Source of the DNA: Candidatus Omnitrophota bacterium
GTDB taxonomy: Bacteria > Omnitrophota > Gorgyraeia > Gorgyraeales > Gorgyraeaceae
Length of the DNA stretch: 52,969 nucleotides
Direction of reading: 5' to 3'
NCBI GenBank assembly: GCA_026387235.1
Contig: JAPLMD010000044.1
Coordinates: 1 to 52,969 of the forward strand
Shown: piece after piece, positions 1 through 52,969 of the stretch
Position numbering within the stretch: the first letter of the stretch is position 1
How the letters are laid out: the number at the start of each line of letters is the position of its first letter
Notes under the pieces: model-generated
Seen by the model: the letters and a program-made list of their open reading frames with translations, nothing else
Databases searched by the model: none
What the model was told of the DNA's origin: nothing
Position numbers and translations under genes: made by a program

Positions 1-1
1 A

Positions 2-3000
2 ATCACAGCTCTGTCTGAAAATAGCGGCATAAGCTACGAACTGCTTAATAAACTCATGGAAAAACGCAAAATCAGATGTCTGAGGTTTAATATACCTGGA
101 TTTACAAAGGAATCTATCTTGATATCCGAAAAGGATATCAAGAATTTACAGGAAAGAGAAATGTCCAAGCTTAATGAGTTTCGCAAGAGGTATCTGCCGA
201 GCGAAAAACAGGCTGTGAGAAGCGCAGATGATATACAGAGACTTAAGGACACATATGGCGTTGATGCTGTTAGAAAAAAGCTTGGAATTGATTATTTTTC
301 CTTTAGGAGGATGGTTATAGAGAGGCGTATAAGATGCAGGACATTTGAGATACCAGGCATTGCGCAGGCTTTTACATTAATACGCGAAGAAGATATGGAT
401 TTCAGTAAGCTGTATAAAAGAGAACTGGCCAGCCTTAATAAGTTTTGTAAAGAGCATCTGCCAAGCGAGTCACAGCCAGTGGCAGACCTTAAGGATATAA
501 GGCTGCTTATACAAAAGTATGGCTCTAATGCAACGTGTAAAAAACTTGGCATTACGTCCAGGGCTACATTGAGAAAATTTCTGATAAGAAAAAATATTTA
601 TTATAAAGTATTTCGCATAAAGAATTTGATTGACGAATTTATACTGATTTCAGAAGCTGATCTTAATGGCGTTATGCAGAAATCTGAATCAGATAGAGCT
701 TTGAAACAACAGCAAGCAAGTGAAAGGTTAAAATCAATTCGCGCATTTTTAACATCCTTGGATATTCGCACAGATATAAATGGTATTGAGAATAGATTGA
801 ATAAACTGCTGGGGAAAAGGAGTGAATATCATTTGCGCAGGCTTGAACGGGTATGGAAGCCATACTCTAAGATGGGGCTCAGGTTAGGTTCCGCAAGCTT
901 TATAGGAATTCTGGAAAAATCAAGAGGGCCCAATGACTTTATAATTCGATTTGATAAAAGATTACAAATAATGCATCCTGGAGTCAGAGAGCTTGGCATG
1001 GTAGTGGATTGGGGCATTGCGCAGGTACCTGAAACAAGACGCGAGGTATTTAAAAATAAGGTTATACCTGCAATGATTGCTGTATCTGGAGAGCAGCGAA
1101 GAGTATCAGGCGTTGGTATTCTAGGTTTCTTCCAGATGCTTGTAGAAGCAAGTGGAGTAATTGGCACCAAGGAGAATCCTTTGCCGCCTGGTTCTCTTGT
1201 TGTGCATGAAGAGTTTGGGCCAGGCATAATAGAAGAACCGGCACATGATAGTCAAAAGCCAGGCAATAATGGACATATCTGCGTTCGTTTTATTAATAGG
1301 TCAGTAACTTTTGTCCCGAATAGTGTTTTATCACCTTTTTCCAACCAGAGCAATTCAGGCACTCATCTCGGGACCAAACATACATATGATCCAGACTTCA
1401 GGCCTTTCGCTGCCTATGATACTAAAACCGGCGCAGCGCAGCATATGAATTTTGATGAAGCACATCAAGACCTGGTAAGGACGCTTATTAATATGCCTGG
1501 GACAGCTATATTCAAGGCTGAGACTAATGACATACTAACACAGATTAATCCAAATGCCCCGCCAGAAACTGTACAAGTTATAGAAACCAAGTTGAGGAAT
1601 ATTTTACCTCGAATTATTCCTGTAATAGAGAAACCTGTCTACTTTTACTTCTTTAAAGGCGCAGAAAAACCCGCATATCTTGGCAATAATCCTTATACCC
1701 TTCTTGATGCAAAAGGAGAAGATAATAAAAGAGGCATTGTTTATCTTGAGGCTGGTTCAGGCGGCATTGATCCTGAAACTGGTGAATGGCGTAATAATCC
1801 TTCTGTATATCTGACACAAGAACTTTTTACAAAACTCTCATCTGAAATCCTTATAGGTGTTCTTCCTGAAGAGCTGGAGCACGCAGCAGTTAAGACAAGC
1901 GGGGATCATGCTGCGGAAAAATGGGAAGCCCAGTCTGATCGCTTAGACAAACTGATTAGCTTGCGCATAGGGCTCCTTAATCATGATATTCAGGAAAATG
2001 ACATTTGGAGGTCTGTAGAACGAGCCAGTGTGCTTATTGATGTTGAAGAGTATGATGCTGCAGAAAGAATATTATACGGACTCCTAGACACAAATCGTGT
2101 GAAATTACCAGGGCAGCTATTAAGCATTACAAATGTCCTGGATAGACTGTTAAAAGAACAAGGGCGGCATGAAGACCGCATTAGGGCAGCTGACAAAGCA
2201 ATTGCAATTGCTGGCAATGTCTTTAAGCCAGGCAGCACTCGGTACAGAAATCCCAGCAATTTAGCGATAGCAGTATCTAATGCTATTTATTATAAAGCCA
2301 GGGCTTTGGAGGCCTTAGGCGAGCATGATAAGGCAGTGAAAATTGCTATTAGCGCTTTGGAAGATTTGAAACAAAAGAATCATCTTGTAGAGTTAGCTAG
2401 TGTTGAATTCAAAAATATTTGGTTTGAATTATCAGCTTCACTCAGCGGGTTTATTGGAGATAAACTGTCACAATCATGGGAAAAGGATTTGAAAAAAGAT
2501 GCCTTGTATCAGGCAGAAGACTATTTAGCTGCAGCGATAGATAATTTTGCGAGATGTACTGATACTAATATCCAGTCTGTATCTGTTTATCAGGCAAGAT
2601 TGGCCTGGACCTGCTTCTATAAAAGCAGGTATGAGGCGTTAAATCCAGCAGGGAAAGAGAAGGCAAGTATGTTTCTGGCCAGGGCCAGGTCAGCTGCCAC
2701 AGAGGCCCTAAAAGCCTATCGCACTCCTGAAGCCTTGACTATTAATGGTGTGCTTACAGAAGCAGAAGGGGCGCCGGAAGGCAGGGGGCAGGCAATTAAA
2801 TATTTGGAGGAATCGTATAAACTGAGCCAGGTGCCGCGCACTGCTATAATGCGCGCGAAGGTGGCGTTACGCGCTCATGATATAGAAGGCGCTGAATACT
2901 GGCTAAATGAATTAGAGAAGGACACTATGTCGCAGACTTATATAAAAGGCGCATGGTTATGCCAGAAGGCCGCAGCATTATGGGGTAATGAGTCACAGCG

Positions 3001-6000
3001 AGATCTCGCATGTCAGTTATATACAGAAGGCCTGGATATGTTAGATAAAGTTTCTAGCGCGCAAAACAAATTATGGTTCGGTATTTTAGGTGAACTTGAT
3101 TCATATTATCAATATAGATTTACAGCTTATGTACGGCTTGGACAGCTCAACGAAGCAATGATAGAATTACCAGCACTATTAAATACCTGCCAAAATATTG
3201 ATGATTTAGCCAAATTTTTAACAGGCACACTGGTTTCTTGGGCTGAATACGAGGCTCTGGTTAAAGCGCTAACTGGAATAAAGAATGGGCGCGGCGTAGA
3301 AGAACTTGTAAGCGCATTGGAGAAAAAATTACAGAGCCAGCCTGATAATCCGGCTGCAGTTACAGGATTGTCTACATTATCTGCGTTTGGCCAGGCAAAG
3401 AAATCACATGTGTTTGAAACAAAGAGAAAAGAATGGCAGACAATATTTGGCCCAGGGTCGCTTAAGGCCCAAAATAGGACACCTGTTACTGTAGATACTA
3501 TGCGTCAGTTTCTTAATGCGTTGCGTGCTACATTGACTATTCAGGAACAAGCAGAGTTTTTAGCTGAATGTGTGTCTCCTAAGGAGTTATTAGATAAAAC
3601 TGCTATAACTTCGCGTCAGGGCTCGATAGTCAAGGTAGTTATGGAAGAAATCCAGAGAATAGTAAGTCCGGAACTGTCTGAAAAAGTAATCGAGGATTTG
3701 TATAAGAAAATTGATGACCTGGAAAAAGACCACCGAAAACAGCTCGACCCATTGCTTAAAACAAAAGGCCTTATTGATACTATTTTTGAAGTTCGTAGTA
3801 AATTGAAAAAGGCTTTAGGGTTGCTTCTGGAAAAGCAAAAACAGACACTAGCTGCGCATGAAGAAGAGGTAGAGCCTGTTGTTGAAGTTGTAGAAGCTGA
3901 GCCTGCGCCAGCAGAGGTAGCGAGAGAAGCTGAACCTATAGCAGAAGAAGCACAAGTGCCAATAGTAGAGGACGCAGTACAAACTATATCTACCAGTCGC
4001 TCAGGAGCATTGGACCAGCAGTTGACAGCTGAAGAATTAAGAACACGTAGAGATCAATTAGAAACAGATTTTCTTGGAGCTCTTGATCAGGTCAGCAGAT
4101 TGCGATTGCCTGAAAGCAATCGCGCATTAAAAGATTTAAGAAGGACAGCGCATAAATTACGTAAGAGAGCAGAAAGGTTTAATACAGAGTTGCTTCCAGA
4201 AGTAGAAAAATTAGAAACAAGCATTAGGCAGCTTGAAATGCAGCTTGCTCAAATAGAATCAGATGTTCATGTACAGGCATTGGATCAGCCAGCAATTGAT
4301 GCTATTCGTCAGTTAGGAACAGTAAGAGAATTAGGACAACATCTTTTCGATATGTATGGCATCAGAGGTGTAGCTAAAGCAACATTAGCCAATGCCTGCA
4401 TAAAAGGCGGAGTAGATCCAGTAATTATCTGGCGCATAGCTATTAGCGAAGGATGTAAAACACAAAATGATACTGCGCAGTATAATCAGGTACTTGCTCA
4501 GTTGCAAGAAAATAGAGGATTGCCAGGCAATAGAAAGGCCGGCAATTTACTTCAGGGCTTGACAGTTCCGGTTGTATTGCTAGGCCGCGCATTGCATCTT
4601 CCAGACAGGATAACAGCAGGTTTGGGTGGAATGGAAGAAATATTCTTCAGCTGGTTTTTCTGCACTGTGCTGCCAAATATATTGCATCATTGGGGCATGC
4701 CTCCAGGATTTGGTTTGGCAATAGGCGTTACCTTAAGTATGTTCTTCTGGTCAGCAATGCATTGGAAAACTGCATATAAGTTGGTTCACTATGATTTTTC
4801 TGAAAAAGACAGAGTTCGTTATGGTGTTTTGAAAGAAAAAATACCTACGCCTCTTAGCCGCATGTTACTTTTTGGCATAGGGGCTGGTTTAAGAATAGTT
4901 TATATTTTAGCTCAGATCGTAGCGCCTTGGTTAGCTTTACCCTTAGTTATGGCGCTTCATAGCTATTACAATGTTAAATTTGCCTTTGATAGAGGCCTGC
5001 CGCAGGCAATAGCAAATTATATAAAGATAGGCCGTGGTATTTTAACGCTGTTTGTTATAGCAATGGTTAATGGTGCGGTTGGCCAGGCTGCGACAACGGT
5101 AAGAGAGCGAACTGAGTCAGCACTCAAAACACCGCAGACTAACATTACACTAGTTGCTCAGAATAAAGAAACAATAGAAGTGAAGAAATGGGTGAAGAAG
5201 TTTGGCAAAGAAATAAAAAGAATTTTTATTGAAGCAGGAGATAAGGATGAACAGGCAATTGTTTTCGAGATGAAAAAAGGCAAAGGAGATGGGTATAGGC
5301 TATCAATATCAAGCAGGGATTCTAAATTAGAAATTAGCGATGCCGCAGGCCGCAATAAAAAGGCATTGGCTCCTGAAGAAAAGCTTGGACTATTAGGCGT
5401 GTTGAAAGAAATGAAACAGGGCATGGAAGCATATGGTGAAAAAATGCAGCCTATGAACAAGCTCTTAAATAGGATTATTGAGTTGTTTGAAGAGCATACC
5501 GAAACTACTCCATTAAAGCAGGGGCCATCCGTAATTCCAGAAGCAGGTTATAGAGATCATATGCCAATTCTTGGGAAAGCAATATTATTGATGCTTGGAA
5601 TACCTGCGCTTGCTTCTGCAGGCCAGGATATTGCTCAGGTTATTAACTTGTTGCCTTTATCTTCACTACTTATAACAGTTAGTCTTGCATACTTGGTTTA
5701 TCGTTATTTAATCAAAACAGGTTATGCCAATAGAATATTATCTTTGTTACACGATCGGTCAACGCAGATACTGGCAGTGTCACTGACAGGGGCAGCTCTG
5801 GCCACAGCTGCAGGTTTTTGGTTTGGATTATGGACGTGGCAATTAGGGGCTGCTGTTACTATTGGTTTTGCAGCACGTTATATCGGACTACAAACTTCTA
5901 AGGCAGAGTATTCTGCTTCTGGTTATATAATGCTGGCTATGCTTAGCACCTCGCTGACGTTTACAGCCTTTTTTGGATTATGGAACGATTCGCTTTATCA

Positions 6001-6634
6001 TTGGATCCATGCCTATCCGCCTCTTATTAAAAGCTCGATTGCTTTTATAAGCGGGGTAGGCTTCAGCGCAATATATGATGGTATAGAGAGGTTATTATTT
6101 GGGTCTATTGTTCGTTCAGCGCAAATTACGCCTCAAGATGCATTCAAACGAAGCGGCATACTTGTTATGGCCAGGCTTGGAGTAGCATGGGCGCTGCATG
6201 TATTGGTTCAGGCTATACCTAGAGAGTATTTATCATATAAAATATTAGCTGGTTCCATTGGAGGATTTGCCCTTAACTGGTTTAGAAGCAGCGGCATGAA
6301 TAGGGAAAAAGAAGGGGTATCTTTTCTGTGGATGATAGGGAGTGGTTTATTAGGCACAGCAGCGTGTTTCGTATTTGTAAATTGGTCTACGGGCTTGGCA
6401 GGATTATTTCTTACCGCAGCCTCATTGCTATATTTTAGACGGGGACATATTTCAAATTGGTTTAAGAAACTCGAGTTAACTAAGGCGCGCTATTATAAAT
6501 GGAAGGAATATTACCGAGGTATAAAATATCTTATGTTTACTATACTGAGTACGCATAAATCAGTTGAGTTGAAAAAGACTTATATTAAGCCATCTCTGCA
6601 GAAGCCAACAAAGGCAGCGGTAACGAGCATTTGA
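2..6634 (+). CDS. giant multidomain membrane protein, 5'-partial (>=2210 aa): tandem excisionase/MerR-like HTH repeats, Tudor-like beta domain, TPR-like helical region, coiled coil plus acidic linker, two polytopic membrane blocks
   Basis: The frame is open from nt 2, with no stop before the ATG at 56. Residues upstream of that ATG (..NSGISYELLNKL) continue the ~95-aa repeat seen again at KKLGIDYFSFRRMV and KKLGITSRATLRKF, so the start lies outside the window. GSLVVHEEFGPGIIEE...ICVRF..RSVTF resembles the UvrD/PcrA C-terminal Tudor-like fold. There is a long helical/TPR-like stretch, an EP/EA-rich acidic linker (nt ~3860-3990) and many hydrophobic helices after nt ~4600. Confidence 0.8.
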   Translation: MTALSENSGISYELLNKLMEKRKIRCLRFNIPGFTKESILISEKDIKNLQEREMSKLNEFRKRYLPSEKQAVRSADDIQRLKDTYGVDAVRKKLGIDYFSFRRMVIERRIRCRTFEIPGIAQAFTLIREEDMDFSKLYKRELASLNKFCKEHLPSESQPVADLKDIRLLIQKYGSNATCKKLGITSRATLRKFLIRKNIYYKVFRIKNLIDEFILISEADLNGVMQKSESDRALKQQQASERLKSIRAFLTSLDIRTDINGIENRLNKLLGKRSEYHLRRLERVWKPYSKMGLRLGSASFIGILEKSRGPNDFIIRFDKRLQIMHPGVRELGMVVDWGIAQVPETRREVFKNKVIPAMIAVSGEQRRVSGVGILGFFQMLVEASGVIGTKENPLPPGSLVVHEEFGPGIIEEPAHDSQKPGNNGHICVRFINRSVTFVPNSVLSPFSNQSNSGTHLGTKHTYDPDFRPFAAYDTKTGAAQHMNFDEAHQDLVRTLINMPGTAIFKAETNDILTQINPNAPPETVQVIETKLRNILPRIIPVIEKPVYFYFFKGAEKPAYLGNNPYTLLDAKGEDNKRGIVYLEAGSGGIDPETGEWRNNPSVYLTQELFTKLSSEILIGVLPEELEHAAVKTSGDHAAEKWEAQSDRLDKLISLRIGLLNHDIQENDIWRSVERASVLIDVEEYDAAERILYGLLDTNRVKLPGQLLSITNVLDRLLKEQGRHEDRIRAADKAIAIAGNVFKPGSTRYRNPSNLAIAVSNAIYYKARALEALGEHDKAVKIAISALEDLKQKNHLVELASVEFKNIWFELSASLSGFIGDKLSQSWEKDLKKDALYQAEDYLAAAIDNFARCTDTNIQSVSVYQARLAWTCFYKSRYEALNPAGKEKASMFLARARSAATEALKAYRTPEALTINGVLTEAEGAPEGRGQAIKYLEESYKLSQVPRTAIMRAKVALRAHDIEGAEYWLNELEKDTMSQTYIKGAWLCQKAAALWGNESQRDLACQLYTEGLDMLDKVSSAQNKLWFGILGELDSYYQYRFTAYVRLGQLNEAMIELPALLNTCQNIDDLAKFLTGTLVSWAEYEALVKALTGIKNGRGVEELVSALEKKLQSQPDNPAAVTGLSTLSAFGQAKKSHVFETKRKEWQTIFGPGSLKAQNRTPVTVDTMRQFLNALRATLTIQEQAEFLAECVSPKELLDKTAITSRQGSIVKVVMEEIQRIVSPELSEKVIEDLYKKIDDLEKDHRKQLDPLLKTKGLIDTIFEVRSKLKKALGLLLEKQKQTLAAHEEEVEPVVEVVEAEPAPAEVAREAEPIAEEAQVPIVEDAVQTISTSRSGALDQQLTAEELRTRRDQLETDFLGALDQVSRLRLPESNRALKDLRRTAHKLRKRAERFNTELLPEVEKLETSIRQLEMQLAQIESDVHVQALDQPAIDAIRQLGTVRELGQHLFDMYGIRGVAKATLANACIKGGVDPVIIWRIAISEGCKTQNDTAQYNQVLAQLQENRGLPGNRKAGNLLQGLTVPVVLLGRALHLPDRITAGLGGMEEIFFSWFFCTVLPNILHHWGMPPGFGLAIGVTLSMFFWSAMHWKTAYKLVHYDFSEKDRVRYGVLKEKIPTPLSRMLLFGIGAGLRIVYILAQIVAPWLALPLVMALHSYYNVKFAFDRGLPQAIANYIKIGRGILTLFVIAMVNGAVGQAATTVRERTESALKTPQTNITLVAQNKETIEVKKWVKKFGKEIKRIFIEAGDKDEQAIVFEMKKGKGDGYRLSISSRDSKLEISDAAGRNKKALAPEEKLGLLGVLKEMKQGMEAYGEKMQPMNKLLNRIIELFEEHTETTPLKQGPSVIPEAGYRDHMPILGKAILLMLGIPALASAGQDIAQVINLLPLSSLLITVSLAYLVYRYLIKTGYANRILSLLHDRSTQILAVSLTGAALATAAGFWFGLWTWQLGAAVTIGFAARYIGLQTSKAEYSASGYIMLAMLSTSLTFTAFFGLWNDSLYHWIHAYPPLIKSSIAFISGVGFSAIYDGIERLLFGSIVRSAQITPQDAFKRSGILVMARLGVAWALHVLVQAIPREYLSYKILAGSIGGFALNWFRSSGMNREKEGVSFLWMIGSGLLGTAACFVFVNWSTGLAGLFLTAASLLYFRRGHISNWFKKLELTKARYYKWKEYYRGIKYLMFTILSTHKSVELKKTYIKPSLQKPTKAAVTSI

Positions 6635-6670
6635 GTTTTTTGAAAAAAGTTTAAAAAAAGCTTTTATAAA

Positions 6671-6699
6671 TTGACAAGTTATGGTATAATCTGTGTAAT
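6671..6699 (+). promoter_or_regulatory. sigma70-like promoter upstream of the PilZ gene
   Basis: TTGACA (6671-6676), 17-nt spacer, TGTAAT (6694-6699). An overlapping alternative is an extended -10, TGGTATAAT (6682-6690). It lies in the 154-nt gap after the giant ORF and about 15 nt upstream of leader element copy 1. Confidence 0.55.
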
Positions 6700-6713
6700 A
6701 TATTTCGGATAAA

Positions 6714-6783
6714 GGTCCCTCGCGACTAGAAGCAAAAATAAGGGTCGCTCGGGATCAAATTTTGCTGCGCAAAATTTGGGAGG
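6714..6783 (+). promoter_or_regulatory. two-hairpin SD-proximal leader element, copy 1
   Basis: GGTCCC-TCG-CGAC...GTCG-CTC-GGGATC, then CAAATTTTG-ctgcg-CAAAATTTG, followed directly by GGGAGG and the ATG at 6789. Confidence 0.7.
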
Positions 6784-6788
6784 TATAA

Positions 6789-7124
6789 ATGAGAGGAAGT
6801 GATTTTGTAGAGAAGAGAAGAACCAAAAGATTGGCGATGTCTCTTCCTATGAAGCTCAGGCGGGTTACCGGCGAAGGTAAATGGGAAGCCGTAGAAGCAG
6901 TTACTTCTAATGTAAGTTATAATGGGGCATATGTAACAGATATAGATTTAAAAAATATAAAGCCCAACGATAACTTACACATAACCTTTTCAGTGCCGCG
7001 GGATGAGGCAAGGGATTTTCCGTTTTCCCGCATTATCGGCAAGGCAAGGGTTGTGAGAGCGGAGGATGAAACTTGCGCGCTTGAATTCAACGAGGATATA
7101 TCCCGGCTTTTTGTTGCTAATTAA
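6789..7124 (+). CDS. PilZ domain protein (putative c-di-GMP receptor)
   Basis: 111-aa ORF with a GGGAGG SD 5 nt upstream of the ATG. It carries the PilZ signature pair: RRTKR (RxxxR) at the N terminus and NVSYNG ((D/N)xSxxG) about 30 residues later. Confidence 0.75.
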   Translation: MRGSDFVEKRRTKRLAMSLPMKLRRVTGEGKWEAVEAVTSNVSYNGAYVTDIDLKNIKPNDNLHITFSVPRDEARDFPFSRIIGKARVVRAEDETCALEFNEDISRLFVAN

Positions 7125-7129
7125 AAAAT

Positions 7130-7198
7130 GTCCCTCGCCGCATATATGCAGGTACTATGGCGGCTCGGGATCAAATTTTGTTTCACAAAATTTGGAGG
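7130..7198 (+). promoter_or_regulatory. two-hairpin SD-proximal leader element, copy 2
   Basis: It starts 6 nt after the PilZ stop. Sequence: GTCCC-TCG-CCGC...GCGG-CTC-GGGATC, then CAAATTTTG-tttca-CAAAATTTG-GAGG, then the ATG at 7203. Confidence 0.7.
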
Positions 7199-7202
7199 AA
7201 GG

Positions 7203-8528
7203 ATGAAAGGTCTGTATAAGAAGTTTTGTCTTTTTTTTATGCTTTCTTTGTTCACCGTTTTTTTAAGTGTTTTTTTAGTGAGCTGCGGGCCGAATGCGCA
7301 AAATAAAAAGCAGGTTAAATCAATAAAAGTATGGCACTGGATGAGCGACAGGGAAAATGCGTTCCTAGAGCTCGCCAAAAGATATGAAATCGAAACAGGC
7401 GTAAGGGTTAATTTCGAGCTTTACGCTCCTTCAGACGCATATACCCAGAAAGTACGAGCAGCTGCCCAGACAAACACCCTTCCTGATATATTCGGAATCC
7501 TGGGAGAAAAAAGAGATTTTGCCAGTTTTGTGAAGTCTGACTATGTATACGACTTGACAGAAGACATGGATGGAGAGAATGGCGCCTGGAAGAATAAGTT
7601 ATTTGCCAAAGCGCTTGCCGTAAATGAATTTGAACAGGCAAACAGCTTCGGAGTCAAACCCGGCATATATGGCGTGCCCATAGATGTTACTAATATCCAG
7701 ATGCTTTACAATAAAGATTTATTGCAGGCAGTAGGATCTGATTCGTCAAATCCGCCAAAGACGTGGAAAGATTTAATAGAGATAAACAGAAAACTCAAGG
7801 CAAAAGGCGTTCAGGGATTGGTGAGCGGATGGGGAGAGATCTGGATGATAGACTGCTTCGCTTCCAATTATGCCTTTAATATCATGGGCAAGGACAAGGT
7901 CCTGGATACTATACGCGGCGAAGTTTCTTATAATGATCCTGACTGGATAAAGGTTTTTGACCTGTTCCGCGAGATGAGGGATGAAGGACTTCTTGCCTCC
8001 GGTATAGTGACAATGGTCAATAAAACAGCGGAGCAGCTTTTCGCGAATAATAGGGCAGCTTTCGCGTTCAATGGTTCGTGGTGCGTGAATGTTTATAAAG
8101 GCATGAACCCTGATTTAAATTACGGGGTAATGCTTCCCCCTCAGGCTTCAGATAGATATCCTATGACAATATGGGGAGGCGCGGGTTCCAGTTTCATGGT
8201 AAATAAACAGTCCAAGAATATCCAGGAAGCCGTTAAATTTTTGAAATGGATCACTGAAACCGATCAGCAGGTTTATCTTTCAAAAGAGACGCAGGATTTA
8301 CCTTCTAATAAATACAGTTTAAAGGATATACCCATGGTGCTTTCCCAGTTTGCGAGCGCCATGGATAACACCACTCATCCGAACGTTTGGGGAGCTTCAG
8401 AGTTTCCTACGGTAATAGAGACGTTCGATAAAGGCATACAGTCCATAATTATAGGCGAGAAAACCCCGGAGCAACTTGCAAGAGAAGTGCAGCAGGTTAA
8501 AGAACGCGAAATGGCTAAGAAGCAATGA
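7203..8528 (+). CDS. ABC transporter extracellular sugar-binding lipoprotein (CUT1 / family 1 solute-binding protein)
   Basis: I chose the in-frame ATG at 7203 (GGAGG SD 5 nt upstream) over the track start at 7128, which lies inside the leader element. It has a signal peptide with lipobox LVSC. Its length and sequence style (WHWMSD..., NGSWC...) are typical of sugar binding proteins, and two permease genes follow. Confidence 0.85.
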   Translation: MKGLYKKFCLFFMLSLFTVFLSVFLVSCGPNAQNKKQVKSIKVWHWMSDRENAFLELAKRYEIETGVRVNFELYAPSDAYTQKVRAAAQTNTLPDIFGILGEKRDFASFVKSDYVYDLTEDMDGENGAWKNKLFAKALAVNEFEQANSFGVKPGIYGVPIDVTNIQMLYNKDLLQAVGSDSSNPPKTWKDLIEINRKLKAKGVQGLVSGWGEIWMIDCFASNYAFNIMGKDKVLDTIRGEVSYNDPDWIKVFDLFREMRDEGLLASGIVTMVNKTAEQLFANNRAAFAFNGSWCVNVYKGMNPDLNYGVMLPPQASDRYPMTIWGGAGSSFMVNKQSKNIQEAVKFLKWITETDQQVYLSKETQDLPSNKYSLKDIPMVLSQFASAMDNTTHPNVWGASEFPTVIETFDKGIQSIIIGEKTPEQLAREVQQVKEREMAKKQ

Positions 8529-9418
8529 ATAATATGCGCACCAAGGCAGTTCTTCAAAATTATCTATTTGTATTACCCGCGGTTCTGATATTTTCAATAT
8601 TCTACATCTATCCCTTCTACAAAGTGTTTACCCTGTCTTTATGCCAGTGGGACGGGATTGCCCGGTTTGATTTCGCTAAAAATTTTATAGGTTTAAGGAA
8701 TTTCATAGAATTATTCCAGGATAAAATCTGGTGGGGCGCGATGCTTCAGGCAGGCTACATAACCCTGATGGCTCTCACGTTCCAGAATGTGCTGGCATTG
8801 ATGCTGGCTCTCGCGTGCGACAGGGATATAAAAGGAGGCAATATATACAGAGTGATATTTTACCTGCCGCTTGTTCTTTCAGAGGTGGTGGTGGGGCTTG
8901 TGTGGAAATGGATATATGACGGCAATTACGGACTTTTGAATTACTGGCTCCAGAATGTAGGCTTATCAAACCTGGTCACAGACTGGCTTTCAAACCCGAA
9001 GACCGCGCTTACATGCGTGGCAGTGATTCATTGTTGGAAAGGCTTTGGGTGGGGATTCATAATGCTTTTAGCAGGACTGCAGACCATACCGAGGCAGTTA
9101 TACGAAGCAGCGAAAGTGGACGGGGCATCCAGCTGGCAGATGTTTAAGAGTGTCACGTTGCCACTCATGGTGCCTGTTTTTATACTAGTTTCCATACTTA
9201 CAGTGCTTGGCACAATGCAGGTATTTGTCCTGATACTTTCAATGACAAACGGCGGGCCTGGATATCACACAGAGGTGCCTGTCACAAGGATCCTTGCGTC
9301 AATGGTGGATTCTTCAAGATTCGGGTACGCGTGCAGTCAGGGCGTGATGTTCGGCGCGGTTCTTCTGGCTGTTTCGTTTGTGCAGATTAAATTGTCGAAA
9401 TACATGAAACAGGCATGA
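8525..9418 (+). CDS. ABC sugar transporter permease (MalF/UgpA-like)
   Basis: ATGA overlap with the binding-protein gene. Six hydrophobic segments and an EAA-type loop (YEAAKVDGASSWQMFKSVTLPL). Confidence 0.9.
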   Translation: MNNMRTKAVLQNYLFVLPAVLIFSIFYIYPFYKVFTLSLCQWDGIARFDFAKNFIGLRNFIELFQDKIWWGAMLQAGYITLMALTFQNVLALMLALACDRDIKGGNIYRVIFYLPLVLSEVVVGLVWKWIYDGNYGLLNYWLQNVGLSNLVTDWLSNPKTALTCVAVIHCWKGFGWGFIMLLAGLQTIPRQLYEAAKVDGASSWQMFKSVTLPLMVPVFILVSILTVLGTMQVFVLILSMTNGGPGYHTEVPVTRILASMVDSSRFGYACSQGVMFGAVLLAVSFVQIKLSKYMKQA

Positions 9419-9420
9419 AA

Positions 9421-9472
9421 CCTGGTCCACCTGCCAGGTGAGCCAATTGGCTCACCTGGCAGGTGGACCAGG
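9421..9472. repeat. 52-nt perfect GC-rich palindrome between the two permease genes
   Basis: cctggtccacctgccaggtgagccaa|ttggctcacctggcaggtggaccagg. The two 26-nt halves are exact reverse complements, and no T-tract follows. Confidence 0.9.
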
Positions 9473-9490
9473 TAGGGATAGGGGTAGAAT

Positions 9491-10339
9491 ATGAAAGAAG
9501 GAACAAAGTATAAAATTGAAAGATTTTTTAAGGATTTTATGATACATATTTTCCTTATTATTATATCCATTACATGCCTATTTCCTCTTCTCTGGATGGC
9601 AGGATCCAGCTTGAAAACTCAGAAGACCATATTTTCAGATATGAGTATTTTCCCAAAGAATCCGATGTGGGGAAATTTTTATCTTGCCTGGACCAAGGGC
9701 GGATTCGGGATGTATTTTTTGAACAGCTTATTTTATACTGTTACGGTTGTGTCCGGGATAGTGATTATTTCGTCCCTGGCAGCCTTTGCGTTTTCCAGAC
9801 TGAAATTTCCCGGCAAGAACGTGATTTTTTATATGTTTCTCGGGGCTATGATGATACCTCTTCCGGGAAGCTTCGTGCCCCTTTATGTCCTGATGACAAG
9901 GCTTCACATGATAAATACGAGGATAGGCTATATACTCTGCATGATAAATGTAGGGCTTTCTTTCAGCATATATTTATTGAAGACATTTTTTGACAAGATG
10001 CCTGTGGAACTGGAGGATGCGGCCCGCATAGACGGATGCTCGAGATTAGGGATATGGTGGAACATGGCTCTTCCGCTTGCAAGACCTGCAATAGCTGTTA
10101 TAGTGATATTTAATTCCCTTAACGTATGGAACGAGTATATACTCGCTACGCTGATATTTTCAAGTAAAAATCTAATGCCTTTACAAAGAGGCCTTATGAT
10201 ATTCCAGGGGATCCACATTACCGAGTACTCGCTTTTAATGGCAGGCATGACAATTACCACTTTGCCGATAATCTTAGTGTACCTGATAATGCAGAGGCAT
10301 ATCATTAAAGGGATAACAGCGGGAGTGATAGTAGGATGA
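9491..10339 (+). CDS. ABC sugar transporter permease (MalG/UgpE-like)
   Basis: Six hydrophobic segments and an EAA loop (LEDAARIDGCSRLGIWWNMALPLARPA). Confidence 0.9.
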   Translation: MKEGTKYKIERFFKDFMIHIFLIIISITCLFPLLWMAGSSLKTQKTIFSDMSIFPKNPMWGNFYLAWTKGGFGMYFLNSLFYTVTVVSGIVIISSLAAFAFSRLKFPGKNVIFYMFLGAMMIPLPGSFVPLYVLMTRLHMINTRIGYILCMINVGLSFSIYLLKTFFDKMPVELEDAARIDGCSRLGIWWNMALPLARPAIAVIVIFNSLNVWNEYILATLIFSSKNLMPLQRGLMIFQGIHITEYSLLMAGMTITTLPIILVYLIMQRHIIKGITAGVIVG

Positions 10340-12672
10340 TGCTAAATAAAGGTTGCAAGAGGTTGCTAGGGGCGGCGTTAATTGCACTATTTGTGCTATA
10401 CCCTGGCCGTCATGCTCAATCCGAAGAGATGGGCGATGCAAACTTGTCTCCCAAGGACATGATTGTCCGCGCGTGGGAGGCGTGGGGCGCAAAGAATTAC
10501 GAGAAGACTTTTTACTGGACTGATAAGTGCATAGGCGAATATAGCGAGGAGGCGAAAAAAGAGCAGGCGTCTTTAAGCGATTTTCCCCCAACAGATATCA
10601 TAGACCAGTACGAGGCCTTGAACGCAGTAGGCACGAGTTTTTTTATTCAGGGCGAGGCGTATCTTTCCCAGGGAAAGATAGAAGAGGCAAAGAAGGCCTT
10701 TGGCATAGCTATAAAGGATTATAGTTTTGCCCAGAACTGGGATCCGAGAGGCTGGTACTGGAGCGTAAAGGAAAAAAGCCAGGCTAGCATAGAAAAATCA
10801 GAGAAAAAGCCTGACGTGGCTGAGGAAAAATCTCCAAAGCCCACACCTGGTTTTAAGAAAAGGCCCAGCACCACTATCACGCTTTACGATCCAGGCAAAG
10901 AGGCAATTGTAGATTATAAAAGATACGGATATTTTAAAAATGTCGGCACTGATAAATACGCCTATATCATAAAGGACCAGGAAGGACTTTCGCAGGCAGT
11001 GGGGGAGGCTATACATCCAAACACATCGAGCGTAAACTGGGATCCGCGCTATAAAAAGGCCAAGGACGAAGGCAGGCTGGAAGGAAACCACTGGGATTTT
11101 GTGAATACGGACGACCTGGAGGCAAATTTTTATAAATGGTCCAGCGCGCCTGAGCCGCCTGGCTTGCGTTTATTTTACATCGGCTTAAACCTTGAGAAAT
11201 CCGGGCTTTTAACGCAGGCCATAAAGGCGTACTACGCTATAGTGGTGAATTTTCCTAAATCAGTGGGCTGGACTTATTTTCGTACGCCATGGTACATAGC
11301 CCAGGTTGCCTGCGACAGGATAGATTTTTTATTAAGGCATCATCCGGAGCTTGAAATGGAAATGATAGGCGCCAAAGTGAAGATTGAAAACGGGTTTGAC
11401 AATGATATAGCGAATGACAGGTTTATAGTAACTCCGGGCGAAATCAAAAAGCTGAATTTTTTTGATAAGATAAAAAAGACTTTATTTAATGTAAAAAGAG
11501 TAAAAACAGGAAAGGTTATAAAGCAGATAGGCGATGGCAAAGTGGATTTTGTAAAATATGAAAACGGACAGTGGCAGTTAAGAGTAGAAGGCAGGCCTTA
11601 TATCATAAAAGGCGTTGCGTATTCCCCGGGTAAAACAGGCCAAAGCCCTGACGAAGGCACTATGGAAGACTGGATGCAGGCGGACTACAATAAAAACGGA
11701 AAGATAGACGGGCCTTATGACGCGTGGATGGATAAGAATTTAAATAACACGCAGGATCCGGATGAAAAGGCAGTGGGCGATTTTCAATTATTAAAGGAAA
11801 TGGGATGCAATACAATCAGGCTCTATCATCACGCCTCAAACAAGGAGCTTTTAAAGGAACTGTATCAGCGTTACGGCATCATGGTGATAATGGGGGATCT
11901 TCTGGGAGCGTATACAGTGGGTTCAGGCGCAGGCTGGTATGAAGGAACGGATTATGCAAATCCTGAGCACAAGAAGAATATGCTGGAGAGCGTCAAAAAG
12001 ATGGTGGAGGAGTTTAAAGACGAGCCGTATGTGCTTTTCTGGATGCTCGGAAATGAAAATAATTATGGCGTAGCTAATAATGCAAAAAGAAATCCCAGAG
12101 TTTATTATGAATTCGTAAACGAAGCGGCTAGTATGATAAAGTCTATGGACAGGGACCATCCAGTGGGAATCTGCAATGGAGACCTTACGTTTCTGGATAT
12201 ATGCTCCAGCTTGGTGCCTAGCGTGGACATATACGGTTCAAACACATACAGAGGCAAATACGGGTTCGGCGCGAGCTTCTGGGAGAATGTGAAAGATACA
12301 TGGGGTAAACCTGTTATGATAACGGAATACGGTTGCCCTGCATACATGGAAGGAAAATCCGGAAAGGTCGCTCAAGAGGCTCAGGCAGAATACCTTAAAA
12401 ATGCGTGGCAGGATATTGCGTATAATTCGGCTGGTAGTCCTGGCGCAGGAAACTCTATAGGTGGGATGCTTTTTGAATGGGTTGACGAATGGTGGAAGGC
12501 GTATGAGCCTTCAGTGCATGACACGAAACGAAACTGGTCAGGCCCTTTTCCTGACGGATGGAATTACGAGGAGTGGCTTGGCGTATGCAGCCAGGGTGAC
12601 GGGAAATCCAGCCCATTTTTAAGACAACTCAGAAAAGCTTATTTTACTTATAAGGAAATGTGGAATAAGTAG
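10336..12672 (+). CDS. secreted TPR-like N-domain fused to a clan GH-A-like TIM-barrel glycoside hydrolase
   Basis: ATGA overlap with the permease gene and an N-terminal signal-like segment. Motifs: NTIRLYHH, FWMLGNENNY (acid/base-type NE), ITEYGCPAY (nucleophile-type E) and FEWVDEWWK. A paralog is at 13542..14765. Confidence 0.65.
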   Translation: MMLNKGCKRLLGAALIALFVLYPGRHAQSEEMGDANLSPKDMIVRAWEAWGAKNYEKTFYWTDKCIGEYSEEAKKEQASLSDFPPTDIIDQYEALNAVGTSFFIQGEAYLSQGKIEEAKKAFGIAIKDYSFAQNWDPRGWYWSVKEKSQASIEKSEKKPDVAEEKSPKPTPGFKKRPSTTITLYDPGKEAIVDYKRYGYFKNVGTDKYAYIIKDQEGLSQAVGEAIHPNTSSVNWDPRYKKAKDEGRLEGNHWDFVNTDDLEANFYKWSSAPEPPGLRLFYIGLNLEKSGLLTQAIKAYYAIVVNFPKSVGWTYFRTPWYIAQVACDRIDFLLRHHPELEMEMIGAKVKIENGFDNDIANDRFIVTPGEIKKLNFFDKIKKTLFNVKRVKTGKVIKQIGDGKVDFVKYENGQWQLRVEGRPYIIKGVAYSPGKTGQSPDEGTMEDWMQADYNKNGKIDGPYDAWMDKNLNNTQDPDEKAVGDFQLLKEMGCNTIRLYHHASNKELLKELYQRYGIMVIMGDLLGAYTVGSGAGWYEGTDYANPEHKKNMLESVKKMVEEFKDEPYVLFWMLGNENNYGVANNAKRNPRVYYEFVNEAASMIKSMDRDHPVGICNGDLTFLDICSSLVPSVDIYGSNTYRGKYGFGASFWENVKDTWGKPVMITEYGCPAYMEGKSGKVAQEAQAEYLKNAWQDIAYNSAGSPGAGNSIGGMLFEWVDEWWKAYEPSVHDTKRNWSGPFPDGWNYEEWLGVCSQGDGKSSPFLRQLRKAYFTYKEMWNK

Positions 12673-12763
12673 GAAGGAGGTGTGTTGTATAGGAAATAAA
12701 AATAAATGTTAATCGCGCGTAGATAGCGCGGAAAAATAAAGCAGCAGAACAAAGGAGGGGAAG

Positions 12764-13483
12764 GTGAAGAAAAGTTTAAGTTTAACATTGTTGGCAGTAG
12801 CTGGATTAATAGTATTCAGCATAGCAAGCTGCGGCGGGTCAAGCCAGCCACAGGCAAAATCCAGCATACCGGAAGAGGCAAAGCAGGTAGCAAAAGCAAA
12901 TTATTCTTATGACGAAGAAGATGCAGACTCTTCTTCAGCGGCAAAGACCGTGACAGCTGCGAAAGGCTTTAAGGGGTTTAATGTGTATACAGACTTAAGA
13001 TCCCCTGATAACCATTACATAGCTTCAGGCTACATGGGGGATTACTCCGACGTCAAGATAGATGGCGCATGTTTTGACAACCCGCACAGCGGCACCACCT
13101 GCATCAAGGTGACTTATTCAAACGCCATGAGCCAGGGCGCAAGATGGGCAGGCATGTATTGGCAGAGCCCTGCAAATAATTGGGGCGATAAAAAAGGCGG
13201 GTTTGACCTGACAGGCGCCACAAAACTCACATTCTGGGTAAGAGGCGCAAAGGGCGGGGAGAGGATAGAGGAGTTCAAGATGGGCGGTATAACAGGCCTT
13301 TATCCTGATTCAGATATAGCAGGCATAGGACCTGTGCTATTGACTACAGAATGGCAGAAGTATGAAATAGACCTGAACGGCAAGGACCTCAGCTACATAA
13401 GCGGAGGATTTTGCTGGGGCACTAATCTGGATGTGAATCCGGACGGGGCTACATTTTATTTAGATGATATAAAATACGAATAA
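12764..13483 (+). CDS. lipoprotein with putative carbohydrate-binding-module-like C-terminal domain
   Basis: GTG start with a GGAGGGG SD and lipobox IASC. The beta-rich C-terminal region ends in GATFYLDDIKYE, in the style of a CBM/jelly-roll domain. The function is inferred from context only. Confidence 0.5.
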   Translation: MKKSLSLTLLAVAGLIVFSIASCGGSSQPQAKSSIPEEAKQVAKANYSYDEEDADSSSAAKTVTAAKGFKGFNVYTDLRSPDNHYIASGYMGDYSDVKIDGACFDNPHSGTTCIKVTYSNAMSQGARWAGMYWQSPANNWGDKKGGFDLTGATKLTFWVRGAKGGERIEEFKMGGITGLYPDSDIAGIGPVLLTTEWQKYEIDLNGKDLSYISGGFCWGTNLDVNPDGATFYLDDIKYE

Positions 13484-13495
13484 CATAACAAATTG

Positions 13496-13539
13496 CCTCG
13501 CAGATTGCTGAAAAATGCAATCTGCGGGGTTTATTATTC
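13496..13539 (+). terminator. intrinsic-terminator-like hairpin after the lipoprotein gene
   Basis: cctcgcagattgc / gcaatctgcgggg form a stem of about 12 bp with one mismatch and an 8-nt loop, followed by tttattattc. The hairpin abuts the ATG at 13542. Confidence 0.45.
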
Positions 13540-13541
13540 AT

Positions 13542-14765
13542 ATGAAAAAAATAGTTATAGTTGTAATTTCCGGAGTAATTGCGCTTATATTAATAATCTC
13601 TTCTTTATTATTTGCGTTTTCCCGCATAGCAGGCGCAGACAGGGTTTATATAAAAACTATCGAGGGAAAACGTTTTCAGCTAGTAGTCAAAAATCGCCCT
13701 TATATTATTAAAGGTATGGTTTACAACCCTGTGCCGATAGGTAAAAACCACGAATATGATTTCTGGAGCGATCCGAGAAGACCTCACATGGTGGACGGCG
13801 AGCTCATGAAAGACGCAGGCGTGAATACTATAAGAGTTTACCAGTCTGGCAATTATGTAAAAGCCACAAAAGGTACAATGAATGATTTGTATAATATATT
13901 CGGGATAAGGGTGGCAATGGGGCATTGGCTTGGATTCTGGGATAACCCTAATTACGCAGACCCTGTTTTCAGGGAAACAGTAAAAAAAGATGTCCTGGCT
14001 ATGGTCAGGGCTTATAAAGACGAGAAAGGGATTCTCGTATGGATATTAGGGAATGAAAACAACGTGTCTTTCTCATACGGCCCGCAAAGCGCGAATCTAT
14101 GGACTACGGATGAGATAGAAAAATTGGATGATCCGTTTTTAAAGAGGCAGGCAAGGGCGAAATTTTATTATTCTTTCGTAAACGAGATTGCCAGGGAAAT
14201 ACATAAGATAGACAAAAATCACCCAGTGGTTTTAGCCAATGCAGAGCTTACAGACATAGATGCTGCAGTGGATGTTACGCCTGACATAGACATACTGGGG
14301 TGCTCGATATATCGAGGAAAGTCATTTGGAAGTTTTTTTAGAGAAGCCCAGAAAAAGCTTAATAAACCGGTTCTTATAACAGAGTTTGGATGCGACAAAT
14401 ATGATGCATTTTTAGAAAAAGAAGATCAGGCTATCCAAGCTGAATTTATAGAAGCGGAAGTAAAAGAGGTAGATAAAAATATATTTACCGGAAACGGGTC
14501 CGGGAATTCGATAGGTTGTTTTGTGTTTGAATGGACGGATGAATGGTGGAAGTTTAAAGAAGATGATGCCGAAAGATGGGGCATCCACGATACTATACCA
14601 AGCTGGTCAAACGGCGCGTATTATTTTGATATAAAGGCTCCTCAGAATCTTAATATAAACGAGGAATGGTGGGGCATATGTTCCTTGAAAAAAAAGAAGT
14701 CAGGCGGTCTTGACGAACGCATACCTGCTCAGGCATACTTTAAGCTAAAGGAGTTGTGGAAATAA
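13542..14765 (+). CDS. membrane-anchored clan GH-A-like TIM-barrel glycoside hydrolase (paralog of 10336..12672)
   Basis: I chose the start at MKKIVIVVISG... (signal anchor). The track start at 13515 lies inside the hairpin. Motifs: NTIRVYQSG, VWILGNENNV, ITEFGCDKY, FEWTDEWWK and EEWWGICS. Confidence 0.65.
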   Translation: MKKIVIVVISGVIALILIISSLLFAFSRIAGADRVYIKTIEGKRFQLVVKNRPYIIKGMVYNPVPIGKNHEYDFWSDPRRPHMVDGELMKDAGVNTIRVYQSGNYVKATKGTMNDLYNIFGIRVAMGHWLGFWDNPNYADPVFRETVKKDVLAMVRAYKDEKGILVWILGNENNVSFSYGPQSANLWTTDEIEKLDDPFLKRQARAKFYYSFVNEIAREIHKIDKNHPVVLANAELTDIDAAVDVTPDIDILGCSIYRGKSFGSFFREAQKKLNKPVLITEFGCDKYDAFLEKEDQAIQAEFIEAEVKEVDKNIFTGNGSGNSIGCFVFEWTDEWWKFKEDDAERWGIHDTIPSWSNGAYYFDIKAPQNLNINEEWWGICSLKKKKSGGLDERIPAQAYFKLKELWK

Positions 14766-17476
14766 TGAGAGGTCATAAGGTCATAAGGTCACAGGGTCAC
14801 AAGGTCACCAATATTTTTCTGCCATTGTGTCTTTTTGTCCTGGTGTCCTGGTGTTCTTGTGTCTTGGTGTATGCCCAGGAGCAGAATATTGCCGAGAGTT
14901 TTGGCCTGTACAGCAAGGGCATAGATTATTATCATAAAGGCAAATTGTATGAAGCGCAGGAGACTTTGGAGCAGGCAGTGAGGCTTGACCCGAGAAACGA
15001 TGAGGCCCAGGGTTACCTGGACCTGGTGAACGCGGAAATTAATATGAGGGAGCAAGGCAGGTTAAATTCATACCAGGACACGAATTCCTCTATAAGAGAA
15101 ACAGATTTAGAACATAAACAATATAAAAATAATCCTGAGCCTTACAATCCGGAAAAGTATGCTGAAGAAGATACAGTAGCCAAAATTACCTCTACTAAGC
15201 CTCGTATCCCGAAGATAAGAGGAGAGTACAAGATGTCAGTTGGGGTAACAGGCGAAGACCTAATCTGGAAACAGGCAAATGGGGACTATAACGAAAGAAA
15301 TTTTAGAATGATAGACCATAATTTTCCCAAGACTAACACATTTGACACCAGGGTATTTGACAGGTTTAAGGTGGTGTTTGATACAAATCCGGAAAATAAC
15401 GGCTTTAATCTGCATTCAGATATTACAGTGGATCCATGGAGTTTTACAGGAAAGACAAAAAAATTTACAGTAAATAGCGGAGTGTGGGGAGATACGACTG
15501 AGTTTGAGCTTAAGTATTGGTCAGGCACAAGAAGCACTATAAATGAAATATTCTATAGTTCAAAACTCGGCGATTCTTTTGGGCTGCCGGAGATCAGGGT
15601 TAAAGATGGCAATACGTCAACTGCCAGCGTTTCCGGAGCAATCGTAAATGAATTTGGTATTAGCGACACCGTATCTATACCGGAAAAAGATATTGATTTT
15701 ATGTTTCAGCCTGTCAGAGAATTATGGGTTGATTTTAAGGACGACAGTAATAATCTAAGGATATTTCCGCTTGGCTTGGAAGATCAGGCCTTTACTTCTG
15801 ATGATCCGCTAGGGCTTTCGAATCACCATATCTACTGGGAGGCCAGCCCATGGCTTTATGACTGGCTGCCCGGACATGTTAATACCGGGACAGTGCCCAA
15901 TGATTTCTGGCGCGGACAATGGTCGAACACCCTGGCGCATTTTACAAGGGACAGCGACTTAAAAAGGCTCACTGCCTTGAGAGGCTTTTCTTTCCAGGGA
16001 GATTTTTTATCTAACGGCAGCATTGCCACTACCATTGCTGCTCCAAAAACTTTATGGCAGGATTATGACAGCGTGACTGCCTTGCCCGGCGCATTGAGGA
16101 TAAAGACCCAGGCAACAGACAATCTCATGTTAGGCGTCATCGACACATTCAGGATAGGATATAACGATGGAGGGAATGATTCTTATAATAATGTAATAGG
16201 GATGGATATGGGTTATGATGTCAGCTCTACGGCAAAGATATCAGCCGAAGCAGCTGTAAGCAAAAGCGAGGACGACAGGACAAGTTCTTATAAAACAGAT
16301 AAAGACGGAAGCGCAGGCCATATAGCTTTTAAGGAGGAAACAGGCATAGGGGGTGTAAAATTTGCATTTACGCATATGGATGAGGCCTTTGACCCGGGTC
16401 TTGCGAATTATAAAGAAACCAGAAAAGACCAGTCATGGGGCAGGCATATACATTTTAAAAAGCCGCTAGAATACACTTCATGGGGGAATTCTACGCTGAA
16501 ATACGATGACATAGATCCTTTCAGGATAGGCGACGGCGTAGATACCGGAAGGGATGTCCTTAATTTCAGGCTGGACAAAAAAGATGCATTTGATAAAAAA
16601 ATGGATAACCTGATAGATTACAGGAATGTCAGGGATTCGAACCATAAATATGTAGAATCTGTGGTGAGAGAGGAGAATGTTTTCAGGGTGAATCCCGAGT
16701 GGACTTCAAAACTTTTGTTATTATACCACGATCTTCCTAAAACAAAAGGCGGCATAGACCCTATACAGTATAACGCAACTACCGGAGAATATCTGGAAAA
16801 TGCAGCTGTGGAAGACGGAAAGAACCCGTCTCTTTCTACGTATTCAGCCGGGCTTGAATATGCCCCGGAGGAATGGATAAGTATTTTTGGCATATATGAA
16901 AATACAAATGATTCTACGTTTGCTACAGGGAACTACCCAAGGGGGCTTTTGAATAGCACGTATTTTACAACAGAAACCATAGGCGGAAAGGTTTACAGAA
17001 AAGAAGTGCCCCAACTCTACAAGCAGGGATATTTTGATATGCCGCCATATGAGCGTTTTAATATATATCGGGGCGGTGTTTTATTGAAATTCGCAGCCGG
17101 TTTAGGAATAGAGCTTGATTATACTAAGAATGATTTTAAATATGCAGGTGGTATAGATGATAATATTAATCATTTCGGCACGACATTAAAATATGAGTTT
17201 AACCAAAAACTTACCGGATTTTTGAAATACACTTTTTCAAGGGCATATAATCTTTATAGGCTTAATACGAGCGGTGATTTAAAATATCAAAGCCATCACA
17301 ATGTATTTATGGAAATGGACTATGTTGTAAGCGAAGACGGGCTTTTGGTGGTGCAGTTCGGAGAAGGTTCGGTCATTTCTCCTGTATGGAGCTCTACCGT
17401 AAGCCCATTTGGGGGTTTCTACCCAACGTTAGATACACAGCATATATTGCGTATTTATTATAATGGAAGATTTTAA
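14756..17476 (+). CDS. large putative outer-membrane beta-barrel protein with N-terminal TPR-like segment
   Basis: 906-aa ORF with a Sec-type signal peptide (..IFLPLCLFVLVSWCSCVLVYA|QEQ). The body is rich in Y/G/N/D and the C terminus, ...LRIYYNGRF, has a terminal Phe as in beta-barrel outer-membrane proteins. The exact start (14756 or 14765) is uncertain. Confidence 0.55.
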   Translation: MEIMRGHKVIRSQGHKVTNIFLPLCLFVLVSWCSCVLVYAQEQNIAESFGLYSKGIDYYHKGKLYEAQETLEQAVRLDPRNDEAQGYLDLVNAEINMREQGRLNSYQDTNSSIRETDLEHKQYKNNPEPYNPEKYAEEDTVAKITSTKPRIPKIRGEYKMSVGVTGEDLIWKQANGDYNERNFRMIDHNFPKTNTFDTRVFDRFKVVFDTNPENNGFNLHSDITVDPWSFTGKTKKFTVNSGVWGDTTEFELKYWSGTRSTINEIFYSSKLGDSFGLPEIRVKDGNTSTASVSGAIVNEFGISDTVSIPEKDIDFMFQPVRELWVDFKDDSNNLRIFPLGLEDQAFTSDDPLGLSNHHIYWEASPWLYDWLPGHVNTGTVPNDFWRGQWSNTLAHFTRDSDLKRLTALRGFSFQGDFLSNGSIATTIAAPKTLWQDYDSVTALPGALRIKTQATDNLMLGVIDTFRIGYNDGGNDSYNNVIGMDMGYDVSSTAKISAEAAVSKSEDDRTSSYKTDKDGSAGHIAFKEETGIGGVKFAFTHMDEAFDPGLANYKETRKDQSWGRHIHFKKPLEYTSWGNSTLKYDDIDPFRIGDGVDTGRDVLNFRLDKKDAFDKKMDNLIDYRNVRDSNHKYVESVVREENVFRVNPEWTSKLLLLYHDLPKTKGGIDPIQYNATTGEYLENAAVEDGKNPSLSTYSAGLEYAPEEWISIFGIYENTNDSTFATGNYPRGLLNSTYFTTETIGGKVYRKEVPQLYKQGYFDMPPYERFNIYRGGVLLKFAAGLGIELDYTKNDFKYAGGIDDNINHFGTTLKYEFNQKLTGFLKYTFSRAYNLYRLNTSGDLKYQSHHNVFMEMDYVVSEDGLLVVQFGEGSVISPVWSSTVSPFGGFYPTLDTQHILRIYYNGRF
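14771..14870. repeat. octanucleotide tandem-repeat inverted element (GGTCAYAA)x5, 14-nt spacer, (TKGTGTCY)x~5.75
   Basis: Forward units start at 14771, 14779, 14787, 14795 and 14803. Inverted units run from 14825 to 14870. Related elements are at 32904 and 37952. Confidence 0.9.
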
Positions 17477-17492
17477 TTAAAAGGAGGTGGGT

Positions 17493-18731
17493 ATGGCCAT
17501 AAGAAAAGGCAGGATGTACGATAATTATATATTTTCAGACCACGAGAGAAAAAATTTTGCAATACTTGAACTTATCCGCAGAAACAGCCCTATCACAAGA
17601 GCTGATATCTCAAAGGCTACGGATCTGAATATAGTAACCGTTTCTAATTATATAAATAGTTATATTGATAAAGGCCTGGTTTCAGAAGGGGGTATGGAGG
17701 CTTCCACGGGAGGCAGAAAACCCACTATCATTAAATTAAATGACGATAGCGCGTATGCGATAGGAATTGACCTTGGCCACATGGATGCATCCGGCGCGAA
17801 CATGATAGGCTTGGTCACTAATCTAGCCGGGAAAGTTATAACTAAGGTGAAAAAGCCCAGGACAAAAGATACTATGGATAAGGTGATAGAGAGTTCGCTT
17901 GAGCTTATAGATGAATTGTCTAAGAAGAAAGGCGTGGATAGGAATAAAATAAGAGGCGTTGGCCTTGGGATAGGCGGTGTCATAGACGAACATCTCGGTA
18001 CGGTAAGAGATTCTACCAAGAACGGGATGAGGACGAGCTACTTATCCATAAAAGGGATGATTGAACAGAGATTTGGTTTTCCTTCTTTTATAGGAAATGA
18101 CGCAACATTTGCCGCATTCGGAGAAAAGATGCACGCTCTTCCTATGGATATACAGGATGCGATATACATGTATTCTGATGTCGGGAGCGGCATTATTATA
18201 AAAGGCGCAATGTATTGCGGCGCTTCAGGAAGCGCGGGAGAGATAAGGGTTAATTATCCGCGTAATGGAGAATACCTGCAGGTCTCAAAAAACCTTTCTT
18301 TTCTTCTTCCTGCAGGCCTTGATCTTGGCCTGGTAAATCAGGCTAAAAAACTTATAAAAGAAGATGATGTTAAGACAATGATAACAGAACTCTGCGGCAA
18401 TAAACTGGATAATATTACAGTGGACCATATAATAGAAGCGGCAAAGGCGGGTGACACTCTTGCTATAGAACTTCTGGAAGACGGAGCTGTGAATCTCGGG
18501 ATAAGAATCGCGTATCTTGTAAATTTATTTAATCCGGAGATAGTGGTTATTGGAGGCGGAATAGAAAAAGCCGGAAGCTTGCTTTTAGAGCCTTTAAGAA
18601 GGACTGTAAGAAAATGGGCATTTGAAGAACCAGCGAATGTTGTTAAAATAATACCGGCAAGGCTTGGAGAAGACTCTGTGGCCCTAGGCGCGGCAAGCGT
18701 TGTAATAAGGGATGTTTTTATACAGGCCTAA
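17493..18731 (+). CDS. ROK family transcriptional regulator (N-terminal wHTH plus ROK sugar-kinase-like domain)
   Basis: AAGGAGG SD with the ATG at 17493 (the GTG at 17487 is possible). An N-terminal wHTH-like region (ILELIRRNSPITRADISKATDLNIVTVSNYINSYIDKGLV) is followed by glycine-rich ROK motifs (GIDLG, GLGIGGVID, DVGSGIIIKG..CGASGSAGE). Confidence 0.85.
   Translation: MAIRKGRMYDNYIFSDHERKNFAILELIRRNSPITRADISKATDLNIVTVSNYINSYIDKGLVSEGGMEASTGGRKPTIIKLNDDSAYAIGIDLGHMDASGANMIGLVTNLAGKVITKVKKPRTKDTMDKVIESSLELIDELSKKKGVDRNKIRGVGLGIGGVIDEHLGTVRDSTKNGMRTSYLSIKGMIEQRFGFPSFIGNDATFAAFGEKMHALPMDIQDAIYMYSDVGSGIIIKGAMYCGASGSAGEIRVNYPRNGEYLQVSKNLSFLLPAGLDLGLVNQAKKLIKEDDVKTMITELCGNKLDNITVDHIIEAAKAGDTLAIELLEDGAVNLGIRIAYLVNLFNPEIVVIGGGIEKAGSLLLEPLRRTVRKWAFEEPANVVKIIPARLGEDSVALGAASVVIRDVFIQA
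18565..18607 (+). repeat. 43-bp direct repeat, copy 1 (inside the ROK gene 3' region)
   Basis: aaaaagccggaagcttgcttttagagcctttaagaaggactgt is identical to 20285..20327. Confidence 0.95.
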
Positions 18732-18759
18732 CTCAAAAGAATTAAAAAGGAGGCAGTTA

Positions 18760-20271
18760 ATGCAACAAGCAATGAATCAGCCGGCCCGCCATATCACAGC
18801 CCGCGAAGACCGCATTCCTATTTTTCAAAAAGCCATATACAGTATAGGAGGACTTGTTAATAGCCTTCAGGCTGCCGCTCTTGGAGCGATGGTCATTGTT
18901 TTGAACATCGGATTAGGCATGAATCCCGCTTTAGTAGGCCTGGTGGGAGCTATTCCCCGTCTTATCGATGCCATATCAGATCCTGTTACCGGTTACTTTT
19001 CAGATAATTTTCGAACCCGATGGGGACGCCGCAGGCCTGTTATATTATTTGGAGCGATTACAGGAGGGATTTTCTACGCATTGATGTTTCAACTATATAA
19101 GGGGCATAGCGAAAGTTTCTATTTCTGGTATTTCGCGCTTTTCCAGTCTCTCTATTTCCTTGGATTTACCTGTTTTTCAATCCCATGGATCGCGCTAGGG
19201 TATGAAATGACACCCGATTATCATGAGCGAACACGACTGCAGGGGGCCAGCAATTTTATCGGTCAATTTGCCTGGGTGATCGCTCCCTGGTTCTTCAAAA
19301 TCATGGACAACAAGAGTATGTTCACAGATATTGTTCATGGAGCGCGAATCCTGTCAATAATCCTCGGCGCCTTTATAGTGGTTGGCGGTATACTTCCAGC
19401 TATTTTCAATAAAGAGCGTTTCGGTGACTTAGCGAAACCTAAAAGAGAAAAGGGGGCTTGGAATGTTACGAAAGACTTCTTTAGCGGTTTTGCGGTTGCT
19501 TTCAAATGTCGTCCATTTGTTAAGCTTTGCGCGGTAACATTCTTGATCTTCAACGGATTCATGCTCGCTTCCGCCTTCTCAGCCTATGTTATTTTCTTCT
19601 ATGTTTATCACGGCGATTATTCAAAAGGCGGGACATTGCTTGGTTGGTTTGGAACGGTTAGTTCCGTTTGTACTTTCTGCGTTATCTTCTTGGCCACATG
19701 GCTCTCCACAAAGATCGGAAAGCGAAACACCTTTATAAGCACCATTTCCATTTCAATCATCGGTTACGCTTTGAAATGGATAGGGTATAACCCCAATCAG
19801 CCATACTTACTGCTGATTGCTGCTCCATTCATAGCGTTTGGCCTGGGATCGCTCTTTACACTGGTCGGCTCTATGGTAGCTGATGTCTGCGACCTTGACG
19901 AGCTTAAAACCGAAACGCGCAGAGAAGGAATGTTTGGTGCTGTTTACTGGTGGATGGTAAAACTAGGATTGGCAGTTTCATCGCTTCTCTCCGGAATCCT
20001 CCTCAATGTGACCGGCTTCAATATTGCATTAGGCGCCAACCAAACAGCTAAAGCTTTATTGTATATGCGGTTCTGCGATATCGGCATTCCGATCGCGACC
20101 TCTTTAGCCGCTATTTTTATTATTATGACCTTTGACATCTCAGAAGCTAAGGCATATGACATTCGTAAGCAGGTCGAAAGACGAAGAGAAGAAAGACGAA
20201 GCGAAGAAAGGCGAGAAGAAGAAAGGCGAGAAGAAGAAAGGCGGAGCGAAGAAAGACGAAGCGAAGTGTAA
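18760..20271 (+). CDS. glycoside-pentoside-hexuronide (GPH) family cation symporter with Glu/Arg-repeat C-terminal tail
   Basis: Start at the ATG at 18760 with an AAGGAGG SD. The track start at 18712 overlaps the ROK gene. It carries the GPH hallmark DAISDPVTGYFSDNFRTRWGRRRP and about 12 hydrophobic helices. Confidence 0.9.
   Translation: MQQAMNQPARHITAREDRIPIFQKAIYSIGGLVNSLQAAALGAMVIVLNIGLGMNPALVGLVGAIPRLIDAISDPVTGYFSDNFRTRWGRRRPVILFGAITGGIFYALMFQLYKGHSESFYFWYFALFQSLYFLGFTCFSIPWIALGYEMTPDYHERTRLQGASNFIGQFAWVIAPWFFKIMDNKSMFTDIVHGARILSIILGAFIVVGGILPAIFNKERFGDLAKPKREKGAWNVTKDFFSGFAVAFKCRPFVKLCAVTFLIFNGFMLASAFSAYVIFFYVYHGDYSKGGTLLGWFGTVSSVCTFCVIFLATWLSTKIGKRNTFISTISISIIGYALKWIGYNPNQPYLLLIAAPFIAFGLGSLFTLVGSMVADVCDLDELKTETRREGMFGAVYWWMVKLGLAVSSLLSGILLNVTGFNIALGANQTAKALLYMRFCDIGIPIATSLAAIFIIMTFDISEAKAYDIRKQVERRREERRSEERREEERREEERRSEERRSEV
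20176..20265 (+). repeat. six tandem 15-nt purine-rich repeats (GAAAGRCGRAGMGAA) encoding (ERR[SRE]E)x6
   Basis: Units start at 20176, 20191, 20206, 20221, 20236 and 20251. They form the last 30 codons of the GPH gene. Confidence 0.9.
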
Positions 20272-20284
20272 TATAAGCTTCAAT

Positions 20285-20327
20285 AAAAAGCCGGAAGCTT
20301 GCTTTTAGAGCCTTTAAGAAGGACTGT
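20285..20327 (+). repeat. 43-bp direct repeat, copy 2 (intergenic, after the GPH gene)
   Basis: Identical to 18565..18607. Confidence 0.95.
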
Positions 20328-20330
20328 TTT

Positions 20331-20350
20331 CCGTATCATAACCGTATCAT
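20331..20350 (+). promoter_or_regulatory. direct repeat CCGTATCAT-aa-CCGTATCAT abutting the -35 of the efflux operon promoter (candidate operator)
   Basis: Exact 9-nt units at 20331-20339 and 20342-20350, one nucleotide upstream of TTGACA at 20351. Confidence 0.4.
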
Positions 20351-20379
20351 TTGACAAAATAATAATATTATGATATACT
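20351..20379 (+). promoter_or_regulatory. sigma70-like promoter of the efflux operon
   Basis: TTGACA (20351-56), 17-nt spacer, TATACT (20374-79) with an extended -10 TG (tgaTATACT). A GGAGAAGG SD precedes the ATG at 20400. Confidence 0.6.
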
Positions 20380-20399
20380 TCTCGGAAACAGGAGAAGGC

Positions 20400-22202
20400 A
20401 TGCGTATAAAATGTATCATATTATTTTATTTCTTTGTATTTATTGCAGTTACAATAATTTTTCCTACCGTATCATCTGCATATAGTCAATCTCAGGAAGA
20501 TATAACTCAATATATAACAGATATATCCAAAGATATATATAAGTCTATTCCGAAACCAGATTCGTCTATTTTATATAATTCAAAAGGCGAGACAAAGCTG
20601 AAGATTTTTCTTTCTCCTTGGGGAGAACTTAAGGATGCGTATATTTCAGAATCATCCGGCAACAGGGAATTGGATAATCTATGTTTAAAAACAGTATGGA
20701 TGTATAAAAGATATCAGCCGTTTCCGGAGGCTTTGGGAAATGAAGATTTGTGGATAGATGTGCCGATAATATTTGATATTGGAGTTCTTCGAGCGAGCCC
20801 CTCGGCTTCGTTCGGGGTAAACTCAGCGAGTCGAGAAGTAGTAAATTTAGGCATCAACGAAGCAGTGGACATAGCATTAGAAAATCATATGGCTGCAAGC
20901 ATAGCCCGGGAAGAAATAGAATTGTCTAAACTAAAAATAAGAGAAGCCAGGAGAGCGCTTTATCCTGCTGCAAGCCTCAACTATCTTGAAACAACCGGAA
21001 AAACTACAGGCACAACCCAGGATTTTACAGATAAAGAATATAAGTTGAAATTTGAATACCCTCTTTATTACGGATGGAGGCTGAGGTATGCGGTTGAACA
21101 GGCTGCGAGCAATATGAAGGCCTCCACGTTTAATTATGACAAGGTGCTCCAGGACTTGAGGCTTGAAGTGGAAACCTCATTTTATTCATATATAGCTGCC
21201 AGGATGAGTTTTAAATTACACAAGTCTCTTCTAGAAGAGGCAAGCAAAATACTCTCGACTGCTAAGAAAAGATTTGATGCAGGTCTCAGCACAAAGGCTG
21301 AATATATTCAGATAGAATCGCAGTTTAAGCAGATAAATTATCAGATAGTTTCAAGCGAGAATGAAGTGACTATGGCAAAGCTTAATCTTATGCAGGCCAT
21401 GAATGCAGGAGATGGCGAGAAAATTATAGATGAGATAGATAGATATCAGGAAAAAGACCTGGAACCTGTCGATATAAATATCGCTCTTGACGAGTGCATG
21501 GAGCTCGCTTTAAAATCCAGGCCTGATTTGAAGGCAAAAGAATACAGCCTTGAAGCAAATGACTATGAACGCAAGATTGTAGAAAGCAAAAACCAGCTTA
21601 GGGTGGATTTGACAGGGACCTATGGTAAGTCAGGCGGGGCTTACGAGAGCGAAACCCTAGCGCTTGGCCCTGACTGGTATCTTGGAGTGAAAGTTACAAA
21701 ACCTCTCGGAGGTAATACCATTTCAACTGCAATGACAAAAGAAAGGACAAGCCAGAAACATGGCCAGTCCACAAGGACCGAATCCATGAGTAAGTCTGTA
21801 GAGATGGGGCTGTTAAATAACCTGCAGCAGTTTTCTGAGGAAAAATCCGCAGAGATAGGGTATAAAAAGGCAATGGACGAAGTAGGCCAGGCAAGGGACA
21901 GTATTGCAAAAGAAGTGAAGGATGCGTATCTCAGTTATAAAAAGGGGCTTGTCCAAATAAGCTCAAATCTCAACAAGATAAAATACAGAGAAGAGGAGCT
22001 TAAAATAGCCAGGGCGCGCGTTGAAATAAACGAGATATCGCTTTCAGAATTTATGCAGGCAAATATGAGTCTTACAGATGAAAAAGGTTATTATATAGAG
22101 GCCTTGGGAAGCCTGTATCAATCGCTGGCGAAGTTGAATAAAGCAACAGGGTATGCGCTGTTTCTGGATGATGAAAATTTTAAGCTGGCTGATGTAAAAT
22201 GA
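20400..22202 (+). CDS. TolC-like outer membrane efflux protein with N-terminal TonB-C-like domain
   Basis: Start at MRIKCIILFYFF (signal peptide). Residues ~60-130 (GETKLKIFLSPWGELKDAYISESSGNRELDNLCLKTVW..YQPFP....LWIDVPIIFDI) follow the TonB C-terminal pattern. The rest has the two-repeat coiled OEP/TolC style (YPAASLNY..., RPDLKAKEYSLEA...). Confidence 0.7.
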   Translation: MRIKCIILFYFFVFIAVTIIFPTVSSAYSQSQEDITQYITDISKDIYKSIPKPDSSILYNSKGETKLKIFLSPWGELKDAYISESSGNRELDNLCLKTVWMYKRYQPFPEALGNEDLWIDVPIIFDIGVLRASPSASFGVNSASREVVNLGINEAVDIALENHMAASIAREEIELSKLKIREARRALYPAASLNYLETTGKTTGTTQDFTDKEYKLKFEYPLYYGWRLRYAVEQAASNMKASTFNYDKVLQDLRLEVETSFYSYIAARMSFKLHKSLLEEASKILSTAKKRFDAGLSTKAEYIQIESQFKQINYQIVSSENEVTMAKLNLMQAMNAGDGEKIIDEIDRYQEKDLEPVDINIALDECMELALKSRPDLKAKEYSLEANDYERKIVESKNQLRVDLTGTYGKSGGAYESETLALGPDWYLGVKVTKPLGGNTISTAMTKERTSQKHGQSTRTESMSKSVEMGLLNNLQQFSEEKSAEIGYKKAMDEVGQARDSIAKEVKDAYLSYKKGLVQISSNLNKIKYREEELKIARARVEINEISLSEFMQANMSLTDEKGYYIEALGSLYQSLAKLNKATGYALFLDDENFKLADVK

Positions 22203-22247
22203 AGCCCATGGTTCCTTGCTTGGGCGAATGTATGAGAAGAGGGGGTT

Positions 22248-23471
22248 ATGAAAAAAAGTTCAAAGGCATTGATTATAGGTTTTATAGCTTTATGGATACT
22301 GGTTTTCGGATTGATGTGGGCAAAGGCATTAGTTAAAAAAGGAAAGACAAGCGGCCTGGATTCCTTAAAACAAATGGTAACCAAAATGACCGCAAAGAGC
22401 GAAGCTAAAAAAACAGGCCCTGAAAAAGGGCCTGAGGCAGGCGAAGGCGGCGAAGAACAGAAAGAAGCTGTACCTGTGAGGTGTTATAAGGTCGCGCCCA
22501 TGGATTTTAAAGACGATCTTCCTGTTATGGGCACTGTAAAAGGAGGCTTGGAAATATCGCTTAAGTTTGAGATTAACGGCGTGATAGATTCCATAAATTT
22601 CAGGGAAGGCGATATGGTCAACAAAGGAGACATAATAGCGTCTCTTAACAAAAAAGATGCGCAGCTAAAAGTGGACTATGCAAAAAGTAAGCTGGAATCC
22701 GCAAAGACTCAGGCCCTTGCCGCAAAAAAGAAATATGAGATAAATAAGAATCTTTACGATATAGGAGGCATTATAAAGGCTAAATTAGAAGAAGTGGAGC
22801 TGGAAGCAAAAGCTGCTGGCGAACAGGCTAAGTCGGCAGAGGTAGAGCTTAAATCCGCGGAAGCGGAGTTTCAAAAGACAGATCTGGCCGCGTCCCGCGA
22901 GGGGGTCCTGGGTATAAGAGAAGCCGAGGCTGGAGAATTTGTGACGCCGAATAATAAAATCGCGACTCTTTATGACATAAAAGAGGTATTTGTAGAGCTT
23001 GGCATAGTAGAGAAGGATGTTGATAAGGTTATGCTTGGGCAGAATGTTATAGTAACAGTGGACTCGCATTCCGGAGCCACATTTAACGGCAAAGTAGATT
23101 ATATCTATCCTGTTATAGAAGGAAAATCCAGGACCCTGACTGCCAAAGTCAAGCTTCCTAATCCTGACGTTCAGCTTTTACCAGGGATGTTCGCGAGGGC
23201 CATGATAACAGTAGCTGAATTCAGCAATGCAATAGTTATCCCAAGCTTAAGCCTGAATAAAAAAGACGAAGGATATACTGTGTCGGTAGTCAACGAGCAG
23301 AATAAAGTGCAGATTAAGCCGGTCAAGGTAGAATATGTTACTACAGATTATTCCGTTGTAAGCGAAGGCCTTTTTGAAGGGGAGTTAGTAGTGACAGAGA
23401 CGCCGCAAGAATTAAAAGAAGATATGCCTGTTCAAGTTATAGAAGTCCAGGAAAATACCTCAGCTAAATGA
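22248..23471 (+). CDS. efflux RND periplasmic adaptor (membrane fusion protein, HlyD family)
   Basis: GAGGGGG SD and an N-terminal membrane anchor. It has lipoyl-like and coiled-coil hairpin segments and a beta-barrel region (LLPGMFARAMI), and sits between the TolC-like and RND genes. Confidence 0.85.
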   Translation: MKKSSKALIIGFIALWILVFGLMWAKALVKKGKTSGLDSLKQMVTKMTAKSEAKKTGPEKGPEAGEGGEEQKEAVPVRCYKVAPMDFKDDLPVMGTVKGGLEISLKFEINGVIDSINFREGDMVNKGDIIASLNKKDAQLKVDYAKSKLESAKTQALAAKKKYEINKNLYDIGGIIKAKLEEVELEAKAAGEQAKSAEVELKSAEAEFQKTDLAASREGVLGIREAEAGEFVTPNNKIATLYDIKEVFVELGIVEKDVDKVMLGQNVIVTVDSHSGATFNGKVDYIYPVIEGKSRTLTAKVKLPNPDVQLLPGMFARAMITVAEFSNAIVIPSLSLNKKDEGYTVSVVNEQNKVQIKPVKVEYVTTDYSVVSEGLFEGELVVTETPQELKEDMPVQVIEVQENTSAK

Positions 23472-26400
23472 AGCTACCAGACCTTTCAATAAATAAACCT
23501 GTAACCGTAACAATGATTTTTTTAGGGATCGTGCTGATGGGCATGATCTCTTTAGGCAGGCTTCCGCAAGAATTGTTTCCGGCCATTTCCTATCCTCAAC
23601 TTACCATAGCGACAACATACGAGAATGCCGCTCCCGAAGAAGTAGAAACCCTTATAACAAAGATTATAGAAGAGGCGGTTGGCACTGTCGGCAATCTTAA
23701 GCGGATCAGCTCTACTTCAAAAGAAGGTATTTCACTTGTAACAACAGAGTTCAACTGGGGAACCAATATGGATTTCGCTTCTTTAGGGGTCAGAGAAAAG
23801 ATAGACCTTGTTAAAGAAAGACTGCCCCTGGGTTCAGCGGACCCTATTGTAATGAAGTTTAATCCATTCGAACTCCCCGTAATGACTCTCAGCGTTACGG
23901 GCGAAAAGACGCCTTCAGAGCTTTTAAAACTTACCAGAAAATTTATAAAAGATGAATTAGAGAAGGTGCCAGGCGTTGCGTCCTGTAATATAACGGGCGG
24001 ATTAGAACGAGAGATAGTCATATCGATTGATCAGGCAAGGTTACGAGCGTCCGGCATAGCGATAAATAAAATAGTGGATGCTCTCAAGTCTTCAAATCTT
24101 AATTATCCTGCAGGCACAATAGAAGAGCGTTTTTATGAGTATCTTATACGCACAATCGGAGAATTTGAGATAATCTCTCAGATAAAGGATACAGTTGTAG
24201 GGGTTGACGAACCTGAAAATCAGAGAACTGCTTCGGCAGAAAACCAAGAGGCTCAAAAGAAGAAAGAAGAGAGAGCAAGGCTTGTCTATCTGAAAGATAT
24301 AGCGGAGGTAAAAGATACGTTCCAGGAACGCGCCAGCATTTCAAGGTTTAACGGCAAAGAAAATATATCAGTATCTGTTTTAAAACAGGCTGGCTCTAAT
24401 ACACTACAGGCGGCGGATAATGTTAAGAAAAGACTCAATCTTATAAAAAAGGATTTACCATCCGGCATAACCGTCAATATAGTGTACGACCAGTCTATCT
24501 TTATCAAAAAATCAATAAGGGATGTCGGAGATGCAGCGTGGCAGGGCGGTTTTCTGGCATTTCTTGTCCTCTGGCTATTTTTAAAGAAGTTAAAGCCCTC
24601 CATAATAGTGGCGCTTTCAATACCGATTTCAATAATGATAACATTTACACTCATGTATTTCAGCGGCATAAGCCTTAACATGCTTTCTCTTGGCGGGCTT
24701 GCTTTGGGTATAGGCATGCTTGTGGACGCAGGTATTGTAGTTATTGAAAATATATCAAACCATATTCAGGCAGGGAAAGAATTAAAAGAGGCCGCCAGGG
24801 TCGGGGCAAATGAAGTAGAGAGCCCTATATGGGGCTCTGTCATGACAACCGTTGTTGTTTTTCTGCCTATGATATTTGTTACAGGTATAGCGGGCCAGCT
24901 ATTTAAAGAAGTGGCAATAACTGTTACATACTCTCTTATGGCTTCTCTGTACGTATCTTTATCATTGATCCCTTTATTTGTAACCATCGGGAAAAAGAAA
25001 AAACCCGGCTCTGGCGAAGAAGCGCCTATGGGTACAGGTTCAGAGCTCAAATTAGTCAAGTGGATGGGGACTGCATATGGCAAATCTTTACCGATTGCGC
25101 TTAAAAATAAATGGCTGGTAATATCCGGAGCTATTGTCCTATTCTTATTCAGCATGGTAATATTCCGGTTTCTTAATCAGGAGTTTATGCCTAAGATAGA
25201 CCAGCGCGAATTTGTGATGAAAGTAAATCTTATGACTGGCGCAAGACTTGAAATAACAGACTCGGCCATTAAAAAGATAGAAAAAAAGCTTTTAAATAAT
25301 AAGGATGTAGATAGCGTAGCGGTTACTATCGGCTCCAGCAAAGAAAAAACGATGGGAGATGTAGTTGAGACTCTTGGTTCGCATCAGGCTAACATCATCG
25401 TTAATCTTAAAAAAGGCAAAGAAAAAGGTAAATTAAGCACTTCCCAGATAATACAGAATCTTAAGAAAGAGCTTGATAAGGAAAACCTGGAAGGCGCGGA
25501 AGTAGAATATATTTTACAGGAAAGCATCTTTAAGAGCGCGTTGATGGGCAGCGCGCCTATAGTAATAGAAATAAAAGGCCACGATCTTAATTTTACAAAA
25601 AAACTTTACGAAGAGCTTCGTCTTGGTTTAGCTAAGATACCCGGGGCCTATGGAATAAGAACCAGCCTTGCGCCTCCTGCGCCTGAGACAAAGGTGAATA
25701 TTATTAAAGACAAGGCTGCTTTGTATAATCTTTCGGTAGGCTCAATATCTCAGGCAGCGCATGTTGCTGTTAAAGGAGTTACTGCCACAAAGTTTAAAGA
25801 AGAGGGAAGAGAGATAGACATAAAGGTAAGATTAAGGCCGGAAGACAGAAAAAAACTTTCCAGTATCAGGAATATATTAATCCATTCGCCTCTAGGGATA
25901 GATGTCCCGCTTTCAGAGGTTGCTTACATCTCTCACGGAGTCGGGCCCAGCGAGATAAAAAGGCTTGATCAGCAAAGGGTAATATTGATGACGGCGAATG
26001 TTACGGGCAGGCCTCTTGATAAAGTAATATATGACGTTAATAAGATGATAGATTCTATAATGGCCAGACACGCTGATATCAAGAAACAGGCAGCGAAACA
26101 GGTTGAAAAGGATTTTACAATCGAGCTCGCCGGAGAAAATCAGGAAATGAAAGAATCGTTTTTAAGTTTGATGTTTGCTTTGATACTTTCAGTGCTTCTC
26201 GTGTATATGATCATGGCTAGCGAATTTGAATCATTCTGGCAGCCTTTTATTATCATGTTTACCCTGCCGTTATCTTTAATAGGCGTTTCGTGGACTTTAT
26301 TTTTAACGCATACACCTATCAGCGTTATTGTTATATTGGGTGTAATCACGCTTGGCGGAGTCGTAGTAGATAACGGGATTGTTTTGATAGATAAAATAAA

Positions 26401-26998
26401 CAATCTCAGAATTGAAGGTAAAGATCTTATAACAGCGGTAATCCAGGCCGGGTCAAACAGATTAAGGCCTATAATGATGACTTCATTCACTACGGTTTTA
26501 GGGCTTCTCCCATTAGCGCTTGGCCTTGGGGAAGGTTCTGAACTCCAGGCCCCTATGGCAATAACCGTAATGGGCGGCCTTACTGTCTGCACTTTCCTGA
26601 CGCTTTTTGTAATACCGGCGCTTTATGTTACAACCGCAGCGTGGTTAGAGAGAGGAAAACCTAAAGTTGCGCCTAGCGCAGTATCTGTTATGCCTGAACC
26701 GGTTAAACCGGAACCTGCTGCGATAACACAGTCTGAGCCAAAGCCTGTAATGGATATAGTAGCAATGCCTTCAAAGGCCTTGGCCCTGGAAAAACCAAAA
26801 GGCCCGGATCTTACCAGGAGACAGGTTCAGTTGTTGGAACATATAAAGAATTCCGGAAGAATCACAAGAAAAGAGTACTCGGATTTATTTAAGATATCAG
26901 TGCCTACTGCGGCGCGGGATTTAAAATATCTCATGGATAAAGGTTTTTTAAAAGCAGAAGGGCCGCTCGGGCCTGGAAGATGGTATGAACTAAAATGA
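23468..26998 (+). CDS. RND (AcrB/HAE1-like) efflux permease with Pro-rich linker and C-terminal winged-helix domain
   Basis: ATGA overlap with the adaptor gene and typical RND 12-TM/two-loop organisation. After the last TM helix there is a PEPVKPEP-type linker, then LTRRQVQLLEHIKNSGRITRKEYSDLFKISVPTAARDLKYLMDKGFLKAEG, a wHTH of the kind found at the C terminus of Fic/DeoR-like proteins. Confidence 0.85.
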   Translation: MKLPDLSINKPVTVTMIFLGIVLMGMISLGRLPQELFPAISYPQLTIATTYENAAPEEVETLITKIIEEAVGTVGNLKRISSTSKEGISLVTTEFNWGTNMDFASLGVREKIDLVKERLPLGSADPIVMKFNPFELPVMTLSVTGEKTPSELLKLTRKFIKDELEKVPGVASCNITGGLEREIVISIDQARLRASGIAINKIVDALKSSNLNYPAGTIEERFYEYLIRTIGEFEIISQIKDTVVGVDEPENQRTASAENQEAQKKKEERARLVYLKDIAEVKDTFQERASISRFNGKENISVSVLKQAGSNTLQAADNVKKRLNLIKKDLPSGITVNIVYDQSIFIKKSIRDVGDAAWQGGFLAFLVLWLFLKKLKPSIIVALSIPISIMITFTLMYFSGISLNMLSLGGLALGIGMLVDAGIVVIENISNHIQAGKELKEAARVGANEVESPIWGSVMTTVVVFLPMIFVTGIAGQLFKEVAITVTYSLMASLYVSLSLIPLFVTIGKKKKPGSGEEAPMGTGSELKLVKWMGTAYGKSLPIALKNKWLVISGAIVLFLFSMVIFRFLNQEFMPKIDQREFVMKVNLMTGARLEITDSAIKKIEKKLLNNKDVDSVAVTIGSSKEKTMGDVVETLGSHQANIIVNLKKGKEKGKLSTSQIIQNLKKELDKENLEGAEVEYILQESIFKSALMGSAPIVIEIKGHDLNFTKKLYEELRLGLAKIPGAYGIRTSLAPPAPETKVNIIKDKAALYNLSVGSISQAAHVAVKGVTATKFKEEGREIDIKVRLRPEDRKKLSSIRNILIHSPLGIDVPLSEVAYISHGVGPSEIKRLDQQRVILMTANVTGRPLDKVIYDVNKMIDSIMARHADIKKQAAKQVEKDFTIELAGENQEMKESFLSLMFALILSVLLVYMIMASEFESFWQPFIIMFTLPLSLIGVSWTLFLTHTPISVIVILGVITLGGVVVDNGIVLIDKINNLRIEGKDLITAVIQAGSNRLRPIMMTSFTTVLGLLPLALGLGEGSELQAPMAITVMGGLTVCTFLTLFVIPALYVTTAAWLERGKPKVAPSAVSVMPEPVKPEPAAITQSEPKPVMDIVAMPSKALALEKPKGPDLTRRQVQLLEHIKNSGRITRKEYSDLFKISVPTAARDLKYLMDKGFLKAEGPLGPGRWYELK

Positions 26999-29900
26999 GC
27001 CTTTCGAGTTATTCAGTCAATAAGCCGGTAAGCATAACCATGCTTTTTATAGGCGTTGTTATTGTAGGCGTTGTTTCTCTTATAAGACTTCCTGTTGAAT
27101 TAAAACCCAATATTTCCTACGGAGATATAAGTATAATAGTGGAAGTAAGGGGCGGCATGCCTCCCCAGGAAGTTGAGAGCATGGTCACCAAACCGATAGA
27201 AGAAGCTGTGTCTACGGTTACCCATCTTGAAAACATCTATTCCACGTCAAAGGCAGGAGAGTCCAGGATATGGCTTGAATTTGAGCCTGGCATTAATATG
27301 GATTTTGCCGCGCTGGAAACAAGAGAAAAATTTTCCAAGATAAAAGATAAGCTCCCCAAGGAAATTGAAAAACCAATATTAGCCCAATACAAGGAATCCG
27401 ACACTCCTGTAATGATACTCGCGATTACCAGCAAAGCTCATACGGTAGAAACATTGAGAAGGGTCGTTGATGAACAGATTAAGGAGAGGATCTTAAGGGT
27501 AGAAGGCGTGGCAAACGTAGATGTGTACGGAGGAAGGGAAAGGAAGATCCTTGTTGAGATAGATCAGGCCAGGCTTCAGGCGCATCACGTGCCGATAGAT
27601 TACGTAGTGAGTTCATTGGGCTCGAATAATTTCAGCCTTCTTCTGGGCGATCTCCCCAGGGGAAAGAATAAATATCTGATAAGGGCTTTAGGGACTTTTG
27701 AAAGCGTTAAGGATATAGAAAATATAGGCGTGAGCGTTACTCCGCAGGGTTCTGTGATTAAACTTAAGGATGTTGCGACTGTAAAAGATTCGTTTATGGA
27801 ACCTTCAAGCTATGCCAGGACCGATATAGAGCCTGTAGTTTCAATATATATCCAGAAGGAATCCACAGCCAATACTATAAAGGTAGTCGGCGGGATAAAA
27901 AAAGAGCTCAATCAGATTAAAAATATAATAGATAGAAATATCTATATAAAGACGACGCTTAATCAGGCGGATGTAATAAACGATGCGATAGACGCTGTGA
28001 AAAGCTCTCTTATAAGCGGCGCGTTTCTTTCTATATTGATACTTCTGATAACGCTGAGGGATCTGAGGCCGACTTTTATAATAAGTATTACTATACCGAT
28101 CTCAGTCATGTTTACTTTTATCCTTATGTATTTTCAAAGGCTTTCATTGAACGTAATGACTTTGAGCGGCCTTGCGCTCGGCATAGGCATGCTTGTGGAT
28201 AATTCAATAGTAGTGCTTGATAATGTTGATAAAAAGAGATCAGGACTTCTGCCTTTACCCGGCTGGAAAGAGAAGGATAAAAACGCGGTAATAGAAGGCG
28301 CTTCGGAAATGGGGCTGGCAATAATCGCGTCTACCATAACTACCGTAATAGTATTTCTTCCGTTTGTATTTGTGAATAAAGAAACAAGGATGCTGTGGAG
28401 CGGGCTTGCTTTTACAGTTACGTATTCTCTATTGACAAGTTTATTCGTGGCTATGACCCTGGTACCTACTTTACTGAGCCAGATGGCGCGTAAGCCAATA
28501 GAAAAAAAAGAACAAAAGGTGTCAAATAAGAGCGCAGCCCTTAAAATAAAAGGCTTATATAGAAAAGGCCTGGTCATGGCTATTAGGTTCAGGTATCTAT
28601 TGATAGCCGTTGCGTTTTTGGCATTAAGCGTTGCGGTGTTTTTTGGAATAAAAATAGATAAAGAATTTATGGTAGAGGCAGAGGAAGGCCGTTTTACAAT
28701 ATTTGTTGAACTTGAGCCCGGCGCTAAATTAGATGTTACTGATAAGATGGTGAAGGAATTGGAAGAAAGGCTTTCTAAAATAAAAGAGATAAAGACTTTT
28801 ACCTCCAGAGTTGAACCATGGTCTTCTAAGATATATGTTAAATTAGTACCTGTAAGGAATAGAGCCAGCTCTACAAAGGAAGTAATGGACGCTATACGGT
28901 TAGAAGGAGATGCAGTGGCGAGGCGGTATAAGGGAGGTTTCATATATTTTTCGGAATTGGAAGAAAGCGGCTTGAAGGAACTGACCCTGGATTTATACGG
29001 GTATGATTATAAGATATTAAAAGAGACAGCCATTTCAATAGCTACCAGGTTTGGCAGTATAGACGGTCTTCAGGATATCAGGATGTCCAGGATAAGCGGC
29101 AGGCCGGAGTGGCTTATAAAAATAGATAAACAGCAGGCAGGTTCATTTGGGTTTACGACCCAGGAAGCGGCAGAGACATTGCACGGAGAAATAAGAGGGT
29201 TGAGGGCCACGCTTTTTCATACTGAAGCAAGAGAGATAGAGACCGTTACCAGGCTGCAGAAAAAATACAGGGAAAAGCTGGATGATGTAAGGCGGCTTAC
29301 AATATATACTTCTGAAGGAGAACCTATACTTTTAGAACAAATTGCGGATTTTGTGCCTGATATAGGCATGAGCGAGATCATAAGAAAAAATAAAACAAGG
29401 GTTGTGCACATCACTGCGATGGTTTCAAAGGGGTCTTTACAGAAGGCAGTGGAAAAAGTGAAAGCGAGCCTGGCAGATATGGAATTCCCCAAAGATTATT
29501 ATTGGAGGGTAGGCGGAGACTATGAAAGGAATATAAAGAGTGAAAAAGAGTTATCCGCGTTCCCTTTTTTGCTGAAGTCTCCGTATGTTCAGATGCCGGG
29601 CGTCTTATGGATAACATTATTATTGGTTTTTATGGTGCTGGCGGCTTTGTTTGAATCATTTACTCAGCCTTTTGTAATACTTTTTTCAGTGCCTCTTGCG
29701 ATAGTAGGAGTAGTTTCAGCGCTTTATATCTCCCATAAACCTATATCAAGAGGCGTTATTATCGGCGCTATAATGCTGGCGGGGATAGTTGTAAATAACG
29801 CAATCATTTTAGTCGACCGCATTAATTTTTTAAGAACGAAAAAAGACGGCGCAAGAACGGATAAATATCAGGAAATACTGCGTTCAGCTATAATAGCCGG

Positions 29901-30174
29901 CGAAGATAGATTCAGGCCTATTTTTATGACAACATCCACTACGATACTCGGACTGGTCCCAATGGCTTTTGACAGGAGCGAATCTGCAAATCTATGGTCT
30001 CCTCTCGCTATAACTGTTATAGGAGGACTGACGTCTTCTGCGATATTGACGCTTTTCCTGGTGCCGAGCGTTTATATGATCTTTGAAGATTTGAACAGCA
30101 TGATTTTTACGCCAAAACAATTATTAGTATTTATTCAAAAAAGAATTTGTGGTATAATAAATAGAAAAGTATGA
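26995..30174 (+). CDS. second RND (AcrB/HAE1-like) efflux permease
   Basis: ATGA overlap with the first RND gene. It is a 1059-aa paralog with the same TM/periplasmic-loop layout. Confidence 0.9.
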   Translation: MSLSSYSVNKPVSITMLFIGVVIVGVVSLIRLPVELKPNISYGDISIIVEVRGGMPPQEVESMVTKPIEEAVSTVTHLENIYSTSKAGESRIWLEFEPGINMDFAALETREKFSKIKDKLPKEIEKPILAQYKESDTPVMILAITSKAHTVETLRRVVDEQIKERILRVEGVANVDVYGGRERKILVEIDQARLQAHHVPIDYVVSSLGSNNFSLLLGDLPRGKNKYLIRALGTFESVKDIENIGVSVTPQGSVIKLKDVATVKDSFMEPSSYARTDIEPVVSIYIQKESTANTIKVVGGIKKELNQIKNIIDRNIYIKTTLNQADVINDAIDAVKSSLISGAFLSILILLITLRDLRPTFIISITIPISVMFTFILMYFQRLSLNVMTLSGLALGIGMLVDNSIVVLDNVDKKRSGLLPLPGWKEKDKNAVIEGASEMGLAIIASTITTVIVFLPFVFVNKETRMLWSGLAFTVTYSLLTSLFVAMTLVPTLLSQMARKPIEKKEQKVSNKSAALKIKGLYRKGLVMAIRFRYLLIAVAFLALSVAVFFGIKIDKEFMVEAEEGRFTIFVELEPGAKLDVTDKMVKELEERLSKIKEIKTFTSRVEPWSSKIYVKLVPVRNRASSTKEVMDAIRLEGDAVARRYKGGFIYFSELEESGLKELTLDLYGYDYKILKETAISIATRFGSIDGLQDIRMSRISGRPEWLIKIDKQQAGSFGFTTQEAAETLHGEIRGLRATLFHTEAREIETVTRLQKKYREKLDDVRRLTIYTSEGEPILLEQIADFVPDIGMSEIIRKNKTRVVHITAMVSKGSLQKAVEKVKASLADMEFPKDYYWRVGGDYERNIKSEKELSAFPFLLKSPYVQMPGVLWITLLLVFMVLAALFESFTQPFVILFSVPLAIVGVVSALYISHKPISRGVIIGAIMLAGIVVNNAIILVDRINFLRTKKDGARTDKYQEILRSAIIAGEDRFRPIFMTTSTTILGLVPMAFDRSESANLWSPLAITVIGGLTSSAILTLFLVPSVYMIFEDLNSMIFTPKQLLVFIQKRICGIINRKV
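30130..30158 (+). promoter_or_regulatory. possible internal promoter (extended -10) inside the 3' end of the RND gene
   Basis: TGGTATAAT (30150-30158) is the same extended -10 string as at 6682-6690. The -35 is weak (TTTATT, 17-nt spacer). It lies 16 nt upstream of leader element copy 3. Confidence 0.35.
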
Positions 30175-30242
30175 GGTCCCTCGCCGCGTATTTGCGGGCG
30201 CAATAGCGGCTCGGGATCAAATTTGCTTCGCAAATTTGGAGA
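30175..30242 (+). promoter_or_regulatory. two-hairpin SD-proximal leader element, copy 3
   Basis: It starts 1 nt after the RND stop. Sequence: GGTCCC-TCG-CCGC...GCGG-CTC-GGGATC, then CAAATTTG-cttcg-CAAATTTG-GAGA, then the ATG at 30250. Confidence 0.7.
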
Positions 30243-30249
30243 TAAATCT

Positions 30250-31428
30250 ATGGATAAAACACTGCGGTCAATACTATGGATATTGGTAGGATTGGTGGTG
30301 TTAAGCAGTTTCAGCACGGCTTGGTTTTTTCTTTCAAAGGAAAAACTCTATAATGAATATACGAATTTGGAAGAATTATTCAAGACTACCATGGATAAGC
30401 TGAATACGGAACTTACCCTGGCAACCAAGGAAAAAACAGAATTAAATTCGAAATTGCAGGCCATAAAAGAGAAATTTAACACCCTGGAGGCAAGTCATTC
30501 CACCCTGAAGTCTGAACGCGAGGCAGCGGTCGGCGAAAGAGATTCCCTGAAGAGGGATCTCGCTAGCGTTAAAAAAGGAAAAGCGTTCCTTGAGAATAGA
30601 TTGAAGGAAATGGAATCGGATATGTTTGTTGCCAACCTTCTTAAACAGAAAGTTGGGTTAGAAGTAGAGATAGATAGTTTAAAAAACGATATGGCCCCGA
30701 AAGATCGAGAGGTATCCAGATTAAAAGCTGAATGCATGGATAGAGATTTAAGGCTGGCCAAGTTGCAGGAAGAGAAGAATGCGATTGACCAGAGATTGAG
30801 AAATTCCGAACAGGTCGCGCAGATTCTGAGCAGCGACCTGCTGAAAGAAAAGGATGCGAATAAAAACGACAAGGCAATGTCTGAAAAGACTGCAATGGAG
30901 AATAGCGCGCTTAGATTCAAAATATCAGAATTCGAGGGGATAGCGAAAGAATACAATAACCTTTTGGCTGAGAAAGAAAATATGAAAACAAACCTTGCCA
31001 GGCTCGAAAGCGATATAGAGCATAAGAATCGGGAAATAGATAAATTCAAGATCGCGCTTCAGGAAAATGCGGCCAGGCCTGGGGAAATAAGGGCAGAGAC
31101 GTATCATAGCCCCGAAGAAGTAGATCTCCCTCCAATCGTCGCGCAGAAGACAGCTAAACTTACGACCCCTTCTTTGGAACGGATAGGCGAGAATACGGAG
31201 TTAAAAGGCAGGATTGTTACGATTAATAAGGAGCATAATTTTGTAGTCATAGACCTTGGCAGGCAGGACGGTATTGGCATAGGGAATAAGTTTAATGTTT
31301 ACAGAGGAGATACATTTCTTGGCTCAGTAGAAATTATACAGGCGCGCGACAGGATTGCCGCGGCTGACATAAAAGATTTGACAGAAGGCATGAGCATAGA
31401 AATAAATGATACTGTTGTAAAAAGATGA
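30250..31428 (+). CDS. membrane-anchored long coiled-coil protein with small C-terminal beta domain
   Basis: Start at MDKTLRSILWILVGLVVLSSF (TM anchor) just after the leader element. The track start at 30223 lies inside the element. About 270 aa are heptad-rich (E/K/L) and the protein ends GRIVTINKEHNFVVIDLGRQDGIGIGNKFNVYRGD.... Confidence 0.6.
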   Translation: MDKTLRSILWILVGLVVLSSFSTAWFFLSKEKLYNEYTNLEELFKTTMDKLNTELTLATKEKTELNSKLQAIKEKFNTLEASHSTLKSEREAAVGERDSLKRDLASVKKGKAFLENRLKEMESDMFVANLLKQKVGLEVEIDSLKNDMAPKDREVSRLKAECMDRDLRLAKLQEEKNAIDQRLRNSEQVAQILSSDLLKEKDANKNDKAMSEKTAMENSALRFKISEFEGIAKEYNNLLAEKENMKTNLARLESDIEHKNREIDKFKIALQENAARPGEIRAETYHSPEEVDLPPIVAQKTAKLTTPSLERIGENTELKGRIVTINKEHNFVVIDLGRQDGIGIGNKFNVYRGDTFLGSVEIIQARDRIAAADIKDLTEGMSIEINDTVVKR

Positions 31429-31431
31429 GCG

Positions 31432-32508
31432 ATGGACCTTTCGAAATTTTCAGTAATATTAGACCTCAAGAAAAAGGTAAGCACTAAATCTCTCGTCTTA
31501 TTTACTAGACAGCTATCCACGCTTATAGCAGCAGGCCTACCTCTTGTAAAATCCCTCAGGACATTGCAGGATCAGCTGGAAACAGGAACTTTGAAAGGCG
31601 TTATAAAATCAATAGCCGATGAAGTGGAAAGCGGTTCCAACTTTTCAGAGGCCCTGGCGCACTTTCCGAAAGTGTTTCCGGATTTTTACATAAATATGAT
31701 AAAGGCCGGAGAACTCGGAGGCATGCTTGAGGATATACTAAAGCGCCTGTCTGAGTTTCTGGATAAGACGCAGAAACTGAAGGATAAGGTAAAATCAGCG
31801 CTCATGTACCCTATGTTTGTCATGATAGTCGCGGTGCTTATACTTATCATGTTGATGGTGTTTGTAATCCCTACGTTTACAAGCATGTTTTCAGAGGTAG
31901 GAGGGAGCCTTCCTATTCCTACTAAGATATTGATAGTTATAAGCGAGATTACAAGGCGCATATGGTTTCTTATACCTCTTTTGCCTGTGGCCGTGATCGC
32001 GATATATAAGGCGATTGTAAAAAATCCTGACAGAAGATTGATAGTTGATAAGATGAAACTGCACATACCTGTTGTAGGGAATTTAATACAGCAGATTGCG
32101 GTTGCAAGATTTTCAAGGACGCTGGGAACGCTGCTTTCAAGCGGAGTTCCGATACTTGCCGCGCTTCAGACAGTGAGAGATACTATAGGCAATGAATTCA
32201 TTGCCAGGGCGGTTATGCAAGTGCGGGACAGCATAAAAGAAGGAGAAAGCGTATCTGGGCCTATGGAGGCAAGCAAGGCTTTTCCGCCGCTTGTCACAAA
32301 GATGGTTTCTATAGGCGAGGAAACAGGGGATTTGGCCAAGATGCTGATACAGATCGCGGATAATTTTGAAGACGAGGTAGATGTGGCAGTAAGCGGCCTT
32401 ACATCTCTTCTTGAACCGCTTCTTATAGTTTTTATGGGCCTTGTCGTTGGATTTATCGTAGTTTCGATGTTTATGCCGCTATTTTCGCTGGCAAAACTTA
32501 TCGAATAA
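31432..32508 (+). CDS. type II secretion / type IV pilus platform protein (GspF/PilC family)
   Basis: Two T2SSF-type repeats (FTRQLSTLIAAGLPLVKSL... and FSRTLGTLLSSGVPILAAL...) with three TM helices. Confidence 0.85.
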   Translation: MDLSKFSVILDLKKKVSTKSLVLFTRQLSTLIAAGLPLVKSLRTLQDQLETGTLKGVIKSIADEVESGSNFSEALAHFPKVFPDFYINMIKAGELGGMLEDILKRLSEFLDKTQKLKDKVKSALMYPMFVMIVAVLILIMLMVFVIPTFTSMFSEVGGSLPIPTKILIVISEITRRIWFLIPLLPVAVIAIYKAIVKNPDRRLIVDKMKLHIPVVGNLIQQIAVARFSRTLGTLLSSGVPILAALQTVRDTIGNEFIARAVMQVRDSIKEGESVSGPMEASKAFPPLVTKMVSIGEETGDLAKMLIQIADNFEDEVDVAVSGLTSLLEPLLIVFMGLVVGFIVVSMFMPLFSLAKLIE

Positions 32509-32510
32509 AA

Positions 32511-32894
32511 ATGAACAAAAAAGGTTTTTCACTGCTGGAATTAATTATCGCGATAGCCGTATTGGCTGTTGGTTTGGTGGGAGTGCTGCAGATATTTCCT
32601 ATTGGTTTAAGGGCATCACAGCGCGCAGGCATGATGACAAAGGCGTCTTTTCTGGCCCAGAATAAGATAGAAGACGTAAAACTGGCAGGATTTGACGCAA
32701 TAGCAGAACTCCCTCCGAAAATACCTCTTTCAGGAATGGACGGAGATTTTGAGTGGGCTATAAAAATAGATAATGTTTCGCTTGAAGGAGTGGAATCGCA
32801 GGATGATATGAGAAAGGTTGTAGTTACTGTCAGCTGGCCTGAACGCAATACCGCAAGATCCAAAGATTTTATTACATATGTCACTAAGCAATAA
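32511..32894 (+). CDS. prepilin-type minor pseudopilin (GspI/PilV-like)
   Basis: MNKKG|FSLLELIIAIAVLAVGLVGV is a class III signal peptide with a cleavage/methylation motif. Confidence 0.8.
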   Translation: MNKKGFSLLELIIAIAVLAVGLVGVLQIFPIGLRASQRAGMMTKASFLAQNKIEDVKLAGFDAIAELPPKIPLSGMDGDFEWAIKIDNVSLEGVESQDDMRKVVVTVSWPERNTARSKDFITYVTKQ

Positions 32895-33561
32895 AGATAC
32901 ATGGGAGCACAAGGACACAAGGACACAAGGACACAAGGACACAAGTGTCGTGGTGTCTTGGTGTCCTGGTGTACCCACGAAAGCAGTCTTATATAAGGGT
33001 TTTACACTTGTTGAAATATTAATCTCACTTGCGATATTGGCAATGATAGTTACTTCTACGTTTACAATTTTCAGAAGCGCTTCAAAATCCTGGCAGAAGG
33101 GCGAGACTAGAAGCGAGCGTTATCAAAATGCGAGAAGCGCCATCTCCAGGATTAGCTCAGAGACAAGCCAGGCGGTAATTAACAGCAGTCCTCTTTGTAA
33201 ATTTACAGGAGATAAGAACAAGGTCAGTTTTGTTTCTTTTGTTTCTACGGGCCCAGGCGTATTTGAACTTAGCGAAGTGGAATACTGGCTGGATGGCGCT
33301 AAAAGGCTTCTTATGCGCAATGATGAAATAGACCCGGATTATGATTTTACAACCTATGGCCATAGCGACATATTAAGTGAAAACATTTCAGAGCTGGAAT
33401 TTTCATATTTTGATGGGTTGATATGGCTAGATACCTGGAATTCTGATCAAGCCTCAGGCGTTGGCCTGCCAAAGGCAGTTAAGATAAAGATAAGAGTAGA
33501 AGATAAAAAAGCTAAAGAAGGCGAAATTTTTGAAGTCATAGCCCGCCTTAGAACCGCATAA
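32878..33561 (+). CDS. prepilin-type pseudopilin (GspJ-like); start codon uncertain
   Basis: The KG|FTLVEILISLAILAMIV methylation motif lies 42 codons after the ATG at 32878, and those codons are largely the octamer element. In-frame GTGs at 32950/32953 would give a normal short leader but lack an SD. Confidence 0.7.
   Translation: MSLSNKDTWEHKDTRTQGHKDTSVVVSWCPGVPTKAVLYKGFTLVEILISLAILAMIVTSTFTIFRSASKSWQKGETRSERYQNARSAISRISSETSQAVINSSPLCKFTGDKNKVSFVSFVSTGPGVFELSEVEYWLDGAKRLLMRNDEIDPDYDFTTYGHSDILSENISELEFSYFDGLIWLDTWNSDQASGVGLPKAVKIKIRVEDKKAKEGEIFEVIARLRTA
32904..32972. repeat. octanucleotide tandem-repeat hairpin (GGACACAA)x4-5 directly abutting (TGGTGTCY)x~3.5
   Basis: Perfect units are at 32913, 32921, 32929 and 32937, with the inverted arm at 32946-32972. 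The loop is almost absent and there is one A.G mismatch per unit. Confidence 0.9.
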
Positions 33562-33576
33562 ACTGGAAATGATATT

Positions 33577-34584
33577 ATGAAAATAGGCATAATCGGCCCG
33601 GCGCAGTCCGGTAAAACAACCATATTTAAAGTCCTGCTGCAGTCTGCCAATATTACCGGCGATATAGGAATGCTTAAATTCATGGACCAGCGCATAGAAA
33701 AGCTGAGCGATATCTTTTCTTCAAAGAAAAAGGTTTATCCTGAAACAGCTTTTCTGGATATAGGCCTGGCAACTGGTTTTACGGGTAAAGAGTATTCCAA
33801 ACTGCATGACATAGACCTCTTTATATGCGTGGCAAACGCGTTTTTCAACGAAGACCCTAAAAAAGACCTGGAAAGCTATATAACGGATCTCATACTTTCT
33901 GACCTTGAGGCAATACAGTCCAGGATTACCAGGATAGAGAAAGAAAGAATGAAGATGAAGACTGATGCGGAAGGGGAAACGAGGCTGTTAAAGAAATGCC
34001 AGGATTCTCTTGAAAATTCAAAACTTTTACGCAATATAGGGCTAGCCAGGGACGAACTGAAACTTTTTTCCGGTTTTTCATTTATAACTCTCAGGCCCAT
34101 AATTGTTGTTATAAACCTTGAAGAAGGGAAACCTGAAGATAAGGTAAAGTCAACTGAAGAATACTGTTCTATAATTGGCATGAGGCATGTAAGGTTTTTT
34201 GGCAAGACAGAGCTCGAGCTTCTGGAATTAAATCCGGAAGAACGCGATCAATTTTCCAAAGAGATGGGCTCCGGGTATAATTTCAGGGAGAATATGTCAA
34301 AATTAATATGCAGGGAATTGAATCTTATTACATTTTTTACGGCAGGAGACAAAGATACTACAGGCTGGCATTTGGAATCAGGCTTGAGCGTAATAGAAGC
34401 CGCGGGCAAGATACATTCTGATATAAAAAGGGGTTTTATCAGGGCAGAGGTCGTGAATTACGAAGATTTCGTAAAATTTGAGGGCAATATGCAGAAGGTG
34501 CGCGAAGCAGGATTGTTAAAGATAGAGGGGAAAGAGTATATTGTTAAAGATGGGGATATGTTAAACATCCGTTTTAATGTATAA
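33577..34584 (+). CDS. YchF-like (Obg family, DUF933 C-terminal domain) P-loop NTPase, divergent
   Basis: P-loop GIIGPAQSGKTTIF and a helical insertion. The C-terminal ITFFTAG..GWH...G....AAGKIHSDIKRGFIRAEVV...F matches the YchF TGS-like domain pattern. Confidence 0.7.
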   Translation: MKIGIIGPAQSGKTTIFKVLLQSANITGDIGMLKFMDQRIEKLSDIFSSKKKVYPETAFLDIGLATGFTGKEYSKLHDIDLFICVANAFFNEDPKKDLESYITDLILSDLEAIQSRITRIEKERMKMKTDAEGETRLLKKCQDSLENSKLLRNIGLARDELKLFSGFSFITLRPIIVVINLEEGKPEDKVKSTEEYCSIIGMRHVRFFGKTELELLELNPEERDQFSKEMGSGYNFRENMSKLICRELNLITFFTAGDKDTTGWHLESGLSVIEAAGKIHSDIKRGFIRAEVVNYEDFVKFEGNMQKVREAGLLKIEGKEYIVKDGDMLNIRFNV

Positions 34585-34585
34585 C

Positions 34586-34615
34586 ATCAAATTTTGTTTC
34601 ACAAAATTTTGGAGG
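34586..34615 (+). promoter_or_regulatory. SD-proximal leader element, copy 4 (hairpin 2 only)
   Basis: ATCAAATTTTG-tttca-CAAAATTTTGGAGG starts 2 nt after the YchF-like stop. The ATG is at 34620. Confidence 0.6.
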
Positions 34616-34619
34616 AAGA

Positions 34620-36191
34620 ATGCGGAAGATTAGAAGGGCGCTTATAAGCGTTTCAGACAAGGCAGGATTAGAAGAACTGGTAAAGGTGTTGAATGAATTT
34701 AAAGTAGAGATATTATCGACAGGCGGTACAGCCAAACTTATAGCGGGCTTGGGCGTACCTGTTAAATCCGTGTCAGACCACACTGGATTTCCGGAGATGT
34801 TAGACGGCAGAGTAAAGACATTGCATCCGAAGATTCACGGCGGGCTGCTGGCTATCCGGGATAAAAAAGAACATATGGAGCAGATTAAAAAACATGATAT
34901 AAGCCTGATAGATATGGTTGTAGTGAATCTTTATCCTTTTGAAAAAACAGTCGCCAAGTCCGATGTGAAATTAGAAGAGGCGATCGAGAATATAGATATA
35001 GGCGGGCCAAGCATGCTGCGCTCAGCAGCAAAAAATTCTAAAGATGTTGTGGTGGTGTGCAATCCTGATAGGTATAGAGATGTGATAGAAGAATTAAAGA
35101 AAAATGACGGAGCGATCTCCGATGAATTGCATTTCAGGCTAGGGGTGGAGGTGTTTGAAAAGACGTCAAAGTATGATGCGGCAATTTATAACTATTTGAA
35201 AAAACAGGTTGGCGGCGAAGAGTCAAAGGTGGAGGGTGAAGATTTTCCTGAAACATTGGAATTAAAATTTTACAAGGTGCAGGGGTTGAGATATGGAGAA
35301 AATCCTCATCAGAAGGCGGGTTTCTATAAAGATAAAAATGTGAATGCGGCAGGTATTTCCAATGCCAGGCAGCTTCACGGTAAAGAGCTGTCATTTAATA
35401 ATATAATAGACCTGGACGCAGCGATTGAAATAGTAAAAGAATTCGAAGAACCTGCGGCGAGCGTTATAAAACATACGAATCCCTGTGGTGCGGCAAGTAA
35501 TAAGACATTGGCGGACGCATATAATGATGCTTTGGATTGCGATAAGGTTTCCGCTTTTGGAAGCATAGTAGGCCTTAATAGAGAGGTGGATTTTAAAACA
35601 GCCGAGGCAATAATCAATGCCGGTTTTACAGAGTGCATTATTGCGCCTTCGTATGAAAAAAAGGCCCTGGATATTTTAATGGCAAAGAAGAATTTGAGAT
35701 TAATAGAAACGGGAGAATTGAAAGGAATAGAAAAAGATTATGATCTTAAAAAGGTTGTAGGCGGGCTTTTGATACAGGATAGAGATGTTTTTCATATAGA
35801 AGAAAAAGATTTAAGGGTGGTTACGAAGAAGAAACCTACAAAGGAAGAGACAGCGTCTTTGCTTTTCGGTTGGAAAATAGTGAAACATGTAAGGTCAAAT
35901 GCAATAGTCCTGTCACAGGGCACTAAGACCGTAGGGATAGGAGCGGGCCAGATGTCCAGGGTTGATTCAATGGTTATCGCCATAATGAAATCCAAAGGAC
36001 TTTCTAAAGGCGCTACATGCGCGAGTGACGCGTTCTTTCCTAAAGAAGACGCTATAGAAGAAGCCAAGAAAGCAGGCATAACGAGTATAATCCAGCCAGG
36101 CGGTTCTATCCGCGATGAGTATGTAATAAAAGCATGCGATGACGCAGGTATAAGCATGGTTCTTACAGGCGTCAGGCATTTTAAGCATTGA
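34620..36191 (+). CDS. purH: bifunctional AICAR transformylase / IMP cyclohydrolase
   Basis: 523 aa with the MGS-like N terminus RALISVSDKAGLEELV...STGGTAKL and VKTLHPKIHGGLL. It is PurH-like over its full length. Confidence 0.95.
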   Translation: MRKIRRALISVSDKAGLEELVKVLNEFKVEILSTGGTAKLIAGLGVPVKSVSDHTGFPEMLDGRVKTLHPKIHGGLLAIRDKKEHMEQIKKHDISLIDMVVVNLYPFEKTVAKSDVKLEEAIENIDIGGPSMLRSAAKNSKDVVVVCNPDRYRDVIEELKKNDGAISDELHFRLGVEVFEKTSKYDAAIYNYLKKQVGGEESKVEGEDFPETLELKFYKVQGLRYGENPHQKAGFYKDKNVNAAGISNARQLHGKELSFNNIIDLDAAIEIVKEFEEPAASVIKHTNPCGAASNKTLADAYNDALDCDKVSAFGSIVGLNREVDFKTAEAIINAGFTECIIAPSYEKKALDILMAKKNLRLIETGELKGIEKDYDLKKVVGGLLIQDRDVFHIEEKDLRVVTKKKPTKEETASLLFGWKIVKHVRSNAIVLSQGTKTVGIGAGQMSRVDSMVIAIMKSKGLSKGATCASDAFFPKEDAIEEAKKAGITSIIQPGGSIRDEYVIKACDDAGISMVLTGVRHFKH

Positions 36192-36196
36192 TAAAA

Positions 36197-36384
36197 ATGA
36201 AGCAGGCTGGGGCCATTCGGCACTGAAAGAGTTTCGCCGTGCGCTACGGTTTACGGCTCATTTTTATACCGAAGGTAGTCTTGACGGTATAAAAACTTCG
36301 CCGTAATTCCTTGCGCACTTAGTATTAAGAATGCTATTAATGCCGAAACTTTTCTGAGGTGCCTCAGGTCCCATCCTGCTTCAT
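36197..36384 (+). repeat. rod-like structured intergenic repeat, long form, copy A
   Basis: Termini ATGAAGCAGGCTGGGGCC / GGTCCCATCCTGCTTCAT are inverted. Internal nested stems are TTTTTATACCG/CGGTATAAAAA, TTACGGC/GCCGTAA and GTGCGC/GCGCAC. It is homologous to 49332..49429 and, inverted, to 52776..52952. Confidence 0.85.
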
Positions 36385-36395
36385 TAAAGTTTATT

Positions 36396-37745
36396 ATGGA
36401 TTACAGAGATACTATAGACTATATTAACTCCTTCATAAATTTCGAAAAGATACCCAAATACCAATATGCTTCTGCATTTAAACTGGAGCGGATGAACGCT
36501 ATTTTAGAGGAATTAGGCAACCCTCATAAAGATTTGAATATTATTCATGTCGCAGGCTCTAAGGGCAAAGGGTCTACGTGCGCTATTGCAGCTTATATCT
36601 TAAAAGAAGCCGGGTATAAGGTTGGGCTGTATACTTCTCCGCACCTTGTTGATTTCAAGGAGAGAATAAGAATACTTAATGACGGGCCGGATGGTCCGAG
36701 AGAATTTGAAGGCATGATAGGCGAAGAAGAAGTTAATGAGATCTTAAAAGAAATAAAACCTGTTGCGGAAAATTTCAGAGAACATAGGACTCTGGGCAAG
36801 GCGTCTTTTTTTGAGATCTTGACAGCGTGCGCTTTTTTATATTTTAAAAAAAGACAAGTTGATATAGCGGTTTTGGAGGTAGGCCTTGGAGGAAGGCTTG
36901 ACGCGACGAATGTCGCAATGCCTTTAGTATCCGGAATAACAAATATCAGCTTGGAACATACTGATAAACTAGGCAATACTCTGGCCAAGATTGCGTATGA
37001 AAAGGCAGGAATTATAAAAGAGCATAGTTTAGTTGTTAGCGCTTCTCAGGAAACAGAAGCAATGGATGTCATAAGAAAAGTTTGCATTAAAAGAGATGCT
37101 GAATTATACGAGATTGGAAAAGATATTAAATATTCTATTTTAAATTCAGGTGAAAAAGGCCAGGTTTTTGATTTGAAAGGGCCCGAGTATTCTTATAAAA
37201 ATCTGGAAGTGAGTTTAATAGGTGTCCACCAGATTGAAAATGCTTCTATCGGCATAGGCATGCTTAAGCTTATGGATCCGGATAGGTTTAATATAAGAGA
37301 AAACGATATAAGAGAAGGGTTAAAGAAGGTATCTTGGTCCGGGAGATTGCAGGTAATCCAGAGAAGTCCATACATAGTTTTAGACGGAGCTCATAATTTA
37401 GTCAGCGCGACTGCATTGGCAGATTCCATAAAGAAACTATTCAGTTACAGGAAGTTGATATGCGTATTTGGGATATCAAGCGACAAGGATATAAAAGGCG
37501 TGAGTAGCGTTTTAGATATAATCAGTGATATAATAATTCTGACTCAAGCAAAGAACAATCCAAGGGCAGAAGATGTATCAAGGTTAAAACAAAATTTTAG
37601 AAATTCAAGGCCAGGCCTTGAAGAAAGCAGCAATATAGAAGAAGCTATGCAGAAGGCATTGAGGCTTGCGGATAAAGATGATTTAATATTAGTTACCGGT
37701 TCATTGTTTATTGTCGGCGAGGCAATGGCGCGGTTAAAAATGTAA
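36396..37745 (+). CDS. folC: bifunctional folylpolyglutamate synthase / dihydrofolate synthase
   Basis: Mur-ligase P-loop HVAGSKGKGST, YTSPHL, and the LEVGLGGRLDATN motif typical of FolC. Confidence 0.9.
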   Translation: MDYRDTIDYINSFINFEKIPKYQYASAFKLERMNAILEELGNPHKDLNIIHVAGSKGKGSTCAIAAYILKEAGYKVGLYTSPHLVDFKERIRILNDGPDGPREFEGMIGEEEVNEILKEIKPVAENFREHRTLGKASFFEILTACAFLYFKKRQVDIAVLEVGLGGRLDATNVAMPLVSGITNISLEHTDKLGNTLAKIAYEKAGIIKEHSLVVSASQETEAMDVIRKVCIKRDAELYEIGKDIKYSILNSGEKGQVFDLKGPEYSYKNLEVSLIGVHQIENASIGIGMLKLMDPDRFNIRENDIREGLKKVSWSGRLQVIQRSPYIVLDGAHNLVSATALADSIKKLFSYRKLICVFGISSDKDIKGVSSVLDIISDIIILTQAKNNPRAEDVSRLKQNFRNSRPGLEESSNIEEAMQKALRLADKDDLILVTGSLFIVGEAMARLKM

Positions 37746-37760
37746 CATAGCGAAGCTGTT

Positions 37761-39182
37761 ATGAGTAATATTTACTTAAATGATACGATTGTGGCGATTT
37801 CAACGCCTATAGGAGAAGGCGGCATAGGGATTGTCCGTTTAAGCGGCAGGGAAAGCCTGGAACTTGCGGATAAAATATTTCTGTCTAAAGAGGGTAAAAA
37901 ACCTTCGGAATTCAAGACGTATACGGTTCATTACGGTCATATTATAGAAAAAGACACCAAGACACCAAGACACCAAGACACCAAAATTGTGGATGAAGTG
38001 ATACTGACTGTTATGCGGGCACCGAGAAGTTATACTAAGGAAAATGTGGTTGAGATAAATTGCCATAGCGGCATAGCGCCGCTCAAAAAGATAATGGATT
38101 TGTGCTTGGTTAATGGGGCCAGGCTTGCAGAGCCGGGAGAGTTTACTAAAAGGGCATTTTTAAACGGGAGGATAGATATACTTCAGGCAGAGGCAGTTCT
38201 GGATATAATAAAGGCAAAAACAGAACTTTCGCTGAGATCTGCGTTGAATAATCTGGAAGGCCTTTTTTCCAAAAAGATAAATGAGATAAGGAAAAAGCTG
38301 ATTGAAATATATGTCCACATGGAGGCTTCTATAGATTTTTCAGAAGATGACCTGCGGGGCATTAAAATAAGCAGGATCTTTAAAAAATTGAATATTATAA
38401 AAAATGAGATAGAAAAACTTGTTTCGAATTCTAATCAGGGCAGGATTTTACGGCAGGGTATAAAAACAGTCATATGCGGAAGCCCTAACGTAGGCAAATC
38501 CAGTCTCATGAATGCCATATTAAAGGAATCTAGATCTATTGTTACGCATATTCCTGGAACTACAAGGGATACAATAGAAGAGATTGTAAATATCAGGGGG
38601 ATTCCTGTGACGCTTGTGGATACGGCAGGCATAACTGATACAGACCATTTGGTAGAAAAAGAAGGCATAAGAAGAAGCCGCATTTATTTAAGAAACGCAG
38701 ATTTGATTTTACTGGTTCTGGATTGGTCCAGGAGGCTGAATAAAGATGATGTGGATATAATAAAGAAAATAAGGGATAATAGTAAGGAAGCGATAGTGGT
38801 TATAAATAAGGTAGATCTCAAAAGAAAATTGGATATTAAAAAGGTTAAAAGATTTTTTCCAAAGAGTTATTTTGCGCATATATCTGCTTTGAATCTGAAA
38901 GGCGTTGACAATCTGGAAGACGGAATCAAAGATATAGTTTGGAAAGGCAAGGCTCCGGGAGCAGGTTTTATAGGCGCTTCAAATGAAAGACAATTGGATA
39001 TTCTAAGGCGCTGCGCTTCAGATATAAATGAAGCTATGGCGGCGCATAAGAGCGGGTTATTCATGGATTGCACAAGCGTTTATGTAAGATCTTCTATAGA
39101 AAGTCTTGGAGAAATAACAGGCCAGACAATAACAGACGAAACGCTGGATAAGATATTTTCAGAGTTTTGTATCGGTAAATAA
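37761..39182 (+). CDS. mnmE: tRNA modification GTPase MnmE (TrmE)
   Basis: N-terminal [23 protein letters not shown] domain [21 protein letters not shown], and the C-terminal FCIGK motif. Confidence 0.95.
37952..37983. repeat. octanucleotide tandem repeat (AGACACCA)x4 inside the mnmE coding sequence
   Basis: Perfect units are at 37952, 37960, 37968 and 37976. They are read in frame as [12 protein letters not shown], and there is no adjacent inverted arm. Confidence 0.9.
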
Positions 39183-39208
39183 GTGAAGACATAACTTACG
39201 GAGGCTGT

Positions 39209-39766
39209 ATGGATAAGAATAAGATTAAAAAAGCAGTGAGGATGATTTTGGAAGGCGTTGGGGAGGATGCGGACAGAGATGACCTTAAGAAAACGCCTGA
39301 GAGAGTGGCTGAGATGTACGCTGAGATATTCAGCGGTATTTCTAAAGATCCCGCAAGAGAATTGGAAGTGCTTTTGGCTGAAAAGCACGATGAGATAGTG
39401 CTTTTGAAAGACATATCTTTATATTCCGTGTGCGAGCATCATCTTTTGCCCTTTATAGGCAAAGCCCACATTGCTTACATACCTAAAAATAACAGGGTTA
39501 CGGGATTAAGCAAGATAGCCAGGGTCGTAGAGATCCTTTCAAAAAGATTGCAGGTCCAGGAAAGGCTTACTACCGAGATAGCTGAAATATTAATGAAAAA
39601 ATTAAAACCGATGGGAGTTATGGTTATTATAGAAGCAGAACATCTATGTATGAGCATGAGAGGCGTTAAGAAATCGGGCGTTCTTACTGTTACAAGCGCA
39701 GTAAGAGGCGTTTTTAAGGAAAATCATAAGACTAGGGCAGAGGCATTAGCTCTTATAAAAAGCTGA
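39209..39766 (+). CDS. folE: GTP cyclohydrolase I
   Basis: GGAGG SD and the motif [20 protein letters not shown]. 185 aa, typical of FolE type 1. Confidence 0.95.
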
Positions 39767-39780
39767 TAAGTAAAAGATAT

Positions 39781-41109
39781 ATGCGTAAAAAATGGCTTAT
39801 AGCCTTATTATTCTTGATAGCTGTTGGCCTGATTACATGGATTAGTATTAAACAAAAACCTCTCTATAGAGCCGGCTCTACTGTTGTTTTGGATATAGTA
39901 AATCCGGAAAGCTTAGGAGCGAAAGATATTTTAAAATCAAGAAAAACAGATTATTTTGCCTATAAGGCCTATATAGAAACGCAGCGGGAAATAATAAAAT
40001 CCAGGCGCGCCGCGTACCATGTTATAAAAAACCTTGGGCTAAGAAATAAAGAGGCGTTCAATGCGGAAAAAGATCCTATAGGAGACCTGCTTAAAAAATT
40101 AAAAGTAGATGTTGTAAAAGGCACGTGGGTTATAAGGATAAACGTAGAGGACGAGGATCCTAAAGAAGCCAGCCGCATGGCAAATGAATTTGCCAGGGTG
40201 TATGTCAATTCTAATCTGAGCCGCATACAAACAAACAATAGCCGAGTGCAGGATTTTGCAGACGTTCCTGCGGAACCTGTCGGGCCTAATAAAAGGTTGA
40301 GCATAATAGTTTCTGTAATATTGGGTATTGCCGGCTGGAGCAGTATAATTTTTTTCAGAAAACCCAATGACGGCGCGATTAAAAATCCAGACGACATAGC
40401 GGTTTTGCTTCAATTACCTGTATTGGGTTCTGTGCCTAAAATTAAGCCGGACGGGCAAAATTTGAAGACGAAGGCAGATATAGACAGGGTGGTTGAAAAG
40501 AATCCAGTGTGCATGGCTTCCGAGGCGTATCGTTCAATAAGGGCTAAACTGTTGTTTTCATTGAATAATGCCGGTTCTATTGCGAAAAGCATAGTTATAA
40601 CAAGTTCCGCGCTGAAAGAAGGGAAGACAATCAGCGCGGTAAATTTAGCGATAATGATAGCGCATAGCGGAGAAAGCGTGCTTCTTGTGGATGTTAATAT
40701 GAAAAGGCCGAGAGTTCATACTGTATTCAATATGAATAATGACATAGGGTTTGCTAATTACCTTTCAGGAGAAGCGGATTTCGACAGTATCGTTAAATAT
40801 CCCGGGATTGACAATTTATCTATTGTTACCTCCGGAGACAGCTCTTATAAACCTGTTGAATCTATTTCTTCAAAAAATGCAAAGCTTTTTTTGGAAAAAG
40901 CAAGTACGGGATTTTCAAAGGTAATATTTGACGCGCCTTCTGTCGCGTTCCTTGCAAATGCGGCGACATTATTAAATATTTGCGACGGCGTAGTGCTTAT
41001 AGCTGAAAACAATAAAACCCCAAAGAATATTTTAGATAACTCAAAGGAATTATTACATAAGAGGGGTGCGAATATAATAGGAGTTATATTAAACAACGTT
41101 TCATTTTAA
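39781..41109 (+). CDS. polysaccharide co-polymerase (Wzz-like) fused to a BY-kinase-type P-loop domain, lacking a C-terminal Tyr cluster
   Basis: Two TM helices flank a periplasmic helical region. Walker A-like SALKEGKT, Walker A' VLLVDVNMKRP and Walker B VIFDAPS are present. The C terminus (...GVILNNVSF) has no tyrosine run. Confidence 0.7.
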   Translation: MRKKWLIALLFLIAVGLITWISIKQKPLYRAGSTVVLDIVNPESLGAKDILKSRKTDYFAYKAYIETQREIIKSRRAAYHVIKNLGLRNKEAFNAEKDPIGDLLKKLKVDVVKGTWVIRINVEDEDPKEASRMANEFARVYVNSNLSRIQTNNSRVQDFADVPAEPVGPNKRLSIIVSVILGIAGWSSIIFFRKPNDGAIKNPDDIAVLLQLPVLGSVPKIKPDGQNLKTKADIDRVVEKNPVCMASEAYRSIRAKLLFSLNNAGSIAKSIVITSSALKEGKTISAVNLAIMIAHSGESVLLVDVNMKRPRVHTVFNMNNDIGFANYLSGEADFDSIVKYPGIDNLSIVTSGDSSYKPVESISSKNAKLFLEKASTGFSKVIFDAPSVAFLANAATLLNICDGVVLIAENNKTPKNILDNSKELLHKRGANIIGVILNNVSF

Positions 41110-41110
41110 C

Positions 41111-41213
41111 GGGTCCCTTTCGCAAAATAGGCCCTTCGGCAGCTAAAATGCTCGCTTTGCTCGCATTTCTTTACGCTGCCTCAGGATCAAATTTGTTTCA
41201 CAAATTTGGGAGG
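41111..41213 (+). promoter_or_regulatory. two-hairpin SD-proximal leader element, copy 5 (expanded variant)
   Basis: GGGTCCCTTTCGC..., then GGCCC-TTC-GGCAGC...GCTGCC-TCA-GGATC, then CAAATTTG-tttca-CAAATTTG-GGAGG, then the ATG at 41219. It starts 2 nt after the preceding stop. Confidence 0.65.
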
Positions 41214-41218
41214 ACAGA

Positions 41219-41770
41219 ATGAGATTACTTATGTTGGTTACATTGTTTTCTTTTATTGCAGGATGTTCGTCCGGCAATAGCAATGCTGAAAATAAGATCG
41301 TTGCGCAGATAAATAAATACAAGATGACGGCGGGAGATCTCAGGTATGAATTTAAAAATGCCTCGTACGATGAAATAGAACGCATAAAAACAGAAAACGG
41401 AAGAAAACAATACCTGGAGAGCTTTATAGAGAAAGAGGTGCTCTTGCAAGAGGCGCAGCGTCAGGGCGTAGACAAAGAAAAGGCATTTATGAAGAGTATC
41501 GAAAATTACTGGGAACAGGCGCTTCTAAAGACGTTGCTGGAAAGAAAGAGCAGGGAGATTTCAGGCATAATCCATGTTTATGATAATGAGATAGAGGACT
41601 ATTGCAGGGATTTCGGAGAAGGCGCGAGTTTTTCAAAAGTTAAGAATGAAATAAGAGGCATGATAAAGAAGAAGAAAGAAGAAGATGCGATGAACGCGTG
41701 GATAAATGAGCTGAAAAACAAGGCTTATATAAAGATAGATGAAAACGCTGCAAAGGATGCTTTTAAATAA
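41219..41770 (+). CDS. lipoprotein with SurA-N-terminal-like chaperone domain
   Basis: Lipobox IAGC. The helical domain pattern (KINKYKMTAGDL..., LESFIEKEVLLQEAQRQG) is as in SurA/PrsA N-terminal domains, and no PPIase domain is present. Confidence 0.5.
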   Translation: MRLLMLVTLFSFIAGCSSGNSNAENKIVAQINKYKMTAGDLRYEFKNASYDEIERIKTENGRKQYLESFIEKEVLLQEAQRQGVDKEKAFMKSIENYWEQALLKTLLERKSREISGIIHVYDNEIEDYCRDFGEGASFSKVKNEIRGMIKKKKEEDAMNAWINELKNKAYIKIDENAAKDAFK

Positions 41771-41788
41771 TACACGGAGGGTATCTAT

Positions 41789-42385
41789 ATGGGTTATAAA
41801 CGAAAGCAATATTTTATAAACAAGACATTTCAATCGGAATTTATAGTAAAATTCTGTGGCCTTGTGATAATGGGGTCGGTCGTGTTTGGCATAATATTAT
41901 ACCTGTTTTCTAAGCACGCTCTTACGACATCTTTTGAAAATTCCAGGCTCGTGATTAAAAGCACGGCTGATTATATTTTCCCTGGGCTTTTGTTCGGCGG
42001 GGTAATAACTGCGATAATTACAGCCCTGGCAGCCGGCGCGGTTGTAATACTTATGACTCACAGGATAGCGGGCCCGATGTACAGGTTTGAAAGATATATA
42101 AATGAAATAGGATCCGGCAGGCTTTATTCTGATTTAAAAATCAGGAAAAAGGATCAATTCCAGAACATGGCAGGCTCTTTAAACAAGATGACGCATGATC
42201 TTAAGCTCGGGCTTCTGGAAGTAAACGATGTTTCTGATGAGCTGGATAAACTTATAGAAGAGCTTTCCGCGAGCTCAAGCAGGGAAATTCTCTTAAGAGA
42301 AGACATAAAAAGAATAGTCGGCGAACTGAAAAAAGATAAGCAGAATCTGTCAAGGGCGCTGGAGCATTTTAAAATTAAAATATGA
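41789..42385 (+). CDS. two-TM membrane protein with HAMP-like domain
   Basis: GGAGGG SD and two hydrophobic helices, then HRIAGPMYRFERYINEIGSGRLYSDLKIRKKDQFQNMAGSLNKM (HAMP pattern) and a short coiled coil. Confidence 0.6.
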   Translation: MGYKRKQYFINKTFQSEFIVKFCGLVIMGSVVFGIILYLFSKHALTTSFENSRLVIKSTADYIFPGLLFGGVITAIITALAAGAVVILMTHRIAGPMYRFERYINEIGSGRLYSDLKIRKKDQFQNMAGSLNKMTHDLKLGLLEVNDVSDELDKLIEELSASSSREILLREDIKRIVGELKKDKQNLSRALEHFKIKI

Positions 42386-42933
42386 AGCGTAGAATATTTT
42401 TTATTATAGTTTGTATCAGCTTGTGCGGTAATATGGTTTATGCTCAGGAAGAAAATAGGGGCGTGTTTTCTTCAAAGTTTTGCACTATTTTTTATGATAA
42501 TGATGTAGATTTGAAAAAGGTGAATAGGAACATAAAACTCGGTTTTTCTGATTTTTACAGCCCAAGGACTTATAAGAAAAGCGCAGGGCTTTCAACGGAG
42601 GATATGATATCCGATAAATTCGACGCTATTTTCAACAAAGCAGAAGAGATACTTGACATGTATCCTGCGAGGATTCATGTGGCAATCAATATATATAAAA
42701 GGCAGGAAGATATGAATAAGGTATATGAAGAATTTTTTAATGAGCCGAATAAGGCGGTTTCTTTCTATATATACAAGACAAATACTATTTATACCGTTGA
42801 ATCCCAGTTAAATGAGAACATACTTGCTCACGAGATGGCGCATTGTATAATAGATCACTATTTTGTCATCTTGCCTCCCAGGAAGATTCAGGAAATACTA
42901 TCCGGTTACGTAGATTTGCACCTGAAATATTAG
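42382..42933 (+). CDS. secreted HExxH protein (putative peptidase-MA-like metalloprotease)
   Basis: Overlaps the upstream gene by 4 nt. It has a signal peptide (..MVYA|QEE) and the motif ILAHEMAHCIIDH. Confidence 0.5.
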   Translation: MKRRIFFIIVCISLCGNMVYAQEENRGVFSSKFCTIFYDNDVDLKKVNRNIKLGFSDFYSPRTYKKSAGLSTEDMISDKFDAIFNKAEEILDMYPARIHVAINIYKRQEDMNKVYEEFFNEPNKAVSFYIYKTNTIYTVESQLNENILAHEMAHCIIDHYFVILPPRKIQEILSGYVDLHLKY

Positions 42934-42947
42934 CGGACGATTCGCCC

Positions 42948-42976
42948 TTGAACTGAAATATTGTGTGTGATACAAT
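42948..42976 (+). promoter_or_regulatory. sigma70-like promoter of the histidine kinase gene (possibly giving a leaderless mRNA)
   Basis: TTGAAC (42948-53), 17-nt spacer, TACAAT (42971-76) with an extended -10 TG. The ATG at 42983 lies 7 nt after the -10 and has no SD. Confidence 0.5.
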
Positions 42977-42982
42977 CTATCC

Positions 42983-45646
42983 ATGCGTATAAGTAAGAAG
43001 ATAGGCTTGAGTTTTTTTATAACGTTCCTTCTGGTAATATTCTTAGGCGCACTTTCCATCTACAGCCTCAGACATGTATATAAGGGGCTGGACCAGGTTT
43101 TTTCAAAAGAATTGCCAGCCTCCAGGATAACATATCAGATAGCCATCTCAATGGAAGCCAGCCTTTCGGAATTAAACAATTTTCTTATAACCACTAATGA
43201 GAATTTTAAGATAAGCTATGAACGTTCATATAAAGAGATGCAGGATAATATCTCAAGGCTTAAAAACTTTATTATCATGGAAGATGAAAAGGCGCTTTTT
43301 GAAAAGATAAAGGAATTGGCTGGAGGCATAAATAATATTTCAGGGTTAGTTTTTAAAGACACCTTAAAGGCAAAGGGCTTGATTAAGAATGTCGCAAGGC
43401 TTGAAATAAAATATAGAAACAATCTTTACAATCTTTTTGATTTTGAAGAAAATAAAATGCTTTCGGAAAAAGACCTTTTACTTGTTAGCGCCCAACATGT
43501 ACCTGCGTCCCAGCTTATCATAGACGCGAAATCAAAGATTGCAGGCGCTCTCGATAGCCTTATGCTATACGCGCTTACAAGTAAAGGAGGAGAGCCCGTA
43601 TCTTTTATGGAAGAACTTTCAGCCCTTGATAAGTATATAAGCGACTATAAAAACTATTATGGATATTCGCTTTCTGATATAGAGCGCTCAATAGCGTCTG
43701 AGCTCTTGGGCCTGTCAGGCGATATAAGGTCTCAGGCAGGGGCTATTGTTAAACTTAAGAGCGATACAAAGGTTCAGCTGGAAGAGCTTTTAGCAAAAGA
43801 AAAAGAGCTAATGGATATCCTGGATAAAACAATCAGTTTGAGAAAAGCCAGGATCTCTTCCCAACTCGGAATAGGCAACGCCCTAACAGAGGATATACCA
43901 GCTGTCCACAATATTTCCAAGATAGAAAGAGATGTTGCGCAGTCCTGGAGATTGAGCGGAAAATACATGCTTACAGGAGATGACGCGTATAAAAATTCAT
44001 ATTATGCCATGAGGCAGGCTATTGAAAGGGAACTCAAGGATTATGAGGCGCACGCCAGGCTTAGATCCAGGGATAAATTTTTAGAGGAAATTGTAGAGGC
44101 CGATAAAGGAATCGCGGATAATATCAATTCAGGTATAGATGTGTTTAAAGGCAGGGAAAAAGGCTATGAAGATATAGCTGCGATAAAATCGGATCTGCAA
44201 AAAAATATAGCAGAATTGTCCGAAAGAAATAATGCGCTGATAAAACAGGCGAAAGATTCTGAAAAAGTTTTTAGCAAGTTGATTTCCGCAAAATGGGCTT
44301 TGGCCAGGCTTGACTCAGAGGTATATGACGCGGAAAGACTGGCTGTCAACTATCTTTGCGATCAGGAAAAGATCTACAAGGATCTTTATTCGGAATTATA
44401 TTTTAATATGAAAAAGAATATAAATGCTTATAGGAATTTGGGAGAGTTCGATAGAGATGCAGAATTAGCAGGCAAGATAGAATCCAGCTTGGATAAATTT
44501 AATACGGCAATACTTAATATCATGGACAGTCATGACAGGATAATAAGAGAAAGAGGATGGAGCCTTGTAAAACTGGAAGATGAGTTAAAGGCGGATTTAC
44601 AGAAAGAAGCCGATAATGAATTAAAACAGATAGAGAAGAACAAAATAGATATAAGAAACAGAATAACCGCTATAAATGGCGTTATATTTTTTATAATATT
44701 AGTTGTTGCTTTTATAGCTGGGTTTGTAGTTTTTTACACTACCAAGGCTATAACAAAACCCATACAAGAACTGTACGCAGGGGCTGAATTGATAGGGCGC
44801 GGAAACCTTGACCACAGGTTTAGCATAAAAACAGGCGATGAAATAGAAGAGCTGGCGGACGGGTTTAACAAGATGGCGGGAGAGTTGAAAGGCCTTTATA
44901 CAAACCTGGAGAATAAAGTCAAAGAAAGGACTGCTCAATTGGCTGAGGCAAATGAAGCGCTTGCCGGCAAAAATAAAGAATTGGACGATTTTACCTATAT
45001 AGTATCTCATGATTTAAAAGAGCCCTTGAGAGGCGTGAAGGCATTTGCTAAACTTCTTGTAGAAGATTATTCAGGCAAGCTGGATGATGAAGGCAAACAA
45101 TACCTGAAAACAATATCTGATTCCAGCACCAGGATGGCGCGGCTCATAGAAGATCTTTTGAATCTATCCCGCATAGGAAGGATCAAAAACATAGAACCGG
45201 GCGTTGATCTAAATGAGCTGCTTTTAGATGTTAAAAAGAATCTGGCGTATGCGCTTGAAGAAAGAAAGGTAGAGCTTGCAATTAAACCTGATTTTCCAAA
45301 GGTTTCATGCGATAAGATAAGGATATCAGAGGTATTTTCAAATCTTATTTCAAATTCAGTAAAATATACTAAAAAAGACGCGAGACCTGTTATTGAAATC
45401 GGATGGTCTGATAAAAAAGATTCCTATGAATTTTACATAAAGGATAACGGCATAGGCATAGAGAAGCAGTATTACGATAGGATATTCCAGATATTTCAGA
45501 GACTGCATGCAAAGGGCGAATACGAGGGGACTGGCGCAGGCCTTACTATTGTAAAAAAGATAGTTGAAAACCATGGCGGGAAGATCTGGGTGGAATCAGA
45601 GGTCGACGTGGGCAGCACGTTTTATTTTACGCTGCCAAAGGCATAA
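42983..45646 (+). CDS. sensor histidine kinase (large helical extracytoplasmic sensor, HAMP, HisKA, HATPase_c)
   Basis: Two TM helices bracket about 560 aa of helical sensor. The HAMP is ITKPIQELYAGAELIGRGNLDHRF and the H-box is FTYIVSHDLKEPLRGV. N/G boxes are NLISNSVKYT, DNGIGI and GTGAGL. Confidence 0.9.
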   Translation: MRISKKIGLSFFITFLLVIFLGALSIYSLRHVYKGLDQVFSKELPASRITYQIAISMEASLSELNNFLITTNENFKISYERSYKEMQDNISRLKNFIIMEDEKALFEKIKELAGGINNISGLVFKDTLKAKGLIKNVARLEIKYRNNLYNLFDFEENKMLSEKDLLLVSAQHVPASQLIIDAKSKIAGALDSLMLYALTSKGGEPVSFMEELSALDKYISDYKNYYGYSLSDIERSIASELLGLSGDIRSQAGAIVKLKSDTKVQLEELLAKEKELMDILDKTISLRKARISSQLGIGNALTEDIPAVHNISKIERDVAQSWRLSGKYMLTGDDAYKNSYYAMRQAIERELKDYEAHARLRSRDKFLEEIVEADKGIADNINSGIDVFKGREKGYEDIAAIKSDLQKNIAELSERNNALIKQAKDSEKVFSKLISAKWALARLDSEVYDAERLAVNYLCDQEKIYKDLYSELYFNMKKNINAYRNLGEFDRDAELAGKIESSLDKFNTAILNIMDSHDRIIRERGWSLVKLEDELKADLQKEADNELKQIEKNKIDIRNRITAINGVIFFIILVVAFIAGFVVFYTTKAITKPIQELYAGAELIGRGNLDHRFSIKTGDEIEELADGFNKMAGELKGLYTNLENKVKERTAQLAEANEALAGKNKELDDFTYIVSHDLKEPLRGVKAFAKLLVEDYSGKLDDEGKQYLKTISDSSTRMARLIEDLLNLSRIGRIKNIEPGVDLNELLLDVKKNLAYALEERKVELAIKPDFPKVSCDKIRISEVFSNLISNSVKYTKKDARPVIEIGWSDKKDSYEFYIKDNGIGIEKQYYDRIFQIFQRLHAKGEYEGTGAGLTIVKKIVENHGGKIWVESEVDVGSTFYFTLPKA

Positions 45647-45649
45647 AAT

Positions 45650-46795
45650 ATGTCAAAAGAAAAATTAAGAGTTCTAATGGTTGAAGATAATCCTACGGAT
45701 GCGCTTATTGCGAAGAAGAGACTCCAGAGAGACGATGCCTTTGAATATGAAGTTGTTCATCTTGTATCAGGAGAAGACGCGCTTTTAAAGCTAGAGAATT
45801 GGTCTTACGATATAATGCTTTTAGATTATAACCTTCCCAAAAAAAGCGGGCTGGAGACGTTAAAAGAGATTAAAGCGCGAAATATAGAAATACCCATCGT
45901 TATGATTACGGGCCAGGGCGATGAGCAGGTGGTGGCCACTCTTATAAAGGAAGGGGCGTTCGATTATCTGCAGAAGAGAGAAGGGTATGAAGACTCAATA
46001 CCCTTAATGATACGGAAAACAATAGCGGAATTCAGGGCAAAATCAGAGCGGGAGAAATTGCAGAAAGAAATTGCGCTGAGAAAAGAAGAGCTTGAGAAGA
46101 TAAACGCGCAGCTCAAGGAGCTGGACAGGATGAAATCGGATTTTGTGGCGAATGTGGCGCATGAATTAAAAACGCCGCTTACCATAATAAAAGGCAATCT
46201 GGATAATATTGGTCAAGGTTTTGCGGGGGAGGTTCAGCCTAAGCAGAAAGAGATATTGGGAGACGTTTTTAATGTAATAAACAGGCTTTCCAGGCTGATC
46301 AATGATTTGCTGGATCTTTCTAAAATAGAATCAGGTAAAATGGAACTTAATAAGGAAAGCCTGGACATAGTCGCATTAGCCGGCGAAATCGTAAAGACAT
46401 TCGAAACATTAGCCGGCGCTAAAAATGTAGGCCTTGTAAAAGAATTCCCTGGTAACGCGTTGAATGTGAATGCCGACAAAGACAAATTGACGCAGGTTTT
46501 CATAAATCTCATGGGCAATGCCATTAAATTCACAGATAAGGGCAGCGTGACTGTAAGGATAATAGATATGCAGGGAGAGGTAGAGGTTGAGATACAGGAT
46601 ACCGGCCCCGGCATCCCTCAGGACCAGGCAGATAAGATTTTTGATAAGTTTGTAAGGGTGATTGCTGAAAAAAAAGAAGGCACAGGATTAGGCTTACCTA
46701 TAGCAAGGGATATAATAGTTCTTCATAAAGGCCGCATAAGAATAGAGAGCGAAGCAGGAAAAGGCTCTAAATTCATTTTTATCTTACCCAAGTAA
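45650..46795 (+). CDS. hybrid response-regulator receiver / histidine kinase
   Basis: The N-terminal REC domain (VLMVEDNPTD...DIMLLDYNLPKKSG...MITGQGD) is followed by a coiled coil, the H-box VAHELKTPLT and an HATPase (NLMGNAIKFT, DTGPGI, GTGLGL). Confidence 0.9.
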   Translation: MSKEKLRVLMVEDNPTDALIAKKRLQRDDAFEYEVVHLVSGEDALLKLENWSYDIMLLDYNLPKKSGLETLKEIKARNIEIPIVMITGQGDEQVVATLIKEGAFDYLQKREGYEDSIPLMIRKTIAEFRAKSEREKLQKEIALRKEELEKINAQLKELDRMKSDFVANVAHELKTPLTIIKGNLDNIGQGFAGEVQPKQKEILGDVFNVINRLSRLINDLLDLSKIESGKMELNKESLDIVALAGEIVKTFETLAGAKNVGLVKEFPGNALNVNADKDKLTQVFINLMGNAIKFTDKGSVTVRIIDMQGEVEVEIQDTGPGIPQDQADKIFDKFVRVIAEKKEGTGLGLPIARDIIVLHKGRIRIESEAGKGSKFIFILPK

Positions 46796-46862
46796 GCGGT
46801 TTTCTACGGTTTGTTTTCGTGCGTTTTGTAGGGTATACTTTATAGTGAGAAGGGGTGTAGGT

Positions 46863-47237
46863 ATGGGGGTTAAAAATAGCTTAATCTCAGTGTCTATTGC
46901 GATTATTCTGTTATGTTCTGTTTCAGGATATTCCTTTGCGTCTTCAGCAGAAATAAAAAGTGTAATGAAGATACAGAGAGCGAGCGGTTATATCCTGTTG
47001 ATAAATTATGAAACGCATGAAAAATGGACCGATAATATTATTTTTAAGGTTTATTGCAAATTCAGCGAAGGAGAATTCACATTCGCAAGCGCTTCCCTTA
47101 ACAATATTAAGCAAGGCTGGCATAAGACAGAGGTTGAAATCCCGGATATCATGAAAAAAAGATATGGTTCTCTGAGAGAATACAGGATAGAGCTGTACTG
47201 CAAAGGGATATTGATAAACATGAAAAGCGGTTATTAA
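46863..47237 (+). CDS. small secreted protein of unknown function (paralog 1)
   Basis: Start at the ATG at 46863 after GAAGGGGTGTAGG, with a signal peptide ending ..SFA|SS. It shares KWTD, F[KT][VL][YF]C.FS.G, GWH.TE and Y[RD].[IV]E[LM]Y.KGIL with 47313..47681. Confidence 0.6.
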   Translation: MGVKNSLISVSIAIILLCSVSGYSFASSAEIKSVMKIQRASGYILLINYETHEKWTDNIIFKVYCKFSEGEFTFASASLNNIKQGWHKTEVEIPDIMKKRYGSLREYRIELYCKGILINMKSGY

Positions 47238-47270
47238 TATCCTTCCTCCTATCAGCAAGTTCAAAAAATC

Positions 47271-47299
47271 TTGACTAATATCAAAAGTCGCATTATAAT
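47271..47299 (+). promoter_or_regulatory. near-consensus sigma70 promoter for paralog 2
   Basis: TTGACT (47271-76), 17-nt spacer, TATAAT (47294-99). The ATG is at 47313. Confidence 0.6.
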
Positions 47300-47312
47300 T
47301 TTAAAATAGAAG

Positions 47313-47681
47313 ATGCGCAGTGTAAAGCATGCCCTAATACTGGTATTGATATTGTTTTTTCTGGGCGTAGATTTTTGCCTGGCGTCCAGCTCTTTTATAG
47401 AAAATATATCAAAGGTTCGTAAATCAAACGGTTATACTTTTAAGGTTAATTACCGCACGCAGCAGAAATGGACAGACGGCCTGGTATTTAAGCTTTTCTG
47501 CACGTTCAGCAAAGGAACAGAACTTTCCTTCACCAGCGCAGGATATAATAATCTCAGAAACGGCTGGCACGAGACGGAAATAAATATTCCCAATGTCTAC
47601 AGAGAAAGATATGGTTATATAGATGATTATCGGGTGGAAATGTATTCTAAAGGCATCCTTGTTTCGATAAAAAGCATGTAG
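47313..47681 (+). CDS. small secreted protein of unknown function (paralog 2)
   Basis: Signal peptide ..CLA|SSS. It aligns with 46863..47237 along its whole mature length. Confidence 0.6.
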   Translation: MRSVKHALILVLILFFLGVDFCLASSSFIENISKVRKSNGYTFKVNYRTQQKWTDGLVFKLFCTFSKGTELSFTSAGYNNLRNGWHETEINIPNVYRERYGYIDDYRVEMYSKGILVSIKSM

Positions 47682-47693
47682 GAGGAATGTATT

Positions 47694-47768
47694 ATGGGAA
47701 TGACAAGAAAAAATAGAAGGGCAGATCAAAAGAGAAAAAGAAAAGGCAAGAGGCATGCAAGGAAGTAA
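47694..47768 (+). CDS. 24-codon highly basic small ORF (MGMTRKNRRADQKRKRKGKRHARK)
   Basis: Absent from the ORF track because it is under 60 aa. A perfect AGGAGG (47680-85) lies 8 nt upstream of the ATG. Its 3' end overlaps the pfk start by 14 nt. 15 of the 24 residues are basic: 14 are K or R, plus one H. Confidence 0.45.
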   Translation: MGMTRKNRRADQKRKRKGKRHARK

Positions 47769-48843
47769 AAAAAAGAGAATAGGCATCCTTACCGGCGGCG
47801 GAGACTGTCCCGGTTTGAATGCCACTATCAGGGCAATCGCAAAAACAGCCATCCTTAATTACGACATGGAAGTTATAGGTATAAAGGATGGCTTTTTAGG
47901 TTTAATAGAGAACAGGTTTCTGAACGTTTCTTACGGAGATGTTTCAGGGATTCTCACTTTAGGCGGCACTTTTCTAGGCGCTTCGAACAAAGCAAATCCT
48001 TACAGGCACCCTGATTTTAAAGGCAGGTTTAAAGATGTTTCCGGAACGGCCGTAGAGAATTATTGCGCTATGGAGCTGGCGGGATTAGTCTGCATAGGAG
48101 GAGACGGCACGCTTAATATAGCTTATAAATTGTCCAAGAGAGGCGTTAAACTGGTAGGAGTTCCTAAGACCATAGACTGTGACCTTAGGCAGACAGACGC
48201 GACAATTGGTTTTGATTCTGCCCTTGTTACGGCTACCCAGGCAATAGATAAACTTCATACCACTGCGCAGTCTCATCACAGGGTTATGGTTATAGAGGTC
48301 ATGGGCAGGTATGCCGGCTGGCTAGCCTTATATTCAGGACTGGCAGGAGGCGGGGATATTATATTATTGCCGGAGATACCCTATGATATTAAGAAGGTGT
48401 GCGAAGTTGTTTTGAAGAGAAACCAGAGGGGCAAGAGATTCAGCATTGTGGTTGTAAGCGAAGGCGCTAGGCCGAAAGCCGGCAAGATGGTTGTAAAAAA
48501 GATAGTCAAAGATTCAACGGATCCTGTCCGGCTGGGAGGCATAGGCGATAAGATAGCCGACGGTATTGAAAAAATAACAAGGTTGGAAACAAGGGTCACG
48601 GTTCTGGGGCATCTTCAGAGGGGAGGAGAGCCAACGCCATTTGACAGGATTCTCGCTACTCGCTTTGGAGTGGCTGGCTGCGAGATGGTAGCTAAAGGTG
48701 ATTTTGGAAAAGTAGTCACGTTAAAAGCAGGGAATATCAGGGCAGTGGATTTAGCTAAAGTAGTCGGTGACATAAGAAGAGTGAGATTAAAAGACCCTGT
48801 TATAAAGGCAGCAATGGCAGTAGGAACTTCTTTTGGCGTTTAG
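47755..48843 (+). CDS. pfk: 6-phosphofructokinase (phosphoryl donor uncertain: ATP or PPi)
   Basis: Motifs: RIGILTGGGDCPGLNATIRA, IGGDGT, VGVPKTIDCD, MGRYAGWLAL and GHLQRGG. Confidence 0.9.
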   Translation: MQGSKKKRIGILTGGGDCPGLNATIRAIAKTAILNYDMEVIGIKDGFLGLIENRFLNVSYGDVSGILTLGGTFLGASNKANPYRHPDFKGRFKDVSGTAVENYCAMELAGLVCIGGDGTLNIAYKLSKRGVKLVGVPKTIDCDLRQTDATIGFDSALVTATQAIDKLHTTAQSHHRVMVIEVMGRYAGWLALYSGLAGGGDIILLPEIPYDIKKVCEVVLKRNQRGKRFSIVVVSEGARPKAGKMVVKKIVKDSTDPVRLGGIGDKIADGIEKITRLETRVTVLGHLQRGGEPTPFDRILATRFGVAGCEMVAKGDFGKVVTLKAGNIRAVDLAKVVGDIRRVRLKDPVIKAAMAVGTSFGV

Positions 48844-48844
48844 C

Positions 48845-48873
48845 TTGACACAAGCTGGTTTGTATGATATAAA
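48845..48873 (+). promoter_or_regulatory. sigma70-like promoter downstream of pfk
   Basis: TTGACA (48845-50), 17-nt spacer, TATAAA (48868-73) with an extended -10 TG (tgaTATAAA). The predicted transcription start is near the ATG at 48879. Confidence 0.55.
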
Positions 48874-48944
48874 TAATAATGGCAACTGAATCGAGCGGTC
48901 TTTCGGCAGCTCGGCTACCTTGTCGGAGAGGTTGTTGCCTTTTG

Positions 48945-48980
48945 GCCCTGTGCTTTAAACGGCGCAGGGCTATTTTATTT
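48945..48980 (+). terminator. terminator/attenuator-like hairpin just upstream of the ATG at 48981
   Basis: GCCCTG (48945-50) / CAGGGC (48965-70) form a stem with a 14-nt loop, followed by tattttattt. Confidence 0.3.
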
Positions 48981-49331
48981 ATGAACAAAAAACTATACGG
49001 CGGAATATTAGGCACAATAGGATTCTTATTATCTCCTCTTTCCTGGTGGAATGACCTGTTTATAAATTTCCCTATAGCCTATGCTTTTGCCTGCGCGGCA
49101 AATTTTATTTACAAAGGGTCATTTTTAAACGCGCTTATTATTTTCTACTGGCTGACAAATATCCTGGGATTTGTGTTATTGCAAAAAGGCCTGGAAAAGA
49201 TGGAGAAGGATACTGAAGAAAAAAAGAAGTATTCCGGAAAAGATTTTTTGAGAGATATATTATTTTCCGTTGCTTATACTTTATTAATAGTAATATTGGT
49301 AAAGTTAGGTATAATCAAACCTATAATATAA
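48981..49331 (+). CDS. small polytopic membrane protein of unknown function (alternative leaderless start at 48879)
   Basis: MNKKLYGGILGTIGFLLSPLSWWNDLFINFPIAYAFACAANF... has 3-4 hydrophobic helices. The 34 codons upstream (MATESSGLSAARLPCRRGCC...) are GC-richer, structured and repeat-like. Confidence 0.6.
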   Translation: MNKKLYGGILGTIGFLLSPLSWWNDLFINFPIAYAFACAANFIYKGSFLNALIIFYWLTNILGFVLLQKGLEKMEKDTEEKKKYSGKDFLRDILFSVAYTLLIVILVKLGIIKPII

Positions 49332-49429
49332 TTGTCAACCCCCAGGCTGGGGCCGTTCGGCGCAGAGAAAGAACCGGTTATGCCGAAACCTCTCAAATGC
49401 GCCTCAGGCCTCAGCCTGGGGGTTGACAA
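49332..49429 (+). repeat. rod-like structured intergenic repeat, short form, copy B
   Basis: TTGTCAACCCCCAGGCTGGGGCC...GGCCTCAGCCTGGGGGTTGACAA is a 23-nt inverted terminus with one mismatch. It matches both ends of copies A and C but lacks their ~85-90-nt central module. Confidence 0.85.
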
Positions 49430-49454
49430 ACATAATTAGAAAATTAAACCAAAT

Positions 49455-51353
49455 ATGATTGATCTAAAAAAGCATCTTAACGCATCTCAATTTTTAGCTG
49501 CTACGACAATAGACGGGCCTGTGCTTGTTATTGCCGGCGCAGGTTCAGGCAAGACAAGGGTTATAGAATACAGGGTATTAAATCTCGTTCAAAACGGGGC
49601 GGAACCAGCTTCCATATTACTGCTGACTTTTACCCGAAATGCCTCCAGGGTCATGCTTTCCAGGGCCAGCGCTCATGATCCCAGATGCGCGATGGTGGAA
49701 GGCGGCACGTTTCATTCATTTGCGTATAAGGTATTGAAACATTACGGAAAGGCCCTGGGTTTTGACAGCGCGTTTTCCATTCTAGACGAATCCGACGCCG
49801 TAGACGCGGTGGGCAAGTGTTCAAGCGATATCAATATTTCTGAGCGGGCCAGGAAATTTCTTAAAAAAGGCACTATAAGAAACATAATAAGCATATCTAT
49901 AAACAAACACGGTTCCATAGAGGAAATTATTGAAAAAGAATATCCGCATCTGGCAGAATACAGCGAGTATATAAAAAATGTAAAATTAAAATATGTTAAA
50001 TATAAGATGGAAAAAAATTATATGGATTACGATGACATGCTGGTTTATCTTAAGAAACTGCTTGAGGATGAAGGCATCAGGAAGCAGGTCGCGTCAAAAT
50101 ATAAATATATAATGGTGGATGAGTATCAAGATACTAACAAGCTTCAAGGAGATATCAGCTATTTATTGGCCAAGGACCATAAAAATATCATGATTGTCGG
50201 AGACGATGCCCAGAGCATATACGGTTTCAGGGGGGCGACTCATAAAAATATAATGGATTTTCCTGTAATGTTTCCAGGATGCTCGGTAATCAAACTGGAA
50301 GAGAATTACAGAAGCACTCAGCCTATTCTGGACGCGGCAAATTCCGTGCTTTCCGAAATGAGCAGCAAGTATGCCAAGCAGCTTATATCCAACCTGAAAC
50401 ATAAAGGCGCCAGGCCTCAGATGTGGTTTTTTAATGATGCCTACGAAGAGGCCGCGTGGATTGTAAAAAAGATGGACGAATTAAAGGATGGAGGCATTCC
50501 TTTTGAGAAGCAATGCGTGTTATTCCGCTCAAGTTATATATCAATAGCGCTGCAGGCGGAATTAAACAAGAGAGGGATATCTTATCATCTGATGGGCGGA
50601 ATGAAATTTTACGAAAGCGCTCACGTGAAAGATGTCGTGGCGCATTTGAAAATAATAGTGAATCCTAAAGATGAGCTGTCCTGGCACAGGGCATTGGAGC
50701 TGATAGAAAGCATAGGGCCTAAAACAAGCGGGAAGATTTTAAAAGATATCAACACCGGGTCTATCGCGAAACATGAAAAGGGGTTTAAATATTCTAACGG
50801 CATCCAGAGGTTTAAATTATTGATAGAAAGCCTTTCAGATAAAAAGGCAGGGGTGGGAGATAAATTTGAGGCAGCTTTTGATTATTATAGCCCGATCCTG
50901 AAATCTAAATTTGACGATTGGAATGCGAGGGTAAACGACCTAGAGACATTAAAAAAGATTTCATACCGGTATGATTCTCTTGAAGACCTATTGAGCGATT
51001 TTGCGATAGAGCTTCCTGATTCTCATGGGAAGCAGTATCAACCGGAACATAAAAAACAGCCGACGCTTTCTACCATTCATTCCGCAAAGGGCATGGAGTG
51101 GGATGCGGTTTTCCTGATAGGGCTTATCGACGGCGTTTTCCCGGTGAGTTTTTCTTTGAGCGACGAAGACGGGATAGAGGAGGAGCGCAGGTTGTTTTAC
51201 GTAGGGCTCACAAGGGCAAAAGATCATTTATTTATTACGTTTCATCATGAGAATAATCGCGGCTCTATGAACCGGTTTAATAAGATCTCAAGATTTATTG
51301 ATAATTCTAGTATTATGTCGAGGTTGGAACAGAAGTTATTGATGGATATATAA
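49455..51353 (+). CDS. UvrD/PcrA/Rep-family superfamily 1 DNA helicase
   Basis: Motifs: VIAGAGSGKTRVI (Walker A), MVDEYQDTN, GDDAQSIYGFRGA, EENYRST, TIHSAKGMEWDAVFL and LFYVGLTRAKDHL. Confidence 0.9.
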   Translation: MIDLKKHLNASQFLAATTIDGPVLVIAGAGSGKTRVIEYRVLNLVQNGAEPASILLLTFTRNASRVMLSRASAHDPRCAMVEGGTFHSFAYKVLKHYGKALGFDSAFSILDESDAVDAVGKCSSDINISERARKFLKKGTIRNIISISINKHGSIEEIIEKEYPHLAEYSEYIKNVKLKYVKYKMEKNYMDYDDMLVYLKKLLEDEGIRKQVASKYKYIMVDEYQDTNKLQGDISYLLAKDHKNIMIVGDDAQSIYGFRGATHKNIMDFPVMFPGCSVIKLEENYRSTQPILDAANSVLSEMSSKYAKQLISNLKHKGARPQMWFFNDAYEEAAWIVKKMDELKDGGIPFEKQCVLFRSSYISIALQAELNKRGISYHLMGGMKFYESAHVKDVVAHLKIIVNPKDELSWHRALELIESIGPKTSGKILKDINTGSIAKHEKGFKYSNGIQRFKLLIESLSDKKAGVGDKFEAAFDYYSPILKSKFDDWNARVNDLETLKKISYRYDSLEDLLSDFAIELPDSHGKQYQPEHKKQPTLSTIHSAKGMEWDAVFLIGLIDGVFPVSFSLSDEDGIEEERRLFYVGLTRAKDHLFITFHHENNRGSMNRFNKISRFIDNSSIMSRLEQKLLMDI

Positions 51354-51361
51354 AACAAGAT

Positions 51362-52624
51362 ATGGTTTTCCGAGCGCTTAAATACAGGAACTTCAGGCTC
51401 TTTTTTTCGGGCCAGGGCATCTCTTTGACAGGGACGTGGATGCAGAGTATAGCCATGAGCTGGCTTGTGTACAGGATGACGAATTCCGCGTTCATGCTTG
51501 GCGTAGTAGGATTTTCAAGCCAGATCCCGACGTTTATCCTGGCGCCTTTTACAGGAGTTCTTGCTGACAGGCATAACCGGCATAAGATGCTGGTGGTTAC
51601 GCAGACATTGGCAATGCTTCAGGCTTTTATTCTCGCGTTTCTGACGCTAACGGGGCATATCGCCGTATGGCATATTATAGTCTTGGGCGTATTTTTAGGG
51701 TGTATTAGCAGCCTTGATATTCCTGCGAGACATTCCTTTATATTGGAAATGGTAGAGGAAAAAGAGAATTTAGGAAACGCCATTGCGTTGAATTCAATGA
51801 TGTTTAATATGGCAAGGCTTATAGGGCCGTCAATAGCCGGCATTCTCATAGCTGTCGCAGGAGAGGGCGTCTGTTTTCTTATCAATGCAGTAAGTTATTT
51901 TGCTGTTATTGCTTCGCTTTTGGCAATGAAAATTCCGAGGCGCTATAATGAAAAAAAAGAAGCGGATTACAATATGCTCAAAGACCTGAGAGAAGGATTT
52001 AATTATGCTTTTGGATTTGTGCCCATCAAGGCAATATTATTTCTTCTGGGCATTATCAGTTTAATGGGCATGTCTTACGCGGTGTTGATGCCTGTTTTCG
52101 CAAAGGACATACTGCACGGCGGGCCTCATACATTAGGTTTTCTCATGGGCGCTGTTGGCATAGGATCTCTGGCAGGCACTATATACCTGGCATCAAAGAA
52201 AAATATAATTACGCTTGGCAGGATGTTACCTATAGCTGCGGGCATATTCGGCCTGAGCGTAATGATATTTTCGTTTTCGCATAATTTAGTGTTTTCTTTG
52301 GTCTTATTATTTTTTTCCGGTTTCGGTATCATGGTGCAGATGGCGGCCAGCAATACGATATTGCAAACAATCGTAGATGATGATAAACGCGGCAGGATAA
52401 TGAGTTTTTACACAATGGCATTTATGGGCATGGCGCCTTTTGGAAGTCTTTTTTCAGGCATGCTGGCAAGCAAGATAGGAGTTTCAAATACGCTGATAAT
52501 AAGCGGCTTATGCTGCATTCTGGCCGCCGTTATATTTGCTTTTAATCTACCGTCTTTAAGGAAGACAGTTCGGCCGATATATGTTAAAATGGGAATAGTT
52601 TCAGAGATCGAGATGAAAGGCTGA
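51362..52624 (+). CDS. MFS transporter (MFS_3 / EntS-like style)
   Basis: N terminus FRALKYRNFRLFFSGQGISLTGTWMQSIAMSWLVY, GVLADRHNRHK in loop 2-3, and about 12 hydrophobic helices. Confidence 0.85.
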   Translation: MVFRALKYRNFRLFFSGQGISLTGTWMQSIAMSWLVYRMTNSAFMLGVVGFSSQIPTFILAPFTGVLADRHNRHKMLVVTQTLAMLQAFILAFLTLTGHIAVWHIIVLGVFLGCISSLDIPARHSFILEMVEEKENLGNAIALNSMMFNMARLIGPSIAGILIAVAGEGVCFLINAVSYFAVIASLLAMKIPRRYNEKKEADYNMLKDLREGFNYAFGFVPIKAILFLLGIISLMGMSYAVLMPVFAKDILHGGPHTLGFLMGAVGIGSLAGTIYLASKKNIITLGRMLPIAAGIFGLSVMIFSFSHNLVFSLVLLFFSGFGIMVQMAASNTILQTIVDDDKRGRIMSFYTMAFMGMAPFGSLFSGMLASKIGVSNTLIISGLCCILAAVIFAFNLPSLRKTVRPIYVKMGIVSEIEMKG

Positions 52625-52775
52625 TATGAAACGCATACACTGGAAGATATTATTTACATGCGTCACCTGCATAACAATTACCCGTATCTTTTCTCCCTTG
52701 CCGTTAGGACCAATCCGTTTGATATAAAAGCTTCAGCTATAATAAAAGAATAAATAAACCTTTCTTGTTCTGCCT

Positions 52776-52952
52776 CCAGGCTGGGGCCTGAGGCGCATTT
52801 GAGAGGTTTCGGCATAATTGGTTCTTTAGAATATAAGCGCGCAAGGGATTACGGCGAAGTTTTTTATACTGTCAAGACTACCTGCAGTATAAAAAACGAG
52901 CCGTAAACCGAGCGGCCGGCTAAACACTCTCTGCGCCGAACGGCCCCAGCTG
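52776..52952 (-). repeat. rod-like structured intergenic repeat, long form, copy C (inverted relative to copy A)
   Basis: Its reverse complement aligns with copy A along the whole length: GCTGGGGCCGTTCGGCGCA..., ...CGGTTTACGGCTCGTTTTTTATACTGCAGGTAGTCTTGACAGTATAAAAAACTTCGCCGTAAT..., ...ATGCCGAAACCTCTCAAATGCGCCTCAGGCCCCAGCCTG. Confidence 0.85.
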
Positions 52953-52969
52953 GCTTAGCGGACACCGTG

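What the first reader, a model, noticed from the sequence alone, without database searches (positions are those of the whole stretch)
2..6634. Giant (>2200 aa) protein combines tandem DNA-binding-type HTH repeats with a polytopic membrane C terminus
The ORF runs off the 5' edge of the window. It contains, in order:
- At least three ~95-aa repeats of an excisionase/MerR-like HTH module (LGIxxxxLxxxxxxxxIxxxxFxIPG....LIxExD, then ...LN.F.K..LPSE.Q.V....DI..L...YG).
- A UvrD/PcrA-C-terminal-like Tudor segment (nt ~1188-1330).
- Several hundred residues of TPR-like helices.
- A coiled coil and an acidic E/P/A/V linker.
- Two blocks of many transmembrane helices separated by a soluble insert (nt ~5100-5560).

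Cytoplasmic nucleic-acid-binding repeats fused to a large integral-membrane machine is not an architecture I can assign to a known family. The gene is followed by a PilZ gene.
Basis: partly seen in the sequence, partly recalled or inferred. Interest (0 to 1): 0.6.

Follow-up and report, generated by a model that had tools for sequence, protein, structure and literature searches.

The report
Tail of an Omnitrophota giant gene
The 2,210-codon open frame is real, but it is only the last part of one of the very long "giant genes" already described in Omnitrophota bacteria; the proposed DNA-binding repeats are not supported, and part of its membrane end resembles an intramembrane protease.

Summary
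The ORF at window 2-6634 is real and coding. Independent metagenome contigs bridge the suspected misjoin near nt 4500, and their differences sit mostly at third codon positions.

It is not a stand-alone ~2,200-aa protein. The window starts at base 1 of its contig. A congeneric genome that lacks the gene shows that this contig and contig C55 flank one slot. C55 carries a C39-peptidase ORF that runs off its 3' end. The assembled gene is therefore at least 5,300 aa.

The layout (giant gene, pilZ, sugar-binding protein, permeases, glycoside hydrolases) is the published Omnitrophota arrangement (West-Roberts 2023). I found it in 38 of 48 species. This scan has reported such tails before on other DNA.

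The tail sequence is species-specific. Heads are 48-57% identical within the genus, while tails are unrelated.

- **HTH reading:** no better than background.
- **Tudor-like barrel (res 393-440):** moderately supported.
- **First membrane block (EE / H / HxxxN):** resembles CPBP intramembrane proteases and recurs in six other giants.
- **TPR:** unsupported.

Verdict: a new member of a known kind, of modest interest.

The parts
2..6634 (+). 3'-terminal 2,210 codons plus stop of a giant gene. The 5' end is cut by the contig start.
   Evidence: link to contig C55 by synteny
2..544 (+). Two full ~90-aa tandem repeat units (nt 2-280 and 281-544). The fold is unknown.
   Evidence: 41% identity, E 1.6e-17. 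Not found in 400 other Omnitrophota genomes.
545..691 (+). Third repeat copy, first half only.
   Evidence: An HMM of copies 1 and 2 hits residues 188-227, 12.3 bits, E 7.7e-6.
1178..1321 (+). Tudor-like / CarD-TRCF-RID-like small barrel, residues 393-440.
   Evidence: Pfam sub-threshold. hhalign score 26.3, P 1e-4; 0 of 100 shuffles reach it; other windows reach at most 16.2.
1322..1966 (+). ~210-aa module of unknown function (residues 441-655), shared with other Omnitrophota giants.
   Evidence: 46% identity, E 6e-39, to a 59,091-aa frame; 39% identity to an 81,822-aa frame. No Pfam or PDB match.
3860..3982 (+). Acidic E/P/A/V linker, residues 1287-1327.
   Evidence: composition
4559..5101 (+). 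Membrane block 1: a CPBP-like core. Motifs are EE (nt 4634-4639), H1587 (nt 4760-4762) and H1653xxxN1657 (nt 4958-4972).
   Evidence: hhalign score 27.2, P 5.9e-4, against CPBP proteins of relatives. Shuffles reach at most 21.1 and 30 natural TM windows at most 17.7. The motifs are conserved in homologous modules of other giants.
5102..5551 (+). K/E-rich soluble insert between the two membrane blocks.
   Evidence: strands and helices in a low-confidence model
5567..6436 (+). Membrane block 2, about 9-10 helices.
   Evidence: Hydropathy. 26-28% identity to frames of 8,820 and 2,570 aa in two other genomes.
6437..6631 (+). Basic C-terminal tail (23% K+R, no D).
6789..7124 (+). Small PilZ (c-di-GMP receptor) gene.
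   Evidence: Pfam PF07238, E 1.9e-6. Its position matches the literature.
7128..12672 (+). Sugar-binding protein, two ABC permeases and a GH2-like hydrolase: the conserved downstream context.

Best explanation
Window 2-6634 is the last ~2,210 codons of this Omnitrophota species' giant gene.

**Locus layout.** The gene sits in a conserved slot. Upstream lies a divergent FIST / histidine-kinase / response-regulator-GGDEF operon. Downstream lie pilZ, a sugar ABC transporter and glycoside hydrolases. The head of the gene lies on contig C55. It holds about 3,100 aa with two Peptidase_C39 matches and runs off that contig. The middle is unassembled.

**The tail is a mosaic, in this order:**
1. At least 2.5 copies of a species-specific 90-aa repeat.
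2. A Tudor-like barrel.
3. A 210-aa module shared with 59-82-kaa giants.
4. A long, probably helical stretch that has no family match.
5. An acidic linker.
6. A five-helix CPBP-like membrane core.
7. A soluble insert.
8. A second block of 9-10 membrane helices.
9. A basic tail.

**Inferred, not shown.**
- The tail anchors the giant polypeptide in the inner membrane.
- The EE / H / HxxxN residues lie on one membrane face. They either cut the polypeptide (as the head's C39 domains may also do) or act as a non-catalytic scaffold.
- The soluble modules are protein-binding pieces on the cytoplasmic side.
- The flanking GGDEF and PilZ genes place the locus under c-di-GMP control.

The overall role proposed in the literature is attachment to, and degradation of, the cell wall of prey or host.
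For: **Linking C55 and C52 into one slot**
- The frame is open to the contig's first base.
- Congeneric genome G004 aligns to C55:3503-9915. About 100 bp later it aligns to window 6785-8610. C55 and C52 therefore flank one slot, which is empty in G004.
- C55 carries a 2,029-aa ORF with Peptidase_C39 and an overlapping 1,103-aa ORF that is open at its 3' end.
- G007, G008 and G009 have one continuous ORF there. It is 48-57% identical over the first 800 aa.

**Positional equivalents in other genomes**
- G009 carries a frame of at least 5,997 aa and G032 one of at least 9,872 aa.
- 38 of 48 Omnitrophota loci carry a same-strand ORF of at least 1,500 aa upstream of the SBP gene. Velamenicoccus archaeovorus is among them.

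**Literature**
[quoted passage not shown] C39 domains sit near the N-terminus and there are many TM regions.

**Shared modules and coding signal**
- Modules of the tail recur inside frames of 7,327 to 81,822 aa.
- 10 of 13 listed differences in nt 4558-4738 fall at codon position 3, and there is an in-frame +GCT insertion.
- Flanking signalling genes: GGDEF and PilZ.
Against: - The C55-C52 join is inferred from synteny. No read or contig crosses it, and nothing covers window nt 1-244.
- A separate gene starting just upstream of the window is not excluded. The V. archaeovorus group has an extra ~825-aa ORF between the giant gene and the SBP gene.
- No SecA_DEAD-like domain lies in the assembled parts.
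- No T2SS/T4P genes lie in the 10 kb upstream on C55.
- Only 3 of 39 tails end in a membrane block, so this end is atypical.
- The CPBP link rests on hhalign (probability 29-42%) and on motifs. Pfam PF02517 and a local HMM do not detect it.
- Both structure models were unusable, with pLDDT 38.5 and 42.8.
- All functional statements are inference.
Confidence: 0.85

Rival explanations
1. Stand-alone large protein. On this view a separate gene of roughly 2,300-3,000 aa starts just upstream of the contig edge. It would be a neighbour of the giant gene rather than part of it.
For: - Some lineages have a separate ~825-aa ORF between the giant gene and the SBP gene.
- C55's two ORFs show that reading-frame breaks occur in this locus.
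- No sequence bridges the gap.
Against: - The frame is open at the contig edge, inside a repeat unit.
- The first ATG (nt 56) would cut repeat 1.
- C55 ends in an open frame of the same orientation in the same slot.
- In most species the long ORF runs right up to pilZ.
Confidence: 0.12
2. The repeats are winged-helix DNA-binding modules of the excisionase/MerR type. On this view the tail tethers nucleic acid, or a regulator, to the membrane.
For: - The sequence pattern resembles HTH_17, and hhalign aligns it in register (score 17, P 0.0076).
- The low-confidence model has two short helices, then a non-helical stretch where a wing would be.
- A Tudor-like RNAP-interaction-type barrel follows.
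Against: - Scores of 17.7-20.2 occur in 6 of 41 unrelated windows of the same protein.
- Single repeats score 9-13.
- Pfam, PHROGs and PDB sequence searches find no HTH.
- The six-frame PF12728 search of this genome finds five other loci but not this one.
Confidence: 0.2
3. Assembly chimera: a soluble protein joined wrongly to a membrane protein near nt 4500.
For: The AT skew changes sign at about 4500, as expected where hydrophobic codons begin.
Against: - Contigs from other studies span 4209-5368, 4431-5023 and 4122-4434.
- GC content is even across the ORF.
Confidence: 0.02

Closest known systems
Omnitrophota giant genes ('Archaeovorin'-type; West-Roberts et al. 2023, bioRxiv 10.1101/2023.11.21.568195; Nielsen & Lui 2026, bioRxiv 10.64898/2026.06.07.730766)
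   Same: - Phylum.
- Downstream pilZ, SBP, permeases and GH2-like hydrolases.
- C39 peptidase near the head.
- Many membrane helices.
- Fast-diverging modular sequence.
- Modules shared with 59-82-kaa frames.
   Different: - Only about 5,300 aa are assembled. The published class was defined above 30,000 aa.
- No SecA-like domain, glycosyltransferase or methyltransferase was seen in the assembled parts.
- No secretion or pilus locus lies directly upstream.
- The tail ends in a polytopic membrane block, which 36 of 39 tails do not.
CPBP / Rce1-like (Abi) intramembrane proteases, Pfam PF02517
   Same: - Three motifs in the right order, each at the right end of its helix and all on one membrane face: EE, then xxxH, then HxxxN.
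- hhalign score 27-30, above all controls.
   Different: - The motif-1 Arg is Ser (EEIFFS), and this holds in the related giant modules too.
- There is a 32-aa basic loop inserted after motif 2.
- Not detected by the Pfam model.
- Embedded in a giant protein rather than in a ~250-350-aa protein.
CarD_TRCF_RID / UvrD-PcrA C-terminal Tudor-like barrels
   Same: A G..VVH..FG.G core followed by short strands. The profile match covers 48 columns.
   Different: - 13.7 bits against a Pfam cut-off of 23.
- No helicase or CarD context.
- The binding partner is unknown.
Earlier reports of this scan on other Omnitrophota genomes (e1-882158, e1-855252)
   Same: A contig-cut tail of a giant gene upstream of pilZ and sugar-uptake genes, built from modules with no known family.
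   Different: Different sequences and modules. None of the 80 related loci matches this tail.

Membership tests
Omnitrophota giant-gene locus | Genome belongs to Omnitrophota. | tested here: met
   The best relatives of the neighbouring SBP are titled Candidatus Omnitrophota, including V. archaeovorus LiM.
Omnitrophota giant-gene locus | Immediately followed by small pilZ gene(s), then SBP, permeases and glycoside hydrolases. | tested here: met
   literature wording
Omnitrophota giant-gene locus | C39 peptidase domain near the N-terminus. | tested here: met
   The only PF03412 matches in the genome are on C55, in the ORF at the head of the slot. The link to the window rests on synteny.
Omnitrophota giant-gene locus | Numerous transmembrane regions. 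| tested here: met
   About 15 helices in the tail.
Omnitrophota giant-gene locus | Length above 30,000 aa (the published working threshold). | tested here: inconclusive
   At least 5,300 aa are assembled, and the middle is missing from the 69-contig genome.
Omnitrophota giant-gene locus | Divergent SecA_DEAD domain inside the gene. | tested here: inconclusive
   Only the ordinary SecA on C4 was found. The unassembled middle cannot be judged.
Omnitrophota giant-gene locus | Preceded by a T2SS/T4P-like locus. | tested here: not met
   The 10 kb upstream on C55 holds FeoAB, CstA and a FIST-HK-GGDEF operon. T2SSF genes lie elsewhere, including window 31.5-32.5 kb.
CPBP / Rce1-like (PF02517) | Match to the family model above its cut-off. 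| tested here: not met
   No hit at E<=10 on residues 1500-1700. The six-frame search finds only C18 in this genome.
CPBP / Rce1-like (PF02517) | Motif 1 EExxxR, motif 2 FxxxH, motif 3 HxxxN/D, in order on successive helices. | tested here: inconclusive
   EE, H and HxxxN are present and conserved in related giant modules. The Arg is replaced by Ser. hhalign P 2.6e-4 to 5.9e-4, above 150 shuffles and 30 natural TM windows.
HTH_17 / excisionase-MerR HTH (PF12728) | Match to the family model, or profile similarity above background. | tested here: not met
   No Pfam hit. The hhalign score of 17 lies inside the range of unrelated windows.
CarD_TRCF_RID / Tudor-like barrel (PF02559) | Match to the family model above its cut-off. 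| tested here: inconclusive
   Pfam gives 13.7 bits against a cut-off of 23. hhalign against Mfd RID domains of relatives gives score 26.3, P 1e-4, probability 58%, well above controls.
TPR repeats | Any TPR-clan model match. | tested here: not met
   None at E<=1 in the whole protein.

The most novel reading that the evidence does not exclude
The giant-gene slot may behave like a polymorphic cassette.
- **Conserved head, variable tail.** A C39-bearing head, conserved within the genus, is joined to species-specific, unrelated tails. The whole gene is absent in one congener.
- **This tail's end.** It ends in a previously unnoticed family of CPBP-like intramembrane modules (EEIFFS / H / HxxYN), found so far only inside Omnitrophota giants.
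- **Possible role.** Together with the C39 domains, these modules may cut the polyprotein or protect the producer. This would echo the pairing of a C39 leader peptidase with an Abi immunity protein in bacteriocin loci.
Probability: 0.12. Interest if true: 0.6.

Novelty: new member of a known kind. Interest (0 to 1): 0.3.

Why it matters
**Annotation.** An apparent orphan architecture is really a fragment of a known kind of gene, and the two contigs that belong together can now be named.

**Biology of Omnitrophota giants.** Three modest leads come out of this work:
- Within one genus the head of the gene is conserved, the tails are unrelated, and the slot can be empty.
- The slot is bracketed by a GGDEF two-component operon and a PilZ gene.
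- A CPBP-like membrane module and a 210-aa soluble module recur in giants of 7,000-82,000 aa, and neither of the two preprints read mentions them.

These are defined pieces that could be expressed and tested, which is hard to do with a whole giant protein.

Tried and rejected
**Family and structure searches with no significant result**
- Pfam and NCBIfam on the whole protein: no significant family.
- PHROGs on segments: nothing.
- PDB sequence search with the repeat profile, the Tudor segment and the 210-aa module: nothing significant.

**Homologue searches**
- Word-based search of 5.8 billion proteins, run on the whole protein, on the first 480 aa, and on residues 1-1500 against longer proteins: only the protein itself.
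- Full HMMER over 1.84 billion representatives with residues 1500-2210: only itself.
- Whole protein against 40 relatives: one weak linker match only.
- Metagenome-contig scan with the first 700 aa: none.
- Repeat profile in 400 Omnitrophota genomes: none.
- tblastn against 80 SBP-linked loci: none.
- tblastn of the repeats against the genome's own contigs, to find the missing 5' end: none.
- No contig of the genome is open at both ends.

**Structure prediction**
- AlphaFold2 without an alignment gave pLDDT 38.5 for residues 1-470 and 42.8 for residues 1500-2210. I ran no fold search on such models.
- The ESM Atlas was unavailable.

**Other**
- Plain hmmsearch with my small CPBP, RID and HTH alignments: not significant on this protein.
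- Sequencing runs: no RNA holder was listed, and no contig covers nt 1-244 or extends 5' of the window.

Full report
**1. The observation**

Window nt 2-6634 is one open frame of 2,210 codons with no stop before the window edge. The window is bases 1-52969 of contig C52 in a 1.5-Mb, 69-contig genome, so the frame is cut by the contig end itself. Base composition is even along it.

*Repeats.* Residues 9-93 and 95-181 are 41% identical, E 1.6e-17. A third copy follows in tandem but keeps only its first half. An HMM built from copies 1 and 2 matches residues 188-227 at 12.3 bits, E 7.7e-6 for that one target.

*Membrane part.* Hydropathy shows two membrane blocks, at about residues 1516-1700 and 1856-2145. 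They flank a K/E-rich insert at residues 1701-1850. An acidic E/P/A/V linker lies at residues 1287-1327, and the last 65 residues are strongly basic.

*Downstream genes.* A PilZ gene follows at 6789-7124 (Pfam E 1.9e-6). After it come a sugar-binding protein, two ABC permeases and GH2-like hydrolases.

**2. Not a chimera, and it is coding**

Short contigs from four public metagenome runs were laid on the stretch. The runs come from groundwater (2024), freshwater sediment (2022) and sediment (2019). Several contigs are identical to the window and others are about 90% alike.

- One 1,164-nt contig spans 4209-5368.
- Others span 4431-5023 and 4122-4434, so the suspected join near nt 4500 is bridged independently.
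- Of the 13 differences listed between 4558 and 4738, 10 fall on third codon positions.
- The one indel there is an in-frame +GCT.
- Nothing covers nt 1-244 or reaches beyond the 5' edge.

**3. What it is**

*Synteny.* The neighbouring sugar-binding protein is 80-87% identical in congeneric genomes. Positional equivalents of the ORF, directly upstream of pilZ and the SBP gene, are:

| Genome | Relation | What lies upstream of pilZ-SBP |
|---|---|---|
| G009 | same genus | frame of at least 5,997 aa |
| G015 | same family | frame of at least 2,604 aa |
| G032 | same class | frame of at least 9,872 aa |
| G004 | same genus | no such gene |

G004's DNA aligns to G000 contig C55:3503-9915. About 100 bp later it aligns to window 6785-8610. 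C55 and C52 are therefore the two flanks of one slot.

*The head on C55.* Directly after the shared flank, C55 carries a 2,029-aa ORF holding the genome's only Peptidase_C39 matches. A 1,103-aa ORF overlaps its end and runs off the contig. In G007, G008 and G009 the same flank is followed by one continuous ORF of at least 2,277 to 3,055 aa. That ORF is colinear with both C55 ORFs and 48-57% identical over the first 800 aa. The gene therefore has at least 5,300 assembled codons and an unassembled middle.

*Literature.* This is the arrangement West-Roberts et al. (2023) describe for Omnitrophota giant genes. They report C39 domains near the N-terminus and many membrane helices. [quoted passage not shown] Nielsen & Lui (2026) confirm the flanks.

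*Phylum and survey.* Record titles of the SBP's relatives name Candidatus Omnitrophota, including Velamenicoccus archaeovorus LiM. Of 48 such loci with at least 6 kb upstream, 38 have a same-strand ORF of at least 1,500 aa, nearly all running off the fetched stretch.

*One mismatch.* The 10 kb upstream on C55 holds FeoAB, CstA and a divergent FIST / GAF-histidine-kinase / response-regulator-GGDEF operon, not a secretion or pilus locus.

**4. How unusual the tail is**

No homologue of the whole tail exists in any collection searched. That is normal for this class.

- In an all-against-all comparison of 39 tails, 11 have no partner. Most of the others share only patches of 100-700 aa.
- Within the genus, the tails of G000, G008 and G009 are unrelated, although the heads are conserved.
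- What is unusual here is the ending. Only 3 of 39 tails have two or more strong membrane helices in their last 800 aa, while this one has eight.

A search of 400 genomes across the phylum did find pieces of the tail:

| Tail residues | Match | Frame holding the match |
|---|---|---|
| 441-655 | 46% identity, E 6e-39 | 59,091 aa |
| 441-655 | 39% identity | 81,822 aa |
| 1524-1673 | 37% identity | 7,327 aa |
| 1948-2148 | 26-28% identity | 8,820 and 2,570 aa |

The tail is thus a mosaic of modules that circulate among giant genes. The 210-aa module at 441-655 has no Pfam or PDB match.

**5.

I built small family alignments from relatives' genomes and compared profiles with hhalign, always with controls.

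| Label tested | Observed | Controls | Verdict |
|---|---|---|---|
| HTH_17, 30 sequences | repeat profile aligns in register; score 17, P 0.0076; single repeats 9-13 | 6 of 41 other windows of the same protein score 17.7-20.2 | not supported |
| CarD_TRCF_RID (Tudor-like), 29 Mfd sequences | residues 393-440: score 26.3, P 1e-4, probability 58% | 0 of 100 shuffles reach it (max 17.8); other windows at most 16.2 | moderately supported |
| TPR | no Pfam hit | none run | not supported |

For the Tudor-like piece, Pfam's own models give E 0.067 (CarD_TRCF_RID) and E 0.011 (PWWP) on the same piece.

**6. A CPBP-like membrane core**

- Residues 1520-1700 were compared with 30 CPBP proteins of relatives. 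They score 27.2, P 5.9e-4. EEIFF aligns with EEiFFRG, and FWSAMH aligns with FS.LH.
- None of 150 shuffles exceeds 21.1. Thirty natural membrane windows from giants reach at most 17.7.
- A relaxed alignment puts HSYYN on the family's H..HN.
- The start of the motif-1 helix, the end of the motif-2 helix and the end of the motif-3 helix all fall on the same membrane face. This follows from the helix order.
- A profile search found the module in six other genomes. Five of those matches were aligned, in frames of 1,726 to 8,370 aa; the sixth, a partial match, was not. Motif 3 (H...N/D) is kept in all six aligned sequences, the motif-2 His in five, and EE in four. The usual Arg is not present in any of them (Ser in four of the six).
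- Against: Pfam PF02517 and a local HMM miss it. hhalign probability is only 29-42%. No usable structure model was obtained.

I rate a true CPBP fold at a little over one in two. Neither preprint mentions CPBP or CAAX domains.

**7. Mechanism**

Shown:
- The position of the gene, its fragmentation, the mosaic make-up and the coding signal.

Inferred:
- The tail is the inner-membrane anchor of the giant polypeptide.
- The CPBP-like core either cleaves the polypeptide (as the head's C39 domains may) or serves as an inactive scaffold.
- The repeats and the Tudor-like barrel bind partners on the cytoplasmic side. The 32-aa loop after motif 2 has eight K/R, which by the positive-inside rule puts the long soluble part in the cytoplasm.
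- The GGDEF operon and PilZ put the locus under c-di-GMP control.

**8. Verdict**

This is a new member of a known kind. The scan has already reported giant-gene tails in this arrangement in other Omnitrophota genomes. Interest is modest. The useful extras are the C55-C52 link, the conserved-head / unrelated-tail pattern with an empty slot in one congener, and two recurrent modules that had not been noticed.

Noticed in passing
G000 contig C55:16324-16367 (locus L032 8325-8371): The 2,029-aa C39 ORF and the following 1,103-aa ORF overlap by 44 nt in different frames. G007, G008 and G009 have one continuous ORF there. This may be a frameshift, real or an assembly error, at the end of the second C39 match.
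   Followed up: partly
G004:C8 (locus L018 13683-13781) versus C55:9915 and window 6785: One congeneric species has no giant gene in the slot. Its GGDEF two-component operon sits about 100 bp from pilZ.
   Followed up: partly
G000 contig C55:5415-9065 (locus L033): A divergent operon (FIST protein, GAF histidine kinase, response-regulator-GGDEF) directly flanks the head of the giant gene. The gene is therefore bracketed by a c-di-GMP maker and a PilZ reader.
   Followed up: partly
G000 contigs C61:1-6705 and C5:2-6331: A second fragmented very large gene. One piece is a 2,235-aa frame open at its 5' end with LVIVD repeats. The other is a 2,110-aa frame open at its 3' end with PKD, He_PIG and CarboxypepD_reg domains.
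   Followed up: no
window 6589-6832 and 7077-7300: Summed contig depth in four metagenomes is 7-110 here, against about 2-5 over the ORF, with many loose ends. This fits the multi-copy two-hairpin repeat reported earlier at 6714-7198.
   Followed up: no
window ~489-606: One groundwater contig matches up to nt 606, inside the third repeat, and then continues with unrelated AT-rich sequence. It may be a branch in the assembly graph from further repeat copies or from a strain variant.
   Followed up: no
G236:C2:193493-194098 and G317:C1:199960-200535 (loci L217, L218): Open frames of 59,091 and 81,822 aa in two Omnitrophota genomes carry the 210-aa module of tail residues 441-655. Its conserved core reads TYDPDFRPF ... 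NAPP ... NPY.LLDA ... AEAGSGG ... EEL.HA.
   Followed up: partly
window 6789-7124: The six-frame PF07238 search of the genome listed 12 PilZ matches but missed this gene, which hmmscan scores at 28.6 bits. That tool's first-look filter can drop weak true matches.
   Followed up: no

Follow-up and report, generated by a model that had tools for sequence, protein, structure and literature searches.

The window, that is, the whole 52,969-nt stretch of Omnitrophota DNA analyzed here, contains 36 genes, all co-directional and arranged in long arrays, and five copies of a two-hairpin element. All five lie on the plus strand, to which every coordinate below refers; four are complete and one comprises hairpin 2 only. 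Each copy ends in ...AAATTTGG, which is fused to a GGAGG-type Shine-Dalgarno (SD) sequence, and the ATG follows 4–8 nt further on, a spacer that an earlier note on this DNA had put at 5–9 nt.

Copy 1 (6714–6779) precedes a PilZ gene. Its hairpin 1 (6714–6756) has an outer stem GGUCCC/GGGAUC with a G.U pair, a UC/UC internal loop and, above it, an inner stem GCGAC/GUCGC with a 17-nt A-rich loop, an arrangement with which the MFE fold agrees. Hairpin 2 (6756–6778, or to 6779 with the terminal G) reads CAAAUUUUGC-UGC-GCAAAAUUUG, and is followed by the SD GGGAGG (6778–6783) and the ATG (6789). A sigma-70-like promoter (TTTATA, 16 nt, TG-n-TATAAT; a consensus match only) lies at 6663–6690, 23 nt upstream of the copy. 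Copy 2, likewise complete (7129–7195), starts 4 nt past the PilZ stop codon and leads through the SD GGAGG (7194–7198) to the ATG (7203) of a solute-binding protein gene. Copy 3 (30175–30239), complete and with short hairpin-2 arms, directly follows a stop codon (30172–30174), and is itself followed by the SD GGAG (30238–30241) and the ATG (30250) of a coiled-coil protein gene. The extended -10 string TGGTATAAT (30150–30158) lies in the end of the gene upstream, 16 nt before this copy; as the earlier note had observed, copies 1 and 3 share this string, and it occurs in the window only these two times, at 6682 and 30150.

Copy 4 is complete and of class B (41130–41209), with the base GGCCCU-UC-GGCAGC...GCUGCC-UC-AGGAUC, a long apical arm and a short hairpin 2; the SD GGGAGG (41208–41213) and the ATG (41219) of a SurA-like gene follow. 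It had been described as expanded, and the copy is indeed there, but the additional 5' part (41112–41129, GGTCCCTTTCGCAAAATA) is what survives of the 5' part of an older class-A copy displaced by copy 4. Copy 5 (34586–34612), the one with hairpin 2 only, reads ATC-AAATTTTG-TTTCA-CAAAATTTT-GG and scores 29.7 bits with the covariance model; it begins 1 nt past a stop codon and precedes the SD GGAGG (34611–34615) and the ATG (34620) of purH. The set of five copies and the annotations of the genes behind them (PilZ, solute-binding protein, coiled-coil protein, PurH, SurA-like) are thus as first reported, as is the start of four of the copies just past the previous stop codon (0–5 nt for copies 2–5, against 79 nt for copy 1).

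The four full copies score 47–80 bits with covariance models, and the hairpin-2 pattern has 4 matches in the window against 0.26 expected, a number reached in 0 of 100 shuffles. GGAG or GAGG precedes 10 of the 36 genes, and the element is found at five of these ten and at none of the other 26 (hypergeometric p ~7e-4). It therefore serves ~14% of the window genes, about one in seven, and half of those led by an SD.

Distribution and structure of the element

Comparison of the 53-kb window with 8-kb Omnitrophota loci (designated by L-numbers) revealed that the element is a phylum-wide dispersed repeat in Omnitrophota and not a local feature. A covariance model recovers ~100 strong copies in ~40 species-level Omnitrophota MAGs, at 35–78 bits, and other phyla and viral contigs give chance pattern matches only (≤31 bits). 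A phage origin was rejected, as the nine pattern matches in IMG/VR all score ≤30 bits, at chance level. Rfam 15 has no match at the gathering threshold anywhere in the window; at E ≤ 10, the region 6600–7300 returns only noise, namely group-II-D1D4-1 on the minus strand (21 bits against a threshold of 35), a miRNA, PK-BYV and U6. The element accordingly belongs to no named RNA family at either gathering or permissive thresholds, as the earlier note had supposed. A full-text literature search found no description of it, and surfaced only an Omnitrophota genomics paper that makes no mention of it.

The element is 60–80 bases long, with hairpins 1 and 2 adjacent and without a linker. The base of hairpin 1 is conserved as 5'-G.GUCC(C/U)-UC-stem...stem-UC-(G/A)GGAU.C-3', including one near-invariant G.U pair, a conserved 2x2 UC/UC internal loop and the sequence GGAUCA, which is invariant among the copies; its top varies freely from 4 to >100 nt. 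The 5' G of GGTCCC had been taken as fixed, but this position is actually G, T or A. Hairpin 2 is an AU-rich, sequence-constrained stem, C-AAAUUU(U)RY-UUC-RY(A)AAAUUU-G, followed by a G, and its base is A-U in 96–98 of 99 copies. The arms of hairpin 2 vary in length by 1 nt between copies; the two lengths reported earlier do exist, but the long arms are those of copies 1, 2 and 5 and the short arms those of copies 3 and 4, the fourth and fifth copies having been swapped. An explanation by restriction sites was discarded, since the rest of the window shows no unusual avoidance of GATC or GGWCC.

This structure is well supported. Among 99 copies pairing is retained in 97.6% of cells and both sides have changed in 17 of the 20 pairs, values that were reached in 0 of 500 shuffles, while slid controls pair at 26–53%. 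When the copies were aligned by MAFFT without regard to structure, 35 had C-G and 34 had U-A as the sixth outer pair, and the outer stem may be wholly swapped and yet pair, e.g. GACAUC/GAUGU in L040 and GGUGCU/AGCAUC in L025. The covariation proposed from the window is therefore real, and the compensatory change on which it was based (CGAC/GTCG in copy 1 versus CCGC/GCGG in copies 2 and 3) is borne out. On MFE folding either strand forms the two hairpins, and the SD is unpaired in copies 1 and 2. An alternative fold, in which the 5' arm of hairpin 1 (CCUUC or CCCUC) pairs with the SD, is the MFE fold of copy 4. The apical loops of class B are anti-SD-like (CUCCUAUUCGUC) and those of class A SD-like (AAUAAGGG), with a conservation insufficient to build on.

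The sequence constraint on the base of hairpin 2, which goes beyond structure alone (the A-U base noted above), might also point to a site in duplex DNA: an operator, a roadblock or a nucleoid protein site at the palindrome CAAATTTG-n5-CAAATTTG, which would work either way round, or an unusual promoter starting at the terminal GG, right where functional RNAs begin at the 3' end of the element. GG-n8-TTGC in GGATCAAATTTTGC even resembles a sigma-54 -24/-12 element. However, recognition of duplex DNA leaves the compensatory changes in both hairpins and the G.U pairs unexplained, inverted copies (see below) would fire antisense into tRNAs, and many copies have canonical -10 boxes upstream, which places the element inside transcripts. 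We consider such a DNA site quite improbable, and its sigma-54-like form was rejected because the stems covary and the 1-nt variation in arm length would break the required spacing.

For about a quarter of the copies that precede genes, tRNAs or tmRNA in the sense orientation, a good -10 box is found 9–23 nt upstream, in many cases extended by TG; the remaining ones lie between co-directional genes. A pair of adjacent hairpins of ~65 nt near promoters, in a window with all genes in long co-directional arrays, is reminiscent of an attenuator, a terminator or a processive antiterminator RNA such as put RNA, the two-hairpin antiterminator of phage HK022. Nevertheless, an intrinsic terminator could be dismissed: AUCAAAUUU follows hairpin 1 and GG follows hairpin 2, neither being a U-tract, and a scan found no terminator-like site. 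The inverted copies have no consistent T-run in the distal flank, and canonical terminators are present elsewhere in these genomes. As the exact register of the element with the SD, tRNA G1 and CCA and the existence of inverted copies would also go unexplained, a role in attenuation or antitermination appears very improbable.

Register with the ends of functional RNAs

Among 120 non-overlapping matches, an SD and start codon follow in 54, the 5' end of a sense tRNA or tmRNA is adjoined by ten, and 21 are inverted and face tRNA or tmRNA 3' ends, which they overlap in every case by the 3 nt TGG/CCA. In addition, a TPP riboswitch is directly preceded by one copy, itself located downstream of a sigma-70-like promoter. 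In these contexts the downstream functional RNA begins within the last one or two G's of the element, which thereby contribute to the GGAGG of an SD-led mRNA, to G1G2 of a tRNA or tmRNA, or to the riboswitch aptamer; in the inverted copies the palindromic hairpin 2 takes in C75-A76 of the tRNA or tmRNA 3' end. All ten tRNAs with a 5' copy start with GG, compared to 12 of 40 without one (p = 6e-5). The tmRNA of L025 and tRNAs in L040, L043, L048 and L056 are flanked on both sides. The copies on the two flanks of the L025 tmRNA both carry the rare CAAUUUUU variant, and those around the tRNAs of L043, L048 and L056 differ and would not pair along their length. An rRNA-type RNase III stem formed by leader and trailer seems unlikely, as the two copies around one tRNA are usually not complementary. 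We found no copies flanking RNase P RNA or 6S RNA, none inside coding sequences, and none within 30 nt of the 16S rRNA 5' or 3' ends on metagenome contigs, the last being a weak negative on account of exact patterns and the poor assembly of rRNA operons. At most one clear inverted copy (L021) occupies a neutral position behind a protein gene.

Before protein genes the element is always in the sense orientation and directly 5' of the SD, so that the preference for this position asserted by the earlier note is evident across the phylum. The genes served include those for PilZ, PurH, EF-Tu, DnaK, SSB, GlnA, GvpA and MoxR and the ribosomal proteins S7, S16, S18, S19 and L19, and orthologues with the element are found in several species for MoxR (45–70% identity), GreA, DapA, GlnA and an IMPDH-like gene. 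As had been noticed from the window, these genes share no function, which excludes a metabolite riboswitch, a possibility that had been set aside before on the same grounds; the occurrence before tRNAs and tmRNA, and the confinement of conservation to the stems with the apical region free, speak against it too. The generic post-transcriptional module proposed instead is consistent with this independence of the gene served, but the SD does not define the position of the element, as tRNAs, tmRNA and the TPP riboswitch are also adjoined.

The same observation bears on the idea of a translational operator, in which the adjacent SD would be controlled by a CsrA-like protein, with the GGA of (A/G)GGAUC and that of the SD as its targets, or by an Era-like KH protein that recognizes GAUCA. 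The element presumably resembles CsrA and Era sites, and we take GGAUCA to be similar to the 16S 3' tail/Era site. GGAUCA is invariant, the SD ~27 nt downstream supplies a second GGA, pairing between the SD and the 5' arm of hairpin 1 is possible (and occurs in the MFE fold of copy 4), and the protein genes bearing the element are SD-led only, in a genome poor in SDs. CsrA generally binds GGA in hairpin loops, as a rule at two sites, one of which overlies the SD. Yet of the two GGA motifs of the element the one in hairpin 1 (GGAUC) is in a stem and not in a loop, copies beside tRNAs have no second GGA site, and the genes served are functionally unrelated. The copies at tRNA and tmRNA 5' ends, before the TPP riboswitch (none of which has an SD) and inverted at CCA weaken the operator and favor a general role at RNA boundaries or in processing; we regard the operator as improbable.

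The usage of G.U pairs provides a measure of the strand on which folding is selected. Outside the conserved G.U pair, the ratio of G.U to A.C on the forward strand of the element is 28:11 in SD contexts and 5:9 in copies antisense to tRNAs (Fisher p = 0.025). Thus, G.U usage tracks the transcribed strand, indicating that folding is selected on that strand. Inverted copies keep their forward-strand identity, namely the G.U pair (A.C in RNA of the tRNA strand), the TC/TC loop and mostly the UUC loop. This is explained no less well by DNA recognition, or by recent copying, than by recognition of RNA.

Turnover of copies and the case for a mobile repeat

Close relatives (91–95% protein identity, ~90% identical flanks) carry copies at identical sites whose hairpin-1 tops are unrelated. 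Sites may also be empty or filled: before the MGY gene the element is absent from the window and present in L090 and L105, and the orthologous SurA-like site, filled by copy 4 in the window, is empty in L105. This indicates that the element behaves as a dispersed repeat that is turning over, and that it is dispensable at a given gene. A new copy next to the gene with a decayed older copy upstream is seen in the window (41112–41129), L105, L017, L032, L087 and L063; back-to-back and tandem clusters occur in L048 (4705–5095), L056, L025 and L017. In L047 an inverted copy adjoins a duplicated tRNA-Lys 3' fragment. Comparison of empty and filled sites uncovered no target duplication, GG alone being common to both ends. 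At the distal junction of inverted copies GGACC is followed by T, not A, and a CC/GG target-site duplication at tRNA 3' ends was therefore rejected. The family is best seen as a domesticated dispersed repeat that turns over by copy-to-copy replacement and new insertions.

REP-like mobile DNA, which the earlier note had listed solely as a refutation, accordingly stays a live reading. The element could be a non-autonomous, REP- or MITE-like selfish repeat. A DNA enzyme, for instance an HUH/Y1 transposase or a recombinase that is structure-specific and works on single-stranded DNA, would recognize its conserved hairpin base, and insertion would strongly prefer G-runs, i.e. 5' of GGAGG, the GG of tRNA starts and the TGG/CCA of tRNA ends, with any effects on RNA as by-products. 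Unrelated tops at identical sites, empty and filled sites, gene-proximal new copies with older ones decaying upstream, BIME- or REPIN-like clusters, the tRNA-Lys fragment in L047 and a forward-strand identity kept in either orientation (G.T pair, TC/TC loop) all agree with this proposal, and the combination of conserved base, unpaired spacer and variable top is a typical design of single-stranded DNA recombination sites. On the other hand, such a repeat would hardly be expected to retain the same core across ~40 species-level MAGs of one phylum, avoid coding sequences, occupy at most one neutral inverted position, stand always sense before protein genes, hold its inverted copies to CCA ends in exact register, lack the CC duplication and follow the transcribed strand in its G.U usage. 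Furthermore, an unsystematic look noticed no transposase beside the copies. We therefore judge a purely selfish origin unlikely, though it is the foremost rival.

The RAYT-mobilized REP/BIME/REPIN sequences of γ-proteobacteria are similarly short, abundant imperfect palindromes in transcribed intergenic DNA, which occur singly, in tandem and as inverted pairs, have a fast turnover and are able to act on mRNA as hairpins; the present family, with ~100 copies, all intergenic, likewise consists of multi-copy imperfect palindromes that occur in inverted doublets. However, REPs lie 3' of genes and without a fixed register to SDs or tRNA ends, whereas the element is always sense and 5' of protein genes. 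REP families are usually genus-specific, or even species-specific, and the element is conserved across a phylum; in place of the 5' GTAG of REP/REPIN sequences it starts with (G/T/A)GTCC(C/T)TC, and has a second, AU-rich hairpin. Correia elements of Neisseria have 26-bp terminal inverted repeats and TA duplications, both absent here: the ends GGTCC... and ...AAATTTGG are not mutual inverted repeats, as would be required of a Correia element or MITE, and no duplication is seen. The attC sites of integrons share the conserved paired base, the unpaired central spacer, a terminal structure of variable length, strand-specific mismatches and a start at or just past the preceding stop codon. In contrast to attC, the element has no RYYYAAC/GTTRRRY boxes (its consensus base is GGTCCY...RGGATC), possesses the extra hairpin 2, and serves housekeeping genes and tRNAs rather than cassettes.

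A candidate RNA boundary module

Direct observations show how the element is built and covaries, that it is in register with mature RNA ends, that it stands sense before protein genes, and that its G.U usage depends on the transcribed strand. Our preferred interpretation, tentative and at somewhat less than even confidence, is that of an Omnitrophota-specific RNA boundary module that is transcribed, acts in cis and insulates, stabilizes or processes functional RNAs. The module would fold during transcription and isolate the adjoining functional RNA from its flanks, a step with which the MFE folds that leave the SD unpaired are taken to fit; next to a promoter, it would furnish the transcript with a 5'-terminal structure. 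Its recognition may fall to a factor that is conserved and abundant in Omnitrophota, an endoribonuclease being the most likely candidate, which would split polycistronic RNA at the hairpin 2/GG junction. The module might also affect stability or translation. The core motif of RNase E is RN|WUU (PMC5222698). AA|AUU, which fits this motif, is found in both hairpin 2 arms of nearly all copies, within the predicted stem; as the RNase E motif is single-stranded and hairpin 2 double-stranded, RNase E is disfavored.

A more elaborate version of the boundary module is conceivable, though unlikely: an RNA punctuation system, in which the hairpin-1 base (G.U and UC/UC) is read by a nuclease or RNA-binding protein peculiar to the phylum. 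Cutting at the hairpin 2/GG junction, this protein would set where SD-led mRNAs begin and where tRNAs and tmRNA begin and end, while the signal spreads by targeted copy-and-paste to the 5' edges of SDs and to tRNA termini.

Several known systems offer partial precedents for a boundary module. The RNase III hairpins of the T7 early genes (R0.3–R1.3) are also intercistronic, with a conserved internal loop, and lie just upstream of the next RBS; processing of these hairpins or of the RNase III-processed Correia elements would leave protective hairpins, as proposed here. Hairpin 1 of the element is nonetheless short (~6 + 2 + 5 pairs), its cleavage would have to be assumed, and neither T7 hairpins nor Correia elements flank tRNAs. 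Natural 5' stabilizers (the ompA leader, and aprE and SP82 of B. subtilis) and the synthetic RiboJ, which combines a processing element with a hairpin abutting the RBS, likewise put a structured unit at the 5' terminus of the transcript or close to it, with a hairpin ending directly at an unpaired SD and the function of the gene being irrelevant. These are single-gene or engineered devices, unlike a family present at ~14% of the window genes and at tRNAs and tmRNA, and also inverted at 3' ends. In mitochondrial tRNA punctuation it is again a structured RNA unit that delimits the functional RNAs of a polycistronic transcript, but there the signals are the tRNAs and the enzymes RNase P and Z, as opposed to a dedicated non-tRNA hairpin pair.

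The Omnitrophota are uncultured and mostly ultra-small bacteria, and to our knowledge almost nothing is known of their gene expression. The presence of the element at about one window gene in seven, at half of the SD-led genes, and at many tRNAs and a tmRNA across the phylum suggests a conserved and abundant partner, be it an RNase, an RNA chaperone or a DNA enzyme. Should the element act on RNA, it would represent in nature what 5'-UTR insulators are in engineered systems, and bacteria would have a new means of setting RNA ends. Should it be mobile, it would stand out among repeats for the unusual precision with which it favors the edges of functional RNAs. In both cases, the covariance model is ready for use in the annotation of Omnitrophota genomes, and the element offers a concrete target for end-mapping in metatranscriptomes.

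Copies in the window and their structure

All five copies of the two-hairpin element claimed in the earlier note could be read in the sequence, each on the forward strand: four are complete (copy 1, 6714-6779; copy 2, 7129-7195; copy 3, 30175-30239; copy 4, 41130-41209), and copy 5 (34586-34612) comprises hairpin 2 only. They lie 5' of genes for a PilZ protein, a solute-binding protein, a coiled-coil protein, a SurA-like lipoprotein and PurH, respectively. Each ends in ...AAATTT(T)GG, merging into a GGAGG, GGGAGG or GGAG Shine-Dalgarno (SD) sequence, with the ATG 4-8 nt past it at all five (not 5-9 nt, as first described). Two other details of that description need revision: copies 4 and 5 had been given each other's hairpin-2 arm lengths, and the extra 5' part of the supposedly expanded copy 4 (41112-41129) is what remains of an older copy. 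The hairpin-2 pattern matches the window four times against 0.26 expected. The string TGGTATAAT occurs only twice in it, 23 nt upstream of copy 1 and 16 nt upstream of copy 3.

In an alignment of 99 copies, itself fitted to the covariance model, standard pairs fill 97.6% of cells (83% when shuffled, 26-53% with partners slid), both partners change in 17 of the 20 pairs, and none of 500 shuffles matched the covariation. A structure-blind MAFFT alignment has 35 copies with C-G and 34 with U-A at the sixth outer-stem pair. Some copies have the outer stem swapped whole (GACAUC/GAUGU, GGUGCU/AGCAUC), and its second position is a G.U pair in 91 of 97. Hairpin 1 further contains a 2x2 UC/UC internal loop, seen in most copies and all contexts, a GC-rich inner stem of 5-6 bp, and an unconstrained apical part of 4 to >100 nt. 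The AU-rich hairpin 2 follows with zero linker; its base (C-AAAUUU / AAAUUU-G) is constrained in sequence, covariation is seen in its top (G-C, A-U, C-G), and UUC is the predominant loop. Minimum free energy folds recover both hairpins, leaving the SD free in copies 1 and 2, and the reverse strand folds as well as the forward one.

The element falls into two broad classes: class A (base GGUCCC-UC-G...C-UC-GGGAUC, A-rich loop) is almost exclusively found 5' of mRNAs, and class B (base GGUCCU-UC-...-UC-AGGAUC, loop often UCCUAUUCGUC) both 5' of mRNAs and around tRNAs. The class-B hairpin 1 base is resembled by a second repeat family in the window (36191-36396, +; 49331-49455, +; ~52775-52955, -), which likewise places a UUC/UCA internal loop between GC stems but, unlike the element, lacks hairpin 2. 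These long hairpins share the core GGGCC-RTTC-GGCRC...GYGCC-TCA-GGYC (3 matches in the window against 0.05 expected) within a longer outer stem, of 18 bp at 49332-49349 / 49411-49428; against Rfam, one copy (49300-49480) gave only miRNA noise. Separately, a perfect 54-nt palindrome, AACCTGGTCCACCTGCCAGGTGAGCCAATTGGCTCACCTGGCAGGTGGACCAGGT, at 9421-9474 occupies most of the gap between the genes 8525-9418 and 9491-10339.

Distribution and genomic position

In species-representative genomes, the exact pattern GGATCAAATTT-n6-10-AAATTTGG matched at least 106 loci, hereafter 8-kb loci with L numbers; among the matches listed, about three quarters were in Candidatus Omnitrophota MAGs or MAGs labelled Planctomycetia. 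In one of the latter, CAZPYQ01 (L053), MoxR is ~70% identical to Omnitrophota orthologues. Covariance models built from 25 (R1) and 99 (R2) copies detected at least ~100 strong copies (35-78 bits) in 0.55 Mb of listed loci, and scored pattern matches in other phyla and IMG/VR contigs at 31 bits or less. At least ~40 species-level MAGs contain the element, and their sources are groundwater, lakes, marine biofilm, digesters and the Black Sea. No family in Rfam 15 matches it, and a search of the literature found no description of it.

Among 120 non-overlapping matches, 54 are followed by an SD and start codon. The genes concerned, identified partly by Pfam and otherwise by sequence recognition, include those for EF-Tu, DnaK, S7, S16, S18, S19, L19, SSB, GlnA and GvpA, as well as thioredoxin, PII, NrdR, GreA, PurE, PurM, DapA, AroC and MoxR. 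The source genome appears SD-poor and strongly strand-biased: all 36 called window genes are on the forward strand, only 10 have GGAG or GAGG within 20 nt of the start, and the element is at five of these versus none of the other 26. The SD is part of the gene and not of the element, because it persists at orthologous sites without the element: compare the empty TACAC|GGAGGGTATCTAT-ATG (window) with the filled ...AAATTTG|GGAGGGTATATAT-ATG (L090), and the empty AAAAAG|GGGGCAGC-ATG (L105) with the filled ...AAATTTG|GGAGGACAGA-ATG (window).

A further 10 of the 120 adjoin the 5' end of a tRNA or tmRNA in sense orientation, the last G's of the element being G1 or G1G2 of the RNA, and 21 face a tRNA or tmRNA 3' end in antisense, always with a 3-nt overlap (TGG, the complement of CCA). 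The remaining 35 are at tRNAs missed by ARAGORN, tandem or partial copies, or low-scoring noise. All 10 tRNAs with a 5' copy start with GG versus 12 of 40 without (p = 6e-5), and all 19 with a 3' copy encode CCA. Copies flank both sides of the tmRNA in L025 and of tRNAs in L040, L043, L048 and L056, with hairpin 2 toward the RNA; in L048 they fill gaps completely (tRNA, inverted copy, 3 nt, forward copy, then tRNA or SD). A TPP riboswitch also has a copy immediately 5' of it, downstream of a TTGACA/TATAAT-type promoter. Flanks of RNase P RNA and 6S RNA had no copies, nor was the element found within 30 nt of 16S ends in the metagenomes scanned. A translational operator acting at the SDs and a terminator or antiterminator both explain less of the data than a module bounding functional RNAs.

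Next to protein genes the orientation is sense without exception, and inverted copies are confined to tRNA/tmRNA 3' ends, bar one unclear case. This copy (L021 1149-1210, -) is the only clear inverted one between two forward-strand protein genes without an annotated tRNA; ...CTCTTAGCGCAG-CCA precedes it on the forward strand and may mark where an unannotated small RNA ends. Several other features were observed at tRNA genes. In L068 a group I intron (82 bits; 5605-5839, -) interrupts a tRNA gene bearing an inverted copy at its 3' end. In L047 a tRNA-Lys 3'-end fragment (...GCGGGTACCA, ~4135-4150) is duplicated ~135 nt downstream of the intact gene, adjoining an inverted copy (4053-4134), suggesting that an insertion or duplication took place at a tRNA end. 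A common sequence different from the element, GGAWTYGAAGCGAGCGARCRCCGAGCRAAGCGAGGAAAAG, lies 3' of tRNA genes at L033 2769-2870, L047 4150-4282, L014 5900-5993 and L022 3139-3230.

Turnover and strand preference

In four species pairs (L061/L097, L062/L077, L004/L023, L002/L026), with proteins 91-95% identical and flanks ~90%, the same exact site carries unrelated hairpin-1 tops, and gain or loss of sites is seen between species at 67-86% protein identity. In tandem copies (window 41112-41129, L105, L017, L032, L087) the gene-proximal copy is intact and the upstream one lacks hairpin 2. Orthologues nonetheless share the element more often than expected at random: orthologous element-bearing pairs number ~14 among 54 genes versus ~1 expected, a rough comparison affected by ascertainment. 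The main rival reading is a mobile DNA repeat of the REP/MITE type that prefers precise sites. Inverted copies retain forward-strand identity (G.U turns into A.C and UC/UC into GA/GA, with UUC the predominant loop), which favours DNA recognition or frequent copying.

A good -10 box lies 9-23 nt upstream of about a quarter of copies in SD and sense 5' contexts, and the rest of these copies sit between co-directional genes; the element is therefore transcribed. With the conserved wobble excluded, the forward G.U:A.C ratio is 28:11 before SDs versus 5:9 antisense to tRNAs (p = 0.025), and pairing is therefore selected on the transcribed strand, whichever that is. Both points favour an RNA-level role, and a DNA operator or promoter explains less of the data. 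Hairpin-1-only copies (GGGATTAATTCG...) also occur, at L061 1300-1415 and L002 1790-1837; CACATTGACTTATGTTCAC, which follows them, is a possible -35 box, suggesting a sub-variant positioned upstream of promoters.

A proposed transcribed boundary module

Taken together, the best-supported interpretation is that the element is a transcribed boundary module separating functional RNA from its flanks; this is compatible with a mobile repeat, if the repeat has been domesticated. The module probably directs processing of the adjoining RNA, which in its mature form would start within the terminal GG or finish in the CCA taken in by hairpin 2. As a lead rather than a result, the AA|AUU steps in both hairpin-2 arms agree with RN|WUU, the core motif of RNase E (PMC5222698). 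The hairpin-1 base, in turn, is likely to be the recognition site of a putative conserved Omnitrophota factor.

Follow-up and report, generated by a model that had tools for sequence, protein, structure and literature searches.

We analysed a contig of 52,969 nucleotides from a Candidatus Omnitrophota bacterium (hereafter the window), in which the gene of an outer-membrane protein begins with an array of inverted octanucleotide repeats. By direct reading this array, element 1 (14770-14872), is made of five AGGTCAYA units (the f-arm), a 15-nt spacer and six TKGTGTCY units (the r-arm), and it fills the entire interval from the upstream stop codon to the predicted signal-peptide cleavage site VYA/QEQ (a slash marks the cleavage point throughout). 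Together with elements 2 and 3, three elements of one unit family lie within 23 kb. The outer-membrane protein gene is found within a sugar-utilisation cluster. Coordinates are collected in Table 1.

Table 1. Features of the window discussed in the text.
Feature	Position	Strand	Remarks
Upstream glycoside-hydrolase-like gene	13515-14765	+	TAA stop overlaps ATG 14765
TAATG, upstream stop overlapping the probable ATG start	14763..14767	+	same stop/start arrangement in orthologues
Outer-membrane protein gene, 903 aa	14765..17476	+	signal peptide, TPR helices, disordered linker, large beta-barrel ending in F
Element 1, f-arm, 5x AGGTCAYA	14770..14809	+	translated as GHKVIRSQGHKVT, putative basic n-region
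Element 1, spacer/loop, 15 nt, AATATTTTTCTGCCA	14810..14824	+	translated as NIFLP
Element 1, r-arm, 6x TKGTGTCY	14825..14872	+	translated as LCLFVLVSWCSCVLVY, putative hydrophobic h-region
GCC/CAG, predicted signal-peptidase I site A37/Q38	14873..14878	+	YA/QEQ motif conserved in orthologues
Element 2, (GGACACAA)x5 directly followed by (GTGTCNTG)x3.5	32902..32977	+	strong hairpin, prepilin leader
Element 3, single arm (AAGACACC)x4.2, perfect	37951..37984	+	within MnmE

The units of the f-arm (14770-14809) read, in order, AGGTCATA AGGTCATA AGGTCACA GGGTCACA AGGTCACC, and those of the r-arm (14825-14872) TTGTGTCT TTTTGTCC TGGTGTCC TGGTGTTC TTGTGTCT TGGTGTAT. TRF found period-8 repeats of 4.9 copies (90% matches) and 4.4 copies (81% matches), and no more than about 2.75 identical units follow one another without a break. 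The arms are only about 75% complementary, each unit bringing a T-T clash where GTCAC lies opposite GTGTC. An octamer inverted element within the ORF had been proposed in the original prediction, and direct reading, TRF and a pattern search agree that it is real; its five forward units stand, but the spacer measures 15 nt and not 14, and the inverted units are six. The search of the window with RGWCACMA x3, allowing up to 3 mismatches, returned 15 matches where shuffles gave an expectation of 0.01. All of them fall within 14771-14872, 32905-32974 and 37944-37983, that is, within the three elements that had been named beforehand, and neither TRF nor the pattern search found any other strong period-8 array in the window. 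Element 1 sits in an mRNA/coding region and not in 23S rRNA; Rfam gave no match at gathering score in the window, no rRNA was found there, and scanning for promoters and terminators near the element returned nothing specific. Since independent assemblies have related elements at the same site, the sequences do not indicate an assembly artefact.

The ORF announced in the original prediction was recovered, and counted from GTG 14756 it holds element 1 in codons 6-39. ATG 14765 is the more likely start; it overlaps the TAA of the upstream gene, and AAGGAG (14748-14753) lies 11 nt before it. From this start the predicted leader is MRGHKVIRSQGHKVTNIFLPLCLFVLVSWCSCVLVYA/QEQ. By heuristic measures it has a net charge of +4 before the hydrophobic core, a 12-residue Kyte-Doolittle maximum of 2.82 and V-Y-A at -3/-1 followed by Q, and in charge, hydrophobicity and the V-x-A motif it resembles the ordinary signal peptides that orthologues have. 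In the AF2 model of the 903-aa protein (pLDDT 80, pTM 0.73), residues 15-33 form a helix and the mature part a beta-barrel. Foldseek returned TonB-dependent receptors, LptD and SlpA with probability 1.0 at low TM, and Pfam recognised TPR in the same protein. With its large predicted beta-barrel, the protein is expected to be exported. Such a protein depends on a signal peptide for its export, and the r-arm is the only hydrophobic stretch before A/QEQ, so that at least the r-arm would have to be translated.

In the orthologue alignment, the sequence is conserved leftward up to the upstream stop and resumes rightward at TATGCCCAGGAGCAG (YAQEQ), and no signal sequence other than element 1 was found for this gene. 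Only one of the six frames is open through element 1, and it is the frame of the gene: within the f-arm TAA closes two unused frames, whereas the used frame is open, with CAG in unit 3 at the place where an in-frame TAA would stand. The r-arm has GTGTC and not GTGAC, whereby an in-frame TGA is avoided. The predicted supply of a signal peptide by the element is thus supported by the orthologue alignment, the single open frame, the in-frame relatives, the beta-barrel and the composition of the leader. With an n-region, an h-region and small residues at -3/-1, the arms would serve as a Sec-type (SPase I) signal peptide. Initiation at an in-frame TTG or GTG inside the r-arm could yield a shorter signal peptide without the f-arm. 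When the 37-aa leader was compared with 1.8 billion representative proteins, six matches were obtained, five of them spurious ORFs through long arrays and one a P0003-like fragment.

The related elements expected at 32904 and 37952 both exist, the first as a strong hairpin and the second as a single arm of perfect units. Element 2 is placed between the stop of a gspI-like gene (32894) and the prepilin cleavage motif G/FTLVE of a gspJ-like gene, and every in-frame start of the latter (ATG 32878, GTG 32949/32952) lies upstream of or within the element; a relative (L155) has a different hairpin, with a 7-aa leader. Element 3 is translated as KDTKTPRHQ, which adds nine residues to a loop in the N-terminal domain of MnmE. 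At one MnmE loop the same site carries either (AGACACCA)x4 or (AGAGCACC)x4, different but internally uniform units. Unlike element 1, elements 2 and 3 have no stop codon in any of the six frames.

Five versions of the junction bear the element (the window, L001, P0003, L127 and L134). They have different unit numbers, yet all five keep the reading frame of the gene, with no frameshifted allele among them. The leader comprises 37 codons in the window, 44 in L001 and 29 in P0003, the differences being 21 and 24 nt, respectively; the spacer is present in P0003 and L134 and missing from L001. In the comparison of orthologues that had been proposed, the element is in frame in four relatives; in many other orthologues, among them L002 (84% identical), the same interval encodes an ordinary signal peptide. 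Orthologues with and without the element are interspersed, and one old insertion or repeated insertions would both fit. At one site, moreover, arrays differ in unit sequence between lineages. The signal peptides of this protein family are Cys-rich, with LWC/SWC, and also Trp-rich, and in an element-free orthologue (L124) the signal peptide ends in GGCGTCCTGGTGGTGTATGCC, close to one r-unit. Some of the 'ordinary' signal peptides might be decayed arms, or arms might have grown in place from such sequences. Exact look-up found no other contigs with the neighbouring 416-aa protein.

Related arrays in other genomes belong to a larger structure, a full cassette consisting of a CA-rich array (f-arm), a gene for a four-helix-bundle (FHB) protein of ~117 aa and a complementary GT-rich array (r-arm). 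The f-arm is built of tandem 7-8-nt units, e.g. GACACAAG, GTCACAAG, GCACAAGA or GCACCAGA. Full cassettes occupy the orthologous junction in L141, L133/L145 and L142. Their f-arm begins at the stop of the upstream gene, the FHB gene matches TIGR02436 (E 1e-33), and the r-arm, (CTTGTGCA)x4 or (CTTATGCY)x4, ends 3-7 codons before A/QEQ and encodes the h-region. TIGR02436/PF05635 is the family of S23p, the '23S rRNA intervening-sequence protein', which is related to Avd of DGRs. Full cassettes are also present in loci found by DNA pattern only, in Planctomycetia (L010), Bacteroidota (L033) and Omnitrophota (L027), the last with GACAC/GTCAC units as in the window. In the reverse test, FHB genes chosen by protein homology alone had arrays on both sides in L146, L147, L148, L150/152/153 and L154, and in L149 on the one side that the contig shows. 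Over 472 nt, two of these cassettes (L146 and L147) are 99.4% identical, including 354/354 positions of the FHB gene, and they stand at two unrelated operon junctions of one assembly. Two others (L150 and L152) are 99.1% identical over 1623 nt with one 8-nt unit as the sole gap, which suggests, as far as sequences can tell, that unit number changes by slippage.

Gene-less hairpins and single arms are dispersed as well, between cistrons, in the prepilin leader (32902-32977) and in the MnmE loop (37951-37984). Cassettes and solo hairpins occupy the gap that separates a gene's stop codon from the start of the following gene in the same orientation, and about 12 of 37 Omnitrophota elements end 2-9 nt before the start of a long ORF; in relatives, related arrays lie inside, in front of or between cytoplasmic housekeeping genes. 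The units differ widely between genomes and between sites within one genome. L055 was considered as another element-encoded signal peptide and was not counted, its product being a cytoplasmic-type AmmeMemoRadiSam B/A fusion; this gene more likely starts at GTG or TTG in the r-arm. The f-arm precedes the r-arm in 31 of the 34 detected pairs, and the matches listed by the scan include more than 120 dispersed loci. Inverted repeats, fixed polarity and many dispersed copies are features shared with MITEs and Correia-like elements, but the target-site duplication and cognate transposase of such transposons were not recognised at L146/L147 or in the window copies. The FHB gene is the only gene associated with the cassettes, and no reverse transcriptase was seen. 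The term 'mobile' therefore rests on one duplicated cassette and the patchy distribution. The window itself contains no FHB gene, and the 15-nt loop of element 1 is without an ORF. For this reason we file element 1 as a gene-less derivative and not as a full cassette member, and what links it to the cassettes is a common architecture, similar units and the orthologous position, not an alignment of unique sequence. Rfam returned no match for ten cassette loci at E up to 0.1.

Several known repeat systems share parts of this anatomy. The MnmE insertion is comparable to those of the Rickettsia palindromic elements (RPE), which Ogata et al. reportedly found in 2000 to be inserted in frame in protein-coding genes. 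Being tolerated in ORFs, these selfish palindromic repeats add translated segments to the surface loops of conserved proteins; they are unique sequences of about 100-150 nt, not arrays of 8-nt units, and none is known to be a source of signal peptides. The intervening sequences (IVS) of 23S rRNA in Leptospira and Coxiella burnetii, like the cassette, have a long inverted-repeat stem whose loop contains a small four-helix-bundle ORF. In C. burnetii, short tandem repeats (GACAGAT x2-3), variable in number from strain to strain, are part of the 5' arm of the IVS; the IVS, like the cassette, is regarded as selfish and possibly mobile, its stem being an RNase III substrate (PMC4990558). Arms of short tandem units in variable number are found here too. 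However, the cassette copies are found outside rRNA, either within protein-coding genes or between them, and have long arms in which 7-8-nt units are repeated; many copies have lost the ORF, and the window copy is translated as part of a protein. In literal-sequence and keyword searches of the literature we found no description of tandem-repeat arms outside Coxiella or of a coding use of arms, and none of the octamers, of Omnitrophota tandem repeats or of TIGR02436 cassettes.

In Neisseria opa genes, CTCTT coding repeats lie in the leader-peptide region and encode part of the hydrophobic core (PMC3960869); as in element 1, a tandem unit that is not a multiple of 3 falls within the stretch that encodes the signal peptide of an outer-membrane beta-barrel protein. 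In opa the tracts are long and perfect, run in a single orientation and are locus-specific, with on/off alleles seen, whereas element 1 is imperfect and inverted, belongs to a dispersed family also present in housekeeping genes, and was seen in in-frame versions only. Correia elements (nemis) of Neisseria fold in mRNA, are bound or cleaved by RNase III and alter the expression of neighbouring genes (PMC2649163). Like these and the REP/ERIC-type hairpins, the cassette copies are short dispersed inverted repeats between co-transcribed genes, but Correia elements have terminal inverted repeats of unique sequence and lack tandem-unit arms and a four-helix-bundle gene. They also have a TA target duplication, and no target duplication was recognised in the cassette copies. 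Finally, the paired sites of Geobacter metallireducens (unit GTTGCTYN), interpreted as regulator sites and IS targets (PMC2700814), also have four tandem octamers per strand, are paired at variable distance and reach dozens of copies per genome; in contrast to the window family, no coding use or four-helix-bundle gene is reported for them.

These precedents give rise to different readings of element 1. The original prediction saw in it the classic layout of a contingency (phase-variable) locus. On this reading, slipped-strand gain or loss of 8-nt units would toggle the outer-membrane protein at high frequency, as CTCTT does in opa. The unit length, the position inside the signal-peptide codons of a surface protein and the opa precedent (PMC3960869) speak for this, as do the unit numbers that vary among relatives and the one-unit polymorphism between samples in a related arm (L150/L152). 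However, the tracts of element 1 are imperfect, only in-frame variants were seen, and the repeats are arms of a dispersed cassette and not a locus-specific switch. Moreover, perfect x4-5 tracts of the same family stand in MnmE, a housekeeping gene, and at the gspJ start, and cytoplasmic housekeeping genes of relatives have related arrays inside or in front of them. Given the imperfect tracts here and the perfect ones in housekeeping genes, phase variation is quite unlikely, and element 1 is probably not a dedicated on/off switch. A hairpin acting in the RNA, as an RNase III site or by occluding the start, would instead make the long ORF a by-product of a stop-poor repeat, with translation from TTG or GTG in or after the r-arm. 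Element 2 (z about -5 to -6, with values of -5.1 and -5.9) and most intercistronic copies (z -2.5 to -8.7) do fold far better than shuffles, and orthologous copies fold strongly (L001, z -8.7; L127, z -5.3). In addition, the stems of IVS (PMC4990558) and Correia elements (PMC2649163) are RNase III substrates, GTG and TTG occur in every reading frame of the r-arm units, and about a third of the Omnitrophota elements end just before a long ORF. Element 1 itself, however, does not fold clearly above chance (z -1.9 with tight coordinates, -0.5 with flanks), so that the 40-bp stem foreseen over the start is weak here and strong in L001. The f-arm open in the used frame only, and the need of the beta-barrel for a hydrophobic stretch that only the r-arm provides, also count against this reading, which we regard as unlikely.

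A local microsatellite, expanded from an octamer-like seed in an ordinary signal peptide and similar to other arrays by convergence, would require no mobile cassette. Signal peptides of element-free orthologues that end near one r-unit, as in L124, the Cys- and Trp-rich composition of the family and the lineage-specific units at one site are consistent with such an origin. Expansion of a single seed nevertheless leaves the inverted partner arm, the constant f-then-r polarity and the full cassettes at the same junction unexplained, and in the window three elements of the same family stand within 23 kb and no other strong period-8 array exists; we consider this origin very unlikely. Arrays of binding sites for a DNA-binding protein such as a global regulator, as proposed for the octanucleotide sites of G. 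metallireducens (48 paired sites, each of four tandem octamers on opposite strands at variable distance; PMC2700814), are highly improbable here. No candidate regulator was found, copies lie within coding regions, MnmE included, the units differ between genomes and between sites of one genome, and the 8-bp period does not match helical phasing.

Element 1 is probably a gene-less ('solo') copy of the foldback cassette found in many phyla, translated as an export signal. At the junction, the f-arm would give the basic n-region and the r-arm the hydrophobic h-region, CA-rich units being read as K/R/H/T/Q/G and GT-rich units as L/V/C/S/W. Since the f-then-r polarity holds on either strand, read-through from either side gives a basic and then a hydrophobic stretch. 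Unit numbers would drift by slippage, with selection retaining only frame-preserving, stop-free versions, and the RNA stem would have largely decayed in element 1. A wider proposal, which we advance only tentatively and with more doubt than confidence, is that FHB (Avd-like) genes with inverted 7-8-nt arrays form undescribed mobile intercistronic cassettes across phyla. Their arms may be written or homogenised by a templated process and not by slippage alone, and their debris may be a regular source of start codons, leader peptides, loop insertions and complete Sec signal peptides for host genes. Templated writing of arms would explain the fixed polarity and the arrays at the same site with different, internally uniform units, as in the MnmE loop. 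Telomerase-like repeat addition at breaks was considered as the origin of the polarity and dropped, being only speculation because no reverse transcriptase was seen.

If the cassette reading of element 1 is true, a selfish hairpin supplies a working export signal in either orientation, which would be a concrete route for replacing or creating signal peptides from non-coding repeats. It would also give a genomic anatomy, with tandem-repeat arms and stop-to-next-start placement, to the very common and functionless annotation 'four helix bundle protein', and link this anatomy to the long-standing puzzle posed by intervening sequences in rRNA. On the practical side, gene-calling programs place the starts at such elements differently: the calls for P0001 and P0002 omit the signal peptide, and arrays are annotated as spurious ORFs.

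The gene with element 1 at its 5' end (14765..17476, plus strand) encodes a 903-aa protein and belongs to a sugar-utilization cluster on a single strand, together with ABC sugar transporter genes, three glycoside-hydrolase-like genes, a ROK regulator and an MFS sugar transporter; homologues carry the annotation Candidatus Omnitrophota. The product consists of TPR helices, a disordered linker and a large beta-barrel with a terminal Phe. Its AlphaFold model has a pLDDT of 80, and Foldseek matched the barrel with probability 1.0 and a low TM-score to TonB-dependent receptors, LptD, SlpA and ushers. As the model and these matches point to a large beta-barrel, it is fair to call the product an 'outer-membrane protein', and a protein of this kind requires a signal peptide. 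We infer that translation starts at an ATG (14765) that shares bases with the upstream TAA and is preceded by AAGGAG. The resulting leader has 37 residues, MRGHKVIRSQGHKVTNIFLPLCLFVLVSWCSCVLVYA, followed by QEQ, with a net charge of +4 ahead of the hydrophobic core, a 12-residue Kyte-Doolittle maximum of 2.82, V at -3 and A at -1. A start at an internal TTG or GTG of the GT-rich arm, giving a shorter leader, is also conceivable. In two orthologous proteins, P0001 (locus L001, 3001) and P0002 (L002, 1784), the called starts are internal GTG codons that cut off the signal peptide, and an in-frame ATG further upstream gives it back in both. All window ORFs taken as genes are on the plus strand, and a 2192-aa ORF occupies its left end (56-6634).

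A scan of the whole window with a three-unit degenerate pattern, allowing at most three mismatches, gave 15 matches against 0.01 expected. All 15 fall in the three elements named in the original prediction (14771-14872, 32905-32974 and 37944-37983), and no further strong period-8 arrays were found in the 53 kb. The repeat at element 1, a CA-rich array (f-arm) followed by a GT-rich array (r-arm), had been described correctly, with small corrections such as a spacer of 15 nt. As for the stem proposed there, the arms are inverted but only ∼75% complementary, because GTCAC opposes GTGTC, and the predicted RNA fold is marginal (z -1.9 with tight coordinates, -0.5 with flanks). Element 2 is a strong predicted hairpin (z -5.1 to -5.9), and element 3 has one arm only, of 4.2 perfect units.

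Repeat features of the window and of the compared MnmE genes
Feature	Location	Strand	Units	Basis
Element 1, f-arm	14770-14809	+	five AGGTCAYA units	direct reading
Element 1, spacer	14810-14824	+	15 nt	direct reading
Element 1, r-arm	14825-14872	+	six TKGTGTCY units	direct reading
Element 2	32902-32977
Element 3	37951-37984
MnmE loop with array, window	37930-38000		(AGACACCA)x4
MnmE loop with array, L155	7180-7240		the window's four units, diverged
MnmE loop with array, L157-L159	∼150-260 nt into gene		(AGAGCACC)x4
MnmE loop with array, L156	∼150-260 nt into gene		(GACGAAC)n

Boundaries, reading frames and relatives all argue that element 1 is translated. In the alignment of orthologous loci, conservation ends at the upstream stop codon and restarts at TATGCCCAGGAGCAG (YAQEQ); element 1 occupies the whole interval between them, and no alternative hydrophobic segment would do as a signal sequence. 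Through element 1, the gene's own frame is the sole one of the six to stay open, and elements 2 and 3 are each open in all six. A regular (GGTCATAA)n array has an in-frame TAA every third unit, where the third unit of element 1 has CAG instead; likewise, in an exact f-arm complement, GTGAC, a TGA would recur at every third unit; the r-arm has GTGTC instead. The poor stem of element 1 is thus a consequence of this stop-avoiding substitution. The element is found at the same place in four relatives, L001 (88% identity), P0003 (75%), L127 and L134, with differing unit numbers and spacers. It is in frame in all four, with leaders of 44, 29, 50 and 40 codons, respectively. In length they deviate from the window by, among other values, exactly 24 nt and 21 nt. 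The boundaries, the single open frame and the in-frame relatives support the proposal that the repeat supplies the signal peptide.

At the same position, further orthologues encode an ordinary signal peptide with no relation to the repeat, among them the 84%-identical L002 and the closely related L125 (90% identity over 69 mature N-terminal residues). Signal peptides of the family are unusually Cys-rich (Cys in 41 of 43) and show an LWC/SWC-type motif ([LV]W[CGS] in 12 of 43); some of the 'ordinary' ones may be decayed arms. The element-bearing orthologues could go back to one old insertion or to several. The junction with the upstream glycoside hydrolase gene appears to be a general landing site. 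In the 200 nt upstream of the outer-membrane gene in different orthologues (L123-L144), several unrelated hairpin or palindromic elements are found (L124, L131, L136, L137, L139 and L144).

Element 2 lies between the stop of a gspI-like gene and the prepilin motif G/FTLVEIL of a GspJ-like pseudopilin. The only in-frame starts of the gspJ-like gene, ATG at 32878 and GTG at 32949/32952, are upstream of or inside the element, which therefore supplies at least the start codon and leader. In the close relative L155 (85% MnmE identity), from the same sample as L001, the gspI-gspJ junction (1466-1672) holds a different hairpin with a AACAATAACCAAAC-type unit and a normal 7-residue leader, MYSKLSRG. 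An extra GIY-YIG ORF follows gspJ in L155 (2359-2637), with no counterpart in the window. Compared with solved structures, element 3 adds nine residues, KDTKTPRHQ, to a loop in the N-terminal domain of MnmE. Across 120 Omnitrophota orthologues, this loop has 0 to ∼30 extra residues between nearly invariant flanks (HYGHI[IV][ED] and [IV][IV][11 protein letters not shown]); the inserts are translated lineage-specific 7-8-nt arrays, with exactly four units, of differing sequence, in several lineages. These comparisons indicate that the loop is an insertion hot spot. In one lineage, it also has an unrelated small palindromic element.

Scanning one genome per species for (GTGWCYTK)x3.4 gave at least 120 loci. 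Among the 120 matches listed, 30 are from Omnitrophota and the others from Planctomycetota, Bacteroidota, Chloroflexota, Acidobacteriota, Verrucomicrobiota, cyanobacteria, proteobacteria and other groups. Paired arms (CA-rich array, loop, complementary GT-rich array) were found in 33 of these listed loci by a strict criterion and in about half by eye, and the CA-rich arm came first in 31 of the 34 pairs detected among them. Of 37 elements at the other Omnitrophota loci, about 8 are single arms located inside a long ORF, and about 12 stop 2-9 nt short of a start codon. An association with envelope genes had been expected and was not borne out: the genes downstream of Omnitrophota copies include cytoplasmic housekeeping genes, and the elements are associated with gene junctions and tolerant loops generally. 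In the Omnitrophota loci L039, L057, L074, L075, L097, L102 and L121, inverted octamer elements end 2-9 nt before the starts of cytoplasmic-type genes, whose N-termini are TrxB-, Maf-, MnmG-, phosphoglycerate-mutase- and IspD-like (identified by eye). GTG and TTG occur in every frame of the r-arm units, which also include GGTGA, a sequence complementary to the 16S 3' end. Such an element may supply a ribosome-binding site or start to the downstream gene.

Among orthologues of the outer-membrane gene collected by protein similarity, L141 has an f-arm, (AGAGCACA)x7, running from the upstream stop codon, then a 120-aa ORF, and then an r-arm, (CTTGTGCA)x4, that continues into TAYA/QEQ. The ORF encodes a 'four helix bundle protein' (TIGR02436, E 1e-33), with a weaker match to the DGR protein Avd. 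This layout is repeated in L133/L145 and in L142, where the gene is 5'-truncated. For the outer-membrane protein of these orthologues, which begins MEILQK..., the start lies out of frame within the 3' end of the four-helix-bundle gene, and the r-arm serves as the h-region. The same architecture was present in loci obtained from the DNA pattern alone: L010 (Planctomycetia), L033 (Bacteroidota) and L027 (Omnitrophota), the last with the window's GACAC/GTCAC units. In the reverse test, four-helix-bundle genes were selected by protein homology alone and their contigs inspected. Tandem-unit arrays of the same polarity were found on both sides in L146, L147, L148, L150/152/153 and L154, and in L149 on the only side visible on its contig. 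These cassettes sit between co-oriented genes, at CobN/Mg-chelatase, ExbB/ExbD and CYTH-domain gene/DAGK/NAD-kinase-family gene junctions and ahead of a NuoD-like gene that encodes a complex I 49-kDa domain. L146 and L147, twin copies from one assembly at the first two, unrelated, operon junctions, each directly after a TAG stop, have 472 nt in common (909-1380 in both; 99.4% identity), comprising the four-helix-bundle gene (354/354) and the inner arms. L150 and L152 come from different samples; over 1623 nt they show 99.1% identity, and the sole gap is one 8-nt unit in the f-arm (L150 about 960-985; (AAGAGCAT) x3 versus x2, with x2 also in L153).

The cassette gene family is known as '23S rRNA intervening sequence protein' (PF05635). 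The Coxiella burnetii intervening sequence (IVS), described as a 428-nt selfish element, has a four-helix-bundle ORF looped between inverted repeats whose stem is cut by RNase III, and its 5' part has tandem heptamers, GACAGAT, two or three by strain (PMC4990558). The window elements therefore look like relatives of IVS-type cassettes that lie outside rRNA and lack the gene. In the literature, we found no published account of tandem-repeat arms outside Coxiella, of intercistronic placement or of translation. Paired tandem octamers of a different sequence in a Geobacter genome were interpreted as regulator sites (PMC2700814).

We consider that element 1 is probably an IVS-like four-helix-bundle cassette in gene-less form, co-opted as a signal peptide. 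Translation of (GGACACAA)n gives GHKDTRTQ, that of its complement (TTGTGTCC)n LCPCVLVS, and that of (TGGTGTCT)n WCLGVLVS. With f-then-r polarity on either strand, a read-through ribosome therefore meets a basic hydrophilic and then a hydrophobic stretch, and a cassette-type element would already suit the n- and h-regions required of a Sec signal. The original prediction also saw the layout of a contingency locus, with one-unit slippage shifting the frame of the outer-membrane protein. A slip of one 8-nt unit would indeed put the gene out of frame, and changes in unit number over short periods are seen, as in L150/L152 and the Coxiella IVS (PMC4990558). However, element 1 has about 2.75 identical units in a row at most, all its observed versions are in frame and perfect tracts of the family are located in MnmE. 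These points argue against a dedicated switch like that of the opa genes (PMC3960869), and we regard phase variation at this site as improbable.

Elsewhere, long arrays are annotated as spurious proteins by gene callers. In the window, (GAAAGACGAAGAGAA)x6, with a 30-nt higher-order repeat, is found at 20176-20266, the 3' end of the MFS transporter gene (18712-20271), where it presumably encodes a charged repetitive C-terminal tail.

Follow-up and report, generated by a model that had tools for sequence, protein, structure and literature searches.

Rickettsia palindromic elements (RPEs) are dispersed repeats with long stem-loops that lie either between genes or in frame within conserved genes, where they are apparently tolerated and not required (PMC10969869; PMC2229807). 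In enterobacteria, YPAL/RU-2 and intragenic ERIC sequences are hairpin repeats resembling MITEs that are translated in fusion with host ORFs, and the predicted signal peptide of Yersinia YPO1552 is partly formed by such an element (PMC2229807). REP/BIME/REPIN sequences are short palindromes that mostly follow coding regions directly, in co-directional gene pairs, are often present in multiple copies and occasionally lie within genes; one end of a REP or REPIN bears an unpaired tag, GTAG or CGTC (PMC3733652). Short tandem repeats (STRs) of 7 nt, including the cyanobacterial STRR, the GGGAATC type of Xanthomonas and Nostoc and TAACTGA of Beggiatoa, occupy the same intergenic sites and vary between close relatives, and little is known about simple sequence repeats (SSRs) with units of 6-9 nt (PMC4692102; PMC4679880).

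The hairpin described here lies at the junction of two pseudopilin genes of a Candidatus Omnitrophota bacterium, in a window (the whole stretch of DNA analysed) of 52,969 nucleotides. It is probably a member of a rapidly turning-over palindromic repeat family, translated at this site as a tolerated passenger in a disposable leader peptide, as far as sequence comparison can tell. Both host genes are encoded on the plus strand. The GspI-like gene (32511-32894; Pfam N_methyl at residues 2-26) ends with the TAA at 32892-32894, and the GspJ-like gene (32878-33561) begins at an ATG that lies 14 nt before this stop codon, so that the two listed ORFs overlap by 17 nt; the junction, TATGTCACTAA[AG]TAA, is conserved in orthologs. 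The GspJ-like protein matches PF11612 (T2SSJ) with 33.6 bits (cut-off 28) over residues 113-210 and Pfam N_methyl with 27.4 bits (cut-off 21.2) over residues 40-60, and those of its 148 homologs that are named in their source are called GspJ or prepilin-type N-terminal cleavage/methylation domain proteins.

The N-terminal methylation motif of this protein, KG/FTLVEILISLAILAMIV (the slash marks the cleavage site), has the expected Gly-1, Phe+1, Glu+5 and hydrophobic helix. Leaders of T2SS pseudopilins typically have 5-8 residues. The usual short basic leader (about 5-25 residues) is not seen here, as 40 residues precede Gly-1 (GGT, 32998-33000) in an extended prepilin leader encoded by 32878-33000 (plus strand), with predicted cleavage at KG/FTLVEIL. 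The earlier note had placed the cleavage site 42 codons from the ATG, which holds for Phe+1 (codon 42) but not for Gly-1, which is codon 41, the leader being 40 residues plus the glycine. Its statement that the element begins 10 nt after the GspI-like stop codon, inside the only ATG-initiated frame of the GspJ-like gene, agrees with the coordinates: the repeat array begins 10 nt and the stem 7 nt past the TAA, and the ATG at 32878 is the sole ATG in that frame.

The element as a whole (32899-32986, plus strand) was delimited by alignment of 13-16 copies from four kinds of gene junction, with a left end ACATGGG at 32899-32905 and a right end CCCACGAAAGCAG at 32974-32986. Its T-free left arm (32905-32944) consists of one GAGCACAA (32905-32912) followed by four perfect GGACACAA units (32913-32944). 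The right arm (32945-32974) is made of TGGTGTCY-type units with a single A, in the order GTGTC, GTGGTGTC, TTGGTGTC and CTGGTGTA at 32945-32973, and encodes the mostly apolar VVVSWCPGV. Tandem Repeats Finder reported 4.8 copies at 100% and 3.5 copies at 90%, and a 16-mer pattern was matched 12 times in the window against 0.25 expected, a count reached by none of 100 shuffles. A folding prediction, one of the checks proposed in the earlier note, gave -42.3 kcal/mol for the RNA of the 32902-32977 region compared with -23.4 for shuffled sequences (z -5.96; none of 200 shuffles folded as well), and the DNA fold of the hairpin gave -21.6 kcal/mol (z -5.35). The existence of an octamer hairpin at this junction is thus borne out by repeat, shuffle and folding tests alike.

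Two details of its description need amendment. Both folds place the stem-loop at 32902-32977, where 32902-32934 pairs with 32945-32977, that is, four left units with the right arm, and leaves the fifth left unit (32935-32944) as a loop of about 10 nt, so the hairpin is not near-loopless. The stem was described as about 27 bp with one A.G mismatch per unit; the single mismatches between stem blocks are indeed A.G within octamer units, but the stem measures 29 bp in blocks of at most 7 bp. An assembly artefact was ruled out, because other assemblies, made independently, contain the identical element sequence: L146 (JGI), L147 (ENA) and a Logan contig from run X5.

Judging from the aligned copies, the hairpin is one member of a dispersed repeat family with the conserved ends ACATGGG and CCCACGARAGCAG. 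Family copies were found at four junction types, namely the GspI-like leader, the GspJ-like leader, the spacer between GspJ and YchF, and the N-terminus of a TPR protein, and copies other than this one also lie shortly 3' of stop codons. Fourteen copies were folded, of which 11 gave z values of -3.8 to -10.8 and three, the GspJ-like copy of L015, the TPR copy of the window and the YchF-side copy of L024, gave -1.6 to -3.0. The copies in the GspJ/YchF spacer (L001, L004, L020 and L150) are untranslated, and the protein downstream of them, YchF with its N-terminal P-loop, has no room for an extension; in L150 translated and untranslated copies share an identical 82-nt core. The unit type is specific to the genome in L146, L148, L015 and L150; as a general rule this is contradicted by L152. 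The dispersed and rapidly exchanged family, with its members in untranslated spacers, lay beyond the reach of the earlier note, which viewed a single sequence.

Searches beyond the family returned little. The 40-residue leader gave five weak and uninformative matches (35-42 bits) among 1.84 billion representative proteins, and an idealised element peptide matched only short, spurious ORFs made of repeats, showing that such arrays occur in many contexts but giving no information on their place within proteins. No Rfam 15 family reached its gathering score anywhere in the window, the only hits being chance-level matches to miRNA hairpins at about 19 bits. Literature searches by sequence string found nothing relevant, and those on Omnitrophota repeats found nothing. 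An octamer-pattern scan of IMG/VR yielded about 107 contigs of one phage group with a direct GAACACCA array, which was judged unrelated to the hairpin. A genome scan with the pattern GRACACMAR x3 found nonamer hairpins in many phyla; this pattern has a period of 9 and no bearing on the distribution of the octamer family.

The comparison of genomes indicates that the element turns over quickly. Between the window and L146 only one of the 153 nt at 32884-33036 is changed, compared with 69 of 398 flanking positions (about 17%), although this near-identity could also reflect selection on the sequence instead of recent transfer. Contigs with flanks 99-100% identical have different cassettes, in frame, the GspI site is empty in the window and filled in L146, and the depth of the array in metagenomes is 10-25 times that of its flanks. 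Since no transposase was noticed in a non-exhaustive look through the window, and no clean target-site duplication emerged when filled and empty sites were compared, we infer the mobility of the element, and its presumed way of copying, only from this distribution.

How the insert is read can be judged from the orthologs. The baseline ortholog leader has 7 residues (MSLSRLKG/F), with 21 nt from the ATG to the glycine codon. The ATG that lies in the overlap with the upstream gene is conserved: of 115 called orthologs, 84 start with MS or ML, which corresponds to the junction ATG. Leader length in these 115 varies from 4 to 52 residues, and in ten of them the Gly or Ala of the cleavage site lies past position 35 (41 in the window). 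The 20 insert-bearing GspJ loci partly share phylogeny and represent roughly 10-12 distinct inserts; at 19 of them the insert, of 36-153 nt, preserves the frame from the junction ATG and contains no stop in it. The sole exception, L007, has a 116-nt insert and, just 5' of G/FT, a new GGGAG-ATG, a newly gained Shine-Dalgarno (SD) sequence and start codon; elsewhere the upstream junction ATG is kept. The octamer-type inserts at the GspI junction are likewise in frame (5/5). Judged from these sequences, the junction ATG at 32878 is the ancestral GspJ-like start. Because it is conserved, because 19 of 20 loci stay in frame and because the exception has gained its own SD and ATG, the 40-residue leader is most likely translated and then removed at KG/FTLVE. 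Among the possibilities raised in the earlier note, this pattern favours a leader that would truly be extended by the element.

Another of those possibilities was a start at one of two in-frame GTG codons by the hairpin apex (32950-32955), in which case the element would in effect be structured RNA, intergenic or in a 5' leader, and the true prepilin leader would have about 16 residues. Both GTGs, at 32950 and 32953, are present and in frame as had been noted; the first is preceded at 9 nt by AAGGA (32936-32940), which sits in the loop or close to it; a leader of 16-17 residues would fall in the normal range and yield the same mature protein; and the ATG at 32878 has no obvious Shine-Dalgarno sequence. 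However, baseline orthologs can start only at the upstream ATG, and unrelated inserts that contain no internal start are in frame as well. An internal start also fails to explain why left arms and loops are kept open. In copies of the window type the A-rich loop has stops only in the two frames other than that of GspJ, and in eight such variants of 117-153 nt the left arms and loops are open from the upstream ATG while the other frames contain stops. The in-frame GTGs themselves carry little weight, as one arises automatically in a third of right-arm units. Initiation within the hairpin is consequently regarded as unlikely, and reading through from the ancestral ATG is preferred.

The composition of the arms is relevant to their tolerance. 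Neither arm contains a stop codon in any of the six frames; the left arm has no T and the right arm only one A. Being T-free, the left arm can encode neither stops nor hydrophobic residues in any frame and gives polar residues only, and the A-poor arm gives mostly apolar ones, so that the order of polar then apolar peptide follows from arm composition in every frame.

An 8-nt unit is not a multiple of 3, and 4.8 copies inside an ORF could in principle form a contingency locus, in which slippage by one unit would switch the minor pseudopilin on or off. The perfectly homogeneous left arm implies recent slippage or conversion, and one extra unit would bring into frame the element-borne ATG at 32901, which in the window opens a 31-codon ORF (32901-32996, plus strand) out of the GspJ frame. 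All variants seen in relatives nevertheless differ by multiples of 3 nt and not of 8, and a switch is impossible in the untranslated spacers that also contain these elements. Moreover, the octamer copy number is the same in the window, L146, L147 and the X5 contig, all assembled contigs, which break at the array, despite the divergence of about 17% in the flanks. Phase switching therefore appears very improbable.

An RNA-level role has to be considered next to the tolerated passenger, although a look for RNA runs containing the locus turned up none. The malE-malF REP is an example of a stop-proximal REP that affects its upstream gene, and such REPs, in the 2015 work of Liang, Rudd and Deutscher, reportedly can affect upstream gene expression and mRNA stability. 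The present hairpin might have been selected as an RNA element of the operon, a 3' stabiliser, a processing site or a brake on the GspJ-like gene, with translation being incidental. Its position 7-10 nt after a stop codon suits such a role, as do the related hairpins behind stop codons at other junctions, the strong folding of all copies although their unit sequences differ, and the nonamer analogues of other phyla, 16 of 28 of which lie behind ORF ends against 19% in the control. REPs, too, are found mainly downstream of coding regions (PMC3733652). The hairpin lacks a U-tract, its tail being GAAAGCAGTCTTATATAAGG, and no terminator-like site was found here in a scan of 30000-35000, so that an intrinsic terminator was rejected. 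Nor was any asymmetry in sense versus antisense stability or in G.U counts seen among 19 copies, the plus strand being the more stable in 11. Gating by hairpin melting, raised in the earlier note, likewise found no support. The arms are homogenised separately while mismatches accumulate, every left unit in the window carrying a C-to-A change; many orthologs have no hairpin at all, and partial deletions leaving one arm persist. These observations make selection as an operon RNA element quite unlikely; as a passenger, the hairpin might still have some effect as RNA, for instance by shielding the 3' end of the upstream message or by lowering translation of the downstream gene.

The second family copy in the window, at 14765-14875 (plus strand), comprises five GGTCAYAA units, a loop and five TKGTGTCY units, and encodes the whole plausible Sec signal peptide (MRGHKVIRSQGHKVTNIFLPLCLFVLVSWCSCVLVYA/QEQ) of a TPR protein, including the conserved YA/QEQ site. 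All orthologs of this protein have ordinary signal peptides ending in YA/QEQ. The link drawn earlier between the junction hairpin, the site at 14771 and exported envelope proteins is upheld by this copy, and hairpin copies are found in genes for exported proteins because cleavable N-terminal peptides tolerate the element. A third site, at 37951-37984 (plus strand), holds an array of 4.2 AAGACACC units of the octamer family without an inverted arm, in frame within a loop of the N-terminal domain of MnmE; relatives have other 7-8-nt arrays at the same position of the protein.

The TPR copy invites the view that the long leader itself is adaptive, a functional N-terminal peptide with a portable SD-ATG and polar and apolar arms that alters targeting or the timing of processing. 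The copies in GspI-like leaders do bring their own GGGAG-ATG, equivalent to the ATG at 32901 and used as the start codon in L015, L146 and L148, and the polar-then-apolar order noted above would suit a signal. Against this, pseudopilins require no additional targeting segment, leaders of 4-8 residues suffice in most orthologs, different inserts encode unrelated leader peptides, and identical elements occur in untranslated spacers; an adaptive leader is thus highly doubtful. The hairpins might also be exchangeable N-terminal cassettes that make signal peptides or leaders of envelope proteins and are spread between strains by recombination, which is rather unlikely. If they were, the succession of SD-ATG, T-free arm, loop and A-free arm would give a polar or basic and then apolar peptide in any frame, the signal peptide at 14765-14875 would have arisen from a repeat element, and the related tandem-unit hairpins of distant phyla, with their common GACAC[AC]A core, would suggest one generating mechanism for all.

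With the hairpin as a tolerated passenger, the following course may be proposed. An element with arms of tandem 7-8-nt units would lodge right behind a stop codon, much as REPs do, and it comes to lie inside the GspJ-like ORF because that gene starts 14 nt before the GspI-like stop. It would persist because it is stop-free in six frames and because its length keeps the frame. Ribosomes would initiate at the ancestral ATG at 32878 and read through the element, producing a leader of 40 residues in place of 7, and the prepilin peptidase, which would have to accept a predicted leader of this length with an apolar stretch, would cut it at KG/FTLVE and leave the mature pseudopilin unchanged.

Several consequences follow for annotation and for the biology of these genomes. 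The long ORF from the ATG at 32878 is probably correct, and should be neither trimmed to an internal start nor called a pseudogene. Leader length in this GspJ-like ortholog group (4-52 residues) mirrors repeat content and not pilin class, and the series forms a natural set for the limits of leader length and hydrophobicity set by prepilin peptidase. The TPR copy is a concrete case of a whole predicted signal peptide encoded by a repeat element. Exchange of cassettes at strain level marks the GspI/GspJ junction as a hot spot of recombination or insertion that may be useful in strain typing. In a compact genome whose genes overlap, hairpin repeats would thus survive by way of peptides that are cut off and loops that are permissive, helped by stop-free arms; this is a known survival route for repeat DNA in tightly packed genomes, of which the hairpin is an unusual example.

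Compared with the systems outlined at the outset, the Omnitrophota element shares with MITEs and RPEs a long stem-loop, dispersed copies with conserved ends, in-frame fusion to ORFs and presence/absence polymorphism among close relatives. Like the SSRs of contingency loci it has a unit that is not a multiple of 3 inside the ORF of a surface-apparatus protein, but its variants all keep the frame, it also occurs in non-coding spacers, and no copy-number polymorphism was seen in contigs, which break at the array. Leaders of type IVb pilins have about 15-30 residues and, like the present one, are prepilin-type signals well above 5-8 residues; here, however, the 40 residues come from an inserted repeat and, with 4-52 among orthologs, are not a class feature. 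As in 7-nt STRs, the length and sequence of the unit arrays change from one close relative to another, although STRs are direct arrays in non-coding DNA, whereas this array pairs with an inverted one, is flanked by conserved ends that are not repeats and lies in the reading frame. As with REPs, the palindrome lies just downstream of a coding region, but its ends carry no GTAG or CGTC tag, its stem of 29 bp compares with 20-40 nt for an entire REP, its arms are tandem repeats and this copy is translated. YPAL and ERIC likewise are hairpin repeats translated in fusion with host ORFs; the Omnitrophota element differs in encoding an entire signal peptide (14765-14875) as well as a prepilin leader, in having neither TA ends nor a visible target-site duplication, and in arms made of short tandem repeats. 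RPEs are also dispersed palindromic stem-loops found both between genes and in frame, but they are 105-150 bp long, encode a conserved peptide and lack tandem-unit arms, whereas the arms here are 7-8-nt unit arrays that vary between genomes, and the element is placed in surface loops or in N-terminal peptides predicted to be cut off. The hairpin represents a new version of the in-frame palindromic elements exemplified by RPE and YPAL.

The hairpin element (32899-32986) lies between the stop codon of the GspI-like gene (32892-32894) and the KG|FTLVE cleavage site of the GspJ-like gene, both genes being on the forward strand. The open reading frame of the latter begins at ATG 32878, carries N_methyl (residues 40-60) and T2SSJ domains, and places Gly-1 of the prepilin at codon 41. 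The left arm (32905-32944, forward strand) consists of one GAGCACAA unit and then four perfect GGACACAA units, and the right arm (32945-32973, same strand) of GTGTC, GTGGTGTC, TTGGTGTC and CTGGTGTA; Tandem Repeats Finder gave 4.8 copies at 100% and 3.5 copies at 90%. The two-unit 16-mer matched the window 12 times against 0.25 expected from shuffles. Folding of 32890-32990 gave -42.3 kcal/mol as RNA, compared with -23.4 +/- 3.2 for shuffles (z -5.96), and -21.6 kcal/mol as DNA (z -5.35). The stem (32902-32977) has 29 bp in blocks of at most 7 bp split by single mismatches, those inside octamer units being A.G. An earlier note had described the hairpin as near-loopless, which does not hold because the fifth left unit (32935-32944) makes a loop of about 10 nt. 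The element does not match a canonical terminator, since a U-tract is absent, and an Rfam search of the whole window returned no match.

A second copy in the window, the TPR copy (14765-14875), has the same octamer type arranged as GGTCAYAA x5, a loop and TKGTGTCY x5 (14770-14870). The type recurs without an inverted arm in MnmE (AAGACACC x4.2, 37951-37984). Among relatives' loci, copies were found in the GspJ-like leader (L015, L146-L152), in the GspI-like leader (L015, L017, L146, L148, L152) and in the untranslated spacer between the GspJ-like gene and the downstream YchF gene (L001, L004, L150, with a decamer version in L020); a decamer version also occupies the YchF/PurH spacer of L024. 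Both family ends are conserved (left, ..RAC ATGGG NRCAC; right, G CCCACGAGAGC A/T), and YchF spacers show the related CCCA[CT]GA. Eleven of the 14 copies folded had z of -3.8 to -10.8, the weaker ones (-1.6 to -3.0) being the L015 GspJ, window TPR and L024 YchF copies. Nearly all folded copies have one mismatch or bulge per unit, irrespective of unit sequence. In the GspI-like leaders the start codon in use is that of the element's own GGGAG-ATG; the element-borne ATG at window position 32901 is out of phase with the GspJ-like frame. The translated GspJ-leader copy of L150 and an untranslated copy 700 nt downstream share an identical 82-nt core, indicating that the same DNA is tolerated as coding sequence and as spacer.

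The 148 GspJ-like homologues share a constant KGFTLVEIL and have widely divergent N-termini; their names assign the window to Omnitrophota. The junction DNA TATGTCACTAA[AG]TAA is conserved among orthologues, which places the downstream ATG 11-14 nt ahead of the upstream stop. In the simplest loci 21 nt separate this ATG from the Gly codon (MSLSRLKG|F), with no alternative start between. Insert-bearing loci, with several unrelated hairpin families, have 36-153 nt extra between stop and Gly codon, and reading from the conserved ATG stays open and in phase in 19 of 20 of them (the window's own locus, L001, L008, L010, L012, L014-L018, L020, L021, L024, L146/L147 and L148-L152). The sole out-of-phase locus, L007, has a 116-nt insert (phase 2) and a new GGGAG-ATG immediately before G|FT. 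By our arithmetic, with about 10 clearly different inserts, so many would be in phase by chance with a probability of the order of 1e-4. In copies of the window's type, the A-rich loop places stops in the two unused frames only, leaving the used frame free. Across 115 called orthologues the cleavage-site Gly/Ala, whose position equals leader length plus one, lies at 4 to 52, being at 8 or less in 50 and beyond 35 in 10. Such selection on frame suggests that translation starts at the ancestral ATG and continues through the insert, which becomes part of the leader.

There is no T in the left arm and one A in the right arm, and 32902-32977 has no stop codon in any of the six frames. T-free DNA has no codons for Ile, Leu, Val, Phe or Met, and A-free DNA none for Lys, Asp, Glu, Asn, Gln, His or Tyr; in every frame, therefore, a polar/basic segment comes first and an apolar one second. 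The GspJ-leader copy reads ..WEHKDTRTQGHKDT, then SVVVSWCPGV, and the TPR copy encodes MRGHKVIRSQGHKVTNIFLPLCLFVLVSWCSCVLVYA|QEQ. Seven TPR orthologues were found; one lacks its N-terminus, and in the other six an ordinary Sec signal peptide of unrelated sequence ends at the same site, (Y/S)A|QEQ or YA|EE. Given these ordinary signal peptides, the entire predicted TPR signal peptide of this genome is element-encoded. Where the downstream protein cannot accept an extension, the element is kept outside the ORF, as for YchF, whose P-loop occupies residues 1-15.

Different 7-8-nt arrays also occur at the same sites in different lineages in MnmE, PurH and FolC loops, in frame every time. The MnmE arrays lie in the N-terminal domain loop between HYGHI.. 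and ..DEVILTVM (window 37951-37984; L001 5673-5703; L011 15090-15113; L014 6892-6917), where the baseline is 3 residues and the longest insert 17. In relatives, in-frame heptamer arrays (GCAGAGA x5, GTCACAG x5, AAAAGGC x4.7) were found in the PurH linker, all at one site (L002 3141-3175, L014 4019-4053, L024 12396-12431), and in the FolC loop (L014 5841-5873, L024 13666-13685); the window has no array at either site. A 15-nt/30-nt tandem repeat, GAAAGACGAAGAGAA x6 (20176-20266), lies at the 3' end of the gene at 18712-20271 and probably encodes a charged low-complexity tail.

Over 2.2 kb the window's locus is 78-88% identical to L146, yet the 153 nt of 32884-33036 contain one mismatch, against 69 in the adjoining 398 nt. 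In contigs from two sequencing runs (X3 and X4), with flanks 99-100% identical to the window, 32888-33000 is swapped for 38-nt in-frame cassettes; comparison with L150 and L152 shows one of these (..GCGCTTATGCGCCCATGAGAGCTAATAAGGAA) to be what is left of a right arm of the family. Array depth was 10-25x flank depth in four metagenomes, so the array is multi-copy. Unit count was equal in the window, L146, L147 (independent JGI and ENA assemblies) and a contig from run X5, all being assembled contigs, which break at the array. Units tend to agree between copies inside one genome (L146, L148, L015, L150; not L152). No transposase was noticed in a non-exhaustive scan of the window, and no clean target-site duplication was found between filled and empty sites. 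The pattern fits exchange by recombination or repeated insertion, combined with within-genome gene conversion and frequent partial deletion.

Other hairpins were also observed. A perfect loopless 54-nt palindrome, ACCTGGTCCACCTGCCAGGTGAGCCAA | TTGGCTCACCTGGCAGGTGGACCAGGT (9420-9473; RNA fold -58.8 kcal/mol, z -10.8), begins 2 nt past the stop of the gene at 8525-9418. Long intergenic hairpins at 36191-36396 and 49331-49455 (-92 and -69.5 kcal/mol, z about -10 to -11.5) have GGCTGGGGCC[AG]TTCGGC ... GCCTCAGG in common and look like a second, MITE-like family. A third intergenic family, GGTCCCTCGC ... CTCGGGATCAAATTT, occurs at 6634-6789, 30174-30223 and 41109-41219, followed in two of the three spacers by a small hairpin whose end is the next gene's Shine-Dalgarno sequence, GGGAGG. 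Mini-hairpins (GTAGGGGGCGGTTTCAAACCGCCCCCTAC, AAATCCATGGATTT, CCCTCGACT[CT]CGCTCGGGAC) nested in octamer-element loops or in leaders (L150 490-540 and 1215-1265; L152 25-215; L024 10090-10130 and 13690-13720) suggest further very small repeat families inserting into hairpin loops. In one relative, a 23S_rRNA_IVP domain (PF05635) gene (L151 361-777) lies directly upstream of the GspI-like gene, with TAGTAACCAA-type repeats at their junction.

In genome contigs (L026-L145), nonamer arrays GGACAC[AC]A[AG] frequently precede their inverted array, and the pair forms hairpins with base AACCACAAAG..CTTTGTGGTT. Their hosts are Acidobacteriota (many in a single Thermoanaerobaculia MAG), Proteobacteria, Planctomycetota, Chloroflexota, Cyanobacteria and one Omnitrophota; some matches are plain coding repeats, as in Streptomyces. 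Sixteen of 28 clear nonamer hairpins lie within 50 nt of a long-ORF end, against 19% of random positions. About 107 IMG/VR viral contigs (L153-L232), the majority from a single sample, have in common GGGACAAACACCAGAACACCAGAACACCAGAACACCAAAGAAAGA with a short AT-rich palindrome behind it, a direct octamer array that is conserved within one phage group and has no relation to the hairpin.

The element is probably a tolerated repeat whose translation product is a disposable leader. It may protect the 3' end or damp downstream translation; it lies directly behind stop codons like REPs (PMC3733652), a proximity common to the nonamer analogues (16/28 vs the 19% control). Against a role for mRNA structure, no sense-strand preference was seen: sense RNA was favoured in 11 of 19 copies and sense and antisense stabilities were about equal, so mRNA structure is not singled out as the selected feature.

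In the literature searched, no description was found of a hairpin with conserved ends whose arms are tandem octamers, of such an element residing in a prepilin leader, or of one that encodes a complete signal peptide. Cyanobacteria, Xanthomonas and Beggiatoa are known to have 7-nt-unit arrays that differ between relatives (PMC4692102, PMC4679880), and REPs resemble the Omnitrophota element in their placement behind stop codons (PMC3733652). In-frame palindromic repeats are known as Rickettsia RPE and as enterobacterial ERIC and YPAL/RU-2, and include a Yersinia protein with a partly element-derived signal peptide (PMC10969869, PMC2229807).
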